This document shows positions 1-64,000 of a DNA stretch of 64,000 bases, piece after piece (position 1 is the first letter of the stretch; every line of letters begins with the position of its first letter). The translations under genes and the position numbers were made by a program. This DNA comes from an uncultured Bacilli bacterium (GTDB lineage: Bacteria > Bacillota_I > Bacilli_A > RF39 > UBA660). The stretch spans positions 349 through 64,348 of the forward strand of contig CAKOJQ010000004.1 in assembly GCA_934090795.1 (NCBI GenBank), given 5' to 3'. The notes under the pieces are model-generated. The model did not search any database. It saw nothing but the letters and a program-made list of their open reading frames with translations, and had not been told where the DNA came from.

Positions 1-1
1 T

Positions 2-517
2 ATGAGAATTAATGGCAGTAAAGGAGTTAATCAGTTAACTGGAGTAGATATGTTTAATGAACTTTTATGTAATGCATGTAAATATGATAAGAAAGTTTAT
101 TTATATGGTGCTAAAAAAGAAGTTATTGAAAAGACTGTTAAAGTATTAAAAGAGAAGTATATTAACTTAAATATATGTGGTTATATGAGTGGATATAGTA
201 AAGAAAAAGATGTATTAAATGATATAAAAAAATGTAAACCAGATTATTTATTTGTTGGTATAGGATCACCTAAACAAGAAGAATTTATCATTAGAAATGA
301 AAAGCCGTTTAGAAATATAAGTGTTATTATGCCTGTTGGTGGTACGTTTGATGTTGTATCTGGTTTAAAGAAAAGAGCACCAATTATTTATCAAAAACTA
401 CATTTAGAATGGTTATATAGAATGATTAAAGAGCCTAAAAGAATTAAAGATAATGTTAAGATATTAAAATATTTATATTTGGTAATATTTAAAAATGGAG
501 GTAAAGATGAAAAATAA
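2..517 (+). CDS. WecG/TagA/CpsF-family glycosyltransferase (5' end outside window)
   Basis: ORF runs off the left edge. GIGSPKQEEF and MPVGGTFD motifs and overall layout fit the WecG/TagA family. Confidence 0.75.
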   Translation: MRINGSKGVNQLTGVDMFNELLCNACKYDKKVYLYGAKKEVIEKTVKVLKEKYINLNICGYMSGYSKEKDVLNDIKKCKPDYLFVGIGSPKQEEFIIRNEKPFRNISVIMPVGGTFDVVSGLKKRAPIIYQKLHLEWLYRMIKEPKRIKDNVKILKYLYLVIFKNGGKDEK

Positions 518-1463
518 AAGATTATATGTAGTTATACCTTGTTATAATGAAGAAGAAGTTTTAAGAGAAACAAGTAAGAGATTAAATGTTAAGTTAAACG
601 AATTAATTAAAGATAAAACTATTTCTAAAGATAGTAAAGTATTATTTGTTAATGATGGATCTAAAGATAAAACTTGGAATATTATATGTGAATTAAATAA
701 AGAAAATAAATTATTTAGTGGAATTAATTTATCAAGAAATAGAGGACACCAAAATGCGTTGGTAGCAGGACTTATGACTGCTAAAGAATATGCTGATGTG
801 GTAATATCTATGGATGCTGACTTACAAGACGATATTAATGCGATTGATGAAATGCTTAAAGATTATTATGATGGATCAGAAGTTGTTTATGGAGTTAGAT
901 CCTCAAGGGCAAAGGATACTTTCTTTAAAAAGTTTACAGCTGAAGCATTTTACAAGTTTATGAAATTTATGGGAGCTGATGTTGTATTTAATCATGCTGA
1001 TTATAGATTAACAAGTAAAAAAGTATTAGATAATTTTGCAAATTATAAAGAAGTTAATTTATTTTTAAGAGGAATGTTTCCTTTAATTGGATTTAAATCT
1101 AGTATAGTATATTATGAAAGAGCTGAAAGATTTGCAGGTGAGTCTAAATATCCATTAAAGAAAATGCTTAATTTTGCATGGGATGGAATAACATCATTTA
1201 GTGTTAAACCAATAAGAATGATTCTTGATTTAGGTATATTTATTTGTATGATAAGTTTTGTAGTACTTATTTATTGTTTAATTAGAAAGATTAGCGGTGC
1301 TACTGTGGAAGGATGGACATTTATTGCTTGTTCATTATGGCTTTTAGGTGGTATTCAAATGTTTTCGCTTGGTATAATTGGAGAATATGTTGGTAAGGTT
1401 TATAGTGAAACTAAAGCAAGACCAAGATATATTATTCAAGATAATTTATTAGAAGAAAAATAA
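495..1463 (+). CDS. GT2 polyprenyl-phosphate glycosyltransferase (GtrB/ArnC/DPM1-like)
   Basis: VVIPCYNEE, NDGSKD and MDADLQDD GT-A motifs plus two C-terminal TM helices. Overlaps the upstream ORF. Confidence 0.8.
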   Translation: MEVKMKNKRLYVVIPCYNEEEVLRETSKRLNVKLNELIKDKTISKDSKVLFVNDGSKDKTWNIICELNKENKLFSGINLSRNRGHQNALVAGLMTAKEYADVVISMDADLQDDINAIDEMLKDYYDGSEVVYGVRSSRAKDTFFKKFTAEAFYKFMKFMGADVVFNHADYRLTSKKVLDNFANYKEVNLFLRGMFPLIGFKSSIVYYERAERFAGESKYPLKKMLNFAWDGITSFSVKPIRMILDLGIFICMISFVVLIYCLIRKISGATVEGWTFIACSLWLLGGIQMFSLGIIGEYVGKVYSETKARPRYIIQDNLLEEK

Positions 1464-1575
1464 TAGTAATATGATAATATGTAATTTTCTTTATTGTTTT
1501 TTATGGAATAGATTTTATTCCTTTTTTTATGTATAATTATTTTATAGAGAAGAAATTATAATTGGAGGTTAACAA

Positions 1576-4476
1576 ATGAATAAAGTATTTAAAATAAAAT
1601 TGTTATTTATTATATTACCTTTTTTAGATGTTATTACAGCTTTATTAACAAGAAATACAGGAATTCGATTAACACCTGGAATTTTACTTAAAAGTTTTTT
1701 ATTGTTATATTTTATAATTTATATTGTAAGATCTAAATCAAAATATAATAAAATTTCTTTTGGGTTTTTATTTTTCATTTTTTTATATTTTATATTTTAT
1801 TTTATTTTTAAGTCAGAAATTTTTGATAAAACTTTTATTTTTAATGAATTAATATTTTTATTTAAACTTATATATTTTCCTATTTGTTTTGTAGGATTAT
1901 TATGTTATTTTGATGATAATAGTGTTTCTATAAGTTATATTACTGATATATTTAAATTTACTTTAATTTTATATGTATTATTGTTAATTATTCCGACAAT
2001 ATTTGGAATATCTTACACAACCTATCCTAAGTATTTAAAGGGATATGTAGGCTTGTTTTATGCTGGAAATGAGATCGCAAATATTATGGTTATATTATTT
2101 CCATTTGCTTATTTATTTATTAATAAAAGTAAATATAGTTTTTTAATTATTTTTCCAATTATTCTTGTTATGATGATGATTGGAACTAAAGTTGCTACTT
2201 TTGGATGTTTAATAATTACAATATTATCATTAATATTTAGTATAATAAAAAATAAATTTAGAATTAATAAAGTTGTAATTAAGTGTTTTTCTATATTTGT
2301 ATTTGCTTTATTTATATCTATAAATTCATATGCTGTTTATAATTATAATTATATTAAGAATAATGTTTATAATGATGAAAGTAAAGAAATTATTATTGAT
2401 GATAATAAAAAAGCAGAAGTTGAGGAAATTCAGGGAAATTTAAATATTTTTTATGATAAAAATAAATTAACTAAAATAATTAGACCTTTGGTAAATGGAA
2501 GGGATATACTTCTTGCTAATACAATAAGTGTGTATAATGATTTGGATAATGATTCTAATATATGGTTAGGAATAGGTTTTTCTAATACTGAAAGAGTAAA
2601 TAATACAAATGTAGCTAGATTAATAGAAATTGATATTTGTGATTTATATTTTCATTTTGGAATTATTGGGTTATTAATTTCTTTATTTCCTTTTATAATT
2701 GTTGGTTATTTATTTATTGTTAATTTTAGTAAAATTAAACTTAATAGTATATATTTATTACTTATATTATTTCTTGTGATTGGTGTTTCAACTTTTAGTG
2801 GACATATTTTATTTGCGCCTGCTGTATCAATTTATTTGGTGTTATTATTGTTATTATTTTTATGTGAATTTGATTGTTATGGGAGAAAAATTAATAAAAA
2901 TAAAAAGATATCAATTTTAGCACTTCATTTAGGATATGGTGGTGTTGAAAAATCTATTATTGATCAAGCTAATATGTTAAGTGAATTTTATGATGTTGAA
3001 GTTGTGTCTCTTTATAAGCTTTATGATTATATTCCTTATAAGGTTAATGATAAAGTTAAAATTAAATATTTATCAAATTTAAAACCAAACAGGAACGAAT
3101 TTAAAGATGCTGTTAAGAGAAAAAATATTAAGGATATAATTAATGAAGGCTTTAAAGCAATTAAAATATTATATTTAAAAAGAAAGTTGGTAAGTGATTA
3201 TATTTATAATTGCGATTCTAATGTTGTTATTTCGTCTAGAATTGATTTTACAAAATTATTAAATAGATATGGCAACAATTTAGCTGTAAAAGTAGCTGAG
3301 GAGCATGTCTATCATAATAATAGTAAAAAATATTTTAAATTGTTAAAAAAATCTATGAAAAATATAAATTATTTAATTCCTGCAAGTAAATATTTATATG
3401 ATGATTATGAAAAATTATTTAAAAATGAAAATGTGATTGTTAAATATATACCTCAAATTGTTGGTGATATTTCTTTAAATAAAAGTAAATGTAATAATTA
3501 TAATATTGTTTCAGTTGGAAGATTATCTAAAGAAAAGGGATATGATGATTTGATTAAAGTGTTTGATTTAGTTCATAAAAAAAATAAAAAAATTAAACTT
3601 ACAATTGTTGGTGATGGAGATGAAAAAGAAAATTTAGAAAATTTGGTCAGTCAATATAAGTTAAATAAGTATATAAAATTTACTGGTTTTTTAACTCAAG
3701 ATAAGTTAAAAGATGTATATATTAATTCTTCATTATATGTTATGACTTCTTTAGAAGAATCTTTTGGTTTAGTTTTATTAGAAGCAATGAGTTATGGAAT
3801 ACCTTGTGTTGCTTTTGATTCTGCTTTAGGAGCTAAAGAAATAATTGATGATAAATCAGGTATATTGATTAAAAATCGTAATTTAGCTGAAATGGCTGAT
3901 ACTATATGTAATTATTTTGATGGAAAATATAAATTCAATATTTCTGATAAGATTCAAAATTATTCATATGATAAAGTTAAAATTGTGTGGAGAAATTTTG
4001 TTGATGAATGTTTAAATAAAAATGATAAAAAAAGATGTTTATTTGTTTCTAGTCAAGGTGGTCATTTAAATGAATTGTTGAAATTAGAAGATACTATTAA
4101 TAATTATAATTCTTTAGTGATTACTGAAAGATGCGATAATAATTTAAAATATAAAACTAAATATTTGATGGCTACAACTAGATATCAATTTAGTTATGTT
4201 TACGGTATATTTTATAATTGTTTTAAGAGCCTAAATATATTTTTGAGTTTTACCCCTGATGTTATAATTTCAACCGGATCTCATACCGCAATACCTTTGT
4301 GTTTAATTGGTCACTTATTTGGAAAAAAGATAGTATATATAGAATCTTTTGCAAATATTTCTACTAAATCGTTAGCAGGAAGGATAGTTTATAATTTTGC
4401 TGATGTTTTTATAGTTCAATGGGAGAATATGCTTAAATTATATCCTAATGCGATATATATAGGAGGTTTGTATTGA
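1576..4476 (+). CDS. Tri-domain fusion: O-antigen-polymerase/ligase-like membrane domain + GT4 glycosyltransferase + Alg14/PssD/Cps14F-like domain
   Basis: GGAGG lies 7 nt upstream of the ATG. aa 1-440 is polytopic membrane. aa ~445-805 is GT4 (EESFGLVLLEAMSYGIPCVAFD). aa ~815-966 is Alg14-like (SSQGGHLNE, YIESFANI, VQWE). Confidence 0.7.
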   Translation: MNKVFKIKLLFIILPFLDVITALLTRNTGIRLTPGILLKSFLLLYFIIYIVRSKSKYNKISFGFLFFIFLYFIFYFIFKSEIFDKTFIFNELIFLFKLIYFPICFVGLLCYFDDNSVSISYITDIFKFTLILYVLLLIIPTIFGISYTTYPKYLKGYVGLFYAGNEIANIMVILFPFAYLFINKSKYSFLIIFPIILVMMMIGTKVATFGCLIITILSLIFSIIKNKFRINKVVIKCFSIFVFALFISINSYAVYNYNYIKNNVYNDESKEIIIDDNKKAEVEEIQGNLNIFYDKNKLTKIIRPLVNGRDILLANTISVYNDLDNDSNIWLGIGFSNTERVNNTNVARLIEIDICDLYFHFGIIGLLISLFPFIIVGYLFIVNFSKIKLNSIYLLLILFLVIGVSTFSGHILFAPAVSIYLVLLLLLFLCEFDCYGRKINKNKKISILALHLGYGGVEKSIIDQANMLSEFYDVEVVSLYKLYDYIPYKVNDKVKIKYLSNLKPNRNEFKDAVKRKNIKDIINEGFKAIKILYLKRKLVSDYIYNCDSNVVISSRIDFTKLLNRYGNNLAVKVAEEHVYHNNSKKYFKLLKKSMKNINYLIPASKYLYDDYEKLFKNENVIVKYIPQIVGDISLNKSKCNNYNIVSVGRLSKEKGYDDLIKVFDLVHKKNKKIKLTIVGDGDEKENLENLVSQYKLNKYIKFTGFLTQDKLKDVYINSSLYVMTSLEESFGLVLLEAMSYGIPCVAFDSALGAKEIIDDKSGILIKNRNLAEMADTICNYFDGKYKFNISDKIQNYSYDKVKIVWRNFVDECLNKNDKKRCLFVSSQGGHLNELLKLEDTINNYNSLVITERCDNNLKYKTKYLMATTRYQFSYVYGIFYNCFKSLNIFLSFTPDVIISTGSHTAIPLCLIGHLFGKKIVYIESFANISTKSLAGRIVYNFADVFIVQWENMLKLYPNAIYIGGLY

Positions 4477-4949
4477 AAATTTTTGTTACTTTAGGTAGTA
4501 GTAATCAAAATTTTAATAGATTACTAAAAAAAATAGATGAGCTTGAAAAAAATAATATTATTGATGATGTAATTGTTCAGTCTAATTCAAGTGATTATGT
4601 TCCTAAAAACTATATAATTAAAAATCATTTAAATTTTGATGAGTATAAAAAGTATGTTGAAAACTGTGAAATTTTGATAACTCATGGTGGTGTTGGATGT
4701 ATTTTTGATGGATTAATGAATAATAAAAAGATTATTGCATTTCCTAGGATGAGTGAATATCATGAAGCTGTTAATGATCATCAAAAACAAATTGTAGATA
4801 AATTTTATAGTGATGGATATATATTAACTGGTAATATTGATGATTTAGATAAATTAATCACAAATATTGATAGTTTTACTCCAAAAAAATATAAATCTAA
4901 TACTAATTTATTTAATAAAAAACTTATTGACATTATCGAAAAATTATAG
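4473..4949 (+). CDS. Alg13/PssE/Cps14G-like glycosyltransferase subunit (Glyco_tran_28_C-type)
   Basis: TTG start overlaps the upstream TGA. KIFVTLGS, ITHGGVGCI and FPR...EAVNDHQ motifs. Confidence 0.7.
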   Translation: MKIFVTLGSSNQNFNRLLKKIDELEKNNIIDDVIVQSNSSDYVPKNYIIKNHLNFDEYKKYVENCEILITHGGVGCIFDGLMNNKKIIAFPRMSEYHEAVNDHQKQIVDKFYSDGYILTGNIDDLDKLITNIDSFTPKKYKSNTNLFNKKLIDIIEKL

Positions 4950-4969
4950 AGAGCCTATTAGCTCTTTTT
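4950..4969 (+). terminator. Rho-independent terminator candidate
   Basis: AGAGC-CTATTA-GCTCT hairpin followed by TTTT, directly after the stop codon. Confidence 0.5.
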
Positions 4970-5130
4970 AATTTAAATAATTTTGATACGAATAATTGCT
5001 AATCTTGCTAGGCTTTTATTTTAAGGTATAAAAACATTGTAAAAGCAGAAACTTTTTGTATTATACGTTAAAAAACTGGAAATACTATTAATTTAGTGTT
5101 TTTTTTGTTATGATTATATCGTGGTGGAAA

Positions 5131-6126
5131 ATGAAAATAAATATGTATGATTTTGATGATACCATTTATAATGGAGATTCAACTGTTGATTTTATAAAAT
5201 ATTGTTATAAACATAAGTATATTAAATTTAGGGATATAATAAAGATTATAGGAGCTTTTATTAAGTATTTTTTTGGAGTTATTGATATAACTCAGTTTAA
5301 AGAGGTATTATTTAGTTTTTTAAATAATGTTAATGATGTTTATTGCTTAGTAAATGATTTTTGGGATGAACATTATAAAAATATTAAGAAATTTTATTTA
5401 GAAAAAAATCATGATAATGATGTTATTAATTCTGCTAGTCCTTATTTCTTACTTAAGCCTGTATGTGATAAGTTAGGCGTTAAAGATTTAATTGCATCTG
5501 ATGTAGATTTAAAAACTGGAAAGTTTAGAGAAAAAAATAATAGTAGAGAGGTAAAAGTAGATAATTATAATAAAAAATATATAAATTATATTTTAGATGA
5601 ATGTTATAGTGATAATCCTTTTAATGATAAATTTATATTAGAACTTGCTAATAAGCCTTATGTGGTTAAGGGAGAAAAATTAATTAATTATTATGATTAT
5701 AAACCATCTTTTGTAAAATCTATTTTTAGAAAGTTATGGGGATTTTATAGAAGTCATTTAGAAGTTATAAATTATTTATTTATAGGTGGTTGTACAACTA
5801 TTATATCAATTTTAAGTTATGCTTTATTTGCTAAGGTATGTGGTTTTGATTTGGTAGTATCTAATGTGTTATCATGGATTGTATCTGTTTTATTTGCTTA
5901 TTTTACTAATAGAGTTATAGTTTTTAATAGTAAAAATAAGAATTATATAAAAGAGTTTATTTCATTTACGGGAAGTAGGGTTATAACTTTAATTCTTGAT
6001 ACTTTGTTAATGATTTTGTTTGTTAGGTCATTAAATATGAATGATATGATAGCTAAGTTAATTGTTCAAATTGTTGTTATTATTGGAAATTATTTAATTA
6101 GTAAATTACTAGTGTTTAAGAAGTAG
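5131..6126 (+). CDS. HAD-IB-like phosphatase fused to a GtrA-like membrane domain
   Basis: N-terminal HAD motif I (YDFDDTIY). The C-terminal ~120 aa has four TM helices of GtrA type (NYLFIGGCTT...). Start is ambiguous among ATGs at 5110, 5131 and 5143. Confidence 0.6.
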   Translation: MKINMYDFDDTIYNGDSTVDFIKYCYKHKYIKFRDIIKIIGAFIKYFFGVIDITQFKEVLFSFLNNVNDVYCLVNDFWDEHYKNIKKFYLEKNHDNDVINSASPYFLLKPVCDKLGVKDLIASDVDLKTGKFREKNNSREVKVDNYNKKYINYILDECYSDNPFNDKFILELANKPYVVKGEKLINYYDYKPSFVKSIFRKLWGFYRSHLEVINYLFIGGCTTIISILSYALFAKVCGFDLVVSNVLSWIVSVLFAYFTNRVIVFNSKNKNYIKEFISFTGSRVITLILDTLLMILFVRSLNMNDMIAKLIVQIVVIIGNYLISKLLVFKK

Positions 6127-6139
6127 GTGTGAATATAAT

Positions 6140-6772
6140 ATGAAAAAGTTTATAGGGTTTTATAGGGATTGCGATTTATTAACCATGACTGGTACTTTTA
6201 TGGCTCTTTTAGGGTGTATTTTATCAATTAATGGTAGTCGTGTTATACCCATATTTTGTTTAATTATATCGGGGATATGTGATGCTTTTGATGGTAAGCT
6301 TGCAAGAAGAAAACATTGTTCTAATATGCAAATGGTTTATGGTGTTCAGTTAGATTCTTTATCTGATTTAATTTCATTTGGTGTTTTTCCTTTAGTTTAT
6401 ACAATTAATATATTACCTAAGAATTATTATTTTGGATGGATTGCTTTAATATTTTATAGTCTATGTGGTATGATTAGACTTGCTTACTTTAATACTCTTG
6501 ATATATGTAAGAAAGCTGATAAAAAATGTTTTGTTGGTATGCCAATTACTTCTATTGCTATTTTTTATCCAATTGTTTTTATGTTTTTATGGGTAGTTAA
6601 ATTTAAATTTTATCCAGAAATTGTTTCTGTTTTTATGATTTTAATGGGATTATCATTTATTAGTACTATTAAGATAAAGAAATTAGATGATAAGAAGAAG
6701 ATTGTTCTTTCGATTGGCGGTATTTTATTTATTATTTGTTTTTTAGTTTTTTATTTCTTTTGTAGAAAATAA
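6140..6772 (+). CDS. CDP-alcohol phosphatidyltransferase family protein
   Basis: Signature D-x2-DG-x2-AR...G-x3-D-x3-D is present (DAFDGKLARR...GVQLDSLSD). Polytopic membrane protein. Confidence 0.8.
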   Translation: MKKFIGFYRDCDLLTMTGTFMALLGCILSINGSRVIPIFCLIISGICDAFDGKLARRKHCSNMQMVYGVQLDSLSDLISFGVFPLVYTINILPKNYYFGWIALIFYSLCGMIRLAYFNTLDICKKADKKCFVGMPITSIAIFYPIVFMFLWVVKFKFYPEIVSVFMILMGLSFISTIKIKKLDDKKKIVLSIGGILFIICFLVFYFFCRK

Positions 6773-6909
6773 TAAATTTGTATGTTATTTAATACAAATT
6801 TTTTTATTTTGTTAGACAAATTAATTAATTCTGGTAATAAATTTTATTTTTTTGTTATTTGCAAGTTAAACTTAAGTATAATAGAATCCTTTTTGTAAGG
6901 GGAGATGTT

Positions 6910-8772
6910 ATGCTTGAACTTAGAAATATATGTAAAAAATATGATAGAGATGTTTTAAAAAAAATAAATTTAAAATTTGGTAATAGAGGTCTTGTTTGTT
7001 TAGTTGGAGAATCTGGTAGTGGTAAGTCAACGCTTTTAAATATTATAGGTGGATTAGAACGGGCTGATAGTGGTAAAGTTTTAATTGATGGAGTTAACAT
7101 TAATAAATTTGATAGTTCATATTATCATAATCAAGTTGTTAGTTATATTAATCAATATTATAATTTAATTGATAATTATAGTACTTTAGATAATGCTTTA
7201 TTACCAATTGATATTAGAAGAAATAGAAGCTCTAGTTTTGATGATAAAATATTTAAAATGTTAGGTATAAGTAGTTTAAAAAATAGTAAGGTATCTTCTT
7301 TAAGTGGAGGAGAAAAGCAAAGAGTTGCTATTGCTAGGTGTATAATGCAAAATACAAAAATTATTTTAGCAGATGAACCTACTGGTGCACTTGATTTAGA
7401 TAATTCTTATAAGATTATGGAGATTCTTAAAAATTTATCGAAGAAAAAATTGGTTATTGTAGTTACACATAATATGGAACTAGCTAATAAGTTTGCTGAT
7501 GAGATAATAAAACTAGTTGATGGTAAAATAGAAGAAAATGGTAAAAAACAGATTAGATCATATTTTAATTTAAGACAAAGAAATGAGGTTAAATTAACAA
7601 TAAGTAAATTGTGTAAATATGCAATTAAGAATATAAAAAATAAATTGTTAAGAAATGTTTTAGTTGTTCTAGCATTTACTATTGGTTTATGTAGTTTAGG
7701 GTTAGTGTTATCAATTAGAAATGGTTTTAAGAAGGAATTGGATAATTTAAATGGTTCATCATTTTTTAACTATCCAATTATTATTAGTAAAAGTAATTAT
7801 GTTGATGATTTTAATAGTAAGTTAGAAAATATTAAGGGAATAAATGTGAAAAAAGGAACATTTATAAATAATGTTATAGATGATAAGCTAATTAATATTA
7901 TTAATGAGATAGATAAAAAGTATGTTAAAGCTGTTAGTTATTATAGAGATATTGATTATAATTTTAAAAGTGTGTCGTATGTAAATCCTTCAAACAATTA
8001 TTTTTATATATTAGATGGTAAATGGCCGGAAAATGATAATGAGGTACTAATTCTTTATGATGAAGATAATTCAATAAGTGAAAAAGTTTATAATTATTTG
8101 GATGTGGAAAAAAAGGGACTTATTAACAATATTTTTTATGTTAACGGGAAAGAACTTAAAGTTTGTGGTGTTGTTAGATCTAATAATGATTATTTTAAGG
8201 ATTTAAGTGGGATAATTTATTCTAATAATTTATTTGATAATGAGATAACGGATATCTTTATTTATTCAAGTGATTTGGAATCTAAAAATATAATTAAAGA
8301 TAAATTAAAGGATTATAATATTTTAGATAATGCGGAAGATATAGTTAATAATTCGAAAAAAATAGTTGATGGAATTAGTATTGTTTTAATATTATTTAGT
8401 GTTATTAGTTTGATTGTTTCAGTTATTATGATATTCGTTATTTCTTATATTTCAGTTATTGAGAGATATAAAGATATTGGTGTTTATAAAAGTATTGGTT
8501 TTAGAAACAAAGATGTTAAAAACTTATTTTGCTTAGAAAATATATTGATAGGTGTTTGTTCATTTGTTTATTCAAATGTGATGTTGATATTAATAGGTAA
8601 TAAGATAAATGATTATGTTAGTTGTTATGTTAATATTAATAAAATTATGGTTATTAGTTTTTCTAATGTTTTAATTATTGGTTTTTTAAGTATATTTCTA
8701 TGTTATATTGCTAGTTTGATTCCTGCATGTATAGCATCTAAAAAGAAAATTATTGATGTTATGAATAATTAA
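6910..8772 (+). CDS. ABC transporter, fused ATPase + FtsX/MacB-like permease
   Basis: Walker A GESGSGKST, signature LSGGEKQR, Walker B ILADEPT. The C-terminal half has an FtsX-like TM bundle. ATG at 6910 follows AAGGGGAGA; the longer 6859 start is rejected. Confidence 0.8.
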   Translation: MLELRNICKKYDRDVLKKINLKFGNRGLVCLVGESGSGKSTLLNIIGGLERADSGKVLIDGVNINKFDSSYYHNQVVSYINQYYNLIDNYSTLDNALLPIDIRRNRSSSFDDKIFKMLGISSLKNSKVSSLSGGEKQRVAIARCIMQNTKIILADEPTGALDLDNSYKIMEILKNLSKKKLVIVVTHNMELANKFADEIIKLVDGKIEENGKKQIRSYFNLRQRNEVKLTISKLCKYAIKNIKNKLLRNVLVVLAFTIGLCSLGLVLSIRNGFKKELDNLNGSSFFNYPIIISKSNYVDDFNSKLENIKGINVKKGTFINNVIDDKLINIINEIDKKYVKAVSYYRDIDYNFKSVSYVNPSNNYFYILDGKWPENDNEVLILYDEDNSISEKVYNYLDVEKKGLINNIFYVNGKELKVCGVVRSNNDYFKDLSGIIYSNNLFDNEITDIFIYSSDLESKNIIKDKLKDYNILDNAEDIVNNSKKIVDGISIVLILFSVISLIVSVIMIFVISYISVIERYKDIGVYKSIGFRNKDVKNLFCLENILIGVCSFVYSNVMLILIGNKINDYVSCYVNINKIMVISFSNVLIIGFLSIFLCYIASLIPACIASKKKIIDVMNN

Positions 8773-8830
8773 TTATTTCTTATTTTTATTTTAGATAGTA
8801 TAATTAGTTTATATAAGAGGATGATAATAT

Positions 8831-9391
8831 ATGAATATACCAGTTGGAATTAGTAATAGACATGTACATTTAACTGAAGCTGTATGGAAAGAAATATTTG
8901 GAGATGAGGAAATTACTGTAAGAAACTATTTAAATCAACCAGGACAATTTGCTAGTAATATGACTGTTGATATAATGGTTAATGATAATAGAATTGATCA
9001 TGTTAGAGTTGTTGGACCTTTAAGAGACTATAATCAAGTTGAAATTGATAATAGTGATGCAAAAATATTAGGAGTATTTCCGCCTAGAAAGCAAAGTGGT
9101 GATTTGGATGATAGTTTATCAGTAACTGTTATTGGACCAAGAGGAAGTATTTCATTAGATAAGGGTCTTATTAGATCTGATGCTCATATTCATATGGACC
9201 CTGAGACAGCAATTAAAATGAATTTAGTAAATAAAGAAGTAGTTGGTGTATTTAAAAATGATGTTAAACTTTTAGATGCTAAAATTAAGATTTTGGATAA
9301 TTCTTATATAGAAATGCATATTGATAAAGATGAAGAAGTATTATATGACTTACATCAAGGTGATATTGTTGAATTTAAAAAGACTTTATAA
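8831..9391 (+). CDS. pduL: Phosphate propanoyl/acetyl-transferase PduL
   Basis: Duplicated PduL motifs (ISNRHVHLT and SDAHIHMD). The size, 186 aa, is typical. Confidence 0.8.
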   Translation: MNIPVGISNRHVHLTEAVWKEIFGDEEITVRNYLNQPGQFASNMTVDIMVNDNRIDHVRVVGPLRDYNQVEIDNSDAKILGVFPPRKQSGDLDDSLSVTVIGPRGSISLDKGLIRSDAHIHMDPETAIKMNLVNKEVVGVFKNDVKLLDAKIKILDNSYIEMHIDKDEEVLYDLHQGDIVEFKKTL

Positions 9392-9413
9392 TATTATAGT
9401 GTAGTGATGTTTT

Positions 9414-10394
9414 ATGAAGTGGAAAATTGGTAATGTTGAAATTAAAAATCAAATTGTTCTTGCTCCAATGGCAGGAATAAGTAATACTGCATATCGTCAA
9501 ATTATTAAAGAGATGGGAGCTGGACTTATTTTTGCGGAAATGGTTAGTGATAAAGCATTAGTTTATGGAAGTGAGAAGACATTTGATTTGCTAAAAATGA
9601 ATGATATGGAAAGGCCAATTGCTCAACAAATATTTGGTAGTGATGTTGATTCTTTTGTTAAGGCTGCTAAGTTGGTTGAAGATGCTATGCATCCTGATAT
9701 TATTGATATTAATATGGGGTGTCCAGTACCAAAGGTAGCTATTAAATCTCAGGCTGGAAGTGCACTTCTTAAAAATCCAGACAAAATAAAAGAAATAGTT
9801 AGCGCTGTTGTTAATGCTGTAAGTGTTCCGGTTACTGTTAAAATACGAAGTGGCTGGGATGAAAAAAGTATTAATGCAGTAGAAGTTGCTAAAGTTATTG
9901 AAGAGGCTGGGGCAAGTGCTATTACAGTTCATGGAAGAACTAGAGCACAAGGTTATAGTGGAAATGCTGATTGGAATATAATAAAACAAGTTAAAGAAAC
10001 AGTAAAAATTCCTGTTATAGGTAATGGGGATGTTACAAGTGCTAAAAAAGCAAAAGAAATGCTTGATTATACTGGATGTGATGCAGTTATGATAGGTAGA
10101 GGGGTTCTTGGAAATCCTTGGCTTATTAATGAATGTGTAACCTATTTAGAATCAGGAGTTATTCCCTCAAGACCAAGTTCAAAAGAAAAAATTGAAATGC
10201 TAAAAAGACATTATAAATTATTAGTAGAGTCGACTTCAGAAAAACAAGCAATACTTGAAATTAGAACGCATGCATTATGGTATATAAAAGGAATGCCAAA
10301 AAGTGCGTATATAAAAAACGAAATATGTAAAACTAAAAATAGTGAAGATTTATTTAAAATCTTAGATGATTATTTAGGAGAATTAGATGATTAA
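9414..10394 (+). CDS. dusB: tRNA-dihydrouridine synthase
   Basis: LAPMAGISN start, INMGCP, and a TIM-barrel Dus pattern with a C-terminal helical domain. Confidence 0.85.
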   Translation: MKWKIGNVEIKNQIVLAPMAGISNTAYRQIIKEMGAGLIFAEMVSDKALVYGSEKTFDLLKMNDMERPIAQQIFGSDVDSFVKAAKLVEDAMHPDIIDINMGCPVPKVAIKSQAGSALLKNPDKIKEIVSAVVNAVSVPVTVKIRSGWDEKSINAVEVAKVIEEAGASAITVHGRTRAQGYSGNADWNIIKQVKETVKIPVIGNGDVTSAKKAKEMLDYTGCDAVMIGRGVLGNPWLINECVTYLESGVIPSRPSSKEKIEMLKRHYKLLVESTSEKQAILEIRTHALWYIKGMPKSAYIKNEICKTKNSEDLFKILDDYLGELDD

Positions 10395-10791
10395 AAATAT
10401 TTTTAGTAAACAATATTTAAAATATTGCATTGTTGGAACTATTGGTGGGACTATTGAACTTGCTTTATTTTATTTTTTAAATGATATATTACATATTAAT
10501 TATTTATTAGCAAATGTGGTTACTTTTATAATAACTGTTACTATTTTATATTTCTTAAATAAAAAATTTGTTTATGAAGCCGATAATAATGATAATGTAG
10601 GATTTGTAATGTTTTTTGCAAGTAGAACTATAGGACTTGTTATAGATAGTATTGTTTTAACTATTTGTTTAAAGATATTTATGTTTCCGAGTATGATTTC
10701 TAAATTTATTTCTTCATCTTCAACTACTTATATAAATTATTGTGTTGGTAAATTTATTTTTAATAATAAAAATCAATATTCTTTATTGTAA
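10387..10791 (+). CDS. GtrA-family membrane protein
   Basis: 134 aa, four TM helices, GtrA-like N-terminus (YLKYCIVGTIGGTIE). Overlaps the dusB stop. Confidence 0.7.
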   Translation: MIKNIFSKQYLKYCIVGTIGGTIELALFYFLNDILHINYLLANVVTFIITVTILYFLNKKFVYEADNNDNVGFVMFFASRTIGLVIDSIVLTICLKIFMFPSMISKFISSSSTTYINYCVGKFIFNNKNQYSLL

Positions 10792-10993
10792 TATCTTTCT
10801 TTACTGTTTTCTACGTTTTGTTTAGAAAGAATATTTTGCTTTTTTTATCTTACTTCGTTTCGACCTTTTACTATTTTAATTTATTTACTATCGTTTTGAT
10901 TATTTTATATTTGTTTTCTACATTTTGTGCCTATTAATAGAGTAATTATAGATTGATTAATATTTTAGTTTAGTCTATAATTATATTAAGGAT

Positions 10994-11695
10994 ATGGAGG
11001 ATAAAATGGAAAAAGATGATGCTAAAAAAGTGATTGAAGATGGTAAAAAGTTAAAAAAGAAAACTACTAAAAAAGTTAAAGATTTAAATGAAACAGTTAA
11101 GAAAACAGTAAAGAAGGACGTTGATAAAGTTATAAAAGAGGTTAAAGATGCTGCTGTTAATGAAGTGGAAGATTTAACTAATACACAAAAATGTAAATAT
11201 TGTGGAAAATATTTTGATATGGGAATGACTATTTGTCCTAATTGTAGAAGAAGAAACAAAAGAAATTCAATGGATATATTATTCTTTGTTATGATAGGTG
11301 TTGTATTCTTATTTTTAATATTATTATTTTATTTTGTTAATACACATATTATTTCTAAAGAAACCTATGAATCATATACACAAAAATGTACTTTTGTAAG
11401 TTATGAAGATTTAGTTAGAATTCCTAAAACATATTTAGATAAAGATGTTACTGTAGTTGGACAAGTTGTTAAAGTAGAGGGATATAACGATGGATTATAT
11501 AATAATATGGATATTACACTTGATTTAAATTTATTTGAAGATGGATCAGAAAGTCTTGTGACAGTTCATTTTGAAGATAGAACTTATGAAAAAGGTTTTA
11601 TTGATGGAGATATTGTTAAAGTATATGGTGAATATTCAACAATAAGTGGAAATAAACCTGTTATAATGGCAAAATATATTGATTTAAATAATTAA
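10994..11695 (+). CDS. Zinc-ribbon membrane protein, function unknown
   Basis: Lys-rich N-terminus, CxxC-x11-CxxC ribbon (CKYCGK...CPNCRRR), one TM helix, and an extracytoplasmic beta-rich C-terminal domain. Confidence 0.5.
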   Translation: MEDKMEKDDAKKVIEDGKKLKKKTTKKVKDLNETVKKTVKKDVDKVIKEVKDAAVNEVEDLTNTQKCKYCGKYFDMGMTICPNCRRRNKRNSMDILFFVMIGVVFLFLILLFYFVNTHIISKETYESYTQKCTFVSYEDLVRIPKTYLDKDVTVVGQVVKVEGYNDGLYNNMDITLDLNLFEDGSESLVTVHFEDRTYEKGFIDGDIVKVYGEYSTISGNKPVIMAKYIDLNN

Positions 11696-11720
11696 GGTAG
11701 ATTTATTTCTATCTTTTTTT
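11696..11720 (+). terminator. Rho-independent terminator candidate
   Basis: GGTAGA-TTTATT-TCTATC hairpin (one G-U pair) followed by T7. Confidence 0.55.
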
Positions 11721-11771
11721 AATATTTTGATAATTTTGTGGTAAAATACTACTGAAATGAAGTGAGGTAGT

Positions 11772-14585
11772 ATGGATAAAATTGTAATAAAAGGTGCTAG
11801 AGAAAATAATTTAAAAAATATTGATTTAGAATTACCTAAAAATAAATTAATTGTTATGACTGGTGTATCTGGTTCAGGAAAGAGTAGTCTTGCTTTTGAT
11901 ACTATCTATGCAGAGGGAGAAAGAAGATATATTGAATCTTTAAGTGCATATGCAAGACAATTTTTGGGTGGATCTGATAAACCGGATGTAGATTCTATTG
12001 AAGGATTATCTCCTAGTATTTCGATTGATCAAAAAACAACTAATAATAATCCAAGAAGTACAGTCGGAACTGTAACAGAGATATATGATTATTTAAGATT
12101 GTTATTTGCAAGAGTAGGAACTCCATATTGTCCTAATCATCATGTGCCAATTACTAGTCAAAGTATTGAAGAAATGACTAATAAGATTTTAGCTATGGAT
12201 GAAGGAACTAAGTTAGAAATACTTGCTCCTATTGTTCATGGTGAAAAAGGTACTCATCAAGATTTGTTTGATGATTTAAGAAAAAAAGGATTTACTAGAG
12301 TAAGAGTTAATGGAGAAATGCACGATTTATCAGAAAATATTGTCTTAGAAAAAAATAAGAAAGATAATATTTATTTGGTAGTTGATCGTATTGTTGTTAA
12401 TCCGGATGAAAGAAGTCGTATTTTTGAAGCAATTGAACTTAGTACAAAGATGGCAAGTGGTAAAGTATTAATACATGTAATTGATGGTGAAGAATTTATA
12501 ATGAGTGAACATTATGCTTGTCCTGAATGTAACTTTAGTTTGCCAGAATTAGAACCTAGATTATTCTCATTTAATGCCCCATATGGAGCCTGCCCTGAAT
12601 GTAAAGGTTTAGGTGTTAAACAAAATATTAGTATTGATTTACTTATTCCTGATAAAAATAAATCAGTATATGAGGGAGCAATTAAAGGATTTAGTTTAGA
12701 TCAAAATATTGCTCTTACAGAACTTGAGACTGTTTGTAAATATTATAATATTGATTTAAATAAGAAAATATCTGAACTTAGTAAAAAAGAATTAGATATA
12801 ATTTTGTATGGTAGTAATGAATTATTTGATTTTGAATATGTAAGTAAGAATGGTAATAAGAGGTATGTTACAGATACATATGAAGGAATTGCTAATAATT
12901 TTCAAAGAAGATATATGGAAACTTCTAGTAAATGGATAAGAGATTGGCTTAGTTCATATATGGTTGATTTACCTTGTAAGAAATGTCATGGTGCTAGATT
13001 ATCTGATGATGTATTAGCTGTTAAGATTAATGGTTTAAGCATTTATGATGTGTGTTTAAAAAGTATTAGAGATTTAATAGAATTTTTTGATAATTTAAAA
13101 CTTACCAAAGAACAAGAAAATATTGCTAGTTTAATTGTTAAAGAAATTCAAAATAGATTAAGCTTTTTAAATAATGTTGGACTTGGTTATTTAACTTTAG
13201 CTAGAGAAGCAAGTACATTATCTGGTGGTGAATCACAAAGAATTCGTTTAGCTACTCAAATTGGTAGTAAATTAACTGGTGTTTTATATGTTTTAGATGA
13301 GCCTAGTATAGGTTTACATCAAAGGGATAATGATAAATTAATTAATTCTTTGAAAGAAATGAGAAATCTTGGAAATACTTTAATTGTTGTTGAACATGAT
13401 GAAGATACAATGAGAGCTGCTGATTATTTAGTTGATATTGGACCGGGACCTGGTGATCAAGGTGGAGAGGTTGTTGCAGCTGGAACGCCTGAAGAGGTAA
13501 TGCGTAATAAGAATAGTTTAACGGGAAAATATTTAACTGGTGAATTAAAAATAGATGTTCCTAAAAAACGTAGAAAAGGAAATGGAAAATTTATTGAAAT
13601 AAAGGGTGCTAGTCAAAATAATTTAAAAAATATAAATGTTAAATTTCCACTTGGAACTATGACTTTGGTTACGGGTGTATCTGGATCGGGAAAATCAAGT
13701 TTAGTTACGGAAACGCTTGTTAGAGCACTAAGAGCAAAAGTTTATGGAACAATGGTAATACCAGGAAAAAATAAGGGGATTAAAGGACTTGAAAACGTTG
13801 ATAAAGTAGTAGATATTTCTCAGGAACCAATAGGTAGAACTCCTAGAAGTAATCCGGCAACTTATGTTGGAGTATTTGATGATATTCGTGATTTATTTGC
13901 TGAGATGAAAGAATCTAAAATGAAAGGCTATGATAAGGGTAGATTTTCATTTAATGTTAAAGGTGGTAGATGCGAGGCTTGTCAAGGTGATGGTATTAAG
14001 AAAATAGAGATGCATTTTTTACCAGATGTTTATGTTCCTTGTGATGTATGTCATGGAACTAGATATAATAGTGAGACTTTAGACGTTAAATTTAAAGGTA
14101 AAAATATTGCGGAAGTACTTGATATGAGAGTTAGTGAAGCTATTGAATTCTTCGATAGTGTACCTAAGATTAAAAATAAATTACAGACTATGATAGATGT
14201 TGGACTTCCGTATATTAAGCTTGGACAAAGTGCACCAACTTTATCTGGTGGAGAAGCAGCACGTGTTAAACTTGCGAAAGAATTACAAAAGAAACCAACT
14301 GGTAAGAGTGTCTTTATATTAGATGAACCAACTACTGGTTTACATACTGATGATATTAAGAAATTACTTGTTGTTTTAGAACGTATTGTTGATAATGGAG
14401 ATACAGTTATTATTATTGAACATAATTTAGATGTAATTAAATGTGCGGATTATATTATTGATATTGGTCCAAATGGTGGTGATGATGGTGGTAGGGTTAT
14501 TGCTAAAGGAACACCAGAAGAAATTGTTAAAGTTAAAGAATCATTTACTGGAGAGTATTTGAAGTCTAAATTAGAGGAAAAGTAA
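11772..14585 (+). CDS. uvrA: Excinuclease ABC subunit A
   Basis: 937 aa. Two ABC modules (GVSGSGKSSL twice, LSGGE twice) and zinc-finger CxxC pairs, matching UvrA end to end. Confidence 0.97.
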   Translation: MDKIVIKGARENNLKNIDLELPKNKLIVMTGVSGSGKSSLAFDTIYAEGERRYIESLSAYARQFLGGSDKPDVDSIEGLSPSISIDQKTTNNNPRSTVGTVTEIYDYLRLLFARVGTPYCPNHHVPITSQSIEEMTNKILAMDEGTKLEILAPIVHGEKGTHQDLFDDLRKKGFTRVRVNGEMHDLSENIVLEKNKKDNIYLVVDRIVVNPDERSRIFEAIELSTKMASGKVLIHVIDGEEFIMSEHYACPECNFSLPELEPRLFSFNAPYGACPECKGLGVKQNISIDLLIPDKNKSVYEGAIKGFSLDQNIALTELETVCKYYNIDLNKKISELSKKELDIILYGSNELFDFEYVSKNGNKRYVTDTYEGIANNFQRRYMETSSKWIRDWLSSYMVDLPCKKCHGARLSDDVLAVKINGLSIYDVCLKSIRDLIEFFDNLKLTKEQENIASLIVKEIQNRLSFLNNVGLGYLTLAREASTLSGGESQRIRLATQIGSKLTGVLYVLDEPSIGLHQRDNDKLINSLKEMRNLGNTLIVVEHDEDTMRAADYLVDIGPGPGDQGGEVVAAGTPEEVMRNKNSLTGKYLTGELKIDVPKKRRKGNGKFIEIKGASQNNLKNINVKFPLGTMTLVTGVSGSGKSSLVTETLVRALRAKVYGTMVIPGKNKGIKGLENVDKVVDISQEPIGRTPRSNPATYVGVFDDIRDLFAEMKESKMKGYDKGRFSFNVKGGRCEACQGDGIKKIEMHFLPDVYVPCDVCHGTRYNSETLDVKFKGKNIAEVLDMRVSEAIEFFDSVPKIKNKLQTMIDVGLPYIKLGQSAPTLSGGEAARVKLAKELQKKPTGKSVFILDEPTTGLHTDDIKKLLVVLERIVDNGDTVIIIEHNLDVIKCADYIIDIGPNGGDDGGRVIAKGTPEEIVKVKESFTGEYLKSKLEEK

Positions 14586-14691
14586 GCATTAGTTGTTTAC
14601 TTTTTTTGTTTTATATACATAAATCTTGTCAAAACGTTAAAAAATAAGCAAAAAAAGTTGTCTAAATATTAAAACATATTAAAAAGCTAGT

Positions 14692-15102
14692 AAAATAGAC
14701 TATTTAAATTTTTTATTTTTAATTGTTTTTATTTTATTATTTAGTGTTGGTTGTTCTAACAATAAAATAAATGTTGAAAATAGTTCGAGTGTTGAAGATG
14801 GCAGTCAAGTTATATATGATGAACTAAAAGCAGAATTTGTAGGTTATGCAAATCAATTTGTGTTACGTACAACTTATATTTTTGAAAATGATAAAGCTAT
14901 TGCATGTTATATGGAAACAGAATCAAATAATGAATTATATCTCAAACAAATTGATCCTTCATTAGAAAAAAATTTTAGACGTGAGGGAAATATAGTATAT
15001 TATGAGTGGAGTGATGAATATTTTGAAAAAAAGGGAAAAGGGTGTTCAAGAAAGGTAATAGAGAAATTTTTAAAAGAATCTGGATATAAAATTATTAAAT
15101 AA
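14692..15102 (+). CDS. Putative lipoprotein; start codon unresolved
   Basis: The track ORF starts at GTG 14860. The frame is open back to 14683 and encodes a signal peptide with a lipobox (FLFLIVFILLFSVGC-SNN). There is no in-frame ATG/GTG/TTG upstream of the lipobox. Confidence 0.35.
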   Translation, partial: KIDYLNFLFLIVFILLFSVGCSNNKINVENSSSVEDGSQVIYDELKAEFVGYANQFVLRTTYIFENDKAIACYMETESNNELYLKQIDPSLEKNFRREGNIVYYEWSDEYFEKKGKGCSRKVIEKFLKESGYKIIK

Positions 15103-15140
15103 TAAAACTTGGTAAGTGGTGAGTAATTAAATAAAAGTTC

Positions 15141-15169
15141 TTGAAATATGAAATTTTAAATGATAGAAT
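15141..15169 (+). promoter_or_regulatory. SigA-type promoter candidate for the pheST leader
   Basis: TTGAAA, 17-nt spacer, TAGAAT, about 12 nt upstream of the T-box stem I start. Confidence 0.5.
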
Positions 15170-15180
15170 AGTTTTTGTAA

Positions 15181-15390
15181 TGCGATGAGTATATATAAGT
15201 AGTTAATTATGGATTTAAAGAGAATAGATATAATAGCTGAAATTATCTATAAATATAAGTAATTAATGAATTTCAGTATAGGAGCGTTAATCGTTTAGGG
15301 CGTTAACCTATTAAAGTGTATGAATAAAGTTCATAAACTAAGGTGGTACCGTGCAGTATTTTGCACCCTTAGATTAGTGAACTTTTTATT
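15181..15390 (+). promoter_or_regulatory. T-box riboswitch leader, Phe specifier
   Basis: GCGATGAG K-turn start and an AGAGA box at ~15228. UUC followed by A at 15272-15275 is the specifier candidate. Conserved T-box AGGTGGTACCGTG at 15341-15353, then a competing helix (CTAAGGTG...CACCCTTAG) before the pheS RBS. Confidence 0.8.
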
Positions 15391-15405
15391 TTGGAGGGAA
15401 AAGTT

Positions 15406-16413
15406 ATGAAGGAAAAATTAGATTTACTTGTCAAGAATGCGGAAGAAAAAGCTAAAGAAATTAAAAGTGAGGCAGATTATTTAAATATTAAGTCTTTATT
15501 TTTAGGTAAGAAAAGTGAACTTAGTGAGTATATGGCTGGTATTAAAGATATGTCTTTAGAAGAAAAGAAAGAATATGGACCATTATTTAATAAAGTAAAG
15601 AAACAATTAGAAGAGTTATTTAGTAATAGTTTAGATAATGCTTTAAATGGTGATAGTGATAAGTTTGATCCAACTATTAATAGAGATGTTACTTATGGAT
15701 CTTTGCATCCTGTTACAATTATTGGTAGAGAAGTTACTGACATTTTAAAAAATATGGGATTTATGGTTATGGCTGGTCCAGAAATGGATAGTGAATATTA
15801 TAACTTTGAGGCTTTAAATATTCCTAAGACTCATCCAGCAAGGGATATGCAAGATACTTATTATTTAGATAATGGTATGCTTCTTAGAACTCAGACTAGT
15901 GCTGTACAAGTAAGAGGTATGAAAAAATATGGAGCACCTTTAAAAGTATGTGTACCAGGAAGATGCTTTAGAAATGAAGATTTAGATGCTTGTCATGAGA
16001 ATACTTTCTTCCAATTAGAAGGAATGGTTATTGATGAAAATATTTCAATACCTAATTTAATTTATACTATGGAAGGTATGCTTAAAGAAGTATTTAAGAA
16101 GGATGTTAAGGTTAGATTAAGACCGGGATATTTCCCATTTACTGAACCGGGATTTGAACTTGATTGTTCATGTACTATTTGTGATGGTAAAGGTTGTCCT
16201 ACTTGTAAAAATTCGGGATGGCTTGAGTTATGTCCTTGTGGTATGATTCATCCAAATGTTTTAAAAGAAGGCGGAATTGATAGTACAAAATATTCAGGTT
16301 TTGCGTTTGGACTTGGTTTAACAAGACTTGCAATGATGAAATATAAAATTGGTGATATAAGAGTATTAAATTCAGGTGATTTAAGATACTTAGAAAAATT
16401 TAATGTAAAGTAG
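15406..16413 (+). CDS. pheS: Phenylalanine-tRNA ligase alpha subunit
   Basis: Class II aaRS motifs (HPARDMQDTYY, FRNE, GFAFGLGLTRLAM). ATG at 15406 follows GGAGGG. Confidence 0.95.
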   Translation: MKEKLDLLVKNAEEKAKEIKSEADYLNIKSLFLGKKSELSEYMAGIKDMSLEEKKEYGPLFNKVKKQLEELFSNSLDNALNGDSDKFDPTINRDVTYGSLHPVTIIGREVTDILKNMGFMVMAGPEMDSEYYNFEALNIPKTHPARDMQDTYYLDNGMLLRTQTSAVQVRGMKKYGAPLKVCVPGRCFRNEDLDACHENTFFQLEGMVIDENISIPNLIYTMEGMLKEVFKKDVKVRLRPGYFPFTEPGFELDCSCTICDGKGCPTCKNSGWLELCPCGMIHPNVLKEGGIDSTKYSGFAFGLGLTRLAMMKYKIGDIRVLNSGDLRYLEKFNVK

Positions 16414-16423
16414 GTGTTTAAAA

Positions 16424-18757
16424 GTGAAAATTTCTTGTAATATATTAAAAAAACATATTAAAGATAGTAGTTCTATTGATTTTAAAGATGTATGGAATAA
16501 GTTTACAATTAGAACCGCTGAGGTTGAAGGCGTAACTGAGGTTGGAAAAGACATTGATGGAATAGTTACTGGTAAGATTTTAACTTGCGTTAATCATCCA
16601 GATTCTAAAAAATTACATGTTTTAACTGTTGATGTTGGAGATGAAGTATTACAAATTGTTTGTGGTGCTCCGAATGTAAGAGTTGGAATGATAGGTGCTT
16701 GTATTAAAGTAGGTGGCCATATTGGTGGTATTACTATTGAACCTAGACCTTTAGTTGGTATAATGTCTTATGGTATGATGTGTAGTGGAAAAGAAATAGG
16801 TATTTCTGATGATCACTCTGGAATAATCGAATTTCCGGAAGATACTCCAGTAGGTGTAGATATTAAAAAATTATTTCCAATTGAGGATATAATTGTTGAG
16901 ATTGATAATAAATCTTTAACACATAGACCTGATTTATGGGGACATTATGGTATTGCTAGAGAAGTTGCAGCAATTACCGGACATGATTTATTACCTTTAG
17001 AACTTGATAGAACTATTGTTGATAAAAAACCTTTAAATATTAAAATAGATAATCCGAAATTATGTTATAGATATGTTGGTACTAAAATAGAAAATATTAC
17101 TAATAATAAAACACCAATGTGGATGCAAATATTTTTATACTATGCTGGTATGCGTTCTATTAATTTACTAGTTGATTTAACTAATTATGTTATGCTTGAA
17201 CTTGGTCAACCAATGCATGCTTTTGATTCAAGAGTTGTTAAAGATATTGAAGTTGGACTTGCTAATGATTTTGATACTTATACTACTTTGGATGGAGTTC
17301 AAAGAAAACTTACTAAAGATGATTTAATGATTAAAAATGATGGTGAGTATTTTGCAATTGCTGGAGTAATGGGCGGATTAGATAGCGAAATATTAGAAGA
17401 TACTGATTCAATCGTGTTAGAGTCTGCTACATTTGAAGCATCTACTGTTAGAAAAACTGCTGTTAGATTAGGTCTTAGAACTGAAGCAAGTGCAAGATAC
17501 GAGAAGAGTTTAGATCCAAATATGGCAATTACAGCAGCTAGAAGATTTATTAAGTTGCTATTTGATGAAAATCCAGATGCAGAATATGGTTCTTGTATTA
17601 CTGATGTATATCCTACAATTCAAAAAGAAAATGAGATTATATTAGATAAAAATTATTTATATAAATATATGGGATTTAATATTAGTGATGAATTAGTTAT
17701 AAATATTTTACAATCTTTAGATTTTATTGTTAAGAATACACCTAGTGAATTTAAGATAACTGTTCCAACATTTAGGTCAACAAAAGATATAACAATTGCA
17801 GCTGATGTAATTGAAGAAATTTCAAGAATGTATGGATATGAAAATTTTGAACATGTACCACTTAAGATGGCTATGAGTTTTGGTAATCCAGAAAAAACTT
17901 ATGATTTAGAGTATAAGGTTAAGTATTTACTTGCTACTAAATATAATTTACATGAGATTCATTCTTATTTATGGAATAAGACTTCATTTTTAAAGAAAAT
18001 AAATGTTGATGTTCAAAATGTTAAATTATTAGGTAAGAATGATGATAATATTTTAAGAAATGATTTAAATTTAAGCTTATTAGAAGCAAGTGTTAATAAT
18101 TCAAATAATTATGATAAATTTGGGATATTTGAGATAGGTACTATTATTGATGATAATAAGTCAAAGAGACATTTAAATATATTATTATGTGATAGTATAA
18201 ATGAAGAGGCAAATCTTTATTATCAGTTAAAAGATATTGTTAAGTATGTATTTAAGTCAGTTAAAAATACAGATGTTAAATTCGAACTTGGTTTAAATAG
18301 AGAATATTATATTAAAGATTTAACCTTAGATGTTATTGTTAATAATGTTGTAGTTGGAAAGATTAGTGTATTTAACAAGAATATTGCTAAAGAGATTGGT
18401 AAGAAAAAGACTTATGTTTGTGCTGATATAGATTTTGATTTATTTGAAGAAATTGATGATAAACAATATATTTATGAAGATGTAAGTAAGTATCCAAGTG
18501 TAAATCTTGATTACACTATTACTGTAAAAAATAATACTTTATATAATGATGTTGAAGAAATACTTGATAGATTTAGTGATGAATTAATTATAAAGAGAAG
18601 CTTAAAAGATATTTATGATAATGGAGAAAATAAAAACATAACTATTAGTTATGTAGTTGGATCTAAAGATCATACTTTAAGTAATGAAGAACTTGCTAAT
18701 TTCAAAAATAAATTTATTTCTTATATTAAAGCACATAATTTAAATATTAATGAATAA
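16424..18757 (+). CDS. pheT: Phenylalanine-tRNA ligase beta subunit
   Basis: 777 aa. tRNA-binding OB N-terminus, B3/4 and B5 domain pattern. Follows pheS after a 10-nt gap. Confidence 0.95.
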   Translation: MKISCNILKKHIKDSSSIDFKDVWNKFTIRTAEVEGVTEVGKDIDGIVTGKILTCVNHPDSKKLHVLTVDVGDEVLQIVCGAPNVRVGMIGACIKVGGHIGGITIEPRPLVGIMSYGMMCSGKEIGISDDHSGIIEFPEDTPVGVDIKKLFPIEDIIVEIDNKSLTHRPDLWGHYGIAREVAAITGHDLLPLELDRTIVDKKPLNIKIDNPKLCYRYVGTKIENITNNKTPMWMQIFLYYAGMRSINLLVDLTNYVMLELGQPMHAFDSRVVKDIEVGLANDFDTYTTLDGVQRKLTKDDLMIKNDGEYFAIAGVMGGLDSEILEDTDSIVLESATFEASTVRKTAVRLGLRTEASARYEKSLDPNMAITAARRFIKLLFDENPDAEYGSCITDVYPTIQKENEIILDKNYLYKYMGFNISDELVINILQSLDFIVKNTPSEFKITVPTFRSTKDITIAADVIEEISRMYGYENFEHVPLKMAMSFGNPEKTYDLEYKVKYLLATKYNLHEIHSYLWNKTSFLKKINVDVQNVKLLGKNDDNILRNDLNLSLLEASVNNSNNYDKFGIFEIGTIIDDNKSKRHLNILLCDSINEEANLYYQLKDIVKYVFKSVKNTDVKFELGLNREYYIKDLTLDVIVNNVVVGKISVFNKNIAKEIGKKKTYVCADIDFDLFEEIDDKQYIYEDVSKYPSVNLDYTITVKNNTLYNDVEEILDRFSDELIIKRSLKDIYDNGENKNITISYVVGSKDHTLSNEELANFKNKFISYIKAHNLNINE

Positions 18758-18796
18758 AAAAATAATCTATGATTTAGTTCATAGGTTATTTTTTGT
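18756..18796. terminator. Bidirectional terminator between convergent pheT and rnr
   Basis: 11-bp stem ATAATCTATGA/TCATAGGTTAT with a 6-nt loop, an A-run on the left and a T-run on the right. Overlaps the rnr stop. Confidence 0.7.
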
Positions 18797-21731
18797 TTGG
18801 TTTGTGAGTTAATACTTTTCCTCTTGATGCAAGATTTTTTCGTTTGTAATTTAAGTTAAATTCAATATCACCTGAGAATTCATCTATGTTAGTCATTGTG
18901 ATATTTACTTCATTTCCAATTTTATATGTTTCACCAGTGTAACGGCCTCTTAAGAAACGTTTTTTAGATTTAGATATAAGATCAAAAGTGTCTCCATTTA
19001 TGTTATTAAAGTAAATAATTCCCTCTATTCCATCTTCAGTTTTAACTACTAAGTTATCGCCGAATATCATTTGAATAGTAGCGTTGTAATTTGTTCCAAT
19101 TTTGTCTTTTAAGGAGTTTAAAAGATATAATTTATTTGATTTACTTTCTGCTTGACCATATAGTCTTTCTTTACGAGTTGCTTCTCTAGCTATGTCATCA
19201 ATTTCCATTTTCATTAAAGCGTATTCTCTTTTAGGAATATCTGCTTCATATTTTACAGGTTTATAATTTTCTCTTATTACTAATTCATCTGTATTATATA
19301 GTTCAAATAAGTCATCGATTATCATGTGAACTATAAAGTCAGCTATTCTTCTAATTGGACTTGTAAAATGAGTATAAATTTGTAAATCTAATGCCCAGTG
19401 TATTCCTTCTGTTGATGTATATTTGGCACGTTTAAATGTTTGAAGAATTAAATTACAAATAAGATCTAATTGTGTATTATTAAATTTTTGAGCTTCTTTT
19501 ATAATTTTTTTGGCTATTCTTGGATTTGTTTCAATTTCTTTTTTATCAATATGAATTCCTAAATCTTTTAAAATATTAATTAATTCATAAATTTTTCTTT
19601 TATTACTTTCTTCATGAACTCGGTATATGCCTGGAAATGGTGAATTTTTTAGAAGTGTTCCAATTTCAGTATTAGCAAGTATCATGAAAATTTCAATCAT
19701 TTTTTGGGCTGGGCCACGTTCTTCTTCTGCTAGCTCAACATTATTATTACTATCTAGACTCACTTCATGTTTAATTGCATTAAGTTCAATTAATCCTTCT
19801 TTTTCTTTTTTATCCCAAATTTTATCAGATATTTTTTTCATAGGAAGAATATCTTTTACAAATGTTTCATATCCTTCTGGTACTATTTGGTTTTCAAGAA
19901 TACTATTAACATCGTCATACGTCATTTTCTTTTTAGAATTAATAACTGATTTGCAAATTTTAGAATTAACTATTTCGCCATTTTGATCTATTTCAATAAT
20001 TACACTTTTAGTTAATCTATCAACACCTTCATTTAATGAACAAATTCCGTTTGCTAGTTTAGGATGAAACATATGAATAGCAGTATTTAATAAATACATT
20101 GTAAAACATCTATTAATTGCTTCTTTATAAATTGCTGTGTCTTTTTTTACGTAATGATTAGGTTCGGCAATACTGACAGTTAGTTGATAATTTCCATTAG
20201 GAAGAATTTCAATCCCAACGGCATCATCCATATCCTTTGTAGATATACCATCAATTGTAAAGATATTTTTATTTCTTAGGTCGTGATTTTTTCTTGTTTC
20301 AATATCGCTAACAGACACTTCATCAGGAATATTCTTTATTTCTTCATATACTTCATCGCAGTAGTCAGGATTACATTCGTGTTCAATTGCAATTAAAGCA
20401 AGGGCTGGACTTAAGTTAGTATCTGTTAATATGATTCTATCACTAACTAGATGACAGTTAAATCCATCATTTATTTTTTCTTTATCTGGTTTAACTAATA
20501 CATAATCACCATTTAGTAAATTTTTAAGTTCATTTTTATTTACTCTTAGGTTTAAAATACCTTTAACGTTATGAGGAACTAATATTTTCTTTCCTTCTTT
20601 TTCTTTTACTTCACAAAGAACGGGAGATGATGTTCTTTCAATTATTTTAATTACTTTTCCTTCTTTTGGTTTTTTCTTTGAATTTATATAATAAACTACT
20701 TCATCGTTTGGTAAGGCACCATTTATAGTTTCTTTATTTAGCATTAAATTAGTTCCATCATCAAGAGCTATGTATGGATTTCCTTTGGCACTATTTTGAA
20801 TTTTTCCAATGTGATAATCAGAAGGCATTAACTTATATATACCATCTAGTTCAAAAATAATACCTTCGTCTTCTAGAATGGAAATTAGATTATCTATTAA
20901 AATTGAACATGGGGGGGTGTTTTTATTAATAAATTTGATAAGTTCTGATTTGTCTGATTCCTTTTTGTTTTCAAAAAATTCTTTGGTTTGTGAAACTATT
21001 TCCTGTATAAAATTTTGATTAATAACTTGGTTAAATTTTAAATTAACAATTTCGTTATCATGCAAATTTATATATTCGTCATCTGTTTCATAAATTATGT
21101 TTTCATTAACTAGAATGTTAATTAAGCTATGAATTTTATTTTGAATATCGGTTAATTCAATTATTTTTAGTACGAAGTCATCTATTTCAATTGATTTAGT
21201 ATTTTTAATAAAGTTTATTAGGTTAGTGTATTCTTTAATTCCTTCTGATTTAAGTTCTTTTATTAAGTCCTTTTCTTGATTTTCTTTATATGTTATATAT
21301 AAATAGTCTTCTTTTTGAAATATAATATCATTTTCTTTTAAATATATTAAAATATTATTTATTGAATTACTAAAATTAGTATAATTTAAAATGTATGAAA
21401 ATAATTTTTGTTTAGAAATAGTTTCAATATTTAAATTCATATTAAAGTTGCTAATTAGTTCAGCTTTAATTAGACTTTCATTTTCTCTTAGTTTTGATTC
21501 TAATTCTTCTATATTAGTATATTCTTTAAATAGTTTATACTTATCATTATAAAAATAAATAATTCCATTTATTTCTAGTAAGTTAATTAAATCATTTATA
21601 TCAATGTTTAAGTTATTGGAGTTGGTTAAATATTTTTTAAGTTTATATAAAGTTACATTATTTTCAGATTTAAAGTAATATATTAAATCCTTAGCTAAAT
21701 TATTAATTAAATTCATTTTATTTTCGTACAT
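18786..21731 (-). CDS. rnr: Ribonuclease R-like exoribonuclease with extended N-terminal repeat region
   Basis: RNB catalytic motif (TIDGISTKDMDDAVG), cold-shock-like OB region, and a C-terminal S1-like domain with a basic tail. The N-terminal ~300 aa holds four similar units. Confidence 0.85.
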   Translation of the reverse strand: MYENKMNLINNLAKDLIYYFKSENNVTLYKLKKYLTNSNNLNIDINDLINLLEINGIIYFYNDKYKLFKEYTNIEELESKLRENESLIKAELISNFNMNLNIETISKQKLFSYILNYTNFSNSINNILIYLKENDIIFQKEDYLYITYKENQEKDLIKELKSEGIKEYTNLINFIKNTKSIEIDDFVLKIIELTDIQNKIHSLINILVNENIIYETDDEYINLHDNEIVNLKFNQVINQNFIQEIVSQTKEFFENKKESDKSELIKFINKNTPPCSILIDNLISILEDEGIIFELDGIYKLMPSDYHIGKIQNSAKGNPYIALDDGTNLMLNKETINGALPNDEVVYYINSKKKPKEGKVIKIIERTSSPVLCEVKEKEGKKILVPHNVKGILNLRVNKNELKNLLNGDYVLVKPDKEKINDGFNCHLVSDRIILTDTNLSPALALIAIEHECNPDYCDEVYEEIKNIPDEVSVSDIETRKNHDLRNKNIFTIDGISTKDMDDAVGIEILPNGNYQLTVSIAEPNHYVKKDTAIYKEAINRCFTMYLLNTAIHMFHPKLANGICSLNEGVDRLTKSVIIEIDQNGEIVNSKICKSVINSKKKMTYDDVNSILENQIVPEGYETFVKDILPMKKISDKIWDKKEKEGLIELNAIKHEVSLDSNNNVELAEEERGPAQKMIEIFMILANTEIGTLLKNSPFPGIYRVHEESNKRKIYELINILKDLGIHIDKKEIETNPRIAKKIIKEAQKFNNTQLDLICNLILQTFKRAKYTSTEGIHWALDLQIYTHFTSPIRRIADFIVHMIIDDLFELYNTDELVIRENYKPVKYEADIPKREYALMKMEIDDIAREATRKERLYGQAESKSNKLYLLNSLKDKIGTNYNATIQMIFGDNLVVKTEDGIEGIIYFNNINGDTFDLISKSKKRFLRGRYTGETYKIGNEVNITMTNIDEFSGDIEFNLNYKRKNLASRGKVLTHKPNKK

Positions 21732-21863
21732 TATTTACCACCCTTTACAATTATTAAAACACAATATATTTGTTATGTAAATTAAAAATCTTAAAAAAAA
21801 TTAATTTGATTTTTTTGAGTTAATTTGCTAGAATTTAATTAGAAAGATATTAACAGGTGTTAT

Positions 21864-22835
21864 ATGAAAAGTATAGGAGATAATTTAAAATTATTTAGAT
21901 TAAGATGTAATTTATCATTAACTGAGGCTGGTAGTAAAGTTGGATTGTCTGCTCCGGGATTATTAAAGTATGAAAGAAATAAAGTCAATCATTCTTTAGA
22001 TAAATTAAATAAGCTTGCTGATGTGTATGGGGTTAGTTTGGATGATATTTTAAAAGTAGATAATTCTTCTCAAATTAAATTTACTAATTTGAAGTTAGCT
22101 GTTGGGACAAGCGATGCTAAAAGTGATAAGATAAAGTCATTAATTCAAAGTAAGGTTGATAATTATTTTGAGTTACTTGATAAATCTAATATAAAGTTAG
22201 TTAATAAATTTGGGGTACATATTATTAATACTGTTAATGAGGCAGAAAGTTTAGCTACTAAATTAAGAATATTTTTTCAACTTCCTATTAATGATCCAAT
22301 TTATAATTTGATTTATTTACTTGAAGAACATGATATTGTTGTTATGACTTTAGATAAAGATAGTGTTACTTCTGGTTTTGTGGGATTTTATGAAACTATT
22401 AATAATGTTCCGGTTATAATTGTTCCAAAGGAAAATAATGGTTATTCACAAAGATTTAATGTTGCAAAGTTTTTAGGAGAGTTATTAATTATTTCTAATG
22501 AGAAGGATAAATCTAAATTAACTGATGTTTTTGCTTTATCTCTTTTAATTCCAGCTAAAGCTTTAATTCGTGAGTTTGGTGAATCTAGAAAGAAAATTAG
22601 TTTTGAGGAAATTGATATTTTTAGTAAAGTTTATAGGGTAAGTTATAAACATATTATTAAAAGATTAGAAAGTACTGGAATTATAACAAGTAGTAATGCG
22701 AAATATTTAAATGTTTATCTTAATAAAGATAATAAACAAGAACAAACATATATGGAAGAGGCTTTAAATTATGATAAAATGCTTTATAAGTTAAATGCTT
22801 TGGACATAATTAATGATGTTGAAGGCTATTTATAG
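21864..22835 (+). CDS. XRE-family HTH regulator with ImmA/IrrE (M78)-like domain lacking the HExxH site
   Basis: N-terminal HTH (LRCNLSLTEAGSKVGLSAPGLLKYERNK). The central region follows the M78 pattern, but the metal site reads KFLGE (SQRFNVAKFLGELLI). Confidence 0.6.
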   Translation: MKSIGDNLKLFRLRCNLSLTEAGSKVGLSAPGLLKYERNKVNHSLDKLNKLADVYGVSLDDILKVDNSSQIKFTNLKLAVGTSDAKSDKIKSLIQSKVDNYFELLDKSNIKLVNKFGVHIINTVNEAESLATKLRIFFQLPINDPIYNLIYLLEEHDIVVMTLDKDSVTSGFVGFYETINNVPVIIVPKENNGYSQRFNVAKFLGELLIISNEKDKSKLTDVFALSLLIPAKALIREFGESRKKISFEEIDIFSKVYRVSYKHIIKRLESTGIITSSNAKYLNVYLNKDNKQEQTYMEEALNYDKMLYKLNALDIINDVEGYL

Positions 22836-22887
22836 TCTTTTTTTGGATGGAAATTTTGGTAAATCCGGAAAATAGAACTTTTTTGGC

Positions 22888-22916
22888 TTGACTTTTAATT
22901 AGGGATTTCATATAAT
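22888..22916 (+). promoter_or_regulatory. Consensus SigA promoter for rplM-rpsI
   Basis: TTGACT, 17 nt, TATAAT, followed by an ~80-nt leader before rplM. Confidence 0.6.
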
Positions 22917-22998
22917 TCATATTGGTACATTTTTATTGGTTACTGATTTTTATGTGGGTGATAATTAAAGTAATTGATAAAGGAAGGAATTAAGAAAT

Positions 22999-23430
22999 AT
23001 GAAAACATTTATGCAAACAAAAGAAACTGTTGACCGTAAGTGGTATGTTATTGATGCTGCTGGTAAACCTTTAGGTAGAGTTGCTACTAAAGCTGCTCAT
23101 ATCTTAAGAGGAAAGAATAAACCTACTTTTACTCCTCATATTGATTGTGGAGACTATGTTATCATTATTAATGCTGGAGAGGTTAAATTAACTGGTAATA
23201 AATTAAATGATAAGATGTATTACAATCATTCTGGATTCCCAGGAGGACTTAGAGAAAGAAACGCTAAGACTATGATTGAAAAATATCCAGTTGAAATGGT
23301 AGAAAGAGCTGTTAAGGGTATGCTTCCTAATGGACCATTAGGTAGAGATATGTACCGTAAGTTATTTGTGTATGCTGGTAGTGAACATAATCATGCTGCT
23401 CAAAAACCTACAACTATAACTATTGATTAG
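22999..23430 (+). CDS. rplM: 50S ribosomal protein L13
   Basis: Full-length L13 pattern ([18 protein letters not shown]). Confidence 0.97.
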
Positions 23431-23438
23431 GAGGATTA

Positions 23439-23852
23439 ATGATGAAAGAAATTACTGCTACAGGTAGAAGAAAAAGATCAGTTGCTCAAATTAGAATGAC
23501 TGCTGGTAAAGGTATAATTACTGTTAATGGAAAAGACATTAATGAATATATGCCTTATGGAACTTTAGTTCTTGATGTAAAACAACCTTTAGTTTTAACT
23601 AATAATGAAAATACTTTTGATATTGCTGTTAAAGTTAATGGTGGTGGATTCTCTGGACAAGCTGGTGCAATTAGACTTGCTATTGCTAAAGCATTAAAAG
23701 AATATGATAAGGATTCTGATCAAACAAGAGATGATGCTTATAATAAAGTATTAAGAGCTAATGGATTCTTAACTCGTGATCCAAGAGTTAAAGAACGTAA
23801 AAAATATGGTCTTAAAAAGGCTAGAAGAGCACCACAATTTAGCAAACGATAG
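23439..23852 (+). CDS. rpsI: 30S ribosomal protein S9
   Basis: GRRK..VA start, [11 protein letters not shown], and a C-terminal [26 protein letters not shown]. The start may be the second ATG at 23442. Confidence 0.97.
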
Positions 23853-23869
23853 GAAATATGTTTCTTTTA

Positions 23870-23901
23870 AACCTTATAAACTTAGTGTTTATGAGGTTTT
23901 T
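23870..23901 (+). terminator. Rho-independent terminator after rpsI
   Basis: 12-bp stem AACCTTATAAAC/GTTTATGAGGTT (one G-U pair), 5-nt loop, T-run. Confidence 0.65.
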
Positions 23902-23949
23902 GTTTGATTAAATTTAATAAAAATAAAAAAGATATTTTGCTAATATCTT

Positions 23950-24189
23950 TTAGTCTTCTATATTATTAAAGTCAAATAATTCATTATTAAAGAATTCTTC
24001 TAAAGAAATATTTAAGGCTTTACATATTTGATATATTACATAAGAACTTGGATTATTAATATGACAATTAATTAAATCTCTTAATGTTGAAGATGGAACT
24101 GTTGACATCTCAGATAATCTATTTGGTGTAATATCTCTTTCTTCACATATTCCTATTACTCTTTTGCTTACAGCTTCTTTAAATTTCAT
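23950..24189 (-). CDS. Small XRE-family HTH protein
   Basis: 79 aa. HTH_3-like core (RDITPNRLSEMSTVPSSTLRDLIN). Confidence 0.7.
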   Translation of the reverse strand: MKFKEAVSKRVIGICEERDITPNRLSEMSTVPSSTLRDLINCHINNPSSYVIYQICKALNISLEEFFNNELFDFNNIED

Positions 24190-24332
24190 TTTTTCGTTTC
24201 TCCTTACTTCTTTATTTGTATTTTACTTAATTTAGGCCTTAATTATGCACGGATAACCGTTTTTGTAACAATTTATTAGTGCTTTACAAATTTTGGTATT
24301 TAAGATAAACTACATATTGAATTGGAGGCGTT

Positions 24333-25658
24333 ATGGAAGAGGTTATTAATTATATAAAAAATTTAAATATTAATTCTAAAGTAGTACTTGCTTGTTCATA
24401 TGGCCCTGATTCAATGTGCTTATTGGATATTTTGAAAAAGTTAGATATTAATGTGATAGTTGCTCATGTAAACCACAAGTTAAGAAGTGAATCTGATTTG
24501 GAATATGAATTATTAGAAAAATATTGTAATGAGAATAATTTAATTTTTGAAGGGTATGTTATTGATGATTATCCTAAAGGCAATATTGAGAATATTGCTA
24601 GAATTAAAAGATATAATTTTTTTGAGAAAATTGTAAGAAAATATGATGCTAATTATTTATTTACAGCACATCATGGTGATGATTTAGTTGAGACTGTACT
24701 TATGAGAATTAGTAGAGGTTCTTCTTTTAAAGGGTATGCTGGATTTAATGTTTTTACTAAAACTGATAAATATAATTTAGTTAGACCTTTAATATTTGTT
24801 ACTAAAAATGATATTGAAAAATATAATAAAATGAATAATATTCCTTATGCAATTGATAAAACTAATTTAGAACTTGTTCATACAAGAAATATTTATAGAC
24901 ATAAGATTCTTCCTGAGTTTAAAGAGATTAATCCAAAAATTCATAAAAAATTCATAAAGTTTAGTAATAATATAATTGATTATTATAATTATGTTGATGA
25001 GGAGGTAATTGGTTATAAGAGTGTACTTTATGATGAAAAGAAATATTTAGATATAAATGAGGTAATTAATTTACCTGAGTTTATAGTTAAATTATTAGTA
25101 CAAAAAATATTGTTCGAAATATATAATGACGATATAAGCAGAATAAATGATAAACATGTTAGATTAGTTATGGATCTAATTTATAGTGGTAAAGCTAATA
25201 AAGTGATAAATTTGCCGGAAAATAAGGAAGTTTATAAGTTTTATAATAAAATTGAAATTAGAGATAAAGAAAATATTAATAATTATGATTATGAATTAAA
25301 TAATGAAATTAATTTAGAATTAGGGAAATTATTTAAAGTGGATTTTACTGATATAGTTAAGAGTAATTATCTTATTAGGCTTAATTTTAAAGATATTAAG
25401 CTTCCTATACATGTTAGAAATAGGACTAATGGAGATAAAATGGAACTTAAAAATGGAACTAAAAAAGTAGGTGAAATTTTAAGTGAGGCAAAGATTAATA
25501 GGCTTGATAGGGACAGATATCCAATTGTGTGTGATGATAATAATAAAATTTTGTGGATACCTGGTGTTAAAAAGAGTAAATTTGATAGGCAAATTAATGA
25601 AGATTATGATATAATAATCAAGTATATAAAAAAGGAGAGTATTAATGAAAAAAAATAA
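24333..25658 (+). CDS. tilS: tRNA(Ile)-lysidine synthase
   Basis: N-terminal PP-loop variant (ACSYGPDSMCL), HHGDD motif and TilS C-terminal domain. Immediately upstream of ftsH. Confidence 0.85.
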   Translation: MEEVINYIKNLNINSKVVLACSYGPDSMCLLDILKKLDINVIVAHVNHKLRSESDLEYELLEKYCNENNLIFEGYVIDDYPKGNIENIARIKRYNFFEKIVRKYDANYLFTAHHGDDLVETVLMRISRGSSFKGYAGFNVFTKTDKYNLVRPLIFVTKNDIEKYNKMNNIPYAIDKTNLELVHTRNIYRHKILPEFKEINPKIHKKFIKFSNNIIDYYNYVDEEVIGYKSVLYDEKKYLDINEVINLPEFIVKLLVQKILFEIYNDDISRINDKHVRLVMDLIYSGKANKVINLPENKEVYKFYNKIEIRDKENINNYDYELNNEINLELGKLFKVDFTDIVKSNYLIRLNFKDIKLPIHVRNRTNGDKMELKNGTKKVGEILSEAKINRLDRDRYPIVCDDNNKILWIPGVKKSKFDRQINEDYDIIIKYIKKESINEKK

Positions 25659-27558
25659 TAATTATGTTAAACAAAGTATGCCATATTTTGTATTGTTATT
25701 AATAATTGTTGGAATTATGTCATTCTATGAATTATCACAATATAAAGTTAATGTGTTTACTTATGATCAATTTATTTCTGAATTAGATAAAAAGGATGTT
25801 AAAGATTTAGAAATAACTGCTAAGAGTGGAGCGGGTGTGTATTATATTACTGGTTCGCTTAAAGAATATGGTAGTAAAGAATCATTTAAGGTTAATGCAC
25901 CATTATCAGATGCTGTTGTTAATAAAGTTATGGAGTATGTTGAGAGTGATGGTATTACTCTTATTACTGGTGAAAATCCGGAAAATAATAATGTTCTTGC
26001 TGTTATTTTAAATGTTGTTCCAACTATTATGTTAATTGGAGCTATGTTATGGTTATTTTCTAAATTAGGAAAATCTAATAATAATAGTATGGATTTTGGT
26101 AGAAGTAAGGCTAAATTAAGTGAAGAAGCTAAAGCACATTTTAGTGATGTTGCTGGTTTAACTGAAGAAAAAGAAGAAGTTGCTGAATTAATTGATTTTT
26201 TAAAGAATCCAAAGAAATTTCAAAGAATGGGTGCTAGAATTCCTAAAGGTGTATTACTTGTAGGTCCTCCGGGAACTGGTAAAACTTTACTTGCTAAAGC
26301 TGTTGCGGGTGAGGCTAATGTGCCATTTTATTATATAAGTGGTTCTGATTTTGTAGAATTATTTGTAGGTGTAGGTGCATCTCGTGTTAGAGATATGTTT
26401 AAACAAGCTAAGCAAACAGCTCCATGTTTAATATTTATTGATGAAATAGATGCAGTTGGCCGTCAAAGAGGTACTGGTTTAGGCGGAGGTCACGATGAAA
26501 GAGAACAAACTTTAAATCAGCTATTAACTGAAATGGATGGATTTGGCGCTAATGAGGGTATTATTATCATAGCTGCTACTAATAGACCTGATGTTTTAGA
26601 TCCGGCACTTTTAAGACCAGGAAGATTTGATAGACAAGTTACTGTTAGTTTACCTGATCAAAAAGAAAGACTTGCTATATTAAAAGTTCATGCTAAAAAT
26701 AAAGTATTTGGTAATGACGTTAATTTAGAAAATATTTCTAAGAGAACACCAGGATTTAGTGGGGCAGATTTAGAAAACTTACTTAATGAGGCGGCACTTT
26801 TAGCTGTTAGAAGAAATTTACCTTCTATTGGTATGGCTGAAATAGATGAAGCATCTGATAGAGTTTTAATGGGACCTGCAAAAGTTTCTAGAAAATATAG
26901 TGAAAATGATAAAAAACTTGTTTCTTATCATGAGGCTGGACATGCTGTTATTGGACTTAAATTAGAACATGCAAATGTGGTTCAAAAAGTTACAATTATT
27001 CCAAGAGGAGCAGCTGGTGGATATAATATGATGATTCCAAGTGAAGAAAAGATTTGTTCAACTAAAACTGATTTATTAGAAGAAATTACTGGATTACTTG
27101 GTGGTAGAACTGCTGAAGAATTAGTTTTTGGTGAGGTTACTACTGGAGCACATAATGATTTTGAAAAGGCTACTAAAATTGCTAGAGCGATGGTTACTGA
27201 ATATGGTATGAGTGATTTAGGACCATTACAGTTTGAACAACAAGAAGGTAGTGTATTCTTAGGTAGAGATTATAATAAATCACATAATTTCTCTAATGAA
27301 GTTGCTAATGAGATTGATATGGAAATGCGTAAAATTATAGATGAATGTCATGCTAAAGCAACTAAAATAATTAAAGAAAATATGGATTTATTAAAACTAA
27401 TTGCAGAAAGCTTATTAGAACAAGAAACTTTAACAAAAGAGGAAATAGATTATTTAGTTGCTAATGGTCATTTACCAAAAGATGATCAAGAAGTTGTAGA
27501 AACAAAAGAGGATAAAATAACTAAAACTAAAAAGAAAAAGGACAAAACTGAAAAGTAA
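25645..27558 (+). CDS. ftsH: ATP-dependent zinc metalloprotease FtsH
   Basis: Two TM helices, AAA module ([17 protein letters not shown]) and HEAGH zinc site. 14-nt overlap with tilS. Confidence 0.97.
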
Positions 27559-27591
27559 TGTTCTTTTTTTGGTTTTAAGAACAGTTTTTTT
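27559..27591 (+). terminator. Rho-independent terminator after ftsH
   Basis: TGTTCTT/AAGAACA 7-bp stem, 11-nt loop, then G plus T7. Confidence 0.65.
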
Positions 27592-27646
27592 ACACAAGTT
27601 TGTTTATATATGATAAAATAAAAAGTGATAGAAAAAGAGTGGTAAT

Positions 27647-28432
27647 ATGACAAAAGTTATTTCATTAGTTAATCAAAAGGGTGGTGTTGGTAAAACTACT
27701 ACTAGTATTAATTTAGCTGCTTCATTAGGAAAGTTGGGCAAAAAAACATTAATTATTGATTTAGATCCGCAAGGTAATACGACTACTGGGTTAGGTGTAA
27801 ATAAGGGCGAAATTAAGGCTAGTATTTATGATGTTCTTAATGGTGATAGTCCAATTAGAAAGGCAATTAAGAAAACAAGTTTTGACTTGCTTTCTATTAT
27901 TCCAGCTACTATAAATTTAGCTGGTATTGACTATGAATTATTAGAAAAAGGACATAATGATTCTGAATTTAAAAAGAATGAACAGCTTAGAAATTCTTTA
28001 AGTGAAGTAAAAGATAATTATGATTATATTATTATTGATTGTCCTCCTTCACTTGGTGTGTTAACGACTAACGCACTTGTTGCTAGTGATTCTGTTATTA
28101 TTCCTGTACAATGTGAGTTTTTTGCGCTTGAGGGAATTAGTCAATTATTAAATACAATTATTATGACACAAACAAGGTTAAATCCAAATTTAAAAATCGA
28201 GGGTGTTCTTTTAACACTTTTAGATTCAAGAACTAATTTAGGATATGAGGTAGTTGAAGAGGTTAGAAAATATTTTAAAGATAAAACTTTTAATACTATA
28301 ATACCTAGATTAATTAGATTAGTTGAAGCACCAAGTCATGGAATGCCTATTAATGAATATGAACCTAATAGTAGGGCAGCACTCGCATATATGAATTTAG
28401 CTAAGGAGGTAATTGAAAGAGATGGAGAATAA
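27647..28432 (+). CDS. soj: Chromosome partitioning ATPase ParA/Soj
   Basis: Deviant Walker A NQKGGVGKTT and IIDCPPS. Confidence 0.9.
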   Translation: MTKVISLVNQKGGVGKTTTSINLAASLGKLGKKTLIIDLDPQGNTTTGLGVNKGEIKASIYDVLNGDSPIRKAIKKTSFDLLSIIPATINLAGIDYELLEKGHNDSEFKKNEQLRNSLSEVKDNYDYIIIDCPPSLGVLTTNALVASDSVIIPVQCEFFALEGISQLLNTIIMTQTRLNPNLKIEGVLLTLLDSRTNLGYEVVEEVRKYFKDKTFNTIIPRLIRLVEAPSHGMPINEYEPNSRAALAYMNLAKEVIERDGE

Positions 28433-29315
28433 AAGAAGAGCCTTAGGTAAGGGATTAGAGCAATTATTTGGCAGTGAAAATGTTGATATTGATGCATTTG
28501 AACAAAATATAGTTGATAATGCGAATAATAATAATGAAATTAAACAAATTAATTTATCAGAAATTAGGAGCAATCCATATCAACCTAGAACATATTTTAA
28601 TGAAGATGCTTTAAATGAACTTGCTGAGTCAATTAAAATACATGGTGTTGTTGAACCGATTATTGTTAAAAAAAGTATTAAAGGTTATGAGTTAGTTGCT
28701 GGTGAAAGAAGAACAAAAGCAAGTAGAATTGCAGGTTTGGAAACTATTCCTGCCGTTGTTAAGGATTTTACTGATCAAGAAATGATGGATATTGCTATTT
28801 TAGAAAATATTCAAAGAGAAGATTTATCTCCTTTAGAACTTGCTGAGGGGTTTAAGAAATATATTGAAACTACTGGATTGAGTCAAGATGAGGTTGCTAA
28901 AAAATTTGGTAAGAGTCGTTCTTATATTACTAATGCATTAGGACTTTTAAATTTACCTTCTCCTGTTAAGGAAAAAATCAATAATAAAGAGATAAGTGCT
29001 TCACATGCAAGAGTTTTATCTAAGTTTGATGATGAAAACGTAATTAATGAACTTGCTGATAAGGTTGCTAAGGAAAAAATTTCGGTTAGAGAATTAGAAC
29101 TTATTAGTAGTACTGATGAATCTATTCCAAAGAGAAAACCTATTACGAGACAAAGTATTAAAATAAACAAATATGGTGTTTATGAAAATGCTTTAAAGGA
29201 AAAGCTAGGATTAAGAGTTAGTGTACTAGATAGTAAGATTGTAATTCCATTTAACACAGAAGAAGATTTAAATAGAATATTTGAATTATTAAATATAGAT
29301 TTGGATGAAAATTAA
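28413..29315 (+). CDS. spo0J: Chromosome partitioning protein ParB/Spo0J
   Basis: ParB box (GERRTKASRIAG) plus HTH and a C-terminal dimerisation region. Overlaps parA. Confidence 0.9.
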   Translation: MKEMENKRRALGKGLEQLFGSENVDIDAFEQNIVDNANNNNEIKQINLSEIRSNPYQPRTYFNEDALNELAESIKIHGVVEPIIVKKSIKGYELVAGERRTKASRIAGLETIPAVVKDFTDQEMMDIAILENIQREDLSPLELAEGFKKYIETTGLSQDEVAKKFGKSRSYITNALGLLNLPSPVKEKINNKEISASHARVLSKFDDENVINELADKVAKEKISVRELELISSTDESIPKRKPITRQSIKINKYGVYENALKEKLGLRVSVLDSKIVIPFNTEEDLNRIFELLNIDLDEN

Positions 29316-29509
29316 TGAAATATAAAGTTAATGATTTAGTTATTATGAAGAAAGACCATGCTTGTGGAACAAATTTGTGGAAGATAACAAGAACGGGTGT
29401 GGATATAAAAATTAAATGTGTTAATTGTAATCATGAGATAATGATGGATAGACTGGAGTTTGAAAAAAAATTAAGGAGAATTATTAATGAAGAGGATAAA
29501 AAAGATTAA
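29315..29509 (+). CDS. DUF951-like small protein
   Basis: 64 aa with a CG...C..C zinc-ribbon-like pattern, in the conserved position downstream of parB. Confidence 0.6.
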   Translation: MKYKVNDLVIMKKDHACGTNLWKITRTGVDIKIKCVNCNHEIMMDRLEFEKKLRRIINEEDKKD

Positions 29510-31019
29510 AGGTAAATTAGCGTTACATCCAATAATTTCATTTTGTATTTTAATGTTTATAATAGTTGTTTTAAGTGGTGTGCTTAATTTATTTAATGTT
29601 ACTACTACTTATAATAGAATTACTAATAATGGAACTTATGTTAGAGAATTAGTATCAAGTGAAAATTTATTTAGTTTACATGGATTAAAAGTTATATTTA
29701 GTAATGCAGTATCAAATTTTGCATCATTTGTTCCACTATCTATGTTAATTATTACGTTAATGGGTATTGGAGTAATGGATAAAACAGGATTTTTAGATTC
29801 GCTTTTTTATGTACTAACTAGAAATACGAATAAGAAAATTGTTACTTTTGTGTTATCGTTTGTTTGCATACTTTCTTCGATTGCTGGAGATTTGGGATAT
29901 ATTATTATGATTCCTTTAGCAGCTTTACTATTTAAATATGGAAAGAGACATCCGAAGGCGGGAATTATTTGTTCTTTTGCTTCAATTGCTTGTGGAAGTG
30001 GTATTAATATTTTTATGAGTAGTATTGATACTGCAGTAATTGCTTATACCAATCAAGCGGCTTCATTATTATCTAAAGATTATAGTATGGGAGTATTTTC
30101 TTTTATATTTGTAATGATTGTTGTGGCAATTGTACTAGCTTTAATTATTTCTAGTATTACTGAGAAGATAATTGTTCCAAAACTGGGACATTATGAACTT
30201 ATGGATGAGACAGAAGATTATTTAACTAAGAAAGAAAAAAGAGGATTATTAATTTCATTATTTTTTGGAGTTATTTATATAATAATTATAATTTATAATA
30301 TTATTCCTTATGCTCCACTTGGCGGCAATTTCTTAGATTATAGTCAAAAGTATTATATTGATAAATTATTTGGTTATAATAGTTTCTTTAGTCAAGGATA
30401 TGTTTTTGTAATTGTTATATTATTCTTTATATTAGGTTTTGTTTATGGTTTTGCAACTAAAAAAATAAAAACTGCTAAAGAAGTATTTGACTCTCTAAGT
30501 TATAGTTTAGATAAAATAGGAAATGTTTTAGTATTTATTTTCTTTGCTTCTAGTTTGATATTTATTTTTAAATCAAGTAATATAGGTAATTTAGTTGTAA
30601 GTTATTTTGCAAATCTTATTAATAGTGGTAATTTAAGCGGCATTGTACTTGTTGCTATAACATTTATATTTAGTGCTTTATCAACATTATTTTTACCTAG
30701 TACTTTAAGTAAATGGGCTATACTTAGTCCAACAGTGGTTCCTGCATTTATGAATGAGGGACTTAGTCCTGAATTTGCCACATTGATATTTAGAGCCGGA
30801 GAATGCATTACATATGGTTTAACACCGATAATGGCTTATTTCATTATTTATTTAGCATTTATGGAATTATATAGCGTAAATGAGGAAGATGGTTTATTTG
30901 GAAATATTAAATATTTGTTACCTTATTCTCTTTGTACACTTATTATGTGGTTAGTTATTATTTTACTTTTATATATAACGGGCATTCCTTTTGGTATTGG
31001 CGGTTATGTTGGATTATAG
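29487..31019 (+). CDS. AbgT-family (p-aminobenzoyl-glutamate-type) transporter
   Basis: 510 aa, about 12 TM helices, AbgT-like layout and motifs. Confidence 0.7.
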   Translation: MKRIKKIKGKLALHPIISFCILMFIIVVLSGVLNLFNVTTTYNRITNNGTYVRELVSSENLFSLHGLKVIFSNAVSNFASFVPLSMLIITLMGIGVMDKTGFLDSLFYVLTRNTNKKIVTFVLSFVCILSSIAGDLGYIIMIPLAALLFKYGKRHPKAGIICSFASIACGSGINIFMSSIDTAVIAYTNQAASLLSKDYSMGVFSFIFVMIVVAIVLALIISSITEKIIVPKLGHYELMDETEDYLTKKEKRGLLISLFFGVIYIIIIIYNIIPYAPLGGNFLDYSQKYYIDKLFGYNSFFSQGYVFVIVILFFILGFVYGFATKKIKTAKEVFDSLSYSLDKIGNVLVFIFFASSLIFIFKSSNIGNLVVSYFANLINSGNLSGIVLVAITFIFSALSTLFLPSTLSKWAILSPTVVPAFMNEGLSPEFATLIFRAGECITYGLTPIMAYFIIYLAFMELYSVNEEDGLFGNIKYLLPYSLCTLIMWLVIILLLYITGIPFGIGGYVGL

Positions 31020-31039
31020 GAACTTTAATAGTTCTTTTT
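31020..31039 (+). terminator. Rho-independent terminator candidate
   Basis: GAACT-TTAAT-AGTTC hairpin followed by T5. Confidence 0.55.
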
Positions 31040-31152
31040 CTTTACAATTAATTTACGATAAAATTTAAATTATTATTTATTGTTTTGGTATAATTTATTA
31101 TAATAATTATTGTAAAGGTAGAGTATCCTAAATTATTTGGGGTGGTGATAAT

Positions 31153-32268
31153 ATGGCTGGAAATGTTAAGGTTTTAACAAATGATTTGATAAATGATGGC
31201 ATATATGTAAAAAATGTATGTGATAATATTAAGGATAATTATGATAATGTAAATAATGTTATTTCAGATGTTTGTTTGACACTTAACTATTATAAAGAAC
31301 AACTTAGTTTAAAGTTTGAAGTGTTTCAAGAACATTCTAATACATTTAATGATAAGATAAATAATTGTGCTTTAGATTTAGAAAAAATTGATAATTTAAT
31401 TGGCAGTAATGTTACTAATTTACTAGGGAATGCGGACAATTTTGAATTTGGTGATAACAACTATTATGAATTAAGTACTATCACTTTAAAAACAAATGAT
31501 GGAATAAATATTGATATTGGCAATTTAGCAGATTTACCTGATAATGAACGAAAGACAGTATTAAATAAATTTTATAAAGAACTTGGTACTGCTGTTGTTA
31601 ATATTGAGAATGGCAATTATACATATCCTGGAACTAGTGATAATGATTTAGTAAATAGTTTAGTTAGACAATATTATGATAGTATTGTTAAGATTGATGC
31701 AAGTGGAAATGTTATTTATGAATCTAATGATTTAACAAAAAATAATTTTTATAATAGTGTTGTTAAAAAATATGGCGAGATTGCTAATGTACAAATTACT
31801 CCTAAAGATCTTCACTATGCTAGCAGAAATGGTAATCCATTAATTAGAGAAAATATTCAAGAATATAATTTACAATTTGCTGTTCAACAAACACCTACGG
31901 AAATTGGGCAGGAATATGATTTTTGTAAATGGGGACTTGTTAATGGTGATGAAAAAACGAGTGATTATTCAAAGCAATTATATGAAGAGACTGGATCTTA
32001 TCAAAGAGTATACTCTTACTATCCTGATGATTCAAAACATATGTTTATAGATCAATTTTATCTTTGCGATGATGGAATCTATAGAGATAAAGATGGCTAT
32101 ATTATTTGTGCTGATAAATATAACTTGGGATATAATGAAGATGGTACTAGCCATTGGGTTGGTCAAATAAATAGCGAAAATGCAGTTATTGTTGATACTC
32201 CATTTGGATTTGGTAAGGTTTATGATTCTTGTGGTCAAGGTAATATAGATATATATACACATTTTTGA
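31153..32268 (+). CDS. T7SS-associated protein: helical LXG/WXG-like N-terminus + C-terminal 3D-domain-like (MltA/DPBB-type) signature
   Basis: The first ~100 aa form a predicted helical hairpin ending NLLGNAD. The C-terminus AVIVDTPFGFGKVYDSCGQGNIDIY resembles the three-Asp 3D domain. First gene of the T7SS-like locus. Confidence 0.4.
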   Translation: MAGNVKVLTNDLINDGIYVKNVCDNIKDNYDNVNNVISDVCLTLNYYKEQLSLKFEVFQEHSNTFNDKINNCALDLEKIDNLIGSNVTNLLGNADNFEFGDNNYYELSTITLKTNDGINIDIGNLADLPDNERKTVLNKFYKELGTAVVNIENGNYTYPGTSDNDLVNSLVRQYYDSIVKIDASGNVIYESNDLTKNNFYNSVVKKYGEIANVQITPKDLHYASRNGNPLIRENIQEYNLQFAVQQTPTEIGQEYDFCKWGLVNGDEKTSDYSKQLYEETGSYQRVYSYYPDDSKHMFIDQFYLCDDGIYRDKDGYIICADKYNLGYNEDGTSHWVGQINSENAVIVDTPFGFGKVYDSCGQGNIDIYTHF

Positions 32269-32283
32269 GAGGAGAAATAAAAT

Positions 32284-32793
32284 ATGAAGGATAAAATTGC
32301 AAATTATTATGAGAATGTTGATGATGCAGCTATAAAACAGGCTGTTGAAAATTTTAGAAGTGTTTTAAATGAAGTTAATTATGAAAACGGTGATGGTTTA
32401 CCATTAAATACTCAAGCAAAATATGATAGTACATTTAACAATGGTACTAATTACTTAAAAAATACTGACATATTAGGCATGGTTCAATTATGTAATTCTT
32501 GTTTAGGAGTTGTTAGCAAAATTACAACATACAAAACTTATTATAGTGGTACTTATACTAATACATATAATGATTGTAGTACCAAGTATAATACTTATAC
32601 TAATGCCCCAAAAACAATTACTAAAACTGATGTAAACGGAAATATAATATATAGAGACGGACAGCCTGTACTTATTGATAATCCGAAAGTTGCAACATAT
32701 AAATCTGAATATATTAGTGCGTTAACTACTTTGGGGAATTGTGAAAAATATTTAAATGATTTGAAAAATAGTATTGAGTCTGTTTCTATCTAA
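32284..32793 (+). CDS. Hypothetical protein of the T7SS-like locus
   Basis: 169 aa, no TM helix, T/Y/N-rich middle, no recognisable domain. RBS GAGGAG upstream. Confidence 0.5.
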   Translation: MKDKIANYYENVDDAAIKQAVENFRSVLNEVNYENGDGLPLNTQAKYDSTFNNGTNYLKNTDILGMVQLCNSCLGVVSKITTYKTYYSGTYTNTYNDCSTKYNTYTNAPKTITKTDVNGNIIYRDGQPVLIDNPKVATYKSEYISALTTLGNCEKYLNDLKNSIESVSI

Positions 32794-32898
32794 ATTGTTT
32801 ACATAAATTTTACAGATTTTATTTAATAATTATTTATTAAAATAAATTAATAGTGTAAAATAATAATTGATATACAATATATGTGGATGTGAGGTATC

Positions 32899-33153
32899 AT
32901 GAATAAATATTTAGTTACTGTAATCGTTCCTGTTATTAATTTGACATTTGATGTTGAAATTCCTAATAATAGAAAAATTGGGACGATTAAAAAAATTTTA
33001 TTAGCCGAGGTTAATAGTAAAGCTAGCGGAATGTATAATAAAAGTTTTAATGATATTAGAGTAATTGATAGAGATAATGGTACTGAATATAGTAATGATA
33101 TGTATATTAAAGATTCTAAAATAATAAATGGATCAAAATTAATTTTGATTTAA
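32899..33153 (+). CDS. esaB: YukD/EsaB-like ubiquitin-fold protein
   Basis: 84 aa. Beta-grasp pattern ending INGSKLILI, like YukD (ITNGDRLEIL). Directly upstream of WXG100 genes. Confidence 0.6.
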   Translation: MNKYLVTVIVPVINLTFDVEIPNNRKIGTIKKILLAEVNSKASGMYNKSFNDIRVIDRDNGTEYSNDMYIKDSKIINGSKLILI

Positions 33154-33170
33154 TAGAAAGGAAAGAAGAA

Positions 33171-33458
33171 ATGGCTGTATTAAATATTGATACTGAAGGA
33201 GTAAGAGATATTGCTTCTATGATTTCTAATCAAGCTGATGAATTAGAAACTGAAATTAAGAGAATCAAAGAAAATCAAGAAAAACTAAATTCTTGTTGGA
33301 CTGGAGAAGCTGCAACTGCTGCTCAAGTTGCTTTAGATGAAGTAGTTGCTTTATATAATGATATGTTAGCTACAGTAAGAAGTACACATACTTCACTTGC
33401 AAGTGCTGCAAATTCATTTAGTGATACTGATACATCTAATGCTGGAATGTTTAAATAA
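33171..33458 (+). CDS. esxA: WXG100-family protein (EsxA-like)
   Basis: 95 aa helical hairpin with a central W-T-G (NSCWTGEAA). Strong RBS. Confidence 0.8.
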   Translation: MAVLNIDTEGVRDIASMISNQADELETEIKRIKENQEKLNSCWTGEAATAAQVALDEVVALYNDMLATVRSTHTSLASAANSFSDTDTSNAGMFK

Positions 33459-33477
33459 TTAGAAAGGAAAAAATAAA

Positions 33478-33780
33478 ATGGGAAAAATTTATATAGATTA
33501 CGAACAAGCTTCAGAAGTTATTGGAAATATAAATAGTGTTGTTAATGAAGTACAATCAACATTAGAATCAATTTCTGGTCTTTATTCAAGAATTAATAGT
33601 GGAGACGTTTATAGTGGTTTTTCTGCTGGTGAATATGAAGCTCGTTTTAATGAATTAAAGAAAACTGCATTTGTTAAAGTTCCTGAAGCAACATCAAAAG
33701 TAAATAGACTTTTAGCTGAAGCTAGAAATCAATATGCTGAAAATGAACAAAAAGCTGCAAATGCTGCAAATGGAAATTAA
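33478..33780 (+). CDS. WXG100-like partner protein (no W-x-G)
   Basis: 100 aa helical hairpin. The turn reads VYSGFSAGEY. Adjacent to the esxA-like gene. Confidence 0.55.
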   Translation: MGKIYIDYEQASEVIGNINSVVNEVQSTLESISGLYSRINSGDVYSGFSAGEYEARFNELKKTAFVKVPEATSKVNRLLAEARNQYAENEQKAANAANGN

Positions 33781-33829
33781 AGCATTTAAATATGCTTTGA
33801 CTAAAGAACTATTTAATTAATAGTTTTTT
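33779..33829 (+). terminator. Tandem hairpins / leaky terminator after the first esx pair
   Basis: AAAGCAT-TTAAAT-ATGCTTT, then AACTATT-TAATT-AATAGTT followed by TTTT. Confidence 0.45.
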
Positions 33830-33864
33830 GGTGAAAATATATTTGAATAATTAGGGAGGATATT

Positions 33865-34152
33865 ATGAAAATTGAATATAATATAGATGATTTAAGACAA
33901 TATTCTGAAAAGTTATTAGCTGAACATGAATCAATGGTTGGAGCTGTTACAAATTTAGAAGGACTTGTTTCTAGTTTTCAGGCAAATTGGTCAGGAGAAG
34001 CCCAAACAGCCTATATTGCTTTTTTTACAGATGCTATTGCGTCTTTGAAATCTTATTTAGAAGAATTTGATATTATTGCTCAAAATTTAAATACTGCTGC
34101 TGATTATTATGAAAAACATGAGGAAACATATACAAATTGCTTAGGTTTTTAG
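33865..34152 (+). CDS. WXG100-family protein
   Basis: 95 aa with a central W-S-G (ANWSGEAQ). GGGAGG RBS. Confidence 0.75.
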   Translation: MKIEYNIDDLRQYSEKLLAEHESMVGAVTNLEGLVSSFQANWSGEAQTAYIAFFTDAIASLKSYLEEFDIIAQNLNTAADYYEKHEETYTNCLGF

Positions 34153-34162
34153 GAGAGATTTT

Positions 34163-35566
34163 ATGGCGAATATAAAAGTAAATTATAGTGGTATTGCAAG
34201 TGATATTTCTACGTTATCTTCTAATGTAAAAAATATTTGTGATTCTTTAGATAAAGTTAATAATGTCGAAAATGTTATACCTGAATCATGGAGAAGCAAT
34301 GGTGCTGAACAATATAGAAGTGCTGTTGTAACTGATATTATTGCTCCAATTGCAAATTTTGAAGGAACTCTTACAGGACTAATTAAAATGCTTTCTGAGG
34401 TATCAGATAACTTTGATAATCTAGAAAATATTATTGGTAGTGAATTAAATAACTGGTTTAATGGTATGGTAGCAAGTGGCAAGGTATTAGATTTAGTTGC
34501 TGTTAGAGATGTATTGTTAAACTATGGAATAAATTATTTAACACAAGATGATACTTATTCTTCTATTCCTTATGGATCTGGAAGTTTAAAATCTGATGGA
34601 TGTGGTTTTTTCTCTATGGTTATGGCTTATCAATTAAAATCTGGTCATAATTTGACAATGGATGAAATTAAAAAGTTAGCGTATGCGAGTAGTGTAAATG
34701 GTGCACCTGGTGGAAATTATGATTTATCTTATAATACTGGTGTTAATTTAGGCTTAGATGTTAATAAGACTAGATATTCATCAATTAATGATGTTTATAA
34801 TGCTGTTAATGATGGAAAATCTGTTATTTTCTTAAATCGTGGTTCAACTCATTTTAGATTAATAACTGAAGTTAAACATACCGATAATGGTGATGTTTAT
34901 GTTGTTTATGATTCTGTTAAGAAAGAGTATCAGACTTGGACTGCTGATCAAGTTGCTAGTGAAGTTGCCGTAGGTAATGTAATTGAAGTTGGAAAATATG
35001 ATAAAAGTAAGGATAATCTTCAAGATAGTTCTTGGAATCCTGGAAATGCACCTCTTTCAAGTGATAGTGTAGAACCTGGAAATAGTGGTGTACATAATCC
35101 AAGTGAACCAACAACTCCAAGTGAGCCAACAACTCCAAGTGAGCCGACAACTCCAAGCAAGCCAACAACTCCAAGTGAGCCAACAACTCCAAGTAGGCCA
35201 ACAACTCCAAGTGAGCCAACAACTCCAAGTAAGCCAACAACTCCAAGTGAGCCAACAACTCCAAGTGAGCCAGCTACTCCAAGTGAACCAACAACTCCAA
35301 GTGAACCGACAACTCCAAGTGAGCCAGCTACTCCAAGTGAGCCGACAACTCCAAGTGAGCCGACAACTCCAAGTGAGCCATCAACTCCAAGTGAGCCATC
35401 AACTCCAAGTGAGCCAGCTACTCCAAGTGACGGTGATTTTGTTGATCGTTTGGGTGATACATCATTAGATTTTGGGGACGATATTGGAACAAATGATGAA
35501 ATATATGATAATTTAGATTTATCATTTACTGATAAGGCTGGAGATACGACAATTCATTTTGAATAA
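34163..35566 (+). CDS. Putative T7SS substrate: WXG-like N-terminus + C39-like papain-fold domain + PSEPTT repeat linker + acidic tail
   Basis: N-terminal helical hairpin with SWRSNGAEQY. Cys/His/Asp candidates in DGCGFFSMVMAY, GSTHFRLI and VVYDS. 18 PSEPTT-type repeats. D/E-rich 45-aa C-terminus. Confidence 0.6.
   Translation: MANIKVNYSGIASDISTLSSNVKNICDSLDKVNNVENVIPESWRSNGAEQYRSAVVTDIIAPIANFEGTLTGLIKMLSEVSDNFDNLENIIGSELNNWFNGMVASGKVLDLVAVRDVLLNYGINYLTQDDTYSSIPYGSGSLKSDGCGFFSMVMAYQLKSGHNLTMDEIKKLAYASSVNGAPGGNYDLSYNTGVNLGLDVNKTRYSSINDVYNAVNDGKSVIFLNRGSTHFRLITEVKHTDNGDVYVVYDSVKKEYQTWTADQVASEVAVGNVIEVGKYDKSKDNLQDSSWNPGNAPLSSDSVEPGNSGVHNPSEPTTPSEPTTPSEPTTPSKPTTPSEPTTPSRPTTPSEPTTPSKPTTPSEPTTPSEPATPSEPTTPSEPTTPSEPATPSEPTTPSEPTTPSEPSTPSEPSTPSEPATPSDGDFVDRLGDTSLDFGDDIGTNDEIYDNLDLSFTDKAGDTTIHFE
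35099..35422 (+). repeat. 18-bp tandem repeat x18 (in-frame, encodes PS[EKR]P[TAS]T)
   Basis: CCAAGTGAGCCAACAACT units counted directly. Variation is mostly at codons 3 and 5. Confidence 0.95.
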
Positions 35567-35575
35567 TTATAATTA

Positions 35576-35605
35576 ATATGAAAGCTATTTAGTTTTCATA
35601 TTTTT
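35576..35605 (+). terminator. Rho-independent terminator candidate upstream of essC
   Basis: ATATGAAA/TTTCATAT 8-bp stem, 10-nt loop, TTTT. Confidence 0.55.
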
Positions 35606-35659
35606 CTTTATTTAAATCATTAATTATTGTATAATCTTATTAGTATAGGAGGATACATT

Positions 35660-38600
35660 ATGCGTCTAAATATTATAAAAAATAATTATATTAAAAACGT
35701 AATATTACCAGATGAACCAAGTGGTTCTTATTGGATTAATTCATTTGATATTAATGGTAATAAAAGAAATTTAATTCTTGTTGAAGCTTATAATGGTAAA
35801 TGGAAATTAGTTAGTAATAATAATGTATATTATATTGAAAATAATGTAATGAATCCTTATGCCTATTTAGAAATAAGTAGTTATTATCAAATTAAAAATG
35901 AATTAGATAAGGATACCTTTGTAATATATTGTTCTCCTGTTGTTGAAAAGTATAATTGTTATGAAATTAACAGTTATATATCTAATGGAATAAGCATTGG
36001 TAAATCTAATAATAATTTTATTAAATTTGTAAATGTAGATGATGTTGCTTGTTATATAAAAACAATTAATGATAAATTAATTTTAATAAACAATAATAGT
36101 AGCTATGGTGTTTATTTAAATAATTCAAGGGTATATAGTAGTTCCGAGGTGAAAATTGGAGATATTATTTTTATTAATGGATTACGTATAATTGTTAGTT
36201 CTAGTGCAGCTGGGCTAAATAATATTGTTTTATATGTAAATAATGTAGATAATAGTGATATTAGTGTAGGGGCTATGCCTCTTGGAATTGTTAATTCCAT
36301 TGCTGGTGATTATACAGAAGATAATAGTGATAATGTATATGATATTTATAATGAAAATGATTATTTTTATAAAAAGCCAAGGGTTGTTCCTAAACTAGAT
36401 ACTTTAAATATAAAAGTTGATGATCCTCCTGCAAAACAAGATGGAAAAGATAGTCCTTTATTACTAACTATTGGACCTATGATAACTATGTCAATGTCAT
36501 CTCTAATGATGGGATATAATACTTTAAGTAATGTTACAAACGGAACAACTACAATTGAAAAAGCAACACCTTCTTTAATTGTTTGTGGTGCAATGTTTGC
36601 TAGTATATTTATATGGCCTTTAATTACTAAATTTTATCAAAAGATTGATAATAAAATAAAAGAGAAAAAGAGACAAAATAAATATAGTAAATATATAGAT
36701 AGTAAAATAGAAGAAATTAGTAAAGCTAAAAATGAACAAGCTTCTATGCTTAAAATGCATTATTTTTCAAGTGAACAATCAGCTGATGTTATAATAAATA
36801 AAAGTAGTTTAATGTGGCAGAGAAGAATTAGTGATGATGATTATTTATCTATAACTTTAGGTATTGGTAGTTGTCCAATGAAAATTAATATTAATTATCC
36901 TGAAGAACATTTTACAATGGAGGAAGATAATCTTAGAAGTTTAGTTTTAAGATTAGGTCAAGAACCTAAAAATTTAGAAAATGTTCCAGTTCCCTATTCT
37001 TTAAAAGAACATTATATAAGTGGTGTTTTTGGAATGAATTATTTACATGATTATGTTAAAAGAATGTTAATTCAATTATTAGCGTTTCATAGTTATGATG
37101 ATTTAAAAATAGTTATTTTAACTGATGAAGAACATGAGAGTGAATGGTCTTTTGTTAAGTGTGCACCACACCTATTTAGTGACGATAAAAGTATTAGATT
37201 TTTTGCTTCATCAGCAGAAGAATATAAAGAAGTATGTTACTATTTAAAACGTGTATTTGATAGTAGAAAAGATAATACCAGTGATAAAACTGAGTTTAAT
37301 CAAGTTTATTTAATAATAACTGATAGTTTTAAAAAGATTAGGGATATTGATTTAATCGAAGATATTTTAAAGAATAAACGTTACGCTGGATTTAGTATTT
37401 TTATAATGGATAAAAAGATGACTAATTTCCCAGATCAATGTACTTCTTTTATTGATTTAAGTTTAATTACTAATGATAATAAGATTGGAGAAGTTAAAGA
37501 TAATCTAGATATTAATAGTGTTGTTAGATTTAATGTTGAACTTAATACAATTATTGATTATGAAAAATGTGTTAAAGTTTTAGCTAATACTCCAATTGAT
37601 ATTAAAAATGATGTAGAAGGAAAACTTCCTAATAAGATAAGCTTCTTGGAAATGTATGAAGTTGGTAAAGTTGAACAATTAAATTCAAATGTTAGATGGA
37701 TGAGCAATGATCCTGTTATGAGTTTATCTGCACCAGTTGGAATAGGAAAAAATGGAGAGTTTATTACGATCGACCTTCATGAAAAATATCATGGACCACA
37801 TGGTCTAATTGCTGGTATGACTGGTTCTGGTAAATCTGAATTTATTATTACATATATTTTATCAATGGCTTTAAATTATAGTCCTTATGAAGTACAATTT
37901 ATTTTAATTGACTATAAGGGTGGCGGACTTGCTGGAGCGTTTGAAAATAAGACTACTGGCGTAAAATTGCCTCATTTGATAGGTACAATTACTAACTTAG
38001 ATGCAAATGAGATTAAAAGAAGTTTAGCATCTATTGAGTCTGAATTAAAGAGAAGACAGGCTTTATTTAATAAAGCGAGAGAAATAAGCGGTGAAAGTAC
38101 AGTTGATATATATAAGTATCAAAAAATGTATAGACAAGGTGTTTTAAGTGAACCTGTTTCACATTTATTTATAATTTGTGATGAGTTTGCAGAACTTAAA
38201 AATCAACAACCTGAATTTATGGATCAACTTATTTCAACAGCTCGTATTGGACGTTCACTCGGTGTTCACTTAATTTTAGCAACTCAAAAACCAAGTGGTG
38301 TAGTAGATCCACAAATTTGGAGTAATACAAGATTTAGAGTTTGTTTAAGAGTTCAAGATAAATCGGATAGTAATGAGGTTATTAAAAAGCCTGATGCTGC
38401 CTTTTTGAAGCAAACTGGTAGATTTTATTTCCAAGTTGGTTATGATGAAGTATTTACTTTGGGACAAGCTGCTTATGCTGGTGGATCTTATGTTCCATCA
38501 GATACAATAAAGAAAGAAATTGATACTTCAGTAGATTTTTTAAACAATATTGGATATATTATCAAAAAGGTTGAAACTAAAAAGATTGTAAAGAATTTAG

Positions 38601-40291
38601 CTAAATCGCAAGGTGAGGAGTTATCAAATATAGTTAAATATTTATCTGATTTAGCAGTTAGTCAAAATATAGTTTGTAAACCATTATGGCTTGCTAAGAT
38701 CCCACCAATTATTTTAGTTGATTACTTAAAAGAAAAATACAAATTTAAAAAAGAAGATTATGTATTTAATCCGATTATTGGTGAATATGATGTACCAGCA
38801 ATGCAGGAGCAAAGAATACTTACTTTGCCACTAACTAAAAATGGTAATGCGCTTGTATATGGAGCAGCTGGTAGTGGTAAAGAAAACTTTATTTCAACAT
38901 TAATTTATTCAGCTATGGATTCATATAAATCAAATGAGGTTAATTTCTATGTTATTGATTTAGGTTCAGGATCTTTAAATATGTTTAAAAATTCAAATAT
39001 CGTTGGAGATATATTACAAGGAACAGATACTGATAAAGTTGAAAATTTATTTAAAATGATTAATGGTACTATTTTGGAAAGAAAGAGATTATTTTCACAA
39101 TATGGTGGTTCTTATAAGGAATTTATTCAAAATAGTAATGTTAAAGTTCCAAATATAGTTGTTATAATTAATAACTTTGAAAATTATGCTGAAACATTTA
39201 GTAAATATGATGATATATTAAATACAATTACGCGTGATTGCTATAAGTATGGAATTTATTTTCTAATAACAGTTAATACTCCAAATGGGGTCAAATATAA
39301 GTTAAAACAAAATTTTGCTCTTATTTATGCGCTTAATCAAAATAATGATGATGATTTTAGCTATATTATTAATGGAGTTAGAAAAAATTATCCAGCTAAG
39401 AATTTTGGTAGAGGGTTAATTAAAATTGATAATGTATATGAGTTTCAAACAGCAGTTGCAACAGATGGAAATATGAGTGATTTCATTAAAGAAAAGATTA
39501 CTTTATTTAATGCAGAAAATATTTATAAAGCTAAAAGTGTTCCTGTTTTACCAGATGAAGTTACTTCAGAAAATATTATAAAAGATGTTAAACATGATGA
39601 TGAACTAGTAGTAGGAATTAGTAAAGATAATTTAGCTAATGTTAAATATGACTTAGGTAGAAACTTAATTAATGTTATTAGTGGGCTTGATTTATCAACA
39701 TATGATAGTTTTATAAATGCATTTGTTAATCAAATAGTTTATAAACAAAATAGAAATTTAGTATTATTAAATGCAGATGAATATAATTTAAATAGTGATA
39801 TTAAAAAGTATTATCAATATGTTGATAGAGATTTTGATGCCTTTATAGAAAAATTTAATGAATATTTAAAAACACTAGTTGAAAATTATAAGAATTCTGA
39901 TTTTGATAAAAATATCTTAAGTAATATAAAGCCGATTTATTTTATGGTAACTGGAGTTGATGCTTTCTTGAATAAACTTAGTATTACTAATAAGAAATTA
40001 TTAGATGAAATATTTAAAAATTCTAGTACTTTAGGAATTGTTAATTTCGTTTTAGTTGATTCTGTAGATAAGATTAAAAAGATTGAAATGGAATCTTGGT
40101 ATAGAAGTTATGCTAATAAGAATTTTGGTATTTGGCTTGGTTCAGGAATTTCTGATCAATTCTCTATTAATGTTATTCAAAGAACACCTTATATGCGTGG
40201 TGAGGTTCCTAATAGTTTCTGTTTTGTTGTTAATAGAGGTAAAGCAGAGTATGTTAAATATGTTGAAAAATTTGATATTAATAGTAAGTAG
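35660..40291 (+). CDS. essC: T7SS FtsK/SpoIIIE-family ATPase EssC
   Basis: N-terminal tandem FHA-like region, two TM helices and three P-loop modules. D1 is intact (GMTGSGKSEF, ICDEFAEL), D2 reads GAAGSGKE and D3 is degenerate. ATG at 35660 follows GGAGG. Confidence 0.9.
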   Translation: MRLNIIKNNYIKNVILPDEPSGSYWINSFDINGNKRNLILVEAYNGKWKLVSNNNVYYIENNVMNPYAYLEISSYYQIKNELDKDTFVIYCSPVVEKYNCYEINSYISNGISIGKSNNNFIKFVNVDDVACYIKTINDKLILINNNSSYGVYLNNSRVYSSSEVKIGDIIFINGLRIIVSSSAAGLNNIVLYVNNVDNSDISVGAMPLGIVNSIAGDYTEDNSDNVYDIYNENDYFYKKPRVVPKLDTLNIKVDDPPAKQDGKDSPLLLTIGPMITMSMSSLMMGYNTLSNVTNGTTTIEKATPSLIVCGAMFASIFIWPLITKFYQKIDNKIKEKKRQNKYSKYIDSKIEEISKAKNEQASMLKMHYFSSEQSADVIINKSSLMWQRRISDDDYLSITLGIGSCPMKININYPEEHFTMEEDNLRSLVLRLGQEPKNLENVPVPYSLKEHYISGVFGMNYLHDYVKRMLIQLLAFHSYDDLKIVILTDEEHESEWSFVKCAPHLFSDDKSIRFFASSAEEYKEVCYYLKRVFDSRKDNTSDKTEFNQVYLIITDSFKKIRDIDLIEDILKNKRYAGFSIFIMDKKMTNFPDQCTSFIDLSLITNDNKIGEVKDNLDINSVVRFNVELNTIIDYEKCVKVLANTPIDIKNDVEGKLPNKISFLEMYEVGKVEQLNSNVRWMSNDPVMSLSAPVGIGKNGEFITIDLHEKYHGPHGLIAGMTGSGKSEFIITYILSMALNYSPYEVQFILIDYKGGGLAGAFENKTTGVKLPHLIGTITNLDANEIKRSLASIESELKRRQALFNKAREISGESTVDIYKYQKMYRQGVLSEPVSHLFIICDEFAELKNQQPEFMDQLISTARIGRSLGVHLILATQKPSGVVDPQIWSNTRFRVCLRVQDKSDSNEVIKKPDAAFLKQTGRFYFQVGYDEVFTLGQAAYAGGSYVPSDTIKKEIDTSVDFLNNIGYIIKKVETKKIVKNLAKSQGEELSNIVKYLSDLAVSQNIVCKPLWLAKIPPIILVDYLKEKYKFKKEDYVFNPIIGEYDVPAMQEQRILTLPLTKNGNALVYGAAGSGKENFISTLIYSAMDSYKSNEVNFYVIDLGSGSLNMFKNSNIVGDILQGTDTDKVENLFKMINGTILERKRLFSQYGGSYKEFIQNSNVKVPNIVVIINNFENYAETFSKYDDILNTITRDCYKYGIYFLITVNTPNGVKYKLKQNFALIYALNQNNDDDFSYIINGVRKNYPAKNFGRGLIKIDNVYEFQTAVATDGNMSDFIKEKITLFNAENIYKAKSVPVLPDEVTSENIIKDVKHDDELVVGISKDNLANVKYDLGRNLINVISGLDLSTYDSFINAFVNQIVYKQNRNLVLLNADEYNLNSDIKKYYQYVDRDFDAFIEKFNEYLKTLVENYKNSDFDKNILSNIKPIYFMVTGVDAFLNKLSITNKKLLDEIFKNSSTLGIVNFVLVDSVDKIKKIEMESWYRSYANKNFGIWLGSGISDQFSINVIQRTPYMRGEVPNSFCFVVNRGKAEYVKYVEKFDINSK

Positions 40292-40299
40292 GTGTTTTA

Positions 40300-41343
40300 A
40301 TGTATATAATTATTAAGAATGAAAATAGTAGGATTATTAATAATTTAACTGTTAATGTGTCAAAAACATTAGTTGGTGATTTTACTAGAGAAGATTTAGA
40401 TAGAGAATTGAACTTAATTAATTATGATAAAGCTATTGTTGATATTACTTCAATTAGAAATTATTATGATGATAATTATTTATATAAATTTTTAGAATTT
40501 TTTAGAAGTCCAAGTGATGTTATATTGTTACTTAATGATGGGTTTGTTGCTAATAGTAAACATTTCTTAAGTAAATTAATTAGTAAAGGATATTATAATT
40601 TTGCTACTACTGATAGTGCAGTTAATAGACTTTTAGAAAGAAATAATACGATTGATGATGTTAAAGAATATATGGATGGAAATGATTTTCTTAAAACAGA
40701 TAGTATTGTTTCAGGAATTGATAAAAATAAAAAGTTTGAGACTGATAAGTTAATTATAGGTATTGAAAATGGTTTTCCTCATTCAGGAGCAACAACTTTA
40801 ATGTATATGCTTGTTAAAGAGATAGGTAAGAGTAAAAAAGTTAAAGGTATAGAAATGATAAATAATGATTCTTTGTTTTTTAGAGATGATAGAATTATTT
40901 CTTGTGAATCTAGAATTCAATTTGAAACTATTGTTAAAACATTAAATGACATTGATGTTTATATTGTTGATTTAAATGGTTCTGATGTTAGGGAAATATG
41001 TAATAAGGTTATTTATCTAATTGAACCTGGAACTACAAAGATTAATAAAGTTGTAAAGGGTGATAGAGAAATTTATGAGATGCTTAAGAATTCTAATGTT
41101 GTTTTAAATAGAAGTAATATTAAAGATGAAGAAATGAAAACTTTTGAATATGAAACTAAGTTTAAAGTTGTAGGTAATGTTCCTAATTTAAATGAGAGGT
41201 TGGATTCTAATGATTCTTTAACTAAATTAGTTGATTATTTACTTGATAATAAAGAAAAATATGAAAAACTTTCTAAGGATGATGACAATATTAATAAAAA
41301 AGTAGGCTTGGTTGGATTCTTTAAGAATATATTTAAGAGATGA
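40300..41343 (+). CDS. Receiver-like + degenerate MinD/ParA-like protein with C-terminal amphipathic helix
   Basis: aa 1-105 alternates beta and alpha like a CheY fold. aa 150-300 follows the MinD/ParA layout (LIIGIENGFPHSGATT, DVYIVDLNG, VVLNRSN, VVGNVPNL), but the Walker A lysines are absent. Tail KKVGLVGFFKNIFKR. 8-nt gap after essC. Confidence 0.5.
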   Translation: MYIIIKNENSRIINNLTVNVSKTLVGDFTREDLDRELNLINYDKAIVDITSIRNYYDDNYLYKFLEFFRSPSDVILLLNDGFVANSKHFLSKLISKGYYNFATTDSAVNRLLERNNTIDDVKEYMDGNDFLKTDSIVSGIDKNKKFETDKLIIGIENGFPHSGATTLMYMLVKEIGKSKKVKGIEMINNDSLFFRDDRIISCESRIQFETIVKTLNDIDVYIVDLNGSDVREICNKVIYLIEPGTTKINKVVKGDREIYEMLKNSNVVLNRSNIKDEEMKTFEYETKFKVVGNVPNLNERLDSNDSLTKLVDYLLDNKEKYEKLSKDDDNINKKVGLVGFFKNIFKR

Positions 41344-41350
41344 TAAAAAA

Positions 41351-41383
41351 AAATTGCAATTCTTTATGAGTTGCAGTTTTTTT
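41351..41383 (+). terminator. Rho-independent terminator closing the T7SS-like locus
   Basis: AAATTGCAA/TTGCAGTTT stem, 11-nt loop, T-run. Confidence 0.55.
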
Positions 41384-41463
41384 GTTGTAAAAATCATATA
41401 CATAATTGTTTTATAGGCCATTTTATTTAATTATGCATAAATTAATATAGGGTGTGATGATTA

Positions 41464-41505
41464 ATGGCTAAAAAGGTAGTAATTGATAGCGGTCATGGCA
41501 GATAA
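41464..41505 (+). pseudogene. 13-codon 5' stub resembling an N-acetylmuramoyl-L-alanine amidase (Amidase_3-type) start
   Basis: Encodes MAKKVVIDSGHGR-stop. xVIDxGHG is the usual N-terminal motif of this family. The frame ends 17 nt before the recombinase stop codon. Confidence 0.4.
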
Positions 41506-41521
41506 TCTTATACACGGTGCA

Positions 41522-43645
41522 TTATAAAGTAAAATTCCAAAATATTTTAATAGGTCTATTGTTATTTTCATCTTTTTTTCCTATTAGAATTTTTGATATA
41601 AATTCATCTATAATACGTCTATTTAATTTATCAATATGAGTATATTTTTCTAATATACTTTTTTCATTGATTTCATCATTTTTCTTTTCACTTAATTCAT
41701 ATATTTCCTTTTTAATTTCTTCAATTCTTAAATTAAAATTATCAATATCTTTTTGATATTTATTTTTTAACATAACAAATTCTGTAGTAGTAATTATTCC
41801 GTCAGCTTTATCATCATATAACATAGTAAAGCGGTCGCTTGTTTTATTCAACTTTTTTTCTATATCATTTTTTTCTTTTTCTAATATTTTCATATCTTTA
41901 TCATAATCAATACTAGACTTTTTTGATGAATAATTTTTTTCTAATTTTTCGAGATTATAATATTTTTCAATAATTTTATTTATTTCATTTAAAACTAATT
42001 CTTCAAGAACTTCGTATCTAATATAACTAGTATTATCACATTGAGTTCCGCCTGTTTTTCTGTGGTTTCTACAATGTAAATAAGGTTTCATAAAAGGATT
42101 CTTTCTTGGACCAGATTTGCAATTACTCTTTTGAAAAACTTTCCCACAAACAGCACAATATACTTTTCTACTGAAAATATGTACTTCGCCATTTTTACCA
42201 GGACGTGCTCTTGTATTTGATGTTGTTAAAATATCAACCTGATCAGTAATTAAAGAGTACAATTCACTATCAAGAGACAATGTTTTTTCTCTTAAATTAT
42301 CATATTTTTCAGTTATGATTTTAATATCATTATTTGTCAAACTATTATCTAATTCTTCTATTGCTCTATATACTTCATCATTTTTTCCTTTATCAACATC
42401 AAAGCTTTTAATATTTTCTTTAATAGCATTTATAAATTGTCTTGAATCTTTTCTTGCATTGTCCAAATCTATCTTTAACTTTCTGTCCGCAAATTTTTTT
42501 CTGACAATCTTAGAAATATCAGGATCTACAATTCTATCATGTGCACAAGCTATAATACTTTGCTCATTTTTAGGAATTTTTTTGTAACCCTTAATATTGT
42601 AAGCAATTTTTTCGGTCCTATGTTGTATCAAAATGCCGTCATAAGTTTCATCTAATAGGATCTTTCTTATTGTATCGGTATTCCAAAATTCTGCACCATT
42701 AGGAGCCATGCAACAAACAAATTTTAATCCTTGTAGTTTTTTATGCTTACTAGGTGTTGGTATCTTATTTTCATTAAGATATTGGCAAATTTTATAATAT
42801 CCATATCCATTAGCATACATAGAATATATTTCTCTTACAACTTTAGCAGCTTCTTCATCAATTACTAGATGATACATATCATCAGGATCTTCAATATAAC
42901 CATAAGGAGCAAAGGAACCGGTCCATTGTCCTGCGTCATTTTTGGCTCTTAAAGTTTTTTTAGTATTTATTGATTGTTCTTCAATTTTCCACTCATCTAC
43001 CATTGCAGTTATTTGACTTGATTTTTTATTACCTTTGTTGTAAGTATCAATATTATCTACAATACTTAAAAATCTAATATTCCATTCTATAAACTTTTTA
43101 TGTAAATATTTTTCTACGAATTCAATACTTCTTGCAAATCTAGCTTGAGTTTTACAAATATAAATATCTGTATTTCCAAGTTCACAGAACAAAAGTGTTT
43201 TGTTCCATTCTTCACGTGAACCATCACTTCCACTTATATCTTCTTCATAAAAAATACCGACAACCTCAATACCTTTGTCATTACAATATGATAATAACAT
43301 TAATAATTGATTTAAAATACTTTTACTAACATTGCCTTTTTCTCTATCTAAGTCCTCTTGAGATAATCTAACATATATTATTCCTCTTTTGCCGGGAATA
43401 TGTAAAGAACTAATTAATCCATTTTTTTTAAAACAATTAGGATTATTTTTTTTAGATACTTTTAATAAATCTCTTAAATAATCAGTCATATATTCTAAAT
43501 TATCTTCGGATAGCAATTTTTTTATTGTTTTAAATTCAGTTGTTTCTAAATAGTCATCTCCCGAAACATTATCAACTATATAGTCATTTGAACATACTGT
43601 ATTACTTAAATTACTACATACCACCTTTCTCTCATTTTTCAACAT
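41522..43645 (-). CDS. Large serine recombinase (integrase/excisionase of the element)
   Basis: Resolvase-type N-terminal domain (IIYVRLSQEDLD), recombinase domain, Cys-rich zinc ribbon (CAVCGK...CRNH...C) and a long coiled coil. ATG at 43645 follows AAAGGAAG. Confidence 0.9.
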   Translation of the reverse strand: MLKNERKVVCSNLSNTVCSNDYIVDNVSGDDYLETTEFKTIKKLLSEDNLEYMTDYLRDLLKVSKKNNPNCFKKNGLISSLHIPGKRGIIYVRLSQEDLDREKGNVSKSILNQLLMLLSYCNDKGIEVVGIFYEEDISGSDGSREEWNKTLLFCELGNTDIYICKTQARFARSIEFVEKYLHKKFIEWNIRFLSIVDNIDTYNKGNKKSSQITAMVDEWKIEEQSINTKKTLRAKNDAGQWTGSFAPYGYIEDPDDMYHLVIDEEAAKVVREIYSMYANGYGYYKICQYLNENKIPTPSKHKKLQGLKFVCCMAPNGAEFWNTDTIRKILLDETYDGILIQHRTEKIAYNIKGYKKIPKNEQSIIACAHDRIVDPDISKIVRKKFADRKLKIDLDNARKDSRQFINAIKENIKSFDVDKGKNDEVYRAIEELDNSLTNNDIKIITEKYDNLREKTLSLDSELYSLITDQVDILTTSNTRARPGKNGEVHIFSRKVYCAVCGKVFQKSNCKSGPRKNPFMKPYLHCRNHRKTGGTQCDNTSYIRYEVLEELVLNEINKIIEKYYNLEKLEKNYSSKKSSIDYDKDMKILEKEKNDIEKKLNKTSDRFTMLYDDKADGIITTTEFVMLKNKYQKDIDNFNLRIEEIKKEIYELSEKKNDEINEKSILEKYTHIDKLNRRIIDEFISKILIGKKDENNNRPIKIFWNFTL

Positions 43646-43689
43646 ATATCTTCCTTTCGTATATATTGAAAGCACTGTAATACAATCAA

Positions 43690-43723
43690 ATTATAACGCG
43701 CTTTATGCAAGATTACAGCCCCC
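43690..43723 (-). promoter_or_regulatory. Conserved ICE promoter/operator box, copy a (upstream of recombinase)
   Basis: The minus strand reads GGGGGCTGTAATCTTGCATAAAGCGCGTTATAAT. TATAAT is preceded by AGCGCGT. Confidence 0.45.
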
Positions 43724-43876
43724 AAATTTACTTTCTAAACTTAAAATGATAGTTGCCCATTTTTTATTAAATATTTCAATTAATTCTTCTTCTGTTTTAG
43801 CATTTGTTATAAATTTATTTTCAATTATGTAATTAATTACATTTTTATCCCCATTTTTATTCTCTTTATTTATAAT
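43703..43876 (-). CDS. Small hypothetical ORF (about 57 aa), possible ATT/ATA start
   Basis: Open frame directly behind an AAGGGGG RBS. Below the ORF-track length cutoff. No well-spaced canonical start. Confidence 0.25.
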   Translation of the reverse strand: MINKENKNGDKNVINYIIENKFITNAKTEEELIEIFNKKWATIILSLESKFGGCNLA

Positions 43877-43975
43877 ACTCAACCCCCTTAAATTAAAAAA
43901 AACTATGATAAATAGTTTCTAATTTAATTTATGAGATTTTATTAAATTAAATAACTAAATCATAGTCTTTTGATT

Positions 43976-44180
43976 TTATCTTTTAATTTTTAATAAATTT
44001 CTTAATTCATCAAGAATATTTATATATTCTATGAATAAACTATAATATTTTTCTTCTTGAAATTCTTTATTATTTGCTGTAAGTTTAGATTTTTGTGTTT
44101 ATTTCTTCCTGTGATATATCAATATTAAATGCTTTTGCATAATCATTTATAAATTTATAGTATTTAATAGCTTGTTCCAT
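43976..44180 (-). pseudogene. Small ORF split by a 1-nt frameshift near an A5 run
   Basis: MEQAIKYYKFINDYAKAFNIDISQEEINTKI-stop continues in the next frame as KLTANNKEFQEEKYYSLFIEYINILDELRNLLKIKR. Confidence 0.25.
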
Positions 44181-44199
44181 ATTTTCATCATTCACTTTC

Positions 44200-44472
44200 T
44201 TATTTTTTAAAAACAAATGGATTGTCTTGCAAAACTATAACATCATATTTTAACTCTAATAACTTTATTGCTTTTTCATAAATAGTTTTTACTTGAATAG
44301 GTTTTAATTCTCTAATTCCCGGTAGTTCTTTCAAAACATCAGCTTTACTAATATTATCATATACATATTCATACCTTAATAGTATTAATTCGCATAAAGT
44401 ATCAGCATAAATTGCATTTATTCTTAATTCTTTAGCATTGTTATAGTATTTATCCCAAGGATCTTTTTTCAT
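44200..44472 (-). CDS. Hypothetical ICE protein
   Basis: 90 aa. RBS AAGGCGGTG. Downstream of promoter box b. Confidence 0.5.
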   Translation of the reverse strand: MKKDPWDKYYNNAKELRINAIYADTLCELILLRYEYVYDNISKADVLKELPGIRELKPIQVKTIYEKAIKLLELKYDVIVLQDNPFVFKK

Positions 44473-44494
44473 ATCAACACCGCCTTACAAAAAA

Positions 44495-44528
44495 ATTATA
44501 ACGCGCTATAAATATGTTTGTCAGCGCC
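44495..44528 (-). promoter_or_regulatory. Conserved ICE promoter/operator box, copy b
   Basis: The minus strand reads GGCGCTGACAAACATATTTATAGCGCGTTATAAT. CTGACA sits 18 nt from TATAAT. GCGCT/AGCGC arms form an inverted repeat. Confidence 0.5.
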
Positions 44529-45478
44529 TAAAGTGATAAATTATAATCTTCATATAACCCAAGAGGTATGTACTCAAAGTTTTTCTTTTCAATACTAAAA
44601 AACTTATTAAAGTTATTAATAAATTTTCTTCCTTTTGATGATATTAATTTAAAAGATTTTTCAACATCATTAAAATCTGTTTTTTTATACCAATCATATA
44701 AATCAAATTTATCATCAAAGTCTGTATCTATTCCTATACCTTTACAAATAGAATACTTTAAAAGTTCTTTCTCAAAATCATTATTTGCATTATCAGATGT
44801 ATAAATATCTAGCATAGATAAAACTTTAATTCTATCATTGATACCTTTTTTCAAATTAATAGTTTTATTTTCTTTATCATAATCAAATTTATTTTCTAAA
44901 TTATTACAATAGTTAATTTTATATCCGTCAGCATATAATGCTTTTACAAAAGAATTATATATATCTTGATAATCAAAAAGAAGTAATGCAGGTAATTCTA
45001 AATTTTTATAATCTTTTTGTTCCATAGTAGTATCTTTACAATCATATAGTTCTATAATATTCATTCCTTTTAGTTCTTTATGATCTAATGTAATACTTTT
45101 ATCATTAGGATTATTAAGTTTTTCTTTTTCTTCATCAGTTAGTGAAGTATAAGGTAATATTTCTTCTTTATCATTATTTTTAACTTTTACAAACACATCA
45201 TTATCTGGTGATAGTATATTAATCTTTTTAGCATTATTCAAAATAGTAAATCCATTTTTCTTAAATTTATTTTCAGTACCAAGATCCAAGAAAAAAGGAT
45301 ATTGATAATCAATTAGTAAAGTATTAAAAAAAGAATAATCACTATATAGCACAATGGTATCAATTAATCTTTTAAAATCATTATGACTATGGTAATTATT
45401 CAAAATACTTTTTTCTATATTTAAAGTTGTATCTTTAATTTTTTCAAAGTCTTTTTTTGATGTATATTCTTTAATCAA
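44528..45478 (-). CDS. ArdC-N (ssDNA-binding, DUF1738-type)-like protein, tentative
   Basis: LYSDYSFFNTLLIDYQYP...FKKNGFTILNNAKKINILSP follows the YS..N..LI..Q.P...FKK.G..I..AKKI.I pattern. The frame is open upstream to an RBS (see findings). Confidence 0.4.
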   Translation of the reverse strand: MIKEYTSKKDFEKIKDTTLNIEKSILNNYHSHNDFKRLIDTIVLYSDYSFFNTLLIDYQYPFFLDLGTENKFKKNGFTILNNAKKINILSPDNDVFVKVKNNDKEEILPYTSLTDEEKEKLNNPNDKSITLDHKELKGMNIIELYDCKDTTMEQKDYKNLELPALLLFDYQDIYNSFVKALYADGYKINYCNNLENKFDYDKENKTINLKKGINDRIKVLSMLDIYTSDNANNDFEKELLKYSICKGIGIDTDFDDKFDLYDWYKKTDFNDVEKSFKLISSKGRKFINNFNKFFSIEKKNFEYIPLGLYEDYNLSL

Positions 45479-45535
45479 ATTAAGACTATTAATAATATCT
45501 ATAATTTCAACCCCCTTTAAAGTATAAAAAAAAGA

Positions 45536-46039
45536 CTAACTTTCGCTAGTCAATTTCTCATACTTATTTTTTAAATTATTTATATTTTTATCAACATCAA
45601 TTATCATTTTATTAAATATATAATCAATCGTATTATTTGATATATCATTTTTTAATTTATCAAAATATGTTAAAGCAGAATTTTCATCATCAGTTTTATA
45701 TCCATATATATTATGAATACAATCTGTTTCATCTAAATTCTTTAAAGATAAATAAGTAATATATTTATCATTATTCTTATAACTATAAATATAAAAGAAA
45801 TAATTATCTTTAGTGGTTTTATAGTCTTTTAAAATTGCATTATTATCAGTATCAGTATTATCATCTAATACAAATTCAAAATCGCCATTTATAACTTTTT
45901 TTTCAAATTCTTTCATTTCTTCAACTGATTCAAATTTTGGACCGTCATCTTTGTTCCATTCGATTAAATTAATCTTATCATTCAAATCATTTAAAATATT
46001 TATTTTGCTTTTTAAGAGCTTAAAACTTTCTGACTTCAT
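45536..46039 (-). CDS. Hypothetical ICE protein
   Basis: 167 aa. RBS TAGGGGAAA. TTGACT-17-TAAGAT promoter-like sequence upstream. Confidence 0.5.
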   Translation of the reverse strand: MKSESFKLLKSKINILNDLNDKINLIEWNKDDGPKFESVEEMKEFEKKVINGDFEFVLDDNTDTDNNAILKDYKTTKDNYFFYIYSYKNNDKYITYLSLKNLDETDCIHNIYGYKTDDENSALTYFDKLKNDISNNTIDYIFNKMIIDVDKNINNLKNKYEKLTSES

Positions 46040-46145
46040 AAAAACATTTCCCCTAAATCAGCTAATGATTTCATTATTGCTATTATCTTACATTAAATAT
46101 AGGTTAAAGTCAATCAAACAGCTATAATTTGATATATTTTTTCTT

Positions 46146-46176
46146 AAAAAAACAAAGCCCTGTACTAGCGGCTTTA
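46146..46176 (-). terminator. Rho-independent terminator (minus strand)
   Basis: The minus strand reads AAAGCC-GCTAGTACAG-GGCTTT followed by GTTTTTTT. Confidence 0.5.
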
Positions 46177-46345
46177 GTGAGCTACTTTTACTACAAACAC
46201 TACTATAAGTAAGGTGTAGCGTATGCAAGTCAAAGTAAAATGGTTTAATAGTCAGTATCTTACTGACAATATAAATATAACACATTTTTGTTAGTCTTGC
46301 AAGACTAATTGAACGATTTGTCGTATTTTGTCATATTTTGTAAAA

Positions 46346-46546
46346 TTATTCTTCTTTTTTTATCATTCTATTTATATAACATTTGACTTTATAAAATAGA
46401 ACATCTAAATCAGATATATTAATTATTTTTTCGTTAGTTAAAGTATTTCTTATAACATCAATTATCTCATTCATTTCACATTCAAAGTAGTTGTCTGTTT
46501 TTTCTAAATTTTTTCTAACTTTATTTAAAAATATTTCATATTCCAT
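46346..46546 (-). CDS. Hypothetical ICE protein
   Basis: 66 aa. AAGGGGG RBS 10 nt upstream of the ATG. Confidence 0.45.
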   Translation of the reverse strand: MEYEIFLNKVRKNLEKTDNYFECEMNEIIDVIRNTLTNEKIINISDLDVLFYKVKCYINRMIKKEE

Positions 46547-46560
46547 TAATTAACACCCCC

Positions 46561-47697
46561 TTAAAATAAATTTTTCAATATGTAATAAATAACATTTGTT
46601 GCTATACTATTACCGGCTTGTTTAAATAGTTGTCTATTAGACATACCAGTACTTTTAGCTTTATAAAAATCATCATCTGAAAATCCCATAAATCGCCAAC
46701 TTTCAAGTGGACTAATTTTCTTAACAAAAAAATAATTATCTTTGTAGATAATCATTTTGCTTGTATCTTCAGTAGAGTTAGCGGTTAAGGTAGGACAATA
46801 CCCATTCATAGACCATAACCTTGCAGTCTGATTATATTTTGATGAAGTATCACGTCCACAATGATTTTTACCGTCAACAAATCTATATAAATTTATAATA
46901 TATTTTTTTCTTTTGTCTTTTAAATTCTGACATATCAATTTACTATTTTTAGAATAGTTTTTATTTTTAACAAATTTCTCTAAATCAAATTTTACTTTTT
47001 CTGATAATACCAAGTTAGGATCAATATCTTTTTCTAATAAATCTTTAAGTCTTAATTTAAGTTTTATTCTTTCTGGAAAATGATAGATATATTTACCTTT
47101 AATTGCAACTAGAAAATATCTTTCTCTATTTTGTGGTGTACCATAATCAAGTGCAGTTAAAACGTGATCGTATAATGAATAACCTAGATTTTCTAAATCT
47201 TGTTTAAAAAGACTTAAAGTCTTTCTCATTTTAGAATTAGTAATAGCAGCTACATTTTCAAATATAACAACCTTTGGTGGATTATCCATTTCTCTTATAA
47301 ATTGTATCATCTTCCAACCTAGAGATGACCTAGTATTACTATTAAAATCAAATCCGCGTCTTATACCAGCCATAGATATATCTTGACAAGGAAAGCCACC
47401 AATCCAAATGTCGCAGTAAGGAAGATCTTTACCATTTATTTTTGTAATATCCCCAAGATTATCTTTTTCAGTTTTATTATGAATAGCACAATAACTTTTT
47501 ACCGCCCATTTATCTATTTCACAAAAAAATATTGATTCATAATTATTAATAACACCATTATCTTTTAATCTCTTAAAAGCCATTTCAGGACTACCAATAC
47601 CAGAAAAGAAAGTACCAACTTTAACATTATCTTTATTTAACTTTATAACCGGATAATTAAAATTAAAAAGATTTATACTAGGATTGTTTATTCCCAT
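46561..47697 (-). CDS. dcm: DNA (cytosine-5)-methyltransferase, orphan
   Basis: Motif I FFSGIGS, IV GGFPCQDIS, VI IFENV, VIII QNRERYF, X GNSI. No adjacent endonuclease. Confidence 0.9.
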   Translation of the reverse strand: MGINNPSINLFNFNYPVIKLNKDNVKVGTFFSGIGSPEMAFKRLKDNGVINNYESIFFCEIDKWAVKSYCAIHNKTEKDNLGDITKINGKDLPYCDIWIGGFPCQDISMAGIRRGFDFNSNTRSSLGWKMIQFIREMDNPPKVVIFENVAAITNSKMRKTLSLFKQDLENLGYSLYDHVLTALDYGTPQNRERYFLVAIKGKYIYHFPERIKLKLRLKDLLEKDIDPNLVLSEKVKFDLEKFVKNKNYSKNSKLICQNLKDKRKKYIINLYRFVDGKNHCGRDTSSKYNQTARLWSMNGYCPTLTANSTEDTSKMIIYKDNYFFVKKISPLESWRFMGFSDDDFYKAKSTGMSNRQLFKQAGNSIATNVIYYILKNLF

Positions 47698-49378
47698 TAT
47701 CCTTTTTCTTTTTAGTAGGGTTAGCCCTTTTAGTAGGTGTAGTCTTTTTAGTTTCTTCCGGTTTAAATAATTCTTTTTCTATTCTAAAAGTGTCTAAATC
47801 AAAAAGTTCTAATTTTTGAAAGTCTGGATTATCAATTTTTATTTCATCAACAATTTTATATTTTATAGGATAATCACTTATTTGTTTTAATTTAGTTTTG
47901 ATAGGATCCATACGAGCTCTTAAAAATAATGCGTCGCCAACTTTAAAATTAATTAATTCATCAGTAGTAAGTAAATCTCTACCAGTTAAAGAAGTATCAC
48001 TTGATAAATTAAAATCAGCTTTGCCATATCTATTAGAAGATGATGTTCTAGTAGTTTTAATTGTATATTTTCCTAATCGGTTTGATATTTCTCTAGCAGT
48101 ATTATAATCATTTGTAAGAAGATAACATAAATTCATATTTGCTTTAATAGTAGTAGCTTGATCTCTATAATGTTCTTGGATCATTCCAAAATCTTGAACG
48201 ACACCATATATTCTAATTTTTCTGGACCTTGCAACTGTTAGTTTTTTTGATAATTCGTTGATATGTATAGTATTACAAAGTTCTTCCAAAATTAAATTAA
48301 CTCTAACATCTAATTCGCCATTAGGACTTTTTTGAGCTTCTTCTACTAAAGTCTGATAGACTTGATTCACAAATAAGCCACCTATAAAATGACGAGATAA
48401 CTTTTCATCAGGTACTACCAAAAATATTGCAGTTTTTTTCTTGCCAATATCACGCATATTAAAAGAAGTTTTACTTGTTATATAACTTATACCAGTATCG
48501 CCAAATACTTTTAATTTTGAAGCTAATATAGAGAAGATAGTAGCCCTTGTTTCCCCACGAGCAAAATTACCAGCAGAATACAAATTTTTAGCAGTATTAC
48601 CGAAAGGTCTATCATCAAAATATTTGTCTAATGAGTTTTGATCCCCATACTTTTTAGCACCGTGTTCTACTAACAAATTATAAATAGAATGAAAATGTAT
48701 TTGATTTTCATTTTTACAATCTTCAATTAAAGCAAGACATAAAGCACTTAATACAGAAGAAGATGATTCTTGCCAATACTTATCACGACTATTAACTTCT
48801 TCACATATTGCATTTGATAAGTCATTAACTGTTTCAATTTCTTTTTCAAAATTGTTTTCTTTATAATATTGATATGCTAAAGTAAGAGGATTCCAAAAAT
48901 CACTATTTTTAGTATCTCTTAAATTAATAATTTTAACATCATAATCTTTTTTCTTTAAATAATCATAAGTATATTTATATAATTCGCCCTTAACATCATT
49001 AATAATCATTGACTCATTACTATCAGCTAGATTAAAAATTAGTGGTAATATGACACTAACAGTTTTACCAGATCCAGTACTACCAACAATTAAGTTATGA
49101 TTAGAGCTTGTATCAATATAGTATTTATTATTTTCTATCGCAACAACCATACCACCTGATTTATTTTCTTTACCAAATTTCCAAGTAGTAAAGTTATCTT
49201 TAATTTCTTTTATACTAGCAAATTTACTACTACCAAATTCATTAGAACTTACACGTTCTGGAATACCATTAGTAGAGTGAGAGTTCTTAACCTTAAAATT
49301 ATATTTATAATAAGTTATAAGCAAAATGAAAAGGATCTCTAAAAGCAAGATCCCCATAATCATTTTTTTATCATTCAA
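47678..49378 (-). CDS. Type IV coupling protein (VirD4/TraG/TcpA-like)
   Basis: N-terminal TM helix and Walker A VGSTGSGKT in a large soluble NTPase domain. The frame is open a further 47 codons upstream (see findings). Confidence 0.8.
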   Translation of the reverse strand: MNDKKMIMGILLLEILFILLITYYKYNFKVKNSHSTNGIPERVSSNEFGSSKFASIKEIKDNFTTWKFGKENKSGGMVVAIENNKYYIDTSSNHNLIVGSTGSGKTVSVILPLIFNLADSNESMIINDVKGELYKYTYDYLKKKDYDVKIINLRDTKNSDFWNPLTLAYQYYKENNFEKEIETVNDLSNAICEEVNSRDKYWQESSSSVLSALCLALIEDCKNENQIHFHSIYNLLVEHGAKKYGDQNSLDKYFDDRPFGNTAKNLYSAGNFARGETRATIFSILASKLKVFGDTGISYITSKTSFNMRDIGKKKTAIFLVVPDEKLSRHFIGGLFVNQVYQTLVEEAQKSPNGELDVRVNLILEELCNTIHINELSKKLTVARSRKIRIYGVVQDFGMIQEHYRDQATTIKANMNLCYLLTNDYNTAREISNRLGKYTIKTTRTSSSNRYGKADFNLSSDTSLTGRDLLTTDELINFKVGDALFLRARMDPIKTKLKQISDYPIKYKIVDEIKIDNPDFQKLELFDLDTFRIEKELFKPEETKKTTPTKRANPTKKKKDNGNKQS

Positions 49379-49533
49379 TATTATCTTAATTAATTCTATT
49401 AAATTAAAATTAAAACTTAATTTAAAATTATTTTGAACTATGTTTATAAAATTCGGTAGAAAAAAGATAATTAATAATAGAGAAATAATAACTACTAAAC
49501 AATAGTTAAATTTCTTTATTTTAACAACCCCCT

Positions 49534-50961
49534 TTAAATCTCTTTTCCTTGTAATTCTTTTTCTAAAATCTCTTGTAAATATCTTTCTTCATTTTTACTT
49601 TCAGATTCTAAAAAATAATTAGCTTTTTTAATAAACTGTTTAAATCTAATATTTTTATAAAAAGATTTATTTTTATAATTAGTATATTTTTCTTTTGTAT
49701 AACCAAAGTGAGATAGTGATTTATAAAAATCAGTAGCGTTTATATCTTCACTTGTCATTCTAACAGCAGTAAATATATTATCAACATTAACATCTAAATT
49801 TGATCTTCTGATCCAATCACTTAATAACTTTTTAATATCATTATCAGATAATTCAGCAAGACGACCGAGTTTATATAATTCTTTAGCATACTTTAAAATA
49901 GTAGAGTTCTTTTTTACAGGACGACTTTTAAAATTCATATTCATTATATTAACTTTTAAAAATTCTTTTTGTCTTTTGATAAAGTCAGTAGAGTTATAAA
50001 CTTTAAAGTTATGTAAAATATCATTTCCTATTTTAGAATATAAACGTTTCATTTTATTTTCTATATATTTATTATTTGCATTATTACCATATAACTTTTT
50101 TTGTTCTCTTTGTATTTCTTCTAAACTATGATAGTACTTTTCAAATTCGTATTTGATAGTGTCGTGATATAAAATTCTTTCTATAACTTTATCAATATCT
50201 TTTCTACAATAATCTAAATTCTTTGAGTTATATTGAAGTCGGCCCCTTTTTGGTAGCTTATCATATAAATTCAATAAATCTTTATTTAATGCTTTTCTAA
50301 ATTTACTACTAAAAAATAATTCTTTATCAACTTTTGTAAAATTGTTTTTTCTTATCTTATATTCCAAACCTAAAAATAAATAATCTTGTTCCTGATAAAA
50401 AGATTTGTTATCTACTAAATAAGAAGCAATATTACTTTTTAAATATTTTATAGATGACTTTTCTAATGTATCTTTTTTTCTTCTAGTTTCTTTTTCAAAA
50501 ATAGTAATATGAAGATGTGGATTATCAGTATCATTATGTTTACTTGCATACCACCGTGTATTAGTTAAGTCAAAATCATTATCTAATAAAAATCTAGGCA
50601 TAATAGCTTTAGTCATCATATAATAATCTTGTTTAGTTTTAAGTCCAGATTCTAAAGCAAAATCTGGTGGGAACGAAATAACTAAATTCCACATTCTACC
50701 TGATTCATCTTTTGGCAAATCTTTTAATATATCTTCTTTTTTTACATCTCCGTTTTTATCCCAAATGTAATTAACATCATTATCAATAGTGTCATCATAT
50801 ATTCCAAATTCTTTATCAAACAATTCATCACTAGAAGAAAAGTCTTTTAAACTTTTTCCGTCAGCACCGTCCTTTGAAACATACTTACACCAACCACCAA
50901 CTAACTTTTGAAAATTAACACCTTTCTTATAACGAACGATAGCTACTATATTACTACTCAT
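49534..50961 (-). CDS. Relaxase, MobA/VirD2 (MOBP-like) family
   Basis: Three-His motif HNDTDNPHLHI (compare RP4 TraI HxDxDxxHxH). N-terminal Tyr candidate in WCKYVSKDG. Confidence 0.8.
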   Translation of the reverse strand: MSSNIVAIVRYKKGVNFQKLVGGWCKYVSKDGADGKSLKDFSSSDELFDKEFGIYDDTIDNDVNYIWDKNGDVKKEDILKDLPKDESGRMWNLVISFPPDFALESGLKTKQDYYMMTKAIMPRFLLDNDFDLTNTRWYASKHNDTDNPHLHITIFEKETRRKKDTLEKSSIKYLKSNIASYLVDNKSFYQEQDYLFLGLEYKIRKNNFTKVDKELFFSSKFRKALNKDLLNLYDKLPKRGRLQYNSKNLDYCRKDIDKVIERILYHDTIKYEFEKYYHSLEEIQREQKKLYGNNANNKYIENKMKRLYSKIGNDILHNFKVYNSTDFIKRQKEFLKVNIMNMNFKSRPVKKNSTILKYAKELYKLGRLAELSDNDIKKLLSDWIRRSNLDVNVDNIFTAVRMTSEDINATDFYKSLSHFGYTKEKYTNYKNKSFYKNIRFKQFIKKANYFLESESKNEERYLQEILEKELQGKEI

Positions 50962-51385
50962 CAGTTAGTTCCTTTTTATTTCTTAATTCACGAATATTTT
51001 TTAATACTTGTTCTCTTGCCACTTCTGTTATAGGATGATTTACTAAATGGGTATTTAATTCAGATCTTGTCTGTGGTATATCAAAATATTTATAAGTCAT
51101 ATCATTTTGTAATATTATAGTTTCTATTCCTATATTATTTTTATTTAGCATAGTAAGTATTTTATAGAATTGTTTTTCATTAGCGTTTTGTACTGTTTCT
51201 GTAATTAGTTCGACCAACTTTTTTTGTGTATCTAATAACATTGATTGTTCCAAATAATCTAATAAAACTAATTTACAATACTCACTTAATTTCATATTAT
51301 TTTTATCAGCTTGATCTTGTAATAATTTTTTCTTATGTGGATCTAGTCTGAAAGCAACAATATTTGAATTTTTATTTTCATTCAT
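50954..51385 (-). CDS. Putative relaxosome accessory protein (RHH N-terminus)
   Basis: IVAFRLDPHKKKLLQDQADKNNMKLSEYCKLVL fits strand-helix-helix. 8-nt overlap with the relaxase gene. Confidence 0.5.
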   Translation of the reverse strand: MNENKNSNIVAFRLDPHKKKLLQDQADKNNMKLSEYCKLVLLDYLEQSMLLDTQKKLVELITETVQNANEKQFYKILTMLNKNNIGIETIILQNDMTYKYFDIPQTRSELNTHLVNHPITEVAREQVLKNIRELRNKKELTDE

Positions 51386-51552
51386 TATTTACTATTCAAT
51401 ATACAATCCAAGTTTTCAAGTATATAATTTTTAATTATAATTTCTAAAGCAGTTTGAATTGATAATCCTTTTTTCTCAATAATCTTTCTAAATGCTTCTT
51501 CCATTTTTTGATCCACTTGTACTTTTAAATAATTATTTTTTTTATCATTCAT
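51385..51552 (-). CDS. Small ribbon-helix-helix protein (55 aa), not in the ORF track
   Basis: MNDKKNNYLKVQVDQKMEEAFRKIIEKKGLSIQTALEIIIKNYILENLDCILNSK. AAAGGGGG RBS. The TAATG junction couples it to the next gene. Confidence 0.5.
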   Translation of the reverse strand: MNDKKNNYLKVQVDQKMEEAFRKIIEKKGLSIQTALEIIIKNYILENLDCILNSK

Positions 51553-51598
51553 TTATATAACCCCCTTTTATAAAATAATAAAATTTTAATATAACAAC

Positions 51599-51724
51599 TT
51601 AAATATCTTTATTTATTTTTTCCATTTCTTTATCACATAAACTTGCAACCTTACAAGCACAGAAAACAAATACAATTAAAAATATTAGAATATTAATTCC
51701 TAAAATAATCAAAAATAATTTCAT
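51599..51724 (-). CDS. Possible 41-aa single-TM peptide
   Basis: MKLFLIILGINILIFLIVFVFCACKVASLCDKEMEKINKDI. Weak RBS. Lies between the oriT region and the RHH gene. Confidence 0.25.
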   Translation of the reverse strand: MKLFLIILGINILIFLIVFVFCACKVASLCDKEMEKINKDI

Positions 51725-52021
51725 AAAATCCTTTCTATCTTCGGCCAAGAGTTCGGCCAAAAAAATGTACTAACTTTTAAGTTCTATTTAAAGCAGGATA
51801 AATCCTGTTTACAAACAATTCGCCAGTGGCGAATTTTCCCTTATTTCATAAGGGTTTCTAAAAAACACAAGTGTTTACATTTCATCTTTTTGTTATACAA
51901 TCGTTAACTTCTTACCCTTTGAAAAATAAGGGGGTGTATAACAATCGTACACACTTTTTGAATATATATTTTTTAGAAAATCGCCACTTTTTGAATTGTT
52001 TTTTTGCCAAAAGTTCGGCCA
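51725..52021. other. oriT candidate region
   Basis: ~300-bp non-coding gap next to the relaxase module. It holds at least five inverted repeats, flanking GCCAA[GA]AGTTCGGCCA direct repeats and an ATCCTG|C nic-like core. Confidence 0.5.
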
Positions 52022-52678
52022 TTAATTATTAAGATTAGGTAATGGATTAAACTCCGGTGTAGTGGGTAGATTACCAAATGGCTTATTAAAACTTTTAGAA
52101 TTATAATCATATAAGATATAATCTTTAGCAGTTATTTTATTTTTAATAATAGTAGTGGGATCGGTATATTCAAATTGATTTGTTTTAGCATTATATACTT
52201 GTAATACTAAATGCAAGTGAACCCCTGTTGCTCGACCAGTCATTCCCATAATACCAACTTGTTGACCTTGCTTAACTTCGTCGCCGACATTGACAGTTCT
52301 TGAATTTTCTTCTAAATGCCAATATCCAGATCTATAAGTAGTTCCATTTATTTTATGTTCTATTAAAACATATTCAGCACCAGCACTATCAAGAGTACTA
52401 ACAACAACTTTACCGTCAGCTATTGCAACTATATTTTTTGTATTTACTGGGACAACATCTATACCATTATGTTTTGATTTTTCATTAGTAAATGGATCAT
52501 CACGTAGTCCATAATCAGATGTGATAGTAAAGTTATTTGTATCAAATGGAAGTACAAAAGAAGTTTTATAAGTTATCTCTTGATTACCAAATAATGAAGT
52601 AAGTAAAGCTACAATTATTAAAACAATAAAAATGATAAATGCAACTGGAAGTAGTGCAATTATCATTTTACCTTTCAT
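52022..52678 (-). CDS. M23-family peptidoglycan metalloendopeptidase (T4SS wall hydrolase)
   Basis: N-terminal TM anchor, HNGIDV (HxxxD) and GVHLHL (HxH). Confidence 0.85.
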   Translation of the reverse strand: MKGKMIIALLPVAFIIFIVLIIVALLTSLFGNQEITYKTSFVLPFDTNNFTITSDYGLRDDPFTNEKSKHNGIDVVPVNTKNIVAIADGKVVVSTLDSAGAEYVLIEHKINGTTYRSGYWHLEENSRTVNVGDEVKQGQQVGIMGMTGRATGVHLHLVLQVYNAKTNQFEYTDPTTIIKNKITAKDYILYDYNSKSFNKPFGNLPTTPEFNPLPNLNN

Positions 52679-52701
52679 TATAGTTGATACAATATCTTTA
52701 A

Positions 52702-55056
52702 TTATCTACCGCCACCTTTACCAAATAATTCTTTTTCTTCTGGTCTTAAATGGACGAAGATAGGTATTCGTTTGTCGTGAGTAATAACAAATAGTGCTTG
52801 ACCTTTACCCGCAGTTTGTAAAAATCTTCTTTCATTTTCACTTAATCTTAATACTTTTTGAAGTGAAATAATTTCTTCACTTCCTTGCGCCATAATAATT
52901 TGATAGTCAGAATTATCAACAATAACTTGACCGTACCTAACTACTTCTGGTGAAGTAAAGTCAATCATATTTTGAGTACACACAATTAAGCTACCATTAT
53001 ATTTACGAATCCTTTTAGAAGTTCTTTTTAAAAATTCTAGTCCGTCTTTATTTTCAGGATCAATTAATAAATGAGCTTCATCTACAATTAAAATAACTTG
53101 TTCGTCTCTATTCTGACTAATAATGTGCCAACACAAAGACAAGATATTAAAGAATTGAGTTCTTAATATAGTGTCATCACTATCAAGTAAAGTATGAATA
53201 TCAAATACTATAAAATCAGAATTTAAATCTAAATTAGAATAATTATTCCATAATTTACTATCAACACCGGTAGCCATTCTTCTAACAATAGCTTCTATTT
53301 TTTCTAAAGACTTAACGGTGTCATCATTAATTCTTTTATCATTTTTTGCATTTTCTAATTCGTTTTTTATTTCATTATGAAAATCAGTAATGATAGGATA
53401 ATCTTTTGAAGATAACTTACTAACATCAGTATCTAAATCTATGTTTTTCTTTTTATATGTTTTTAAAAGTAATTCTTCAATTTTAGTAAGTTCTAATTCT
53501 GTTAAGTCTTTAAAATAATATTTTATAAAAGTTCTAAATGTTTGTAAGTGTTTTATTACAGCAACATTATTATCTTCATCATTAGCAGAATTTTTAATTT
53601 CTAGTGGATTAATAACAAATCCCGATCCGCTACCACAGTCAATCCAATTCCCATTAAGAGTATTACATAAGTCTTTATATTCGCGTTCTGGATCTACACA
53701 CAAAATACGAGTTCGTTTTTTACCACCACCACGTGCAAAATTACCACGTAATAACTTTTTAATTAAAGTAGATTTACCACTACCACTTTTACCTATAATA
53801 CACATATTTGAGTTTGTTCTTTTGTTAGTTCTTTTCCACAAATCAAACAGTGTAAGACCGCCGTTTATGTCGTCGCCAAGTATTATAGAATTACCGTCAT
53901 CTTGTATAGATTCAAAGACAAAAGGGAATGAAGCAGCTACTGTCGTTGTAGGCATAGGTAGTCCAAAATTTTCTTGAAGTGGCATATCAAGAGTTGGTAA
54001 ACAAGTTTTTAAACCCTGTTCTTGCTCGAATATCAACTGTGATCCACGAAGATTTAAACTACTTAAAGCAGACTTTATTTCTTTTATTCTTTTTTGTAAT
54101 TCTTCTAAACTTTCAGCATAAGTAAAAAACACTACTGACATCAGTAGCATTTTTTCATTTTCACGATCCATTTTATTTGTTAGTTTCTCATAATCTTCTA
54201 ATTGATTTTTGAGTACTATTTGATCGTTTCTATCTTTAGAATTAATAAACTTACTTCTAGTTTCTGTCATTCCTTTTTTAAGAGTTTTATTAACTTCTAT
54301 ATTATCCATAGGATTAACAGAAATCATCATACGAGTATTTTTAATGTTAGATAACATACCTAACCAACTTCCCCTAGCATAAGAGGGGAAAGTGTCAATT
54401 ATAATACTTGTAGCATATATATCTCCAAGTAATATGTCTTTTTCATTAAACTTCATTGCAATAGGTGCAATTTTTTCTTTTAATGTTTTTAAACTACTGT
54501 CTTGTCTAAATACTTCAAGTGATGAAGTAGGATTAAGATAGACAAATAGTAATTCTTTTATTTCATCAGTTTTAGCTTGAGATGAAGATAGACCTATATT
54601 AGATAATTGAGATACAATATCATTTATTTTAGATTTTAACAATTTAACATTGTCTTTATCTTCATCAATTAATAAATAAAATTCACGATTGTTTACTAAA
54701 TTATTATTCATTATTGTATCAGCATATTTTATATCTTCTTCTAATAATTCTTTTTTAATTTTATCATCAGTATTTTTAGATAAATATAATAAGTTTTCTA
54801 TGTGCTCTGATAAACTAATCGGCTTATCAAGAGCAAGTATTTTAAAAGGATATTCTAAACTTAATAATACTTTTCTAAATTGAAATATTTTAGATGTTTG
54901 TTCTTCATTAGAATATAGTTGAAGATTAATGCTATTTACTTTTATAATACCAACAACTCTGTCATTATCAAGATATAATAAATCATTCCAAACTTCTTTA
55001 AAAGGCAACCATTCAAGAATAGATTTATCAATCTTTTTCTTTTTATTCTTATTCAA
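52702..55056 (-). CDS. VirB4/TcpF/PrgJ-like conjugation ATPase
   Basis: 784 aa. Walker A GKSGSGKST, Walker B ILIVDEAH. Confidence 0.85.
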   Translation of the reverse strand: MNKNKKKKIDKSILEWLPFKEVWNDLLYLDNDRVVGIIKVNSINLQLYSNEEQTSKIFQFRKVLLSLEYPFKILALDKPISLSEHIENLLYLSKNTDDKIKKELLEEDIKYADTIMNNNLVNNREFYLLIDEDKDNVKLLKSKINDIVSQLSNIGLSSSQAKTDEIKELLFVYLNPTSSLEVFRQDSSLKTLKEKIAPIAMKFNEKDILLGDIYATSIIIDTFPSYARGSWLGMLSNIKNTRMMISVNPMDNIEVNKTLKKGMTETRSKFINSKDRNDQIVLKNQLEDYEKLTNKMDRENEKMLLMSVVFFTYAESLEELQKRIKEIKSALSSLNLRGSQLIFEQEQGLKTCLPTLDMPLQENFGLPMPTTTVAASFPFVFESIQDDGNSIILGDDINGGLTLFDLWKRTNKRTNSNMCIIGKSGSGKSTLIKKLLRGNFARGGGKKRTRILCVDPEREYKDLCNTLNGNWIDCGSGSGFVINPLEIKNSANDEDNNVAVIKHLQTFRTFIKYYFKDLTELELTKIEELLLKTYKKKNIDLDTDVSKLSSKDYPIITDFHNEIKNELENAKNDKRINDDTVKSLEKIEAIVRRMATGVDSKLWNNYSNLDLNSDFIVFDIHTLLDSDDTILRTQFFNILSLCWHIISQNRDEQVILIVDEAHLLIDPENKDGLEFLKRTSKRIRKYNGSLIVCTQNMIDFTSPEVVRYGQVIVDNSDYQIIMAQGSEEIISLQKVLRLSENERRFLQTAGKGQALFVITHDKRIPIFVHLRPEEKELFGKGGGR

Positions 55057-55078
55057 AATAACCCCCAGATATTATGAA

Positions 55079-55345
55079 TTACATATTTATTTTCATAGTG
55101 TTATAAGTATCATAGAAAATACTATCTTTATTATCAGCACCAACTTCAAATAAGCAATCTAAAATTTCTTCACTAGACATCTTTGTAGCTATTGAATAAT
55201 CTACTATAATATTATCTATATTTTCTACAATTCCATTATAATATGGTCGCCAATTTTCATTCTTAACTTTGTTTTTGGTATATTCGTATATTTTTTCTTT
55301 TGCTTTTAGAAGTGTTATATACACTTCATCAAGATTCTTATTCAT
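55079..55345 (-). CDS. Hypothetical ICE protein (paralog of next gene)
   Basis: 88 aa. Shares the N-terminal pattern NIIVDY....KMS..EILD with 55362-55907. Confidence 0.5.
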   Translation of the reverse strand: MNKNLDEVYITLLKAKEKIYEYTKNKVKNENWRPYYNGIVENIDNIIVDYSIATKMSSEEILDCLFEVGADNKDSIFYDTYNTMKINM

Positions 55346-55361
55346 AAATTTTATAACCCCC

Positions 55362-55907
55362 TTAAATTTTCATTTGTTTTGATTCTTCAAATTCCTTGTT
55401 GGAAGTAGGAACAGAAGTTTTAATGTTATGATTAATAGATAGATCCTTATTATTAGTTATATTTATATTTTCTTGTTTTTCTTTATCTAAACCTTTATCA
55501 TCATTAACTTTATTTTGACTATCTAATTTATCTTGTTTAATCATTTCTTTTAGTTTATCCTTAACTAAACTTTCTATTTCTTTTTCATATTGTTTTTTAG
55601 TTTCTTTTTTTTTATGATTTTCAATTATTTTTTCTTTGGTATTTTTGATATGTTTAGGTATATTTAAGAAATCTTTAACCTTATCTAAAAATGTTTTTTC
55701 AACTTCAATATCATACAAAGAAAAAGTAATATCTAAAATTTCTTTACGAGACATTTTATTATTCATAGTATAATCAACAATAATATTATGCAATCCTTTA
55801 ATAGTGTTCTCATAAGAAGTATTACTATTATCATTTAAAGCTGCTTTTGCTATGAATTTTTTTGTTTCTACAAGTTTATAAAGTACATCATCAACTTTAT
55901 TATTCAA
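55362..55907 (-). CDS. Hypothetical ICE protein with K/E-rich tail
   Basis: 181 aa. N-terminal ~65 aa is paralogous to 55079-55345. Confidence 0.5.
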   Translation of the reverse strand: MNNKVDDVLYKLVETKKFIAKAALNDNSNTSYENTIKGLHNIIVDYTMNNKMSRKEILDITFSLYDIEVEKTFLDKVKDFLNIPKHIKNTKEKIIENHKKKETKKQYEKEIESLVKDKLKEMIKQDKLDSQNKVNDDKGLDKEKQENINITNNKDLSINHNIKTSVPTSNKEFEESKQMKI

Positions 55908-55926
55908 TTACATACCCCCCTTATAT

Positions 55927-56208
55927 TTAAGAATTATATTTCTTATATTTTTTTTGACTTGTTCTAAATTTTAACATTTTAATTAGAATACTTAAAATAT
56001 TACCATTACCATTAGGCATAGGTAGAGTTATTAAAAATGTAAGTATAGGAAAAAACGAGAATAAAAACACTTTTAATAAACCCTTACCAAATAATCTAGC
56101 TAATAAATAACCAACAAAGATTGATATTCCTAAAAAGGTAATTTCTTTAACACCATAACCTTTAAAAATCTCTCTTTTAACTCTTATGTTCTTTGGTATT
56201 AGATACAT
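55927..56208 (-). CDS. Small two-TM conjugation protein (PrgI/TcpE/VirB3-like position)
   Basis: 93 aa, two TM helices, between the VirB6-like and VirB4-like genes. Confidence 0.4.
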   Translation of the reverse strand: MYLIPKNIRVKREIFKGYGVKEITFLGISIFVGYLLARLFGKGLLKVFLFSFFPILTFLITLPMPNGNGNILSILIKMLKFRTSQKKYKKYNS

Positions 56209-57607
56209 TTATATTCCCCCAATCAACATTAGTTTTATATGTAGGTGTATCATCATTTAATGATGAATAACGATTATCCATAAAGTCTTTATATGTATCA
56301 ATTCTTTCTGATAAAGATGTAGTAGTATCCATATTGATATTATCACTTATATTACCAGATAAATCACTTACTTCAGGATCAGAAGAAGATATATCACTAG
56401 AACTATTATTAGGACTTTCATTATTAAGATTACTATTAGAATTATTATCTTCATTACTAGAAGCACTATTTGAAGCACTTTCTAAATTTGAAGATGAATT
56501 ATCCATATTAGTATCAGCGCCAGCTCCAGAACTATAACTATTTGAATTATCAGTATTAGAGTTTGAACTTGTAGAATTATCTACTGTCTTACCATATTTA
56601 GACATAGCGACCATACTTGTACCTAAAGCAGCTAGTGTATGTAATTCACTCATATTTGCACCAGCACCAGTATTTGCATTAAGTAATGCAGAAACTAATT
56701 GAGGAGAAGCTATTATAAATAATAAAGCACCTATAACAATTAAAATAACTGACATTACATAATTTGTTCCAGATGATACTTGACCGAAAACATTAAATAA
56801 GATACCTATACATAAGTATTGAACTGTCGTGACTAAAAAAGTACCCATAACACCCTTGCACCAAACTTCAAAAGCGTGTGATTTGTTCGACACTAAAGAA
56901 GTACATACAAAAGGTGCTATGGCCTTATAGAGAGCTAACTCTATATTCCTTTTAGCAACTTGTATTCCTATAAAGAAAAGAAGTACTACAACTACTAAAC
57001 CTACCAGAAATATTGGAAAAGTACTAAAACTATACTTATAAACACCACTATCAAATAAACCGTCATCTTCAACTTCGTTATAATCAGCGGTAAACCAGTT
57101 TTCTATAAAATGTTTTTTATGTTCTTCTTTCATCTTGTCATCATCAGCAAAAGCATTAAGTATCATTGATGACATACTAGATTCAAAAGAAGTAGCACTA
57201 GCAGTATTATTTGATGATACAGAAACGACATACTGTGTCATTTTAGAAGATAAATCATAACCCCAATTAAATATAGGTGGAATTAAAAACATCATAACGA
57301 CACAGAAAATAATACCTTTAAACACCCTAGTAGGTGAGCTATTATCATCTTGATCTACAAAGTATCTCATAATCAGTTCTAATATAACCTTTAATATTAA
57401 CCAAGTACAAGCAACAATAATAGCAGATGAATAGATTTTATTTACATAAGGATTATCAAAAAATTTAAACTTCCATATATCATCAATTATTAAAAACATT
57501 CCGTCTAGTAGAAGTAATACACCTTTAGCAAGAAACCAGAAGATAGAACGGACGGCGTCCATTAACCAACTTGCTGATTCTTGTTGAACGACTAATACTT
57601 GTAGCAT
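56177..57607 (-). CDS. VirB6/TcpH/TrbL-like polytopic membrane protein with S/N-rich tail
   Basis: About 6-7 TM helices, then ~130 aa of Ser/Asn/Asp low complexity. Confidence 0.55.
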   Translation of the reverse strand: MLQVLVVQQESASWLMDAVRSIFWFLAKGVLLLLDGMFLIIDDIWKFKFFDNPYVNKIYSSAIIVACTWLILKVILELIMRYFVDQDDNSSPTRVFKGIIFCVVMMFLIPPIFNWGYDLSSKMTQYVVSVSSNNTASATSFESSMSSMILNAFADDDKMKEEHKKHFIENWFTADYNEVEDDGLFDSGVYKYSFSTFPIFLVGLVVVVLLFFIGIQVAKRNIELALYKAIAPFVCTSLVSNKSHAFEVWCKGVMGTFLVTTVQYLCIGILFNVFGQVSSGTNYVMSVILIVIGALLFIIASPQLVSALLNANTGAGANMSELHTLAALGTSMVAMSKYGKTVDNSTSSNSNTDNSNSYSSGAGADTNMDNSSSNLESASNSASSNEDNNSNSNLNNESPNNSSSDISSSDPEVSDLSGNISDNINMDTTTSLSERIDTYKDFMDNRYSSLNDDTPTYKTNVDWGNINVSNTKEHKS

Positions 57608-57615
57608 AATATTAC

Positions 57616-58509
57616 CTATATAGTTTTAGTATAATCATTAACTAATTTGATTTCTAAACTTCCAATATCTTTAAACATTCTTTTAGTTATATAAATAGCG
57701 TTTGGTGTTAATTTTCTTTGCCAAGCAGAATTTTTTGGAGACCATTTGAAACCACGAGACTTTAATTCATCTCTTGTTTTTTCATCTGGCTTTTCATCAA
57801 AGAAAACTTTTACTCTCATATCTTCTTTATCAAAACTGACTTCGCCATTATCAAAATAATAACGACCTGTTTCTATGTTATCTATTTTATCTAGTGTTTG
57901 TAATCTATCTTTAACAGCTTTCATATTTTGATTAGAATTAGCAAGAACATAAGGTGGTAATTGTTCCGTTTTATTAAGTCTTGCTTTTTTATTAAAATCT
58001 AAATATGATTGATGTTTAGTTTGTAAGTATTCTAACTTTGCTTCTAGTTTTTCTCTAGCTAATGGATCATCAGAACTTATTGGCTCATTATATCCATTCT
58101 TATATTTTAATATTATTTCATCTTTTGAATAAGCATTTTTCAACATATTTTCAGTATTATCATAGAACTTATTTATTTTATCATTTATTTCATCTATTTT
58201 TTTATCCATTCTATCAGCAACTTTTTCAAACTTATTAGAATTATATTTTGCTGGTCCAGCAACATTAACAGGAACAAAATTAGCAGATATACTTAAATAT
58301 TCATTATAAATATTTGTTATTAATTCTTTAAATTGTTCTGTCCTTTTTTTAACAATTTCTAATTGCTGTGGATTAAGAGTACGACTACTAAAAGTATCTA
58401 TAAACTTTTTATAATCACTTTCAGCACTTTCTTTGATATGAGTACCACGATTATACATACTTTGATTATTACAACGCTCAATCAATTCATTATTTAATTC
58501 TATATTCAT
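57616..58509 (-). CDS. Hypothetical conjugation-module protein
   Basis: 297 aa, helical. C-terminal SRGFKWSPKNSAWQRK motif. No secure family call. Confidence 0.5.
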   Translation of the reverse strand: MNIELNNELIERCNNQSMYNRGTHIKESAESDYKKFIDTFSSRTLNPQQLEIVKKRTEQFKELITNIYNEYLSISANFVPVNVAGPAKYNSNKFEKVADRMDKKIDEINDKINKFYDNTENMLKNAYSKDEIILKYKNGYNEPISSDDPLAREKLEAKLEYLQTKHQSYLDFNKKARLNKTEQLPPYVLANSNQNMKAVKDRLQTLDKIDNIETGRYYFDNGEVSFDKEDMRVKVFFDEKPDEKTRDELKSRGFKWSPKNSAWQRKLTPNAIYITKRMFKDIGSLEIKLVNDYTKTI

Positions 58510-58526
58510 AAAACCCCCTTAATTTT

Positions 58527-58757
58527 TTATAAACCTTTATAATAACCAGATAACTTTTTATTTATATTTTCAATTTCAAATGTCTGTCTATCTATAATAG
58601 AATTAACATAAGCAATATCATTTAACTTTAAATCTTGTTTTATTAAAGTTCTTATATAATCAGACATAGAAATATCTAACTCTTGAGATCTTTTTTCTAA
58701 CTTCTTTTTCAAGCCTTTTGAAATATAAAAAATAAATTTTGTATTATATCTTCTCAT
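58527..58757 (-). CDS. Small RHH/CopG-like DNA-binding protein, tentative
   Basis: 76 aa. KFIFYISKGLKKKLEKRSQELDISMSDYIRTLI fits strand-helix-helix. Confidence 0.45.
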   Translation of the reverse strand: MRRYNTKFIFYISKGLKKKLEKRSQELDISMSDYIRTLIKQDLKLNDIAYVNSIIDRQTFEIENINKKLSGYYKGL

Positions 58758-58761
58758 TTTT

Positions 58762-59373
58762 TTACCCCCTTAATTTTGCGACTACAATTAGTCTTTTATT
58801 ACCATTATTTTTACAAGTAATTAATGTTAATATTTTTTCATTATCTACACTTTTAAAATAAGACATATCATCATCATTAATTGTATGTTTTTCTACTATT
58901 TCATAAATATATGTAGCTTTATGAGATACAATTTTAATCTTATCGCCTACACTAGAGTAGTGCAAACTTTGAAATGTATTATAAACACTATGACCGGCAA
59001 TTATGAGATTACCAAATTCATCATCAATTCCCGCAGAAGTACTTAATGTTCCAACTAAACCCTTATCTAGTGTTTTCTTATCTGTTCCAGAAGTTATTAA
59101 TCTTTGAATACCAGATTTTAATTCTATATAACCAAGATAATTGTTAGTTAAATGTATTTCTTGTTTTTTAGGTGTTTCTACAACTTCTTCTGTTTGTTCT
59201 TCTTCATTGGTAGGTGGTGGAGTATCTTCTTCAAATATTGTTTCGATTACTTGTTTTGTTTCTTTATCTACTTTGTAATTACAATATATTTTTTTAAAAC
59301 AAATAAGGGCTGATATTAAAATCAATATCAACCCTAAAATTTGTATAATCTTATTTATTTTTCTTTTTTGCAT
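58762..59373 (-). CDS. Sortase
   Basis: N-terminal TM anchor, His in IIAGHS, TLITC catalytic Cys and Arg in KRLIVVAK. The start overlaps the adhesin 3' end by 23 nt. Confidence 0.8.
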   Translation of the reverse strand: MQKRKINKIIQILGLILILISALICFKKIYCNYKVDKETKQVIETIFEEDTPPPTNEEEQTEEVVETPKKQEIHLTNNYLGYIELKSGIQRLITSGTDKKTLDKGLVGTLSTSAGIDDEFGNLIIAGHSVYNTFQSLHYSSVGDKIKIVSHKATYIYEIVEKHTINDDDMSYFKSVDNEKILTLITCKNNGNKRLIVVAKLRG

Positions 59374-62056
59374 ATATTAATAATCCTAAACCAAGAACAG
59401 CAGTACTAATTATAATAATTGAGCTAGTTAAATCAGTATTAAATGTTTTTGGCATTTCTACTTTTTCATTAGTCATAGTAGCTTTAACAACTTCGCCATT
59501 TTCTCTAATTTCAAAATACATTTTTTCAGTATTTAAAATATAGTCAGGTGAAGCAGTTTCAACTTCTTTAATATAATAGCGTCCATATTCTAAATTATCA
59601 ATAATGATTTTACCGTTTTCATCAGTTAATCCAGAATAGATTAATTCGTCAGTATCAGCATTATAAATTTCAATTTTAGTATTAGGAATAGGATTACTTG
59701 TTGATAAATCTACTTTAGTAAATTCTAAACTACCTTTGATTTTTTCATTTTTCATATTAGCTTTAACAACTTCGCCATTCTCATTAATTTCAAAATACAT
59801 TTTTTCTTCATTTAATAAGTATGATGAATCAGAAGTTTGCTTTTCTAAAATATAGTATCTTTTACCATTAGATAAAGGTAAATCTTTAATAATAACCATT
59901 CCTTTATCATCTGTTGTATAAGTACCCATTAAAACATCATCTTCTGTATAAATTTCTATGATTGTGTTAGGTAGTGCTTTATCAGTAGAATAATCAGTTT
60001 TAGTAAATTCTAGTGTTCCTTTTGGTAGATAATTTTTTAATGTAAATGTTTTAGTAATAATAGGAGTATATTGATCCTTATATACTAATTCAAATTCATA
60101 AACATTATTATCTATTAAATGAGATAGAGAACTAGATACTTCTTTCAAAGTATATTTTTGAAGTTTCAAATTATCTAATCTAGCATAACCGTTTTCGTCA
60201 GTAGTAATAGTTCCCACTAGATTATTGTTTTCGTCATATACTTCAAACACTACATTAGGAAGTGGTATTGTTTCATAGGTGTATTTACCATTTTCAATAA
60301 CTAACTTTTCGCCAGTTTTCTTTATTTCAATAGCACCTTTAACTTCTTTATTTGTAAATCTTAATTCTAGTATTTTATCAAAGTCATCACTACTAATAAT
60401 ATTAGATTTCTCATTAATACTAAATCTTAATGGCTCACTATTCCATAGATAACCATTAATTTTTTGATCTACTTCTTCAAGTTCATAATCGCCACTATTA
60501 AGTGGATATGGTGTAATTAGCATACCAGTATCATCAGTTTCAAATTCACAATAAGTTTTACTATTAGGGTAAGCTACTTTTTGACATACATACTTACCAG
60601 TAGATAATTCTTTAATTTTGAATTTTATACCAGCTATAGCAATTCTATTACCTGAATCATCAACTTTAATAATTTTTACTCTTGAAGTTATTTCAGCATT
60701 ACTAAATACTTTATTAATAGTAGGACCACTTTCTGTTATAGAAAACTTATAATCATCAATCTTTTCAAAACCACTAGGTGTTGATAATTGTCTTAAAATA
60801 TAATCCCCAAATGGTAAAGTAAAGTAAATTTTACCGTCGCTATCTGTTTTTAAAGTTTTGATTAAATTATTGTTGTAGTCATATATACCAAATTCAACAT
60901 TTACTTCTGGTGTCATTATTTGAGTTTTATTAGAAGCTACAACTTTTGTTATTTCATATTTTCTTTCAATAACTTTATTACTAATATTTATACTAGCAAG
61001 TAAATTGTCTTTATCTAATTTAAAATAATATTTTTCAGTATTTAGAACATAACCTTTTGGAGCTTCAAGTTCTTTAATATAGAATACATTTAAACTAGGA
61101 AGATAATCACTTATTGCATAAGAATTACTATCAGTAGTTAAAGTAGTAATTAAATTATCATTAACATCATAAACACCAAATTTAGCACCAACTAAACTAG
61201 CTTGACCGCTTGGTGTAGTTGTACCAGTATCAGCGTCAGTCTTAATAATTTCAACACGACCACCTTTAACATTTAATTTAACTTTTGCTACTACTGGATC
61301 GTGTACGCCAAACATTCCCATTTTTTGACTTTTACTATCTTTACCTACAAAGATCATTGTAGGATCAGAAGTATAAGTCTTTTTAATTAATGATACAGTA
61401 ATCTCGCCAACAGCATTAGGAGTTATATTTAATGTATTTCCATTAATACTAGAAGTAGCATTATCACTTCTATAAATTTCATATCCAGATAATACACCAG
61501 TATTATCAGTAAATGATACTGTTTGACCTATAATAGCGTCTTTTGTTTCATTGTTAAAAGAAGGCATTGTATAATGTGAGTTTACTAAAGACATTATGTC
61601 ATTTCTTTCTTTATTAAGATTTATAAAACTACCATTACCATATTTTTCAGTCCAGAACTCTACAATTTGACCGCCTGTTGTTTCCCAAATTAAAGATTGA
61701 GCCGCAGCTCTATATCTTAAAGTTTGATGTCCCGGATAATTATATCCATAATATCCAATTAATCCAATCTTTTGATTTATTTCATCAGAGTATGGTGAGT
61801 TGATATAACCAATCGCACCGTCGTAATCGTGAATAGTAATATTTACACCCGGCTCTATACAATAAGCAGCTTTACCGTCAATATCATATAGTTTCCATTG
61901 AGCCGACATATAAGGTTGTCCGCCACCACGACGAGTATAAAAATAACCGTCAACCGCTGTTTCAGTTAGTGTAGCAGCAAAGACATTTGTAAAACCTACT
62001 AAAAATGAAAATGCACCAACTACTAAAGCTAGCACACTTTTTAAGTTTAATTTCAA
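59351..62056 (-). CDS. Surface adhesin: signal peptide + thioester (TED/TQxA-type) domain + multiple Cna-B/SpaA-like domains + non-canonical sorting signal
   Basis: Signal peptide to VFA-AT. AYCIEPG (Cys66) and AAQSLIW (Gln120). At least six G..E..K.D-type prealbumin-fold repeats. C-terminus is MPKTFN + TM + KKKNK. Confidence 0.75.
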   Translation of the reverse strand: MKLNLKSVLALVVGAFSFLVGFTNVFAATLTETAVDGYFYTRRGGGQPYMSAQWKLYDIDGKAAYCIEPGVNITIHDYDGAIGYINSPYSDEINQKIGLIGYYGYNYPGHQTLRYRAAAQSLIWETTGGQIVEFWTEKYGNGSFINLNKERNDIMSLVNSHYTMPSFNNETKDAIIGQTVSFTDNTGVLSGYEIYRSDNATSSINGNTLNITPNAVGEITVSLIKKTYTSDPTMIFVGKDSKSQKMGMFGVHDPVVAKVKLNVKGGRVEIIKTDADTGTTTPSGQASLVGAKFGVYDVNDNLITTLTTDSNSYAISDYLPSLNVFYIKELEAPKGYVLNTEKYYFKLDKDNLLASINISNKVIERKYEITKVVASNKTQIMTPEVNVEFGIYDYNNNLIKTLKTDSDGKIYFTLPFGDYILRQLSTPSGFEKIDDYKFSITESGPTINKVFSNAEITSRVKIIKVDDSGNRIAIAGIKFKIKELSTGKYVCQKVAYPNSKTYCEFETDDTGMLITPYPLNSGDYELEEVDQKINGYLWNSEPLRFSINEKSNIISSDDFDKILELRFTNKEVKGAIEIKKTGEKLVIENGKYTYETIPLPNVVFEVYDENNNLVGTITTDENGYARLDNLKLQKYTLKEVSSSLSHLIDNNVYEFELVYKDQYTPIITKTFTLKNYLPKGTLEFTKTDYSTDKALPNTIIEIYTEDDVLMGTYTTDDKGMVIIKDLPLSNGKRYYILEKQTSDSSYLLNEEKMYFEINENGEVVKANMKNEKIKGSLEFTKVDLSTSNPIPNTKIEIYNADTDELIYSGLTDENGKIIIDNLEYGRYYIKEVETASPDYILNTEKMYFEIRENGEVVKATMTNEKVEMPKTFNTDLTSSIIIISTAVLGLGLLIYAKKKNK
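59456..60016 (-). repeat. Imperfect ~280-bp tandem duplication (last two Cna-B-like domains)
   Basis: Protein units G[TS]LEFTK.D.ST...PNT.IEIY....EKMYFEI.ENGEVVKA.M.NEK occur twice back to back. DNA similarity is visible directly. Confidence 0.7.
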
Positions 62057-62119
62057 TTTTCATTCCCCCTTTAATTAATATAAAAAAGCGACCAAAATTA
62101 ATTGATCGCCTTAAAAATT

Positions 62120-62707
62120 TTATTTGTAATATTTATAAGTACCGTCGTTATAAAAAACTTGTATTTTATAACCGACCAATTTACCATTATATGCAAATTG
62201 TTTGCAAGATGTATTTCTAATATTATCTGTATCAGATAAAGCAACATCAATACTATCAGTATGACATTTGTTAAATTCATCAGCTTTATAATCTACAAAA
62301 TTAACTAGATTATTATATTCGTCATCAACTTCAGGTACTTGTTCTATTACATCATTTGTTTTAGTTTCATTTTTTTTTGAAATATTATTTATTTGTATTT
62401 CTTCATTTTGATTGGATTCTTGTTTTTGTTCTGGAATAGTATTTTTTATTTCTTCATTTTTATTATTTATTACTTTGTTATTTGAAGTGTTATTTTCTTT
62501 AACTTCTTCTTTAGATTCATTATCATTTATTATAGATGATATTAATTCTTCATCAATAATATTTTGCTTTTCTGTTTCTATATTTTCTTGCGCTACTGAT
62601 TTATCACTTTTGAGTTTATTACTATTGTAATGAATACCCCTTACATAAGCACTTATAAAACCTATAAAAACAATTACTAAAAATACTTTTAAAATTTTTC
62701 TTAACAT
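62120..62707 (-). CDS. Membrane-anchored/secreted hypothetical protein
   Basis: N-terminal signal-anchor, E/N/K-rich linker and a Cys-containing C-terminal domain. Downstream of promoter box c. Confidence 0.5.
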   Translation of the reverse strand: MLRKILKVFLVIVFIGFISAYVRGIHYNSNKLKSDKSVAQENIETEKQNIIDEELISSIINDNESKEEVKENNTSNNKVINNKNEEIKNTIPEQKQESNQNEEIQINNISKKNETKTNDVIEQVPEVDDEYNNLVNFVDYKADEFNKCHTDSIDVALSDTDNIRNTSCKQFAYNGKLVGYKIQVFYNDGTYKYYK

Positions 62708-62731
62708 AAGACACGTCCTTTCTTTACAAAC

Positions 62732-62764
62732 ACTATAACGCGCTTTTAAAAAAAATACAGCGCC
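62732..62764 (-). promoter_or_regulatory. Conserved ICE promoter/operator box, copy c
   Basis: The minus strand reads GGCGCTGTATTTTTTTTAAAAGCGCGTTATAGT. Confidence 0.4.
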
Positions 62765-62788
62765 TAAAATGAAATTTCTATATATTTT

Positions 62789-63121
62789 TTATATTTTTAA
62801 TTCTTTTTCTGTTGAAATGTCATCTTTTATTGACTTTGAAGATAAAAAAGTTATCCTTTCAGCAATTATAGAAATAACATTATCTTTACTTTGTAATCTA
62901 CCTTTGACACCAATCAAATCGCCCTTACGACAATATTGTGATGTAGTTTCAGCAATGCCATTCCATATTGCAACTGGGAAGAAGTCTGTTTCATATTCGC
63001 CATTAGCATTTTTAAATGGTCTTTGGACCGCTAGTGTAATATTTGATACTTTTCCTTTTTCTGTTTCTTTAAGTTCTGGATCATTAGCAATTCTACCTAT
63101 AATTAAAGATTGATTCATCAT
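62789..63121 (-). CDS. ssb: Single-stranded DNA-binding protein (short, no acidic tail)
   Basis: OB-fold SSB pattern (NQSLIIGRIANDPELKET..G....ITLAVQRPFKN..GE.ETDF..V..W...AE....Y..KG.LI.V.GRLQ). ATGA overlap with the upstream gene. Confidence 0.8.
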   Translation of the reverse strand: MMNQSLIIGRIANDPELKETEKGKVSNITLAVQRPFKNANGEYETDFFPVAIWNGIAETTSQYCRKGDLIGVKGRLQSKDNVISIIAERITFLSSKSIKDDISTEKELKI

Positions 63122-63387
63122 TCGCATACCCCCTTAAATTCTAAATTTAATCTTATTTTTTCTAATTCTATTAGAAGTTTCTTTAATCTATTTTGATTTA
63201 AAGAATTTCTATATCTTTTTAATTTCATTTTTTTATAAAATATGTTAAGTAAATTTTCTACAAAGATAATATCATCTAAACCGTCGATTATCTTTTTTTC
63301 AACAAAGTAGTTATCAATATCTCTTTCTACTATTTTAAAGTACTGACAAGTTTTTATAATTTCTTTTACAAGTTTGTATTGATCCAT
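63118..63387 (-). CDS. Hypothetical ICE protein
   Basis: 89 aa, helical, no recognisable domain. Confidence 0.45.
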   Translation of the reverse strand: MDQYKLVKEIIKTCQYFKIVERDIDNYFVEKKIIDGLDDIIFVENLLNIFYKKMKLKRYRNSLNQNRLKKLLIELEKIRLNLEFKGVCE

Positions 63388-63393
63388 AATCTT

Positions 63394-63633
63394 TTATTTG
63401 AAGTAAGCTAGAAGCCAATTAACAAATTGAACTACAACAAAAACACATACACCAGCTATTAGTGTTGTACGTATCTTACGAAGTGAAGCAGCTTTTTGAT
63501 GATCTTCTGATGAGACCATATACATAATGCAATCTTTTAAAACAAAAAAGCCCGTAGCACCAGCCACGAACATTTTTAAGTAATTAGTTGCGTCCCCAAT
63601 TAGACGCAGTATATCATTTAAAATACTATCCAT
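63394..63633 (-). CDS. Small two-TM protein (VirB2/Maff2-like position), tentative
   Basis: 79 aa with two hydrophobic helices. AAAGGGGG RBS. Confidence 0.4.
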   Translation of the reverse strand: MDSILNDILRLIGDATNYLKMFVAGATGFFVLKDCIMYMVSSEDHQKAASLRKIRTTLIAGVCVFVVVQFVNWLLAYFK

Positions 63634-63886
63634 TTAATTATATAACCCCCTTTAAAACTTATAAGTTTACTAAATTTTTAATATATATTTTTTTATTTTG
63701 TTGTAATTCATAAAATTAAATAGTTTAGTCAATATTTCTATATGTGCTTTCTTCAAAGATATTAATTATGATTCTAACTATATTTATAAAAACCAACCCC
63801 CTTAATTCTTTTAAGTCAGTACTTTAATTTTTTCTAACACCTCCAATCTAAATTAGTGCATTAAAAAAAGTGCCACTTGCGACACC

Positions 63887-64000
63887 TTATTTAAAACACC
63901 TATCATCAAGACCAAGAGCGGATACGAATTTGATACAAGCACTTTTTTTGATATATCTAACTTTATCTTTACCATAAGATATTATATCCATAATTTCATC
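63887..64000 (-). CDS. 3' end of an ORF continuing beyond the window
   Basis: Open minus-strand frame (...DEIMDIISYGKDKVRYIKKSACIKFVSALGLDDRCFK-stop) reaching the window edge. Confidence 0.3.
   Translation of the reverse strand, partial: DEIMDIISYGKDKVRYIKKSACIKFVSALGLDDRCFK

Follow-up and report, generated by a model that had tools for sequence, protein, structure and literature searches.

A candidate pared-down type VII secretion module of T7SSe descent in uncultured gut Bacilli

The locus and its ATPase

The window, that is, the whole 64,000-nucleotide stretch of DNA analyzed here, contains nine open reading frames (ORFs) between positions 31153 and 41343, all on the plus strand and all where an earlier sequence-only reading had placed them. 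Those between 31153 and 40291 encode an EssC ATPase, a YukD-like protein, three WXG100-type proteins, one extended WXG100-like protein, and two candidate effectors with WXG-like heads. The core parts by which a T7SS is generally recognized, an EssC/EccC-family ATPase, WXG100 proteins, and a YukD-type protein, were thus all found in the sequence. The neighbors are as previously described, with an AbgT transporter gene upstream (PF03806; 1e-103) and a mobile element downstream. According to its Pfam matches, the latter is an integrative conjugative element (ICE; from about 41499 to 64000, minus strand) that lies outside the T7SS and codes for a serine recombinase, a C5 methylase, a T4 coupling protein, a MobL relaxase, an M23 peptidase, a VirB4-like ATPase, a TrbL-like protein, a sortase, and a SpaA/thioester adhesin. 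Synteny with the related loci L001, L003, and L006 stops at 41498.

Within the module, only the EssC/TsxC ATPase (35660 to 40291, plus strand; 1543 amino acids [aa]) is an integral membrane protein. It scores 952.2 bits against the NCBIfam equivalog TIGR03928 (cutoff, 778.4) over residues 245 to 1544, its Pfam matches are FtsK_SpoIIIE (PF01580; 6e-45) and, weakly, FHA (0.007), and its closest sequence match in the PDB is YukB of Bacillus subtilis (3e-117). The mechanical ORF begins at TTG 35627, but the true start is probably the ATG at 35660, which is located behind an AGGAGG and was also chosen by independent gene callers. The FHA-like N terminus and the two transmembrane (TM) helices that had been ascribed to this protein are consistent with the weak FHA match and with two hydrophobic segments at residues 278 to 297 and 316 to 334 in the ORF numbering from 35627 (36458 to 36628, plus strand). 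Averaged over 19 residues, their Kyte-Doolittle hydropathy peaks at 1.45 and 2.01, respectively, and the segments align with both TM helices of TseC (Fig. S2, PMC11217815). The same reading had counted three P-loops. A motif search on the plus strand confirmed a canonical D1 domain (Walker A GMTGSGKS, 37814 to 37837; Walker B FIICDE, 38168 to 38185), but D2 reads GAAGSGKE (38861 to 38884) and no Walker A motif was found in D3.

Alignment of the FHA segment (35993 to 36115, plus strand) to TseC, TsdC, TsjC, and 75 EssC homologues revealed a degenerate phosphothreonine triad, with GK/D-D-V-A/Y-G instead of GR/S-x-x-H/N-G. The full triad is present at 17 of 19 Clostridia-type loci and at none of the Bacilli-type loci; in TseC, it is reported to be 98 to 100% conserved (Table S1, PMC11217815). 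Divergence within EssC clusters in this FHA region and in D3. The ORF of 1543 codons is unbroken in >70 loci that range from 33 to 94% identity, and both EssC and the YukD-like protein are under purifying selection, with dN/dS values against L001 of 0.13 and 0.16, respectively.

Small proteins and candidate effectors

The YukD/EsaB (TsxB)-type ubiquitin-like protein (32899 to 33153, plus strand; 84 aa) gives only weak matches on its own (PF08817, E = 0.018; UBL_UBAC1, E = 0.0023). Within its 68-member family, however, PF08817 matches 10 of 36 members, the best at 3.7e-7, which bears out the earlier assignment at the family level, and the family adjoins EssC in 67 loci. Two W-x-G proteins and one partner lacking this motif had also been predicted, and all three were recovered. 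The two WXG100 proteins, each of 95 aa and encoded on the plus strand, exceed the PF06013 and TIGR03930 thresholds: the first carries W-T-G (33171 to 33458; PF06013, 4.1e-14; TIGR03930, 1.5e-14), and the second carries W-S-G (33865 to 34152; PF06013, 2.4e-13; TIGR03930, 6.4e-12). The third paralogue, a 100-aa protein without W-x-G (33478 to 33780, plus strand), matches more weakly and below both cutoffs (TIGR03930, 1.9e-6; PF06013, 6.6e-4), and BLAST clustering groups it with the WXG100 family. Finally, an extended WXG100-like helper protein of 169 aa (32284 to 32793, plus strand), which has no TM helices and a dN/dS value against L001 of 0.50, is homologous to a family of about 160-aa proteins (c5) that is present in 20 related loci. 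With hhalign, the helper cluster (o2/c72) aligned to c5 with a probability of 94.9% (E value, 4.6e-8), and the N terminus of c5 aligned to the WXG100 cluster with a probability of 94.3%.

The two larger proteins were correctly described as having helical WXG/LXG-like N termini. The first effector candidate (31153 to 32268, plus strand; 371 aa) starts with a helical hairpin, which a disordered linker connects to an alpha/beta domain at the C terminus. In its AF2 model (pLDDT of 76), helices span residues 9 to 34 and 42 to 84, and the top Foldseek matches of the hairpin are WXG100 proteins of the EsxA/EsxB type, although these matches are weak (E value of about 1; TM score to the target of 0.5 to 0.7). 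The C-terminal domain has no Pfam match and no Foldseek match in the PDB, and none of 42 homologues contains a Pfam domain. In the proteins P0280 to P0282, the N-terminal third is joined to GDPD or esterase domains, the pattern expected of a polymorphic effector.

The second effector (34163 to 35566, plus strand; 467 aa) consists of a WXG-like head (residues 1 to 110), a papain-like domain of the Peptidase_C39_2 type (about residues 112 to 290), P-T-T-P-S-E repeats, and a conserved acidic tail (...DNLDLSFTDxxGxTTIHFE); head, linker, and tail are visible in the family alignment. The protein itself matches WXG100 (1e-3) and C39_2 (6.7e-4) weakly; relatives of the globular domain match Peptidase_C39_2 at up to 5e-28, and some also match Hydrolase_2. 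The residues Cys147, His230, and Asp250 of the papain-like domain are invariant, and the dN/dS value against L001 is 0.62. Both large proteins had been taken for wall hydrolases. This view is supported for the second by its invariant Cys/His/Asp residues, but not for the first, given a C-terminal domain without any match. A putative peptidoglycan hydrolase gene is always located directly upstream of EssC and has no immunity gene; in sister loci, this hydrolase is of the Phage_lysozyme2 type instead of C39_2. As no immunity gene accompanies either effector at the locus, an antibacterial role can be regarded only as a candidate function. The module probably exports a C39_2-type, papain-like peptidase on a Pro/Thr-rich stalk together with a second effector, and the most likely target of both predicted effectors is the cell envelope, be it the wall of the producer itself or that of a competitor.

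Missing partners and module boundaries

The sequence-only reading had further remarked on the lack of EssA/EssB/EsaA-type partners and on EssC as the only TM protein of the 10-kb block, and both observations were confirmed. EssB/YukC, EsaA/YueB, and EssA/YueC gave no Pfam or NCBIfam match at an E value of ≤0.1 in the block, none of the other membrane proteins examined within the 64-kb window matches them, and all proteins of the block except EssC fall below the TM threshold. The gaps between the cluster genes do not exceed about 105 nt and leave no room for hidden ORFs. Nor is this absence a local accident: when synteny was compared across 60 related loci in gut MAGs labeled "uncultured Bacilli/Tenericutes," the ±10-kb surroundings of EssC contained no TM protein as a conserved partner.

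The accessory genes of T7SSe are missing as well. Profile HMMs for PP2C, Ser/Thr kinase, FHA proteins, TseI-like proteins, and LytTR, run over six-frame translations, matched at none of the 61 Bacilli-type loci (the window plus 60 relatives); at the Clostridia-type loci, the PP2C, kinase, and two of three FHA-protein profiles matched 12 to 17 of 19 loci, and the remaining profiles matched 2 to 9 of 19. By these searches, the TseD kinase, the TseF PPM phosphatase, and the TseJ FHA protein are absent from the cluster. Also absent are the large, Sec-dependent TseI with its C-terminal TM helix and the single-TM proteins TseH and TseK, EssC being the only TM protein in the block. Clostridia relatives that retain the kinase, phosphatase, and FHA genes have an intact EssC triad, and the decay of the phosphothreonine pocket can accordingly be linked to the loss of this circuit in the Bacilli lineage.

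A T7SSb-like identity had been proposed for the locus, but the lineage of the ATPase is that of T7SSe. Among the published subtypes, TseC matches it best (614 bits; identity of 39.6% across 967 columns), with S. aureus EssC at 464 bits and all other subtypes at ≤474 bits, in a comparison with TsxC references that were rebuilt from machine-read PDF text, contain OCR errors, and cover about the first 900 residues only. In a tree built by neighbor joining only, all 79 loci and TseC form one clade with a bootstrap value of 95%, inside which the window falls into a subclade of "Bacilli MAG" loci. Membership in T7SSb was rejected, as the ATPase falls outside the T7SSb branch and EssB, EsaA, and EssA are not encoded at the locus.

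The extent of the module is marked by the relative L091, from which exactly 31020 to 40290 of the window is missing, so that the T7SS block behaves like a self-contained 9.3-kb presence/absence unit. Distant members carry the T7SS locus at the same parAB-abgT position, which suggests vertical inheritance. On balance, we favor the view that 31153 to 40291 is a single co-directional T7SS module of T7SSe descent, reduced to three near-universal parts plus cargo.

The system could instead be split, with further dedicated membrane proteins (EssB/EsaA/EssA or TseH/I/K analogues, or members of an unknown family) encoded outside the locus. We consider this unlikely. Extra membrane components are essential in every experimentally studied T7SS, i.e., T7SSa and T7SSb (PMC11217815, PMC12637312), the view taken here extends to ±10 kb around each EssC locus plus the 64-kb window, and Garrett et al. 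caution that neighborhood analysis may miss components (PMC11217815). However, the absence of a conserved TM neighbor holds across about 60 species-level loci, core genes cluster with the ATPase in all described subtypes, and the block is present or absent as one unit. The host genomes are described as reduced.

The ninth ORF (40300 to 41343, plus strand; 347 aa) had been read as a MinD/ParA-like pseudo-ATPase standing in place of the usual partners. The first part of this reading agrees with our data. The protein has an alpha/beta domain at its N terminus, then a P-loop without lysine that reads G-F-P-H-S-G-A-T-T, and, at the C terminus, a tail resembling the MinD MTS (GLVGFFKNIFKR), and Foldseek searches with the AF2 model (pLDDT of 79) returned MeaB, MinD, HypB, FleN, and FlhG (E values of 2e-5 to 2e-4; probability of 1.0). 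No Pfam family, including TadZ_N, ParA, and CbiA, and no PDB sequence was matched. The P-loop is invariant as G-x3-H-[SA]-G-A-T-T, both Walker A lysines are missing in 35 of 35 aligned members, and the deviant Walker A motif K-G-G-x-G-K-[ST] does not occur.

Whether this protein belongs to the module is a separate matter. It is conceivable, but doubtful, that it is a genuine T7SS part, namely, a peripheral membrane protein that serves as a scaffold or in positioning and replaces EssB- or kinase-type partners, by analogy with TsfV of T7SSf, for which TadZ-like_ARD and ParA/MinD-type matches have been reported (PMC11217815). Its start codon lies 8 bp past the EssC stop codon on the same strand, 9 loci have the gene immediately after EssC, and in L060, L087, and L089 it opens the T7SS cluster, a second, independent adjacency; its dN/dS value is 0.17 to 0.21, and a MinD fold with an MTS-like tail would suit such a function. 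As described, TsfV resembles it in being a two-domain protein, N-terminal alpha/beta followed by a SIMIBI P-loop fold, but unlike TsfV, TadZ, and the MinD/ParA proteins, it has neither a Pfam match (TadZ_N and ParA included) nor the Walker A lysines, and its family persists without a T7SS. Indeed, the gene is missing from 48 of 60 other Bacilli-type T7SS loci, and the family is mostly encoded in a T4SS-like cluster: five sampled homologues (36 to 43% identity) lie in this context with no EssC within 10 kb, and in L002, L004, and L005 the gene is located there, 7 kb downstream of EssC. Moreover, L091 retains the gene without the entire T7SS block. The protein is therefore probably a neighbor rather than part of the T7SS module, and probably does not take the place of the usual partners. 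In strain L083, whose copy of the gene is identical, an Amidase_3 gene is found where the window has the ICE.

That the block is a decaying, nonfunctional leftover of a T7SSe that lost its partners is most improbable: essential-looking T7SSe components are gone, the FHA pocket and the D2 and D3 nucleotide-binding motifs are degenerate, and L091 lacks the block, but these points are outweighed by the intact EssC ORF across >70 divergent loci, the low dN/dS values for EssC and YukD, the canonical D1 motifs, and effectors that are diversifying and modular, as at active T7SS loci.

Proposed export route and relation to known systems

If the favored reading of a reduced T7SSe-derived module is correct, a route for export can be sketched from T7SSa and T7SSb structures. 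EssC would form a hexamer whose 12 TM helices provide the only dedicated membrane channel, and YukD would bind the FHA/DUF region of EssC and stabilize the assembly. In the B. subtilis structure, the TM helices of YukB are located at the channel center and YukD binds YukB (PMC12637312). WXG100 hetero- or homodimers and the 169-aa helper may bundle with the helical heads of both effectors to create composite export signals, which could be recognized by D3, the divergent domain at the C terminus of EssC, while D1, as the sole ATPase domain with canonical motifs, would power export. The lineage is presumed to have shed both the kinase/phosphatase/FHA-protein circuit of T7SSe and the large wall-spanning TseI. 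Taken to its end, this would make the locus the smallest natural T7SS, in which EssC alone is the conduit, YukD is the only machine partner, and an exported hydrolase opens the producer's wall; we put this forward as a tentative possibility. No kinase, pseudokinase, or wall-spanning protein would then be needed, and an exported peptidoglycan hydrolase, here the C39_2-type peptidase on its Pro/Thr stalk, would take over the role suggested for EsaA/TseI.

The lineage bears on the question of which parts of the T7SS form the channel; each system studied so far has several further membrane proteins. At least 55 species-level genomes from common gut bacteria keep only EssC, YukD, and WXG100 at the locus under purifying selection, and this lineage offers a naturally minimal set of parts on which structural studies and reconstitution could build. 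It is also a clean evolutionary case: as the kinase/phosphatase/FHA control circuit was lost, the phosphothreonine pocket of the ATPase decayed with it. The gene content suggests that reduced-genome gut Bacilli, which used to be assigned to "Tenericutes," make use of T7 secretion, with effectors directed at envelopes. The idea of a noncanonical T7SS has already been published, and the host organisms are uncultured; the catalogue of T7SSc-j from 2024, compiled from RefSeq (PMC11217815), is here extended to uncultured lineages.

The suggestion of an undescribed architecture accordingly holds for this particular variant but not for the layout in general, as alternative systems without EssA, EssB, and EsaA have been described as T7SSc-j (Garrett, Higginson, and Palmer, 2024; PMC11217815). 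The locus shares with T7SSb (Staphylococcus Ess and Bacillus Yuk/Yue) an EssC with N-terminal FHA domains and a nonconserved phosphothreonine pocket, YukD/EsaB, WXG100 proteins, helical-headed effectors, and small helical partners, and DUF4176 proteins occur in related loci; it differs from T7SSb in having no EssB/YukC, EsaA/YueB, or EssA/YueC. The T7SSf parts TsfF phosphatase, TsfJ (DUF6382-2TM-FHA), and a TsfC-type ATPase are absent from the window locus. In its simplicity, the gene set recalls T7SSg (TsgA1, TsgA2, TsgB, TsgC, and TsgL), which has two WXG100 paralogues and YukD and in which TM helices are likewise predicted for no core protein other than the ATPase (PMC11217815). However, TsgC has no FHA domains, is phylogenetically distant, and groups with TsfC, whereas the window EssC has a TseC-like FHA N terminus. 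T7SSg also has the DUF5050 beta-propeller protein TsgL and neighboring Tad pilus genes, neither of which is found at the window locus, where no Pfam match to DUF5050 was obtained.

The closest resemblance is to T7SSe. Over its first 950 residues, with the TM2 motif WPL(I/L)TK and the FHA region included, the window ATPase is TseC-like, nonidentical WXG100 paralogues and a YukD-like protein accompany it, and the D3 P-loop that it lacks is also missing from TseC and TsdC in the published alignment. Unlike T7SSe, the locus is devoid of TseD, TseF, the DUF6382-FHA protein TseJ, the giant Ig-like TseI, and TseH/TseK, the phosphothreonine triad of its EssC has been lost, and its hosts are uncultured gut Bacilli/"Tenericutes"-like MAGs that are not in RefSeq. 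Among the T7SS already known to lack EssA, EssB, and EsaA, the locus is therefore a new, pared-down variant.

Gene content of the T7SS block

The window has a G+C content of ~25%, and between positions 31153 and 41343 it carries nine co-directional ORFs, separated by gaps of only 8 to 105 nt that leave no room for a further gene. EssC (35627/35660-40291) was matched by TIGR03928 with 952 bits (cut-off, 778) and by FtsK_SpoIIIE at 6e-45, with a weak FHA match; the same Pfam and NCBIfam scans clearly identified two WXG100 proteins (33171-33458 and 33865-34152) and, with a weaker match, a paralogue without the W-x-G motif (33478-33780). The YukD-like protein (32899-33153) had a subthreshold YukD match, and its identity was secured via its family: 68 homologues adjoin EssC, and 10 of the 36 scanned match PF08817. 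EssC probably starts at the ATG at 35660, which is preceded by AGGAGG, and independent gene calls concur. Among its successive ATPase domains, canonical Walker A and B motifs are found in D1 only; D2 reads GAAGSGKE, and D3 is without a P-loop. In a Kyte-Doolittle scan, EssC alone in the block had transmembrane (TM)-grade segments, and an AbgT transporter gene lies upstream. The sequence-only reading of this locus was borne out in nearly all details, including its ORFs, domain matches, TM scan and neighbors. A promoter and terminator scan of 30900-41700 was uninformative (84 sites versus 86 expected for DNA of 25% GC).

When one genome from each GTDB species was scanned with EssC, 79 related loci were obtained. 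About 60 of these are from gut metagenome-assembled genomes labeled uncultured Bacilli, Tenericutes or Mycoplasma (one such Bacilli-type locus is from Candidatus Faecisoma, placed by NCBI as Mycoplasmatota incertae sedis), and the other 19 are from Clostridia or Lachnospiraceae, with 33 to 38% identity. When all ORFs around EssC in Bacilli-type loci were clustered, solely EssC, YukD and WXG100-type proteins were conserved, and no recurrent TM protein was seen. The sequence-only interpretation is partly supported: this is a genuine noncanonical T7SS, and EssC is the sole membrane protein that the locus encodes. One related locus (L047, 8234-16000) contains a tandem pair of EssC genes, with a YukD for each.

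Module boundary and neighboring elements

The ninth ORF, o9 (40300-41343), had been labeled a MinD/ParA-like pseudo-ATPase, and structural comparison agreed: Foldseek matched the C-terminal SIMIBI fold of its AF2 model (pLDDT, 79) to MeaB, MinD, HypB and FleN, an alpha/beta domain forms the N terminus, and the invariant P-loop, G-x3-H-[SA]-G-A-T-T, has both lysines replaced. By sequence, o9 had no match in Pfam, NCBIfam or the PDB, a profile of its family found nothing among PDB sequences even at E<=10, and Pfam scans of 35 family members returned two weak AAA_26 matches and nothing else. In most members of the family, the C terminus is a MinD-MTS-like tail, G-Phi-Phi-x-x-Phi-F-K-K, through which o9 may bind membranes.

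The earlier suggestion that o9 stands in for the usual membrane partners probably does not hold. The gene immediately follows EssC in nine loci, and in L060, L087 and L089 a homologue is placed ahead of the T7SS cluster. However, of the 60 other T7SS loci of the Bacilli type, 48 are without o9. Five more distant homologues have no EssC close by and form part of a chromosomal T4SS-like cluster conserved in this lineage, and in L002, L004 and L005 this cluster is found directly downstream of EssC. Furthermore, in a near relative (L091, 9875-10000), abgT adjoins an o9 homologue (59% identical) without any T7SS, and blastn showed the missing piece to be exactly window positions 31020-40290, i.e., the whole 9.3-kb module. 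Within the lineage, the module is thus present or absent as one unit, and since o9 persists without it, the module ends at the EssC stop codon. Hence, we consider it improbable that o9 is a true T7SS component and treat it as a neighbor. The parA-parB-abgT position of the module is shared even by distant members (L041 and L052), which points to long vertical inheritance. Downstream in both L091 and L011 are genes for DUF2397, DUF2398, an SbcC-like protein and DUF2399, which we take to be a Wadjet/JetABCD-type defense system.

The T4SS-like cluster (3116-20868 in L084; 14777-24550 in L002; also present in L085, L086, L088 and L090) begins with cadherin-like surface proteins, two small ORFs (~80 and ~150 aa) and an o9-family MinD-like pseudo-ATPase; these are followed by several proteins without annotation and then by a TraC-like protein (PF26593), a VirB4-like ATPase of 596 aa and an M23-plus-lysozyme hydrolase. 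dnaB/dnaI often adjoin it, and the surrounding 10 kb showed no relaxase. On visual inspection, the small ORFs beside the L002 homologue of o9 resembled pilins or TadE, an idea that was dropped as no Pfam match backed it.

Downstream of o9, synteny with relatives is broken at 41498, and an integrative conjugative element (ICE) occupies 41499-64000 (-), its far end lying beyond the window. Its genes code for a large serine recombinase (41522-43675, -), a C5 DNA methylase, a T4 coupling protein, a MobL relaxase, an M23 peptidase, a VirB4-like ATPase, a TrbL/VirB6-like protein, a sortase and a SpaA/thioester-domain adhesin. In L083, a strain whose o9 is identical, this position is taken by an Amidase_3 gene, so the ICE is variably present. 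The possibility that EssC is part of the ICE was rejected, since by synteny the ICE begins at 41499 and strains that share this T7SS lack it.

Probable descent from the T7SSe lineage

Garrett, Higginson and Palmer (2024; PMC11217815) described eight T7SS subtypes, T7SSc to T7SSj, all of which lack EssA, EssB and EsaA and share a core of TsxA (WXG100), TsxB (YukD) and TsxC (EssC). In T7SSg, the ATPase is the sole core protein with TM helices; T7SSf includes the TadZ/ParA-like TsfV; and the additions in T7SSe are a kinase and a PPM phosphatase, a DUF6382-FHA protein, two proteins with a single TM helix and the giant TseI (PMC11217815). We compared the window's EssC with TsxC references rebuilt from Fig. 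S2 of that work, which cover the N-terminal 700 to 970 residues of ten representatives in machine-read text with some OCR noise. Against these partial references, the best match was TseC (614 bits; 39.6% identity over 967 columns, from residue 12), followed by TsdC (474), TsiC (473), S. aureus EssC (464) and TsfC (459). In a neighbor-joining tree (100 bootstraps), all sampled loci and TseC formed one clade with 95% support and TsdC as its sister, and the window's EssC fell within a nested subclade of Bacilli genomes. In addition, the published alignment shows the D3 P-loop to be missing at the same position in TseC and TsdC (PMC11217815). Judged from these sequence comparisons, the locus appears to be a reduced descendant of the T7SSe lineage and not the reduced T7SSb that had first been proposed. 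A T7SSf assignment via a TsfV-like gene was rejected because the ATPase does not resemble TsfC and the block that is present or absent as the T7SS does not include o9. A T7SSb with a diverged EssB was dismissed, as no TM or pseudokinase candidate for it was seen in the block.

In T7SSd and T7SSe, the ATPase FHA domain retains the phosphothreonine triad GR...SxxH...NG. In an alignment of 75 homologues, the triad was complete in 17 of the 19 Clostridia-type loci and incomplete in all Bacilli-type loci (GK...DDVA...YG in the window); most of those Clostridia-type loci have genes for PP2C, Ser/Thr kinase and FHA proteins as well. Accessory-gene profile HMMs built from the Clostridia loci were run on six-frame translations: the PP2C and kinase profiles and two of the three for FHA proteins had matches in 12 to 17 of the 19 Clostridia-type loci and the remaining ones in 2 to 9, whereas none of the PP2C, kinase, three FHA-protein, TseI-like or LytTR profiles had a match in the 61 Bacilli-type loci. 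The control circuit and the FHA pocket reading it vanished together.

A gene order recurs among the Clostridia-type loci. In Lachnospiraceae/Clostridia loci L063, L066, L069, L072, L074-L076, L078 and L079, genes for a LytTR regulator, EssC, YukD and two WXG100 proteins are followed by those for a ~680-aa Big_2-containing protein that has a TM or signal sequence at its N terminus, for small helical proteins and for a vWA-TM-FHA protein, with PP2C and Ser/Thr kinase genes nearby. This arrangement does not obviously correspond to any single published subtype (T7SSe, T7SSj) and may be another variant.

Effectors, selection and mechanism

The sequence-only reading had also proposed two wall hydrolases, of which one remains. 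The product of o7 (34163-35566) starts with a WXG-like head and continues with a papain-like domain of the Peptidase_C39_2 type, in which a Cys/His/Asp triad is invariant; P-T-T-P-S-E repeats and a conserved acidic tail come next. A homologue search with the full-length protein was largely swamped by its Pro/Thr/Ser repeats, which drew LPXTG and SLAP proteins, and hence only the globular domain was used; its relatives often bear a Hydrolase_2 cell wall hydrolase domain as well. In the o7 family (with P0122-P0134), a long linker of Pro/Ser/Thr repeats connects the WXG-like head to a C-terminal tail, ...DYDFVDNSGNTAISF...DNLDLSFTDEEGKTTIHFD, that is strongly conserved and could be a secretion or anchoring signal; the peptidase insert is missing from most of these members. 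For o1 (31153-32268), the hydrolase assignment was dropped, as its C-terminal domain had no Foldseek match on the o1 model and no sequence match. Its head is a modeled helical hairpin with weak likeness to EsxA/EsxB, and in three distant relatives this type of head is joined to GDPD or esterase domains, as expected of a polymorphic T7 effector. The product of o2 (32284-32793) is homologous to c5, a family of ~160-aa proteins that occurs in 20 related loci (hhalign, 94.9%) and whose N terminus is WXG100-like (hhalign, 94.3%).

In the window's subclade, the gene directly upstream of EssC nearly always encodes a predicted peptidoglycan-hydrolase-type effector, of the C39_2 type in the window and L001 and of the Phage_lysozyme2 type in L002-L005, L014, L026, L029, L060, L087 and L089, with no immunity gene between it and EssC. 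Such an effector could attack competitors, or it could make way for the machine through the wall of the producer itself. No obvious immunity gene follows either o1 or o7 (31153-35566); antibacterial T7SS toxins without an immunity gene are unusual.

Relative to L001, whose locus is 84% identical to the window, dN/dS was 0.13 for EssC, 0.16 for YukD, 0.35 for the WXG100 genes and 0.5 to 0.6 for o2 and o7. Between close relatives, EssC divergence is piled up at both ends, in residues 1 to 300 (nt 35627-36526) and 1300 to 1500 (nt 39527-40126; in D3); against L014, the ends are 45 to 55% identical, D1 ~90% and the flanking abgT 93%. The low dN/dS of EssC and YukD and the focused divergence are signatures of a working, diversifying secretion system rather than a decaying one.

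Gene content, lineage, losses and selection come from this analysis, and the mechanism is inferred from B. subtilis YukB/C/D and T7SSa structures. By analogy, an EssC hexamer would supply a channel through 12 TM helices, YukD would clamp the FHA/DUF region of EssC, WXG100 dimers and the o2 helper would combine with the o1 and o7 heads into composite signals to be read by D3, and D1 would power export.

The proposal of an undescribed architecture stands in part: alternative layouts are already published (PMC11217815), but this more reduced variant is new, and among later papers in the library searched, none dealt with a system of this kind in gut lineages that are RF39-like or "Tenericutes". 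It is a further-reduced variant of an already known alternative T7SS, widespread in uncultured gut Bacilli. Variable partner- or substrate-recognition regions at the ends of EssC are the pattern that T7SSb biology predicts. The divergence of these ends in the window's EssC is like that of essC variant modules in Staphylococcus and Listeria; in the window, the effectors that go with EssC are encoded upstream of it.

Follow-up and report, generated by a model that had tools for sequence, protein, structure and literature searches.

A predicted TadZ-like pseudo-NTPase encoded directly after essC in a minimal type VII secretion locus of uncultured Bacilli

TadZ/CpaE, BcsQ and VirC1 position secretion machines, VirC1 being a ParA-like ATPase that links the transfer of DNA with a T4SS. 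In TadZ an atypical receiver domain is joined to a ParA/MinD-like domain bearing the motif K/RGGxGxS/T (bioRxiv 10.64898/2026.07.08.737194), and MinD-like proteins bind membrane via a C-terminal amphipathic helix (PMC11407121). For type VII secretion (T7SS), TsfV, with a TadZ-like receiver and a ParA/Soj-like P-loop domain, has been proposed as a component of T7SSf, the cluster that holds it also encoding an FHA-bearing EssC-type ATPase, a YukD-like protein and WXG100 proteins, and Tad loci are found beside T7SSg and T7SSh (Garrett, Higginson and Palmer 2024, PMC11217815). A different type of precedent is EspI (Rv3876) of ESX-1, which binds ATP via Lys425 and down-regulates secretion. The initial annotation of the locus considered here held that no component of the TadZ/CpaE kind had been described for T7SS; given TsfV (PMC11217815) and EspI, that statement does not stand, and the idea of a TadZ-type T7SS component is already proposed for clostridial systems. 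New are the family to which the protein belongs (X, below), the complete degeneration of the P-loop, the tail of MinD type and the occurrence within a minimal T7SS.

The window, i.e. the whole stretch of 64,000 nucleotides that was analysed, from an uncultured Bacilli bacterium, carries X immediately downstream of essC (Table 1). Translation returned the open reading frame at the limits previously given for it, with all of the motifs that had been quoted in place, and the reported separation of its start from the essC stop is likewise exact. An AGGTG ribosome-binding site for X (40290-40294) overlaps the essC stop codon TAG. Directly 3′ of X is the sole strong hairpin found, with a folding energy of -17.3 kcal/mol (z = -5.06) that was equalled in 0 of 200 shuffles; being AT-rich, it was missed by a consensus terminator scan and seen by RNA folding. 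As this terminator hairpin sits directly 3′ of X, X is taken to be the last gene of the essC transcript. That X is a real gene is confirmed by its homologues and low dN/dS, which in the essC-linked clade is 0.12-0.30 and so close to the essC value. A pseudogene or remnant is ruled out by the intact frame together with the low dN/dS; membership of the adjacent ICE by the opposite strand, a position past the recombinase end and conservation where the ICE is absent; and a chromosome-partition ParA by the context of the family.

Table 1. Coordinates within the window of X, its parts and the type VII secretion genes upstream of it
Feature	Position	Strand	Evidence
Rest of T7SS cassette: two unannotated helical proteins, YukD-like, three WXG100, WXG-like/C39-like	31153..35566	+	Pfam, NCBIfam
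YukD-like protein, 84 aa	32899-33153	+	Pfam, NCBIfam
essC, T7SS FtsK-type ATPase	35627..40291	+	TIGR03928 952 bits (cut-off 778), FtsK_SpoIIIE, weak FHA match
essC-X junction	40286..40299	+	essC stop TAG 40289-40291, ATG 40300, 8-nt gap
ORF X, predicted TadZ-like pseudo-NTPase, 347 aa	40300..41343	+	Translation, conserved family, dN/dS, AF2 mean pLDDT 80
N-terminal domain, flavodoxin/receiver-like fold, aa 1-127	40300..40680	+	AF2 of domain alone, Foldseek
Flexible interdomain linker, aa 128-149	40681..40746	+	pLDDT <50 at residues 128-143
SIMIBI-class (MinD/ParA-like) C-terminal domain, aa 150-315	40747..41244	+	Foldseek vs PDB
Degenerate P-loop NGFPHSGATT, aa 157-166	40768..40797	+	308 relatives
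Basic amphipathic tail KKVGLVGFFKNIFKR, candidate membrane-targeting helix	41296..41340	+	Hydrophobic moment, recurring motif
Intrinsic-terminator hairpin 3′ of X: A-tract, 16-bp stem, U-tract	41347..41383	+	RNA fold

The cassette upstream of X is a reduced one. EssC, whose true start is probably an ATG 11 codons into the frame, contributes through a hydrophobic stretch (aa 314-336) the sole membrane segment predicted among proteins of the T7SS locus, none being predicted in the other cassette proteins, and no EssA, EssB or EsaA is encoded in the window T7SS locus. The WXG-like protein of the cassette pairs a C39-like domain with a Pro/Thr-rich repeat.

Modelled from the family alignment, X folds into two alpha/beta domains separated by a disordered linker and followed by a C-terminal helix of low confidence (AF2). 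The N-terminal domain modelled alone reaches pLDDT 90.5 and pTM 0.85, and its best PDB matches, weak as they are (Foldseek E 0.017-0.3, TM 0.45-0.59), are the receivers of RcsB, NtrC4, RssB, NtrX and CheY, with TIR, cobalamin-binding and other flavodoxin-like folds mixed in among them. K22, G26, D48 and Y99 are invariant in the family alignment, D48 falling at the end of strand 3 (its structural position as judged from secondary structure). However, this domain has neither the acidic pair that follows strand 1 in true receivers nor their lysine on strand 5, so that despite the invariant D48 it is best called an atypical receiver-like domain; Pfam gives neither a receiver nor a TadZ match for X. 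The linker varies in length across the family, with alignment gaps of 20-70 residues.

For the C-terminal domain the best PDB match is MinD (4v02; Foldseek E 3.7e-6), followed by the HypB-ATPase 5auq, FlhG 4rz2, FleN 8p53 and ParA 3ea0 (E range 4e-6 to 6e-4), MeaB, UreG and Get3 also being among the matches. A SIMIBI-class fold, against which the earlier proposal had asked to be checked, is thus what is predicted, with MinD and FlhG both among the structural matches, and the MinD/ParA-like layout read from the letters holds at the level of fold. Sequence comparison does not reach that far: X has no match in Pfam or NCBIfam (nor has any of 39 aligned members in Pfam) and none in the PDB by sequence or by profile, hhalign of X against the Soj of the window gives a probability of 0.9%, and a profile search yielded 525 hits among 1.8 billion representatives, all within the X family, without reaching ParA or MinD. 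The missing Walker A lysine, noted at the outset for X itself, proves to be a property of the whole family. Among 308 members the Walker-lysine position (164) is A in 236, S in 66, T in 6 and K in 0, while G163 is kept in 306 and T165 in 301; the signature-lysine position is T, F or S, so both MinD lysines are missing in 308 of 308. The P-loop consensus is xPH[AS]G[AS]T[TS], and the near-invariant residues of the pocket are G163, T165, E185, D190, D224 and N226. As this conserved pocket has no lysine, ATP hydrolysis by X appears unlikely. X would in that regard be a clean natural case of a MinD/ParA fold minus both catalytic lysines, with the rest of the pocket kept.

The tail has a hydrophobic moment of 0.64, ~2 sd above the protein-wide mean of 0.35 (sd 0.14), and at least 44 of 80 relatives, in all context types, end in a tail of the type G-Φ-F-x-Φ-F-K; AF2 models it as a helix at low confidence (pLDDT <50). 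The sequence is thus consistent with the MinD-style tail originally proposed, the model there being of low confidence, and the tail probably docks the protein on membrane. Taken with the fold results, the combination first suggested, a receiver-like N-domain and a degenerate MinD/ParA-like C-domain, is supported by both fold and sequence, the N-domain matches being the weak ones.

Against the described systems, X is closest in build to TadZ/CpaE. The likeness consists of an atypical N-domain that is receiver-like on weak fold matches, plus a C-domain of ParA/MinD fold (at fold level only), of the absence from both of the classical GK[ST] lysine, and of the genes that accompany X relatives, i.e. 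those for Flp/TadE-like pilins, a TadA/CpaF-type ATPase and CpaB-like proteins; it is this adjacency that strengthens the analogy, and the TadZ/CpaE-type architecture envisaged for X at first is backed by build and by the Tad-like gene context of relatives alike. However, there is no sequence-level similarity between the two, the FPHSGATT of X retains only the G-x-T of the K/RGGxGxS/T motif, X has a MinD-type C-terminal tail, and the window copy comes after essC in a locus free of tad genes. TadZ (3FKQ) is absent among the best 50 Foldseek matches of the full model and of the N-domain model of X. With TsfV the points in common are the same architecture (for X at fold level only) and a place inside a T7SS cluster with an FHA-bearing EssC-type ATPase, YukD and WXG100. 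InterPro and BLAST recognise TsfV as TadZ-like_ARD plus ParA family, whereas X goes unrecognised; TsfF (a PPM phosphatase) and TsfJ (DUF6382-FHA) are absent from the window locus and from the related T7SS loci L081 and L091; and the T7SSf hosts are Clostridia, that of X an uncultured Bacilli bacterium. Close sequence homology of X to TsfV, which was compared by its description, is unlikely, since TsfV has InterPro and ParA BLAST matches and X has none.

MinD and FlhG, the best structural matches, share with X a C-terminal amphipathic tail (in X a candidate anchor). X nevertheless lacks the deviant Walker A with signature lysine of MinD (xKGGxGK[ST]), carries an extra N-terminal domain, and has no minC/minE, min or flagellar genes in its neighbourhood. 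EspI is comparable in that its gene belongs to a T7SS locus and its product is an accessory protein of P-loop NTPase type, though the Walker A lysine essential to it is absent from X and the N-terminal regions are unlike. VirC1 is of ParA/MinD type and encoded with conjugation genes, to which the presence of about half of X relatives in VirB4/T4CP-containing clusters corresponds; X differs in being without a P-loop lysine, in having pilin-like genes on either side, and in its receiver-like domain and tail.

T7SS is not the usual setting of the family. At least 127 homologues of X were recovered with 90% clustering; at 50% identity the family forms 525 clusters, and it occupies at least 538 loci in GTDB species genomes, those of uncultured gut Bacilli. 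When neighbours were clustered across 80 loci, a recurring module emerged, consisting of a ~80-aa Flp-like protein (MKEASxELSMTAIAVV...), a ~150-aa TadE/DUF5411-like protein, X and a ~120-aa protein with a weak T4SS_pilin match. TadE-like genes are present in 69, Flp-like in 67 and T4SS_pilin-like in 60 of the 80 loci; of the 52 that extend far enough upstream, 26 encode a TadA-type ATPase, and of the 40 that extend far enough downstream, 22 have a VirB4-like gene. The surroundings of the module may be Tad-like, with a SAF/RcpC-CpaB-like protein, a T2SSE ATPase (E 5e-28), two membrane proteins and DUF5411, or may resemble a conjugative T4SS, with TcpE-like and VirB4-like proteins, an M23+lysozyme hydrolase and a coupling protein; in four loci both sets occur together. 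A CpaF/PilC/DUF5411 system was predicted earlier in Clostridia (PMC9523054). At least four genomes have an essC-linked copy of X plus a separate pilin-linked copy.

The direct linkage to essC is confined to one clade, that of the window and 13 other contigs, with junctions of 7-11 nt or of overlap size. Viewed from X, essC is directly upstream, at gaps of 7-11 nt, in the window and in eight more contigs; viewed from EssC, an alignment-based metagenome scan (a single-sequence scan gave no match) found X directly following all five EssC orthologues at 56% identity or more for which downstream sequence was present. The operonic coupling claimed for the window is therefore kept among its kin. Across dS from ~0.2 to >2 the 7-11-nt junction is retained, with no remnant promoter or terminator. 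Outside the clade matters are different. About 17 EssC homologues at or below 43% identity have no X within their flanks, and in three loci at 64% (L008, L009, L011) essC is without an adjacent X and abuts a cluster with a pilin-linked X ~7 kb away. The L013/L081 lineage has, at another site on the chromosome, a T7SS locus that opens with X (X, LXG-like, YukD, ..., EssC). Synteny with essC, on which the coupling had been staked, hence holds within the window's clade and fails for most relatives, for five orthologues at the same site and for the more distant EssC homologues.

Those five orthologues (L086-L090; 54-66% identity) share with the window the order Soj-Spo0J-DUF951-AbgT-X-...-amidase-LytR, with abgT and X separated by no T7SS gene. 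Each of the five is intact and retains the P-loop motif and the basic hydrophobic C-terminal tail. Their sole close pair, L087/L090, gives a dN/dS of 0.157, i.e. clear purifying selection; divergent pairs that include these orthologues range over 0.17-0.58, with dS near saturation. In the N-domain tree the T7SS-linked copies of X form one clade and the T7SS-less copies are basal, making a single gain of the T7SS the most parsimonious course. Most simply, a T7SS cassette would have been captured once, between a promoter and a pre-existing X, the alternative being deletions. The spacer between abgT and X in L087 is partly colinear, in short matches only (intergenic blastn), with that between abgT and the T7SS in the essC-linked locus L006. 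The C-domain tree is incongruent with the N-domain tree, which points to recombination. The region downstream of X is a hotspot for islands, where Wadjet-like, ICE and other inserts are seen, and because of this the X-essC adjacency could itself stem from cassette insertion. The rest of the interrupted amidase gene was not found within the window.

How X relates to the EssC machine is open to several readings. The one to which about even chances are given has X, in the window's clade, as a non-enzymatic membrane-associated scaffold that assembles or positions that machine. X would be a cytoplasmic protein of TadZ-like build, probably non-hydrolysing, that the basic amphipathic tail probably docks on membrane. 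Family members in pilus and T4SS clusters would, by position and build, be organisers like TadZ/CpaE or VirC1, and in the window's clade the chromosomal X (abgT-X-amidase) would close a minimal T7SS operon as its translationally coupled final gene, be co-expressed with EssC and probably act on it. Support comes from the build and the lysine-less pocket, the pilus and T4SS surroundings of relatives, the kept essC junction with the hairpin 3′ of X, the low dN/dS, the grouping of all T7SS-linked copies in one N-domain clade, the precedents of TsfV, TadZ/CpaE, BcsQ and VirC1, and the second, independent juxtaposition of X and a T7SS in L081. Against it weigh the intact T7SS-less orthologues, the island hotspot, the EssC homologues that have no X beside them, the weak N-domain matches and the low confidence of the tail model. 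Membrane binding, lack of hydrolysis and EssC contact are properties that we infer, a functional tie of X to the T7SS being plausible; with most relatives not syntenic with essC and with same-site orthologues that are without T7SS, EssC scaffolding likewise stays at the level of what we infer. The main rival, rather unlikely though to be taken seriously, is that X is an accidental neighbour, a resident protein serving another envelope machine (pilus/T4SS or cell-wall enzymes), and that a mobile T7SS cassette landed between it and its promoter. The intact T7SS-less orthologues and the purifying selection on their close pair fit this well, as do their basal place in the N-domain tree, the colinear L087 and L006 spacers, the island hotspot and the pilin linkage of most of the family. 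It accounts less readily for a junction that has stayed so short over such divergence with no remnant signals, for L081, where the juxtaposition arose at another chromosomal site, for essC beside an X-containing cluster in L008, L009 and L011, and for the repeated finding in the literature of TadZ-like and Tad genes with T7SS loci (PMC11217815). The genomes that keep a separate pilin-linked paralogue also speak against it and suggest subfunctionalisation of X.

Other possibilities concern the job of X. A broader version of the scaffold reading, which is doubtful, makes the X family a lysine-less TadZ-like ‘hub’ that gut Bacilli with reduced genomes would use interchangeably to assemble or position Tad-like pilus, conjugative-type T4SS and T7SS, and that would replace EssB in its role. 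In T7SSb the EssB pseudokinase is the cytoplasmic partner of EssC, and X would, were this version true, fill an EssB-type role where EssC is the sole membrane protein. That the X pocket binds ATP or another nucleotide and thereby gates EssC, as a regulator like EspI of ESX-1, is improbable: the near-invariance of the pocket residues despite the loss of lysine, together with the EspI precedent, lends it some appeal, but EspI depends on its Walker Lys425, whereas P-loop and signature lysines are missing from X throughout the family and the K/RGGxGxS/T motif of TadZ is absent as well. Least credible, and with very little to be expected of it, is a substrate-targeting adaptor or chaperone for WXG/LXG effectors; the locus is effector-rich, but the fold of X is unlike known T7SS chaperones or targeting factors, X is constant while effector genes differ between species, and its family is mainly tied to pilus and T4SS genes. 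Should X work with EssC as the scaffold reading proposes, it would be a second, sequence-unrelated TadZ-type organiser in type VII secretion after the predicted TsfV, and would hint at the way in which so reduced a T7SS (EssC, YukD-like, WXG100) is put together in the absence of EssA, EssB and EsaA.

Independent of T7SS, this unannotated family marks composite pilus/T4SS clusters in abundant uncultured gut Bacilli. A tblastn of X against plasmids gave no match. Nearly all family records are titled as MAGs of uncultured Bacilli, Tenericutes, Mollicutes or Erysipelotrichaceae, a few being labelled otherwise (Muribaculaceae, Clostridium, Phocaeicola), and the sample or isolate names suggest human, rabbit, chicken and goat sources.

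Downstream of the gene for the TadZ-like protein in the window is a short stub ending in a stop codon, whose sequence matches the start of the Amidase_3/LysM gene found after that for the TadZ-like protein in four loci of relatives (L002, L005, L089 and L090). Beyond it a large serine recombinase gene and a conjugation-type gene set extend to at least about position 63600, and this looks like an integrative conjugative element interrupting the amidase gene. No copy of the TadZ-like gene lies within the putative element, and the remaining half of the amidase gene was not found within the window.

Coordinates of features in the window and in loci L001 and L086 of relatives
Feature	Location	Strand	Remark
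DUF2397/DUF2398/SbcC-like/DUF2399 block	L001 6017-13967
DUF2397/DUF2398/SbcC-like/DUF2399 block	L086 11345-19283
WXG-like/C39-like protein	window 34163-35566		467 aa
Pro/Thr-rich repeat in that protein	window about 35085-35468
Amidase-gene stub	window 41466-41507		13 codons, MAKKVVIDSGHGR*; matches start of Amidase_3/LysM gene
Large serine recombinase	window 41522-43675	(-)	after amidase stub
Methyltransferase	window	(-)	beyond serine recombinase
Coupling protein	window 47678-49378	(-)
Relaxase-like ORF	window	(-)	beyond serine recombinase
VirB4-like gene	window 52702-55056	(-)
VirB6-like gene	window	(-)	beyond serine recombinase

The site between the TadZ-like and amidase genes is an island hotspot. 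In two species (L001, L086) it holds a four-gene block whose composition resembles a Wadjet-type defence system, in L006 restriction-like genes with a serine recombinase, and in L087 an ABC transporter plus an M13 peptidase.

Across L001-L007 and L086-L091, the tree of the TadZ-like protein's receiver-like N-domain (window 40300-40680) conflicts with that of its C-domain (40747-41343): L086 and L087/L090, which lack T7SS genes, group with L005/L006 by the C-domain and are basal by the N-domain. Since, in addition, two family members, P0058 and P0045, share an identical C-domain stretch and differ in their N-domains, the sequences indicate domain-level recombination within the family. The domains also exist in other arrangements, as some members of 400-520 aa have much longer inserts between them and one 355-aa protein has only the N-domain, placed at its C-terminus (proteins listed for unusual arrangement are P0134, P0150, P0161, P0173, P0178 and P0262).

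Upstream, the T7SS locus (window 31153-40291) is minimal, with a predicted membrane segment in EssC only; it lacks EssA, EssB and EsaA, and any kinase, phosphatase or other partner of the described T7SSb-j subtypes. The related cassettes L081 and L091 instead have LysM and lysozyme-like proteins. The WXG-like/C39-like protein has about 20 tandem Pro/Thr-rich hexapeptides (TPSEPT/TPSKPT), and both the antisense strand and the alternative frames of this region show long ORFs that are spurious.

In four loci of relatives (L068, L077, L057, L058) Tad-like pilus genes (CpaB-like, TadA-type ATPase, two membrane proteins, DUF5411) share one contiguous same-strand cluster with conjugative-T4SS-like genes (TcpE-like, VirB4-like, M23+lysozyme hydrolase, coupling protein), and the pilin and TadZ-like module is placed between the two parts; L040, L021 and L008 are also listed for such clusters. 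T4SS-only clusters of relatives retain Flp/TadE-like genes, and have no TadA within 10 kb. P0094 (L084/L085) is a close relative of the copy that opens the T7SS locus of L081, but what follows it is a set of FtsE-FtsX-PcsB-like (M23) genes together with a large N_methyl pilin-like protein. In several contexts the TadZ-like gene has cell-wall hydrolase genes nearby: amidase, M23+lysozyme and LysM/lysozyme.

Follow-up and report, generated by a model that had tools for sequence, protein, structure and literature searches.

A candidate origin of transfer with an RP4/T-border-type nick word beside a MobL-family relaxase operon in uncultured gut Bacilli

The non-coding gap between an M23 peptidase gene and a relaxase operon in an uncultured gut member of the Bacilli is, with a probability of roughly 0.8, the origin of transfer (oriT) of an integrative conjugative element. 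The gap lies in a stretch of 64,000 nucleotides (hereafter the window; GenBank assembly GCA_934090795.1, contig CAKOJQ010000004.1), where a preliminary description of the same DNA had already placed a candidate oriT. The proposal is strengthened by comparison with relatives, as the core of the gap is conserved like coding DNA and is found as a self-contained module on unrelated small elements. To our knowledge, nothing is known of the transfer biology of these gut Bacilli, and the analysis provides a precise candidate nick site and a relaxosome layout for the conjugative elements of this uncultured, small-genome group. Coordinates are collected in Table 1.

Gene context of the gap

The window has a G+C content of ~25%, and every gene from ~41.5 kb onwards is encoded on the minus strand. 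Besides the genes in Table 1, the region encodes TrbL-like and PrgI-like proteins, a sortase and SSB, and the whole set presents the picture of a putative integrative conjugative element. The gap itself is real, with the M23 stop codon ending at 52022 and the next gene, a small membrane ORF, starting at ATG 51724. This start is conserved and is preceded by a ribosome-binding site (AGAAAGGA, 51737-51730); TTG 51760 was considered as an alternative start and dropped in favour of it. The product of the small ORF is hydrophobic and has a CACK motif, and it is absent or unrecognisable in loci L007 and L016.

The relaxase scores 83.6 bits against the MobL profile PF18555 (cut-off 28.5, residues 4-333) and 18.9 bits against PF03432 (MobA/VirD2, MOBP), under the cut-off of 24.6, which leaves it outside MOBP by profile. 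The relaxase had at first been considered consistent with a MOBP enzyme; this holds for its HxDxxxPHxH motif and fails for its family. The layout is that of the MOBL type, with the 143-aa NikA-like gene coupled to the relaxase gene, whose start it overlaps by 8 nt. PDB sequence searches with the relaxase and with both small proteins gave no matches, and the 55-aa protein had no Pfam match. An AlphaFold model of the 55-aa protein (7 sequences, pLDDT 78) has an extended N-terminus and two helices. Its assignment to the ribbon-helix-helix fold is provisional, because a Foldseek search of the PDB with this model returned nothing usable.

Table 1. Positions of the features discussed, in window coordinates unless a locus is named; a slash marks the predicted nick.
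Feature	Position	Strand	Remarks
Whole intergenic gap, taken as the oriT region	51725..52021	-	conserved module ~51741-51965
Predicted nick core TTATCCTG/C	51793..51801	-	predicted nick between G51794 and C51793
Small inverted repeat CAGGAT-AA-ATCCTG	51794..51807	.	lineage-specific, left arm not conserved
Box TGTAAACA, nearest to the nick	51806..51813	-	nick -20; varies in step with the upstream boxes by lineage
Palindrome with 9-bp arms, AATTCGCCA-G-TGGCGAATT	51817..51835	.	middle base N across relatives; 23 nt 5' of predicted nick, minus strand
Hairpin CCCTTAT-TTC-ATAAGGG	51838..51854	.	loop N3 in relatives; compensatory outer pair; in minimum-free-energy fold
Inverted repeat AAACAC/GTGTTT (AAACAC-AA-GTGTTT, 51863-51876)	51863..51879	-	overlaps second TGTAAACA box, nick -86
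Repeat pair TTGTTATACA and TGTATAACAA	51890-51899 and 51935-51944		ATCGT after each
Direct repeat ACAATCGT	51897-51904 and 51941-51948		
Two ACGATTGT(W3)ACA boxes (51891-51904, 51935-51948)	51891..51948	-	either side of hairpin CCCTT...AAGGG (51915-51932)
Two GGCC boxes, 12-nt period (TGGCCGAA)	51743..51758	-	+36 to +51 past nick
Upstream GGCC-box copy	52006..52021	-	directly 3' of M23 stop codon
VirB4-like ATPase	55056-52702	-	
M23 peptidase	52678-52022	-	
Small membrane ORF, 41 aa	51599..51724	-	first gene past predicted nick; conserved ATG and RBS
55-aa protein	51385..51552	-	putative ribbon-helix-helix auxiliary factor
143-aa NikA-like auxiliary protein	50954..51385	-	PF21983, 28.2 bits, cut-off 27
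Relaxase, 475 aa, Pfam MobL	49534..50961	-	motif HNDTDNPHLHI, Tyr at residue 27
Coupling protein	49378-47678	-	
C5 DNA methyltransferase	47697-46561	-	
Large serine recombinase	41522-43675		8 kb from gap
Orphan loci L041-L069	nick e.g. L064 3188, L065 3168, L057 3063	nick strand	L057 is the reverse complement of the stored locus

Repeats and their expectation by chance

All of the repeats listed in the preliminary description are found in the sequence, either at the coordinates given there or within one base of them. The GCCAA[GA]AGTTCGGCCA repeats at the two edges of the gap are likewise present, with their coordinates corrected by one base to 51744-51759 and 52006-52021. When the gap was compared with 2000 dinucleotide shuffles, neither the count of perfect hairpins (P ~0.12) nor the summed arm length (P ~0.07) was unusual, and the occurrence of one 9-bp arm was borderline (P ~0.05). 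The G+C content of the repeat arms stood out in the same shuffles (P < 0.0005), and single-stranded DNA of the minus strand from 51785 to 51965 folds with z = -4.66, a stability that none of 200 shuffles equals. The density of inverted repeats by itself is weakly to modestly above chance in DNA of 32% GC. Repeat density is thus insufficient, and the significance of the gap rests on conservation and covariation as compared across relatives.

A consensus scan of the gap for promoters and terminators gave none on the minus strand. An Rfam search of 51300-52400 gave no family (one sub-threshold microRNA match is attributed to chance), and a BLAST search of 51386-52700 against PLSDB plasmids gave no match.

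Conservation and covariation among relatives

A search of species-representative genomes with the relaxase recovered 20 loci from uncultured gut Bacilli, at identities of 53-99% and all with one gene order; several of these genomes bear the record labels 'Tenericutes' or 'Mycoplasma'. The gene order VirB4, M23, gap, small ORF, 55-aa protein, NikA-like protein, MobL relaxase and coupling protein is shared by 16 or more related loci. In an alignment of the intergenic regions of 16 distinct sequences, a core of ~170-190 nt is nearly invariant, although the M23 and 55-aa proteins encoded on either side share only 50-70% identity. When identity to six diverged relatives is taken in 50-nt bins, the bin 51801-51850 reaches 91%, about that of the best coding DNA.

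Element copies with proteins 97-99% identical occur in several of the species-representative genomes, which, at the level of sequence, we read as recent spread. Two copies (L019 and L020) lie on one long-read chromosome (CP091726.1) and have frameshifts in VirB4, M23, relaxase and coupling protein that are probably homopolymer assembly errors, not decay. A 99% identical relaxase fragment on a 2.1 kb contig (L004, CAVCAD010000123.1) is binned as 'Bacteroidaceae', and is most likely a case of short-contig mis-binning, not evidence of transfer across phyla.

The palindrome and hairpin have changed in ways that preserve pairing. In a formal count of pairs over 11 sequences, pairing in the 9-bp palindrome is complete (100%), with both bases changed in two of the pairs, and two compensatory variants occur at the outer pair of the CCCTTAT hairpin. 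The observed covariation score exceeds that of all 500 column shuffles. A third covarying position of the palindrome (AACTNNCCACTGGNNAGTT) emerges in a wider set of copies, giving three altogether. The distance from the end of the palindrome to the G/C step is 23 nt here and 22-24 nt among related copies, and the order of inverted repeat and then nick that had first been described is upheld, with compensatory changes in the repeat. Covariation in a DNA palindrome fits a site for a dimeric protein equally well as it does a hairpin.

The predicted nick core

On the minus strand, 51801-51793 reads TTATCCTGC, as had been noted, and TATCCTGC at 51800-51793 agrees with the MOBP nick consensus (C/T)ATCCTG(C/T). 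This consensus is cleaved by RP4 TraI, by VirD2 and by the phylogenetically separate VirD2 of Tfs4 (PMC3772185). TTATCCTGC is identical in all 16 aligned intergenic sequences. Across all related copies, weaker matches included, TTATCCTG is followed by C or T on the nick strand in 50 of 50, in a set whose selection is partly circular, as the shortest BLAST matches are anchored on the block of palindrome plus nick. The 9-10 nt directly 5' of TTATCCTG vary freely (AACAGGAT, AACAGGT, ATACACGT, AATACACAC, CAGACACAG, CAGCCGTAG), and conservation therefore does not extend to the small CAGGAT/ATCCTG inverted repeat. That repeat, which the preliminary description had listed among the inverted repeats, is lineage-specific, its left arm being lost in most relatives. 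Changes in the CAGGAT arm remove the plus-strand ATCCTG in L009 and L014, and most orphan copies (described below) also have no ATCCTG on the plus strand. The earlier preference for the minus-strand core over the plus-strand copy therefore stands, the former being present throughout and the latter lost in most relatives.

An independent set of 11 relaxase loci, only 24-32% identical to the relaxase of the window, bears on the nick word further. Three of these loci, with relaxases 25-28% identical, have YATCCTGY in the intergenic DNA that immediately precedes the relaxase operon. By the author's estimate from base composition ~0.02 occurrences per intergenic region are expected, so that the nick word is found again where the sequence is otherwise unrelated. 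The three regions read TGTAATACAATTGTATTACA, TTCCC and TTTATCCTGCTTT in L035 (4440-4480, sense strand), AAAATCGTATACGATTTT, CC and TTATCCTGT in L036 (8280-8330, template strand), and CCTTATCCTGC in L037 (~7640-7700 of the minus strand, sense strand). In two of the three, the TTATCCTG word is preceded by a perfect palindrome at a distance of 2 or 5 nt, which puts the palindrome 10 or 14 nt from the predicted nick.

The region could be an oriT that is nicked elsewhere, either where the 9-bp palindrome ends or on the plus strand. In pLS20 the mapped nick does coincide with the border of an inverted repeat and is not ATCCTG, and the template-strand motif of L036 shows that the strand can differ. 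We consider this unlikely, given that the plus-strand word is missing from most copies, that TTATCCTG and the palindrome core are the only words invariant across all copies of the module, and that non-classical relaxases which share MOBP motifs cleave ATCCTG (Tfs4 VirD2, PMC3772185). From similarity and conservation, we infer nicking, the nicked strand and the exact position, and we place the nick at G51794/C51793 on the minus strand with somewhat lower confidence than the identity of the region as an oriT.

Boxes on either side of the predicted nick

An 8-mer box of the form TGTnnnAC is found at fixed offsets of -20, -86 and -116 from the nick, and sometimes at -159 or -170. Its sequence co-varies by lineage, being TGTAAACA here, TGTTAACA in L016, TGTAATAC in L051 and TGTCAGAC in L057. 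Repetition of the box is significant against shuffles (P <= 0.013) in 4 of the 14 sequences tested (L009, L016, L051 and L057); in the lineage of the window itself, with one upstream copy, it is not (P ~0.22).

Past the nick, the GGCC boxes number two or three in relatives, at about +35 to +70, and they are retained in many orphan copies. In L016 every copy of the GGCC box reads AGCA instead, and this holds also for the one that follows the M23 stop codon. The counterpart of the 52006-52021 copy in relatives belongs to a hairpin with a T-run behind it, 3' of the M23 gene. The edge repeats thus exist as first described, and their role is corrected to boxes of 12-nt period past the nick, the outer copy lying within a hairpin and T-run. 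Sequence-specific auxiliary proteins that bind at several sites would be expected to produce both the TGTnnnAC and the GGCC patterns. A further word, GTACAT, lies at 51765-51772 on the minus strand (~+22 to +29 past the predicted nick) and is retained ~22-30 nt past it in otherwise diverged lineages, as TAGTACAT in the window and as GGTACATAA or TGTACATAA in L051, L055 and L056; a binding site or an element of the -10 type may be present here.

Copies of the module without a relaxase

A DNA search with the core recovered the module (~170 nt, 51785-51965) from 34 of 301 genomes of the same family, in 31 genera, and for most of these copies the surrounding 3 kb are free of conjugation genes. Of 33 module-bearing genomes, 25 have no relaxase homologue, 24 of these 25 have no match to the MobL profile, and 14 of the 25 have neither a PF18555 nor a PF03432 relaxase, including genomes assembled in 1, 3, 4, 5 and 7 contigs; many of the genomes are metagenome bins, in which the absence of a relaxase may mean incompleteness. 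The check for other types of relaxase covered 3 kb on either side of each copy. In most copies, the gene of a large serine recombinase with Resolvase, Recombinase and Zn-ribbon domains follows the orphan module on the same strand, 340-610 nt downstream, with cargo nearby such as a Fic protein, an N6/N4 methylase, an ASCH protein and an IS110 transposase. Many orphans also retain the GGCC boxes together with the box variant of one lineage of conjugative elements. By their gene neighbourhood, the orphan copies look like relaxase-less hitchhiker elements that would use the relaxosome of this element family in trans.

Classical PF03432 relaxases were considered as partners of the orphans and rejected, as the loci that bear them (L070-L074) have no related oriT and no nearby ATCCTG, and belong to separate elements. 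One of these, a second small element that encodes a 434-aa PF03432 relaxase as well as a large serine recombinase of its own (L070 8293-11874, genome G605), adjoins an orphan oriT element on the same contig, which suggests tandem accretion of mobile elements. In L047, L048, L063 and L064 a conserved inverted repeat (GATAGCTAT...TAGTTATC) stands at +95 to +125 past the nick, followed by a T-run, in the interval from the GGCC boxes to the serine recombinase gene, and could be a terminator or a recombinase site.

The orphan copies also bear on whether the block is only the promoter and operator of the relaxase operon, with palindromes that are repressor sites and an ATCCTG that is coincidental. 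The functions of oriT and promoter overlap in RP4-type plasmids, the block lies directly upstream of the operon, palindromes and iterated boxes are typical of operators, and by eye a TTGTAA-N17-TTAAAT candidate can be placed over the small palindrome, which fails the criteria of the scan. A plain promoter or operator is disfavoured because the module travels without the relaxase operon, and intact copies precede unrelated serine recombinase genes in genomes that have neither the operon nor its small regulators. The block is also ~170 nt long with four to five structured elements, the scan of the gap gave no promoter on the minus strand, and the one invariant 8-mer is identical to the MOBP nick word, found also upstream of the 25-28% identical relaxases. 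We regard a purely regulatory block as very unlikely. Least probable is another cis-acting element, either a single-strand replication origin or a site of the serine recombinase, as the strong fold of the single strand and the proximity of orphan copies to a recombinase gene might suggest, since in the conjugative element the module lies 8 kb from the recombinase gene amid conserved synteny and so at no junction, an attachment site would be split once integrated and is ruled out by a module that is always intact, no Rfam family matches, and a single-strand origin could coexist with an oriT and would leave the conserved nick word unexplained.

Proposed mechanism and significance

As an oriT, the gap would serve an element that comprises a large serine recombinase, a type IV secretion system (T4SS; VirB4, TrbL-like and PrgI-like proteins), the M23 hydrolase, the coupling protein and the MobL-family relaxase. 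The two auxiliary proteins (NikA-like 143-aa and 55-aa) would occupy the TGTnnnAC boxes (-20, -86, -116), the 9-bp palindrome and the GGCC boxes, and would thereby position the relaxase on the minus strand. The relaxase would then cleave TTATCCTG/C and become linked via Tyr27 to the 5' C. The minus strand would be transferred 5' to 3' towards lower coordinates, so that the relaxase operon, the coupling-protein gene and the gene of the C5 (orphan) methyltransferase would enter first and the T4SS genes last, and rolling-circle replacement synthesis would be co-directional with transcription. This direction of transfer is held as a prediction, because the orientation of the motif is not uniform in distant relatives (template strand in L036).

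Beyond the single element, we lean slightly towards a reading in which one oriT module, made up of a MOBP-type nick at TTATCCTG/Y, a palindrome that covaries and TGTnnnAC boxes particular to each lineage, serves a network of mobile elements in small-genome gut Bacilli. The full element with its MobL relaxase would be present in a minority of genomes, and about three quarters of the module-bearing genomes would hold the oriT only, beside a serine recombinase, tracking the box variants of the element lineages. If this is true, part of Pfam MobL has kept MOBP nick specificity and the pLS20 nick is unrepresentative of the family.

That an oriT lies beside a relaxase operon, and that elements with an oriT alone hitch on others, is already known. 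What goes beyond the routine is the pairing of a MobL relaxase with the RP4/T-border nick word and the abundance of oriT-only serine-recombinase elements in gut bacteria. The former bears on the relation of MOBL to MOBP and cautions against extending the pLS20 nick to the whole MobL family. The module is also of use as a marker, as a DNA search with it finds relaxase-less serine-recombinase elements and their cargo (Fic, DNA methylases), which predictors of mobility based on genes would miss.

Comparison with known systems

One close comparator is the relaxosome of pLS20 (oriT(LS20), Aux1, Aux2 and RelLS20), the MOBL prototype. The two share the Pfam family of the relaxase, an oriT of ~300-360 bp followed by a pair of small auxiliary genes, the second of them coupled to the relaxase gene that comes next, an oriT with one palindrome and iterated direct-repeat boxes, and the placement of the oriT within a long string of co-oriented conjugation genes. 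In pLS20, the order is oriT-aux1-aux2-rel with the oriT immediately upstream of the auxiliary genes (PMC5675868), and the nick, the only one mapped for a MobL relaxase, is on the template strand, directly after GAATCGGGGGCCGG and where a GC-rich inverted repeat ends (PMC5313138). GAATCGGGGGCCGG is absent from the gap, where ATCCTG, in the sense strand, is the predicted nick word. Because of the MobL score and this difference in nick sequence, the system appears to be a MobL-family relaxosome with an RP4/T-border-type nick core. The lactococcal 'MobA/MobL' of pUC11B was set aside as a comparator, as the name denotes a different (MOBQ-type) relaxase and the paper defines no oriT.

The core TATCCTG/C is shared with the oriTs of RP4 and R751, the borders of Ti T-DNA and the tfs4 oriT of Helicobacter pylori. 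Further likenesses to MOBP-type systems are an inverted repeat on the 5' side of the nick in the nicked strand, a small NikA-like auxiliary gene adjoining the relaxase gene, and a relaxase with an HxDxxxPHxH motif and an N-terminal Tyr. The element differs from them in its relaxase, which is Pfam MobL and below the PF03432 threshold, in its host, a member of the uncultured gut Bacilli with ~25% GC, and in its predicted nick, which falls in the sense strand of the relaxase operon and would make this operon the first to enter the recipient. The palindrome is also farther from the nick, at 23 nt here, whereas it is adjacent in MOBP-type oriTs, with a spacing of ~8 nt in RP4. The inverted repeat has been placed 'immediately proximal' to the nick, with no figure given (PMC3772185).

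The orphan copies resemble the iOriT, integrative elements with an oriT alone that hitch on conjugative elements (Ares-Arroyo et al., bioRxiv 10.64898/2026.01.13.699239), in that they combine the oriT of a conjugative element with an adjacent integrase and cargo (Fic, DNA methylases) and have no cognate relaxase in the genome. They differ in having large serine recombinases, while serine recombinases make up <1% of islands in that study (bioRxiv 10.64898/2026.01.13.699239), and in their hosts, which are small-genome uncultured Bacilli.
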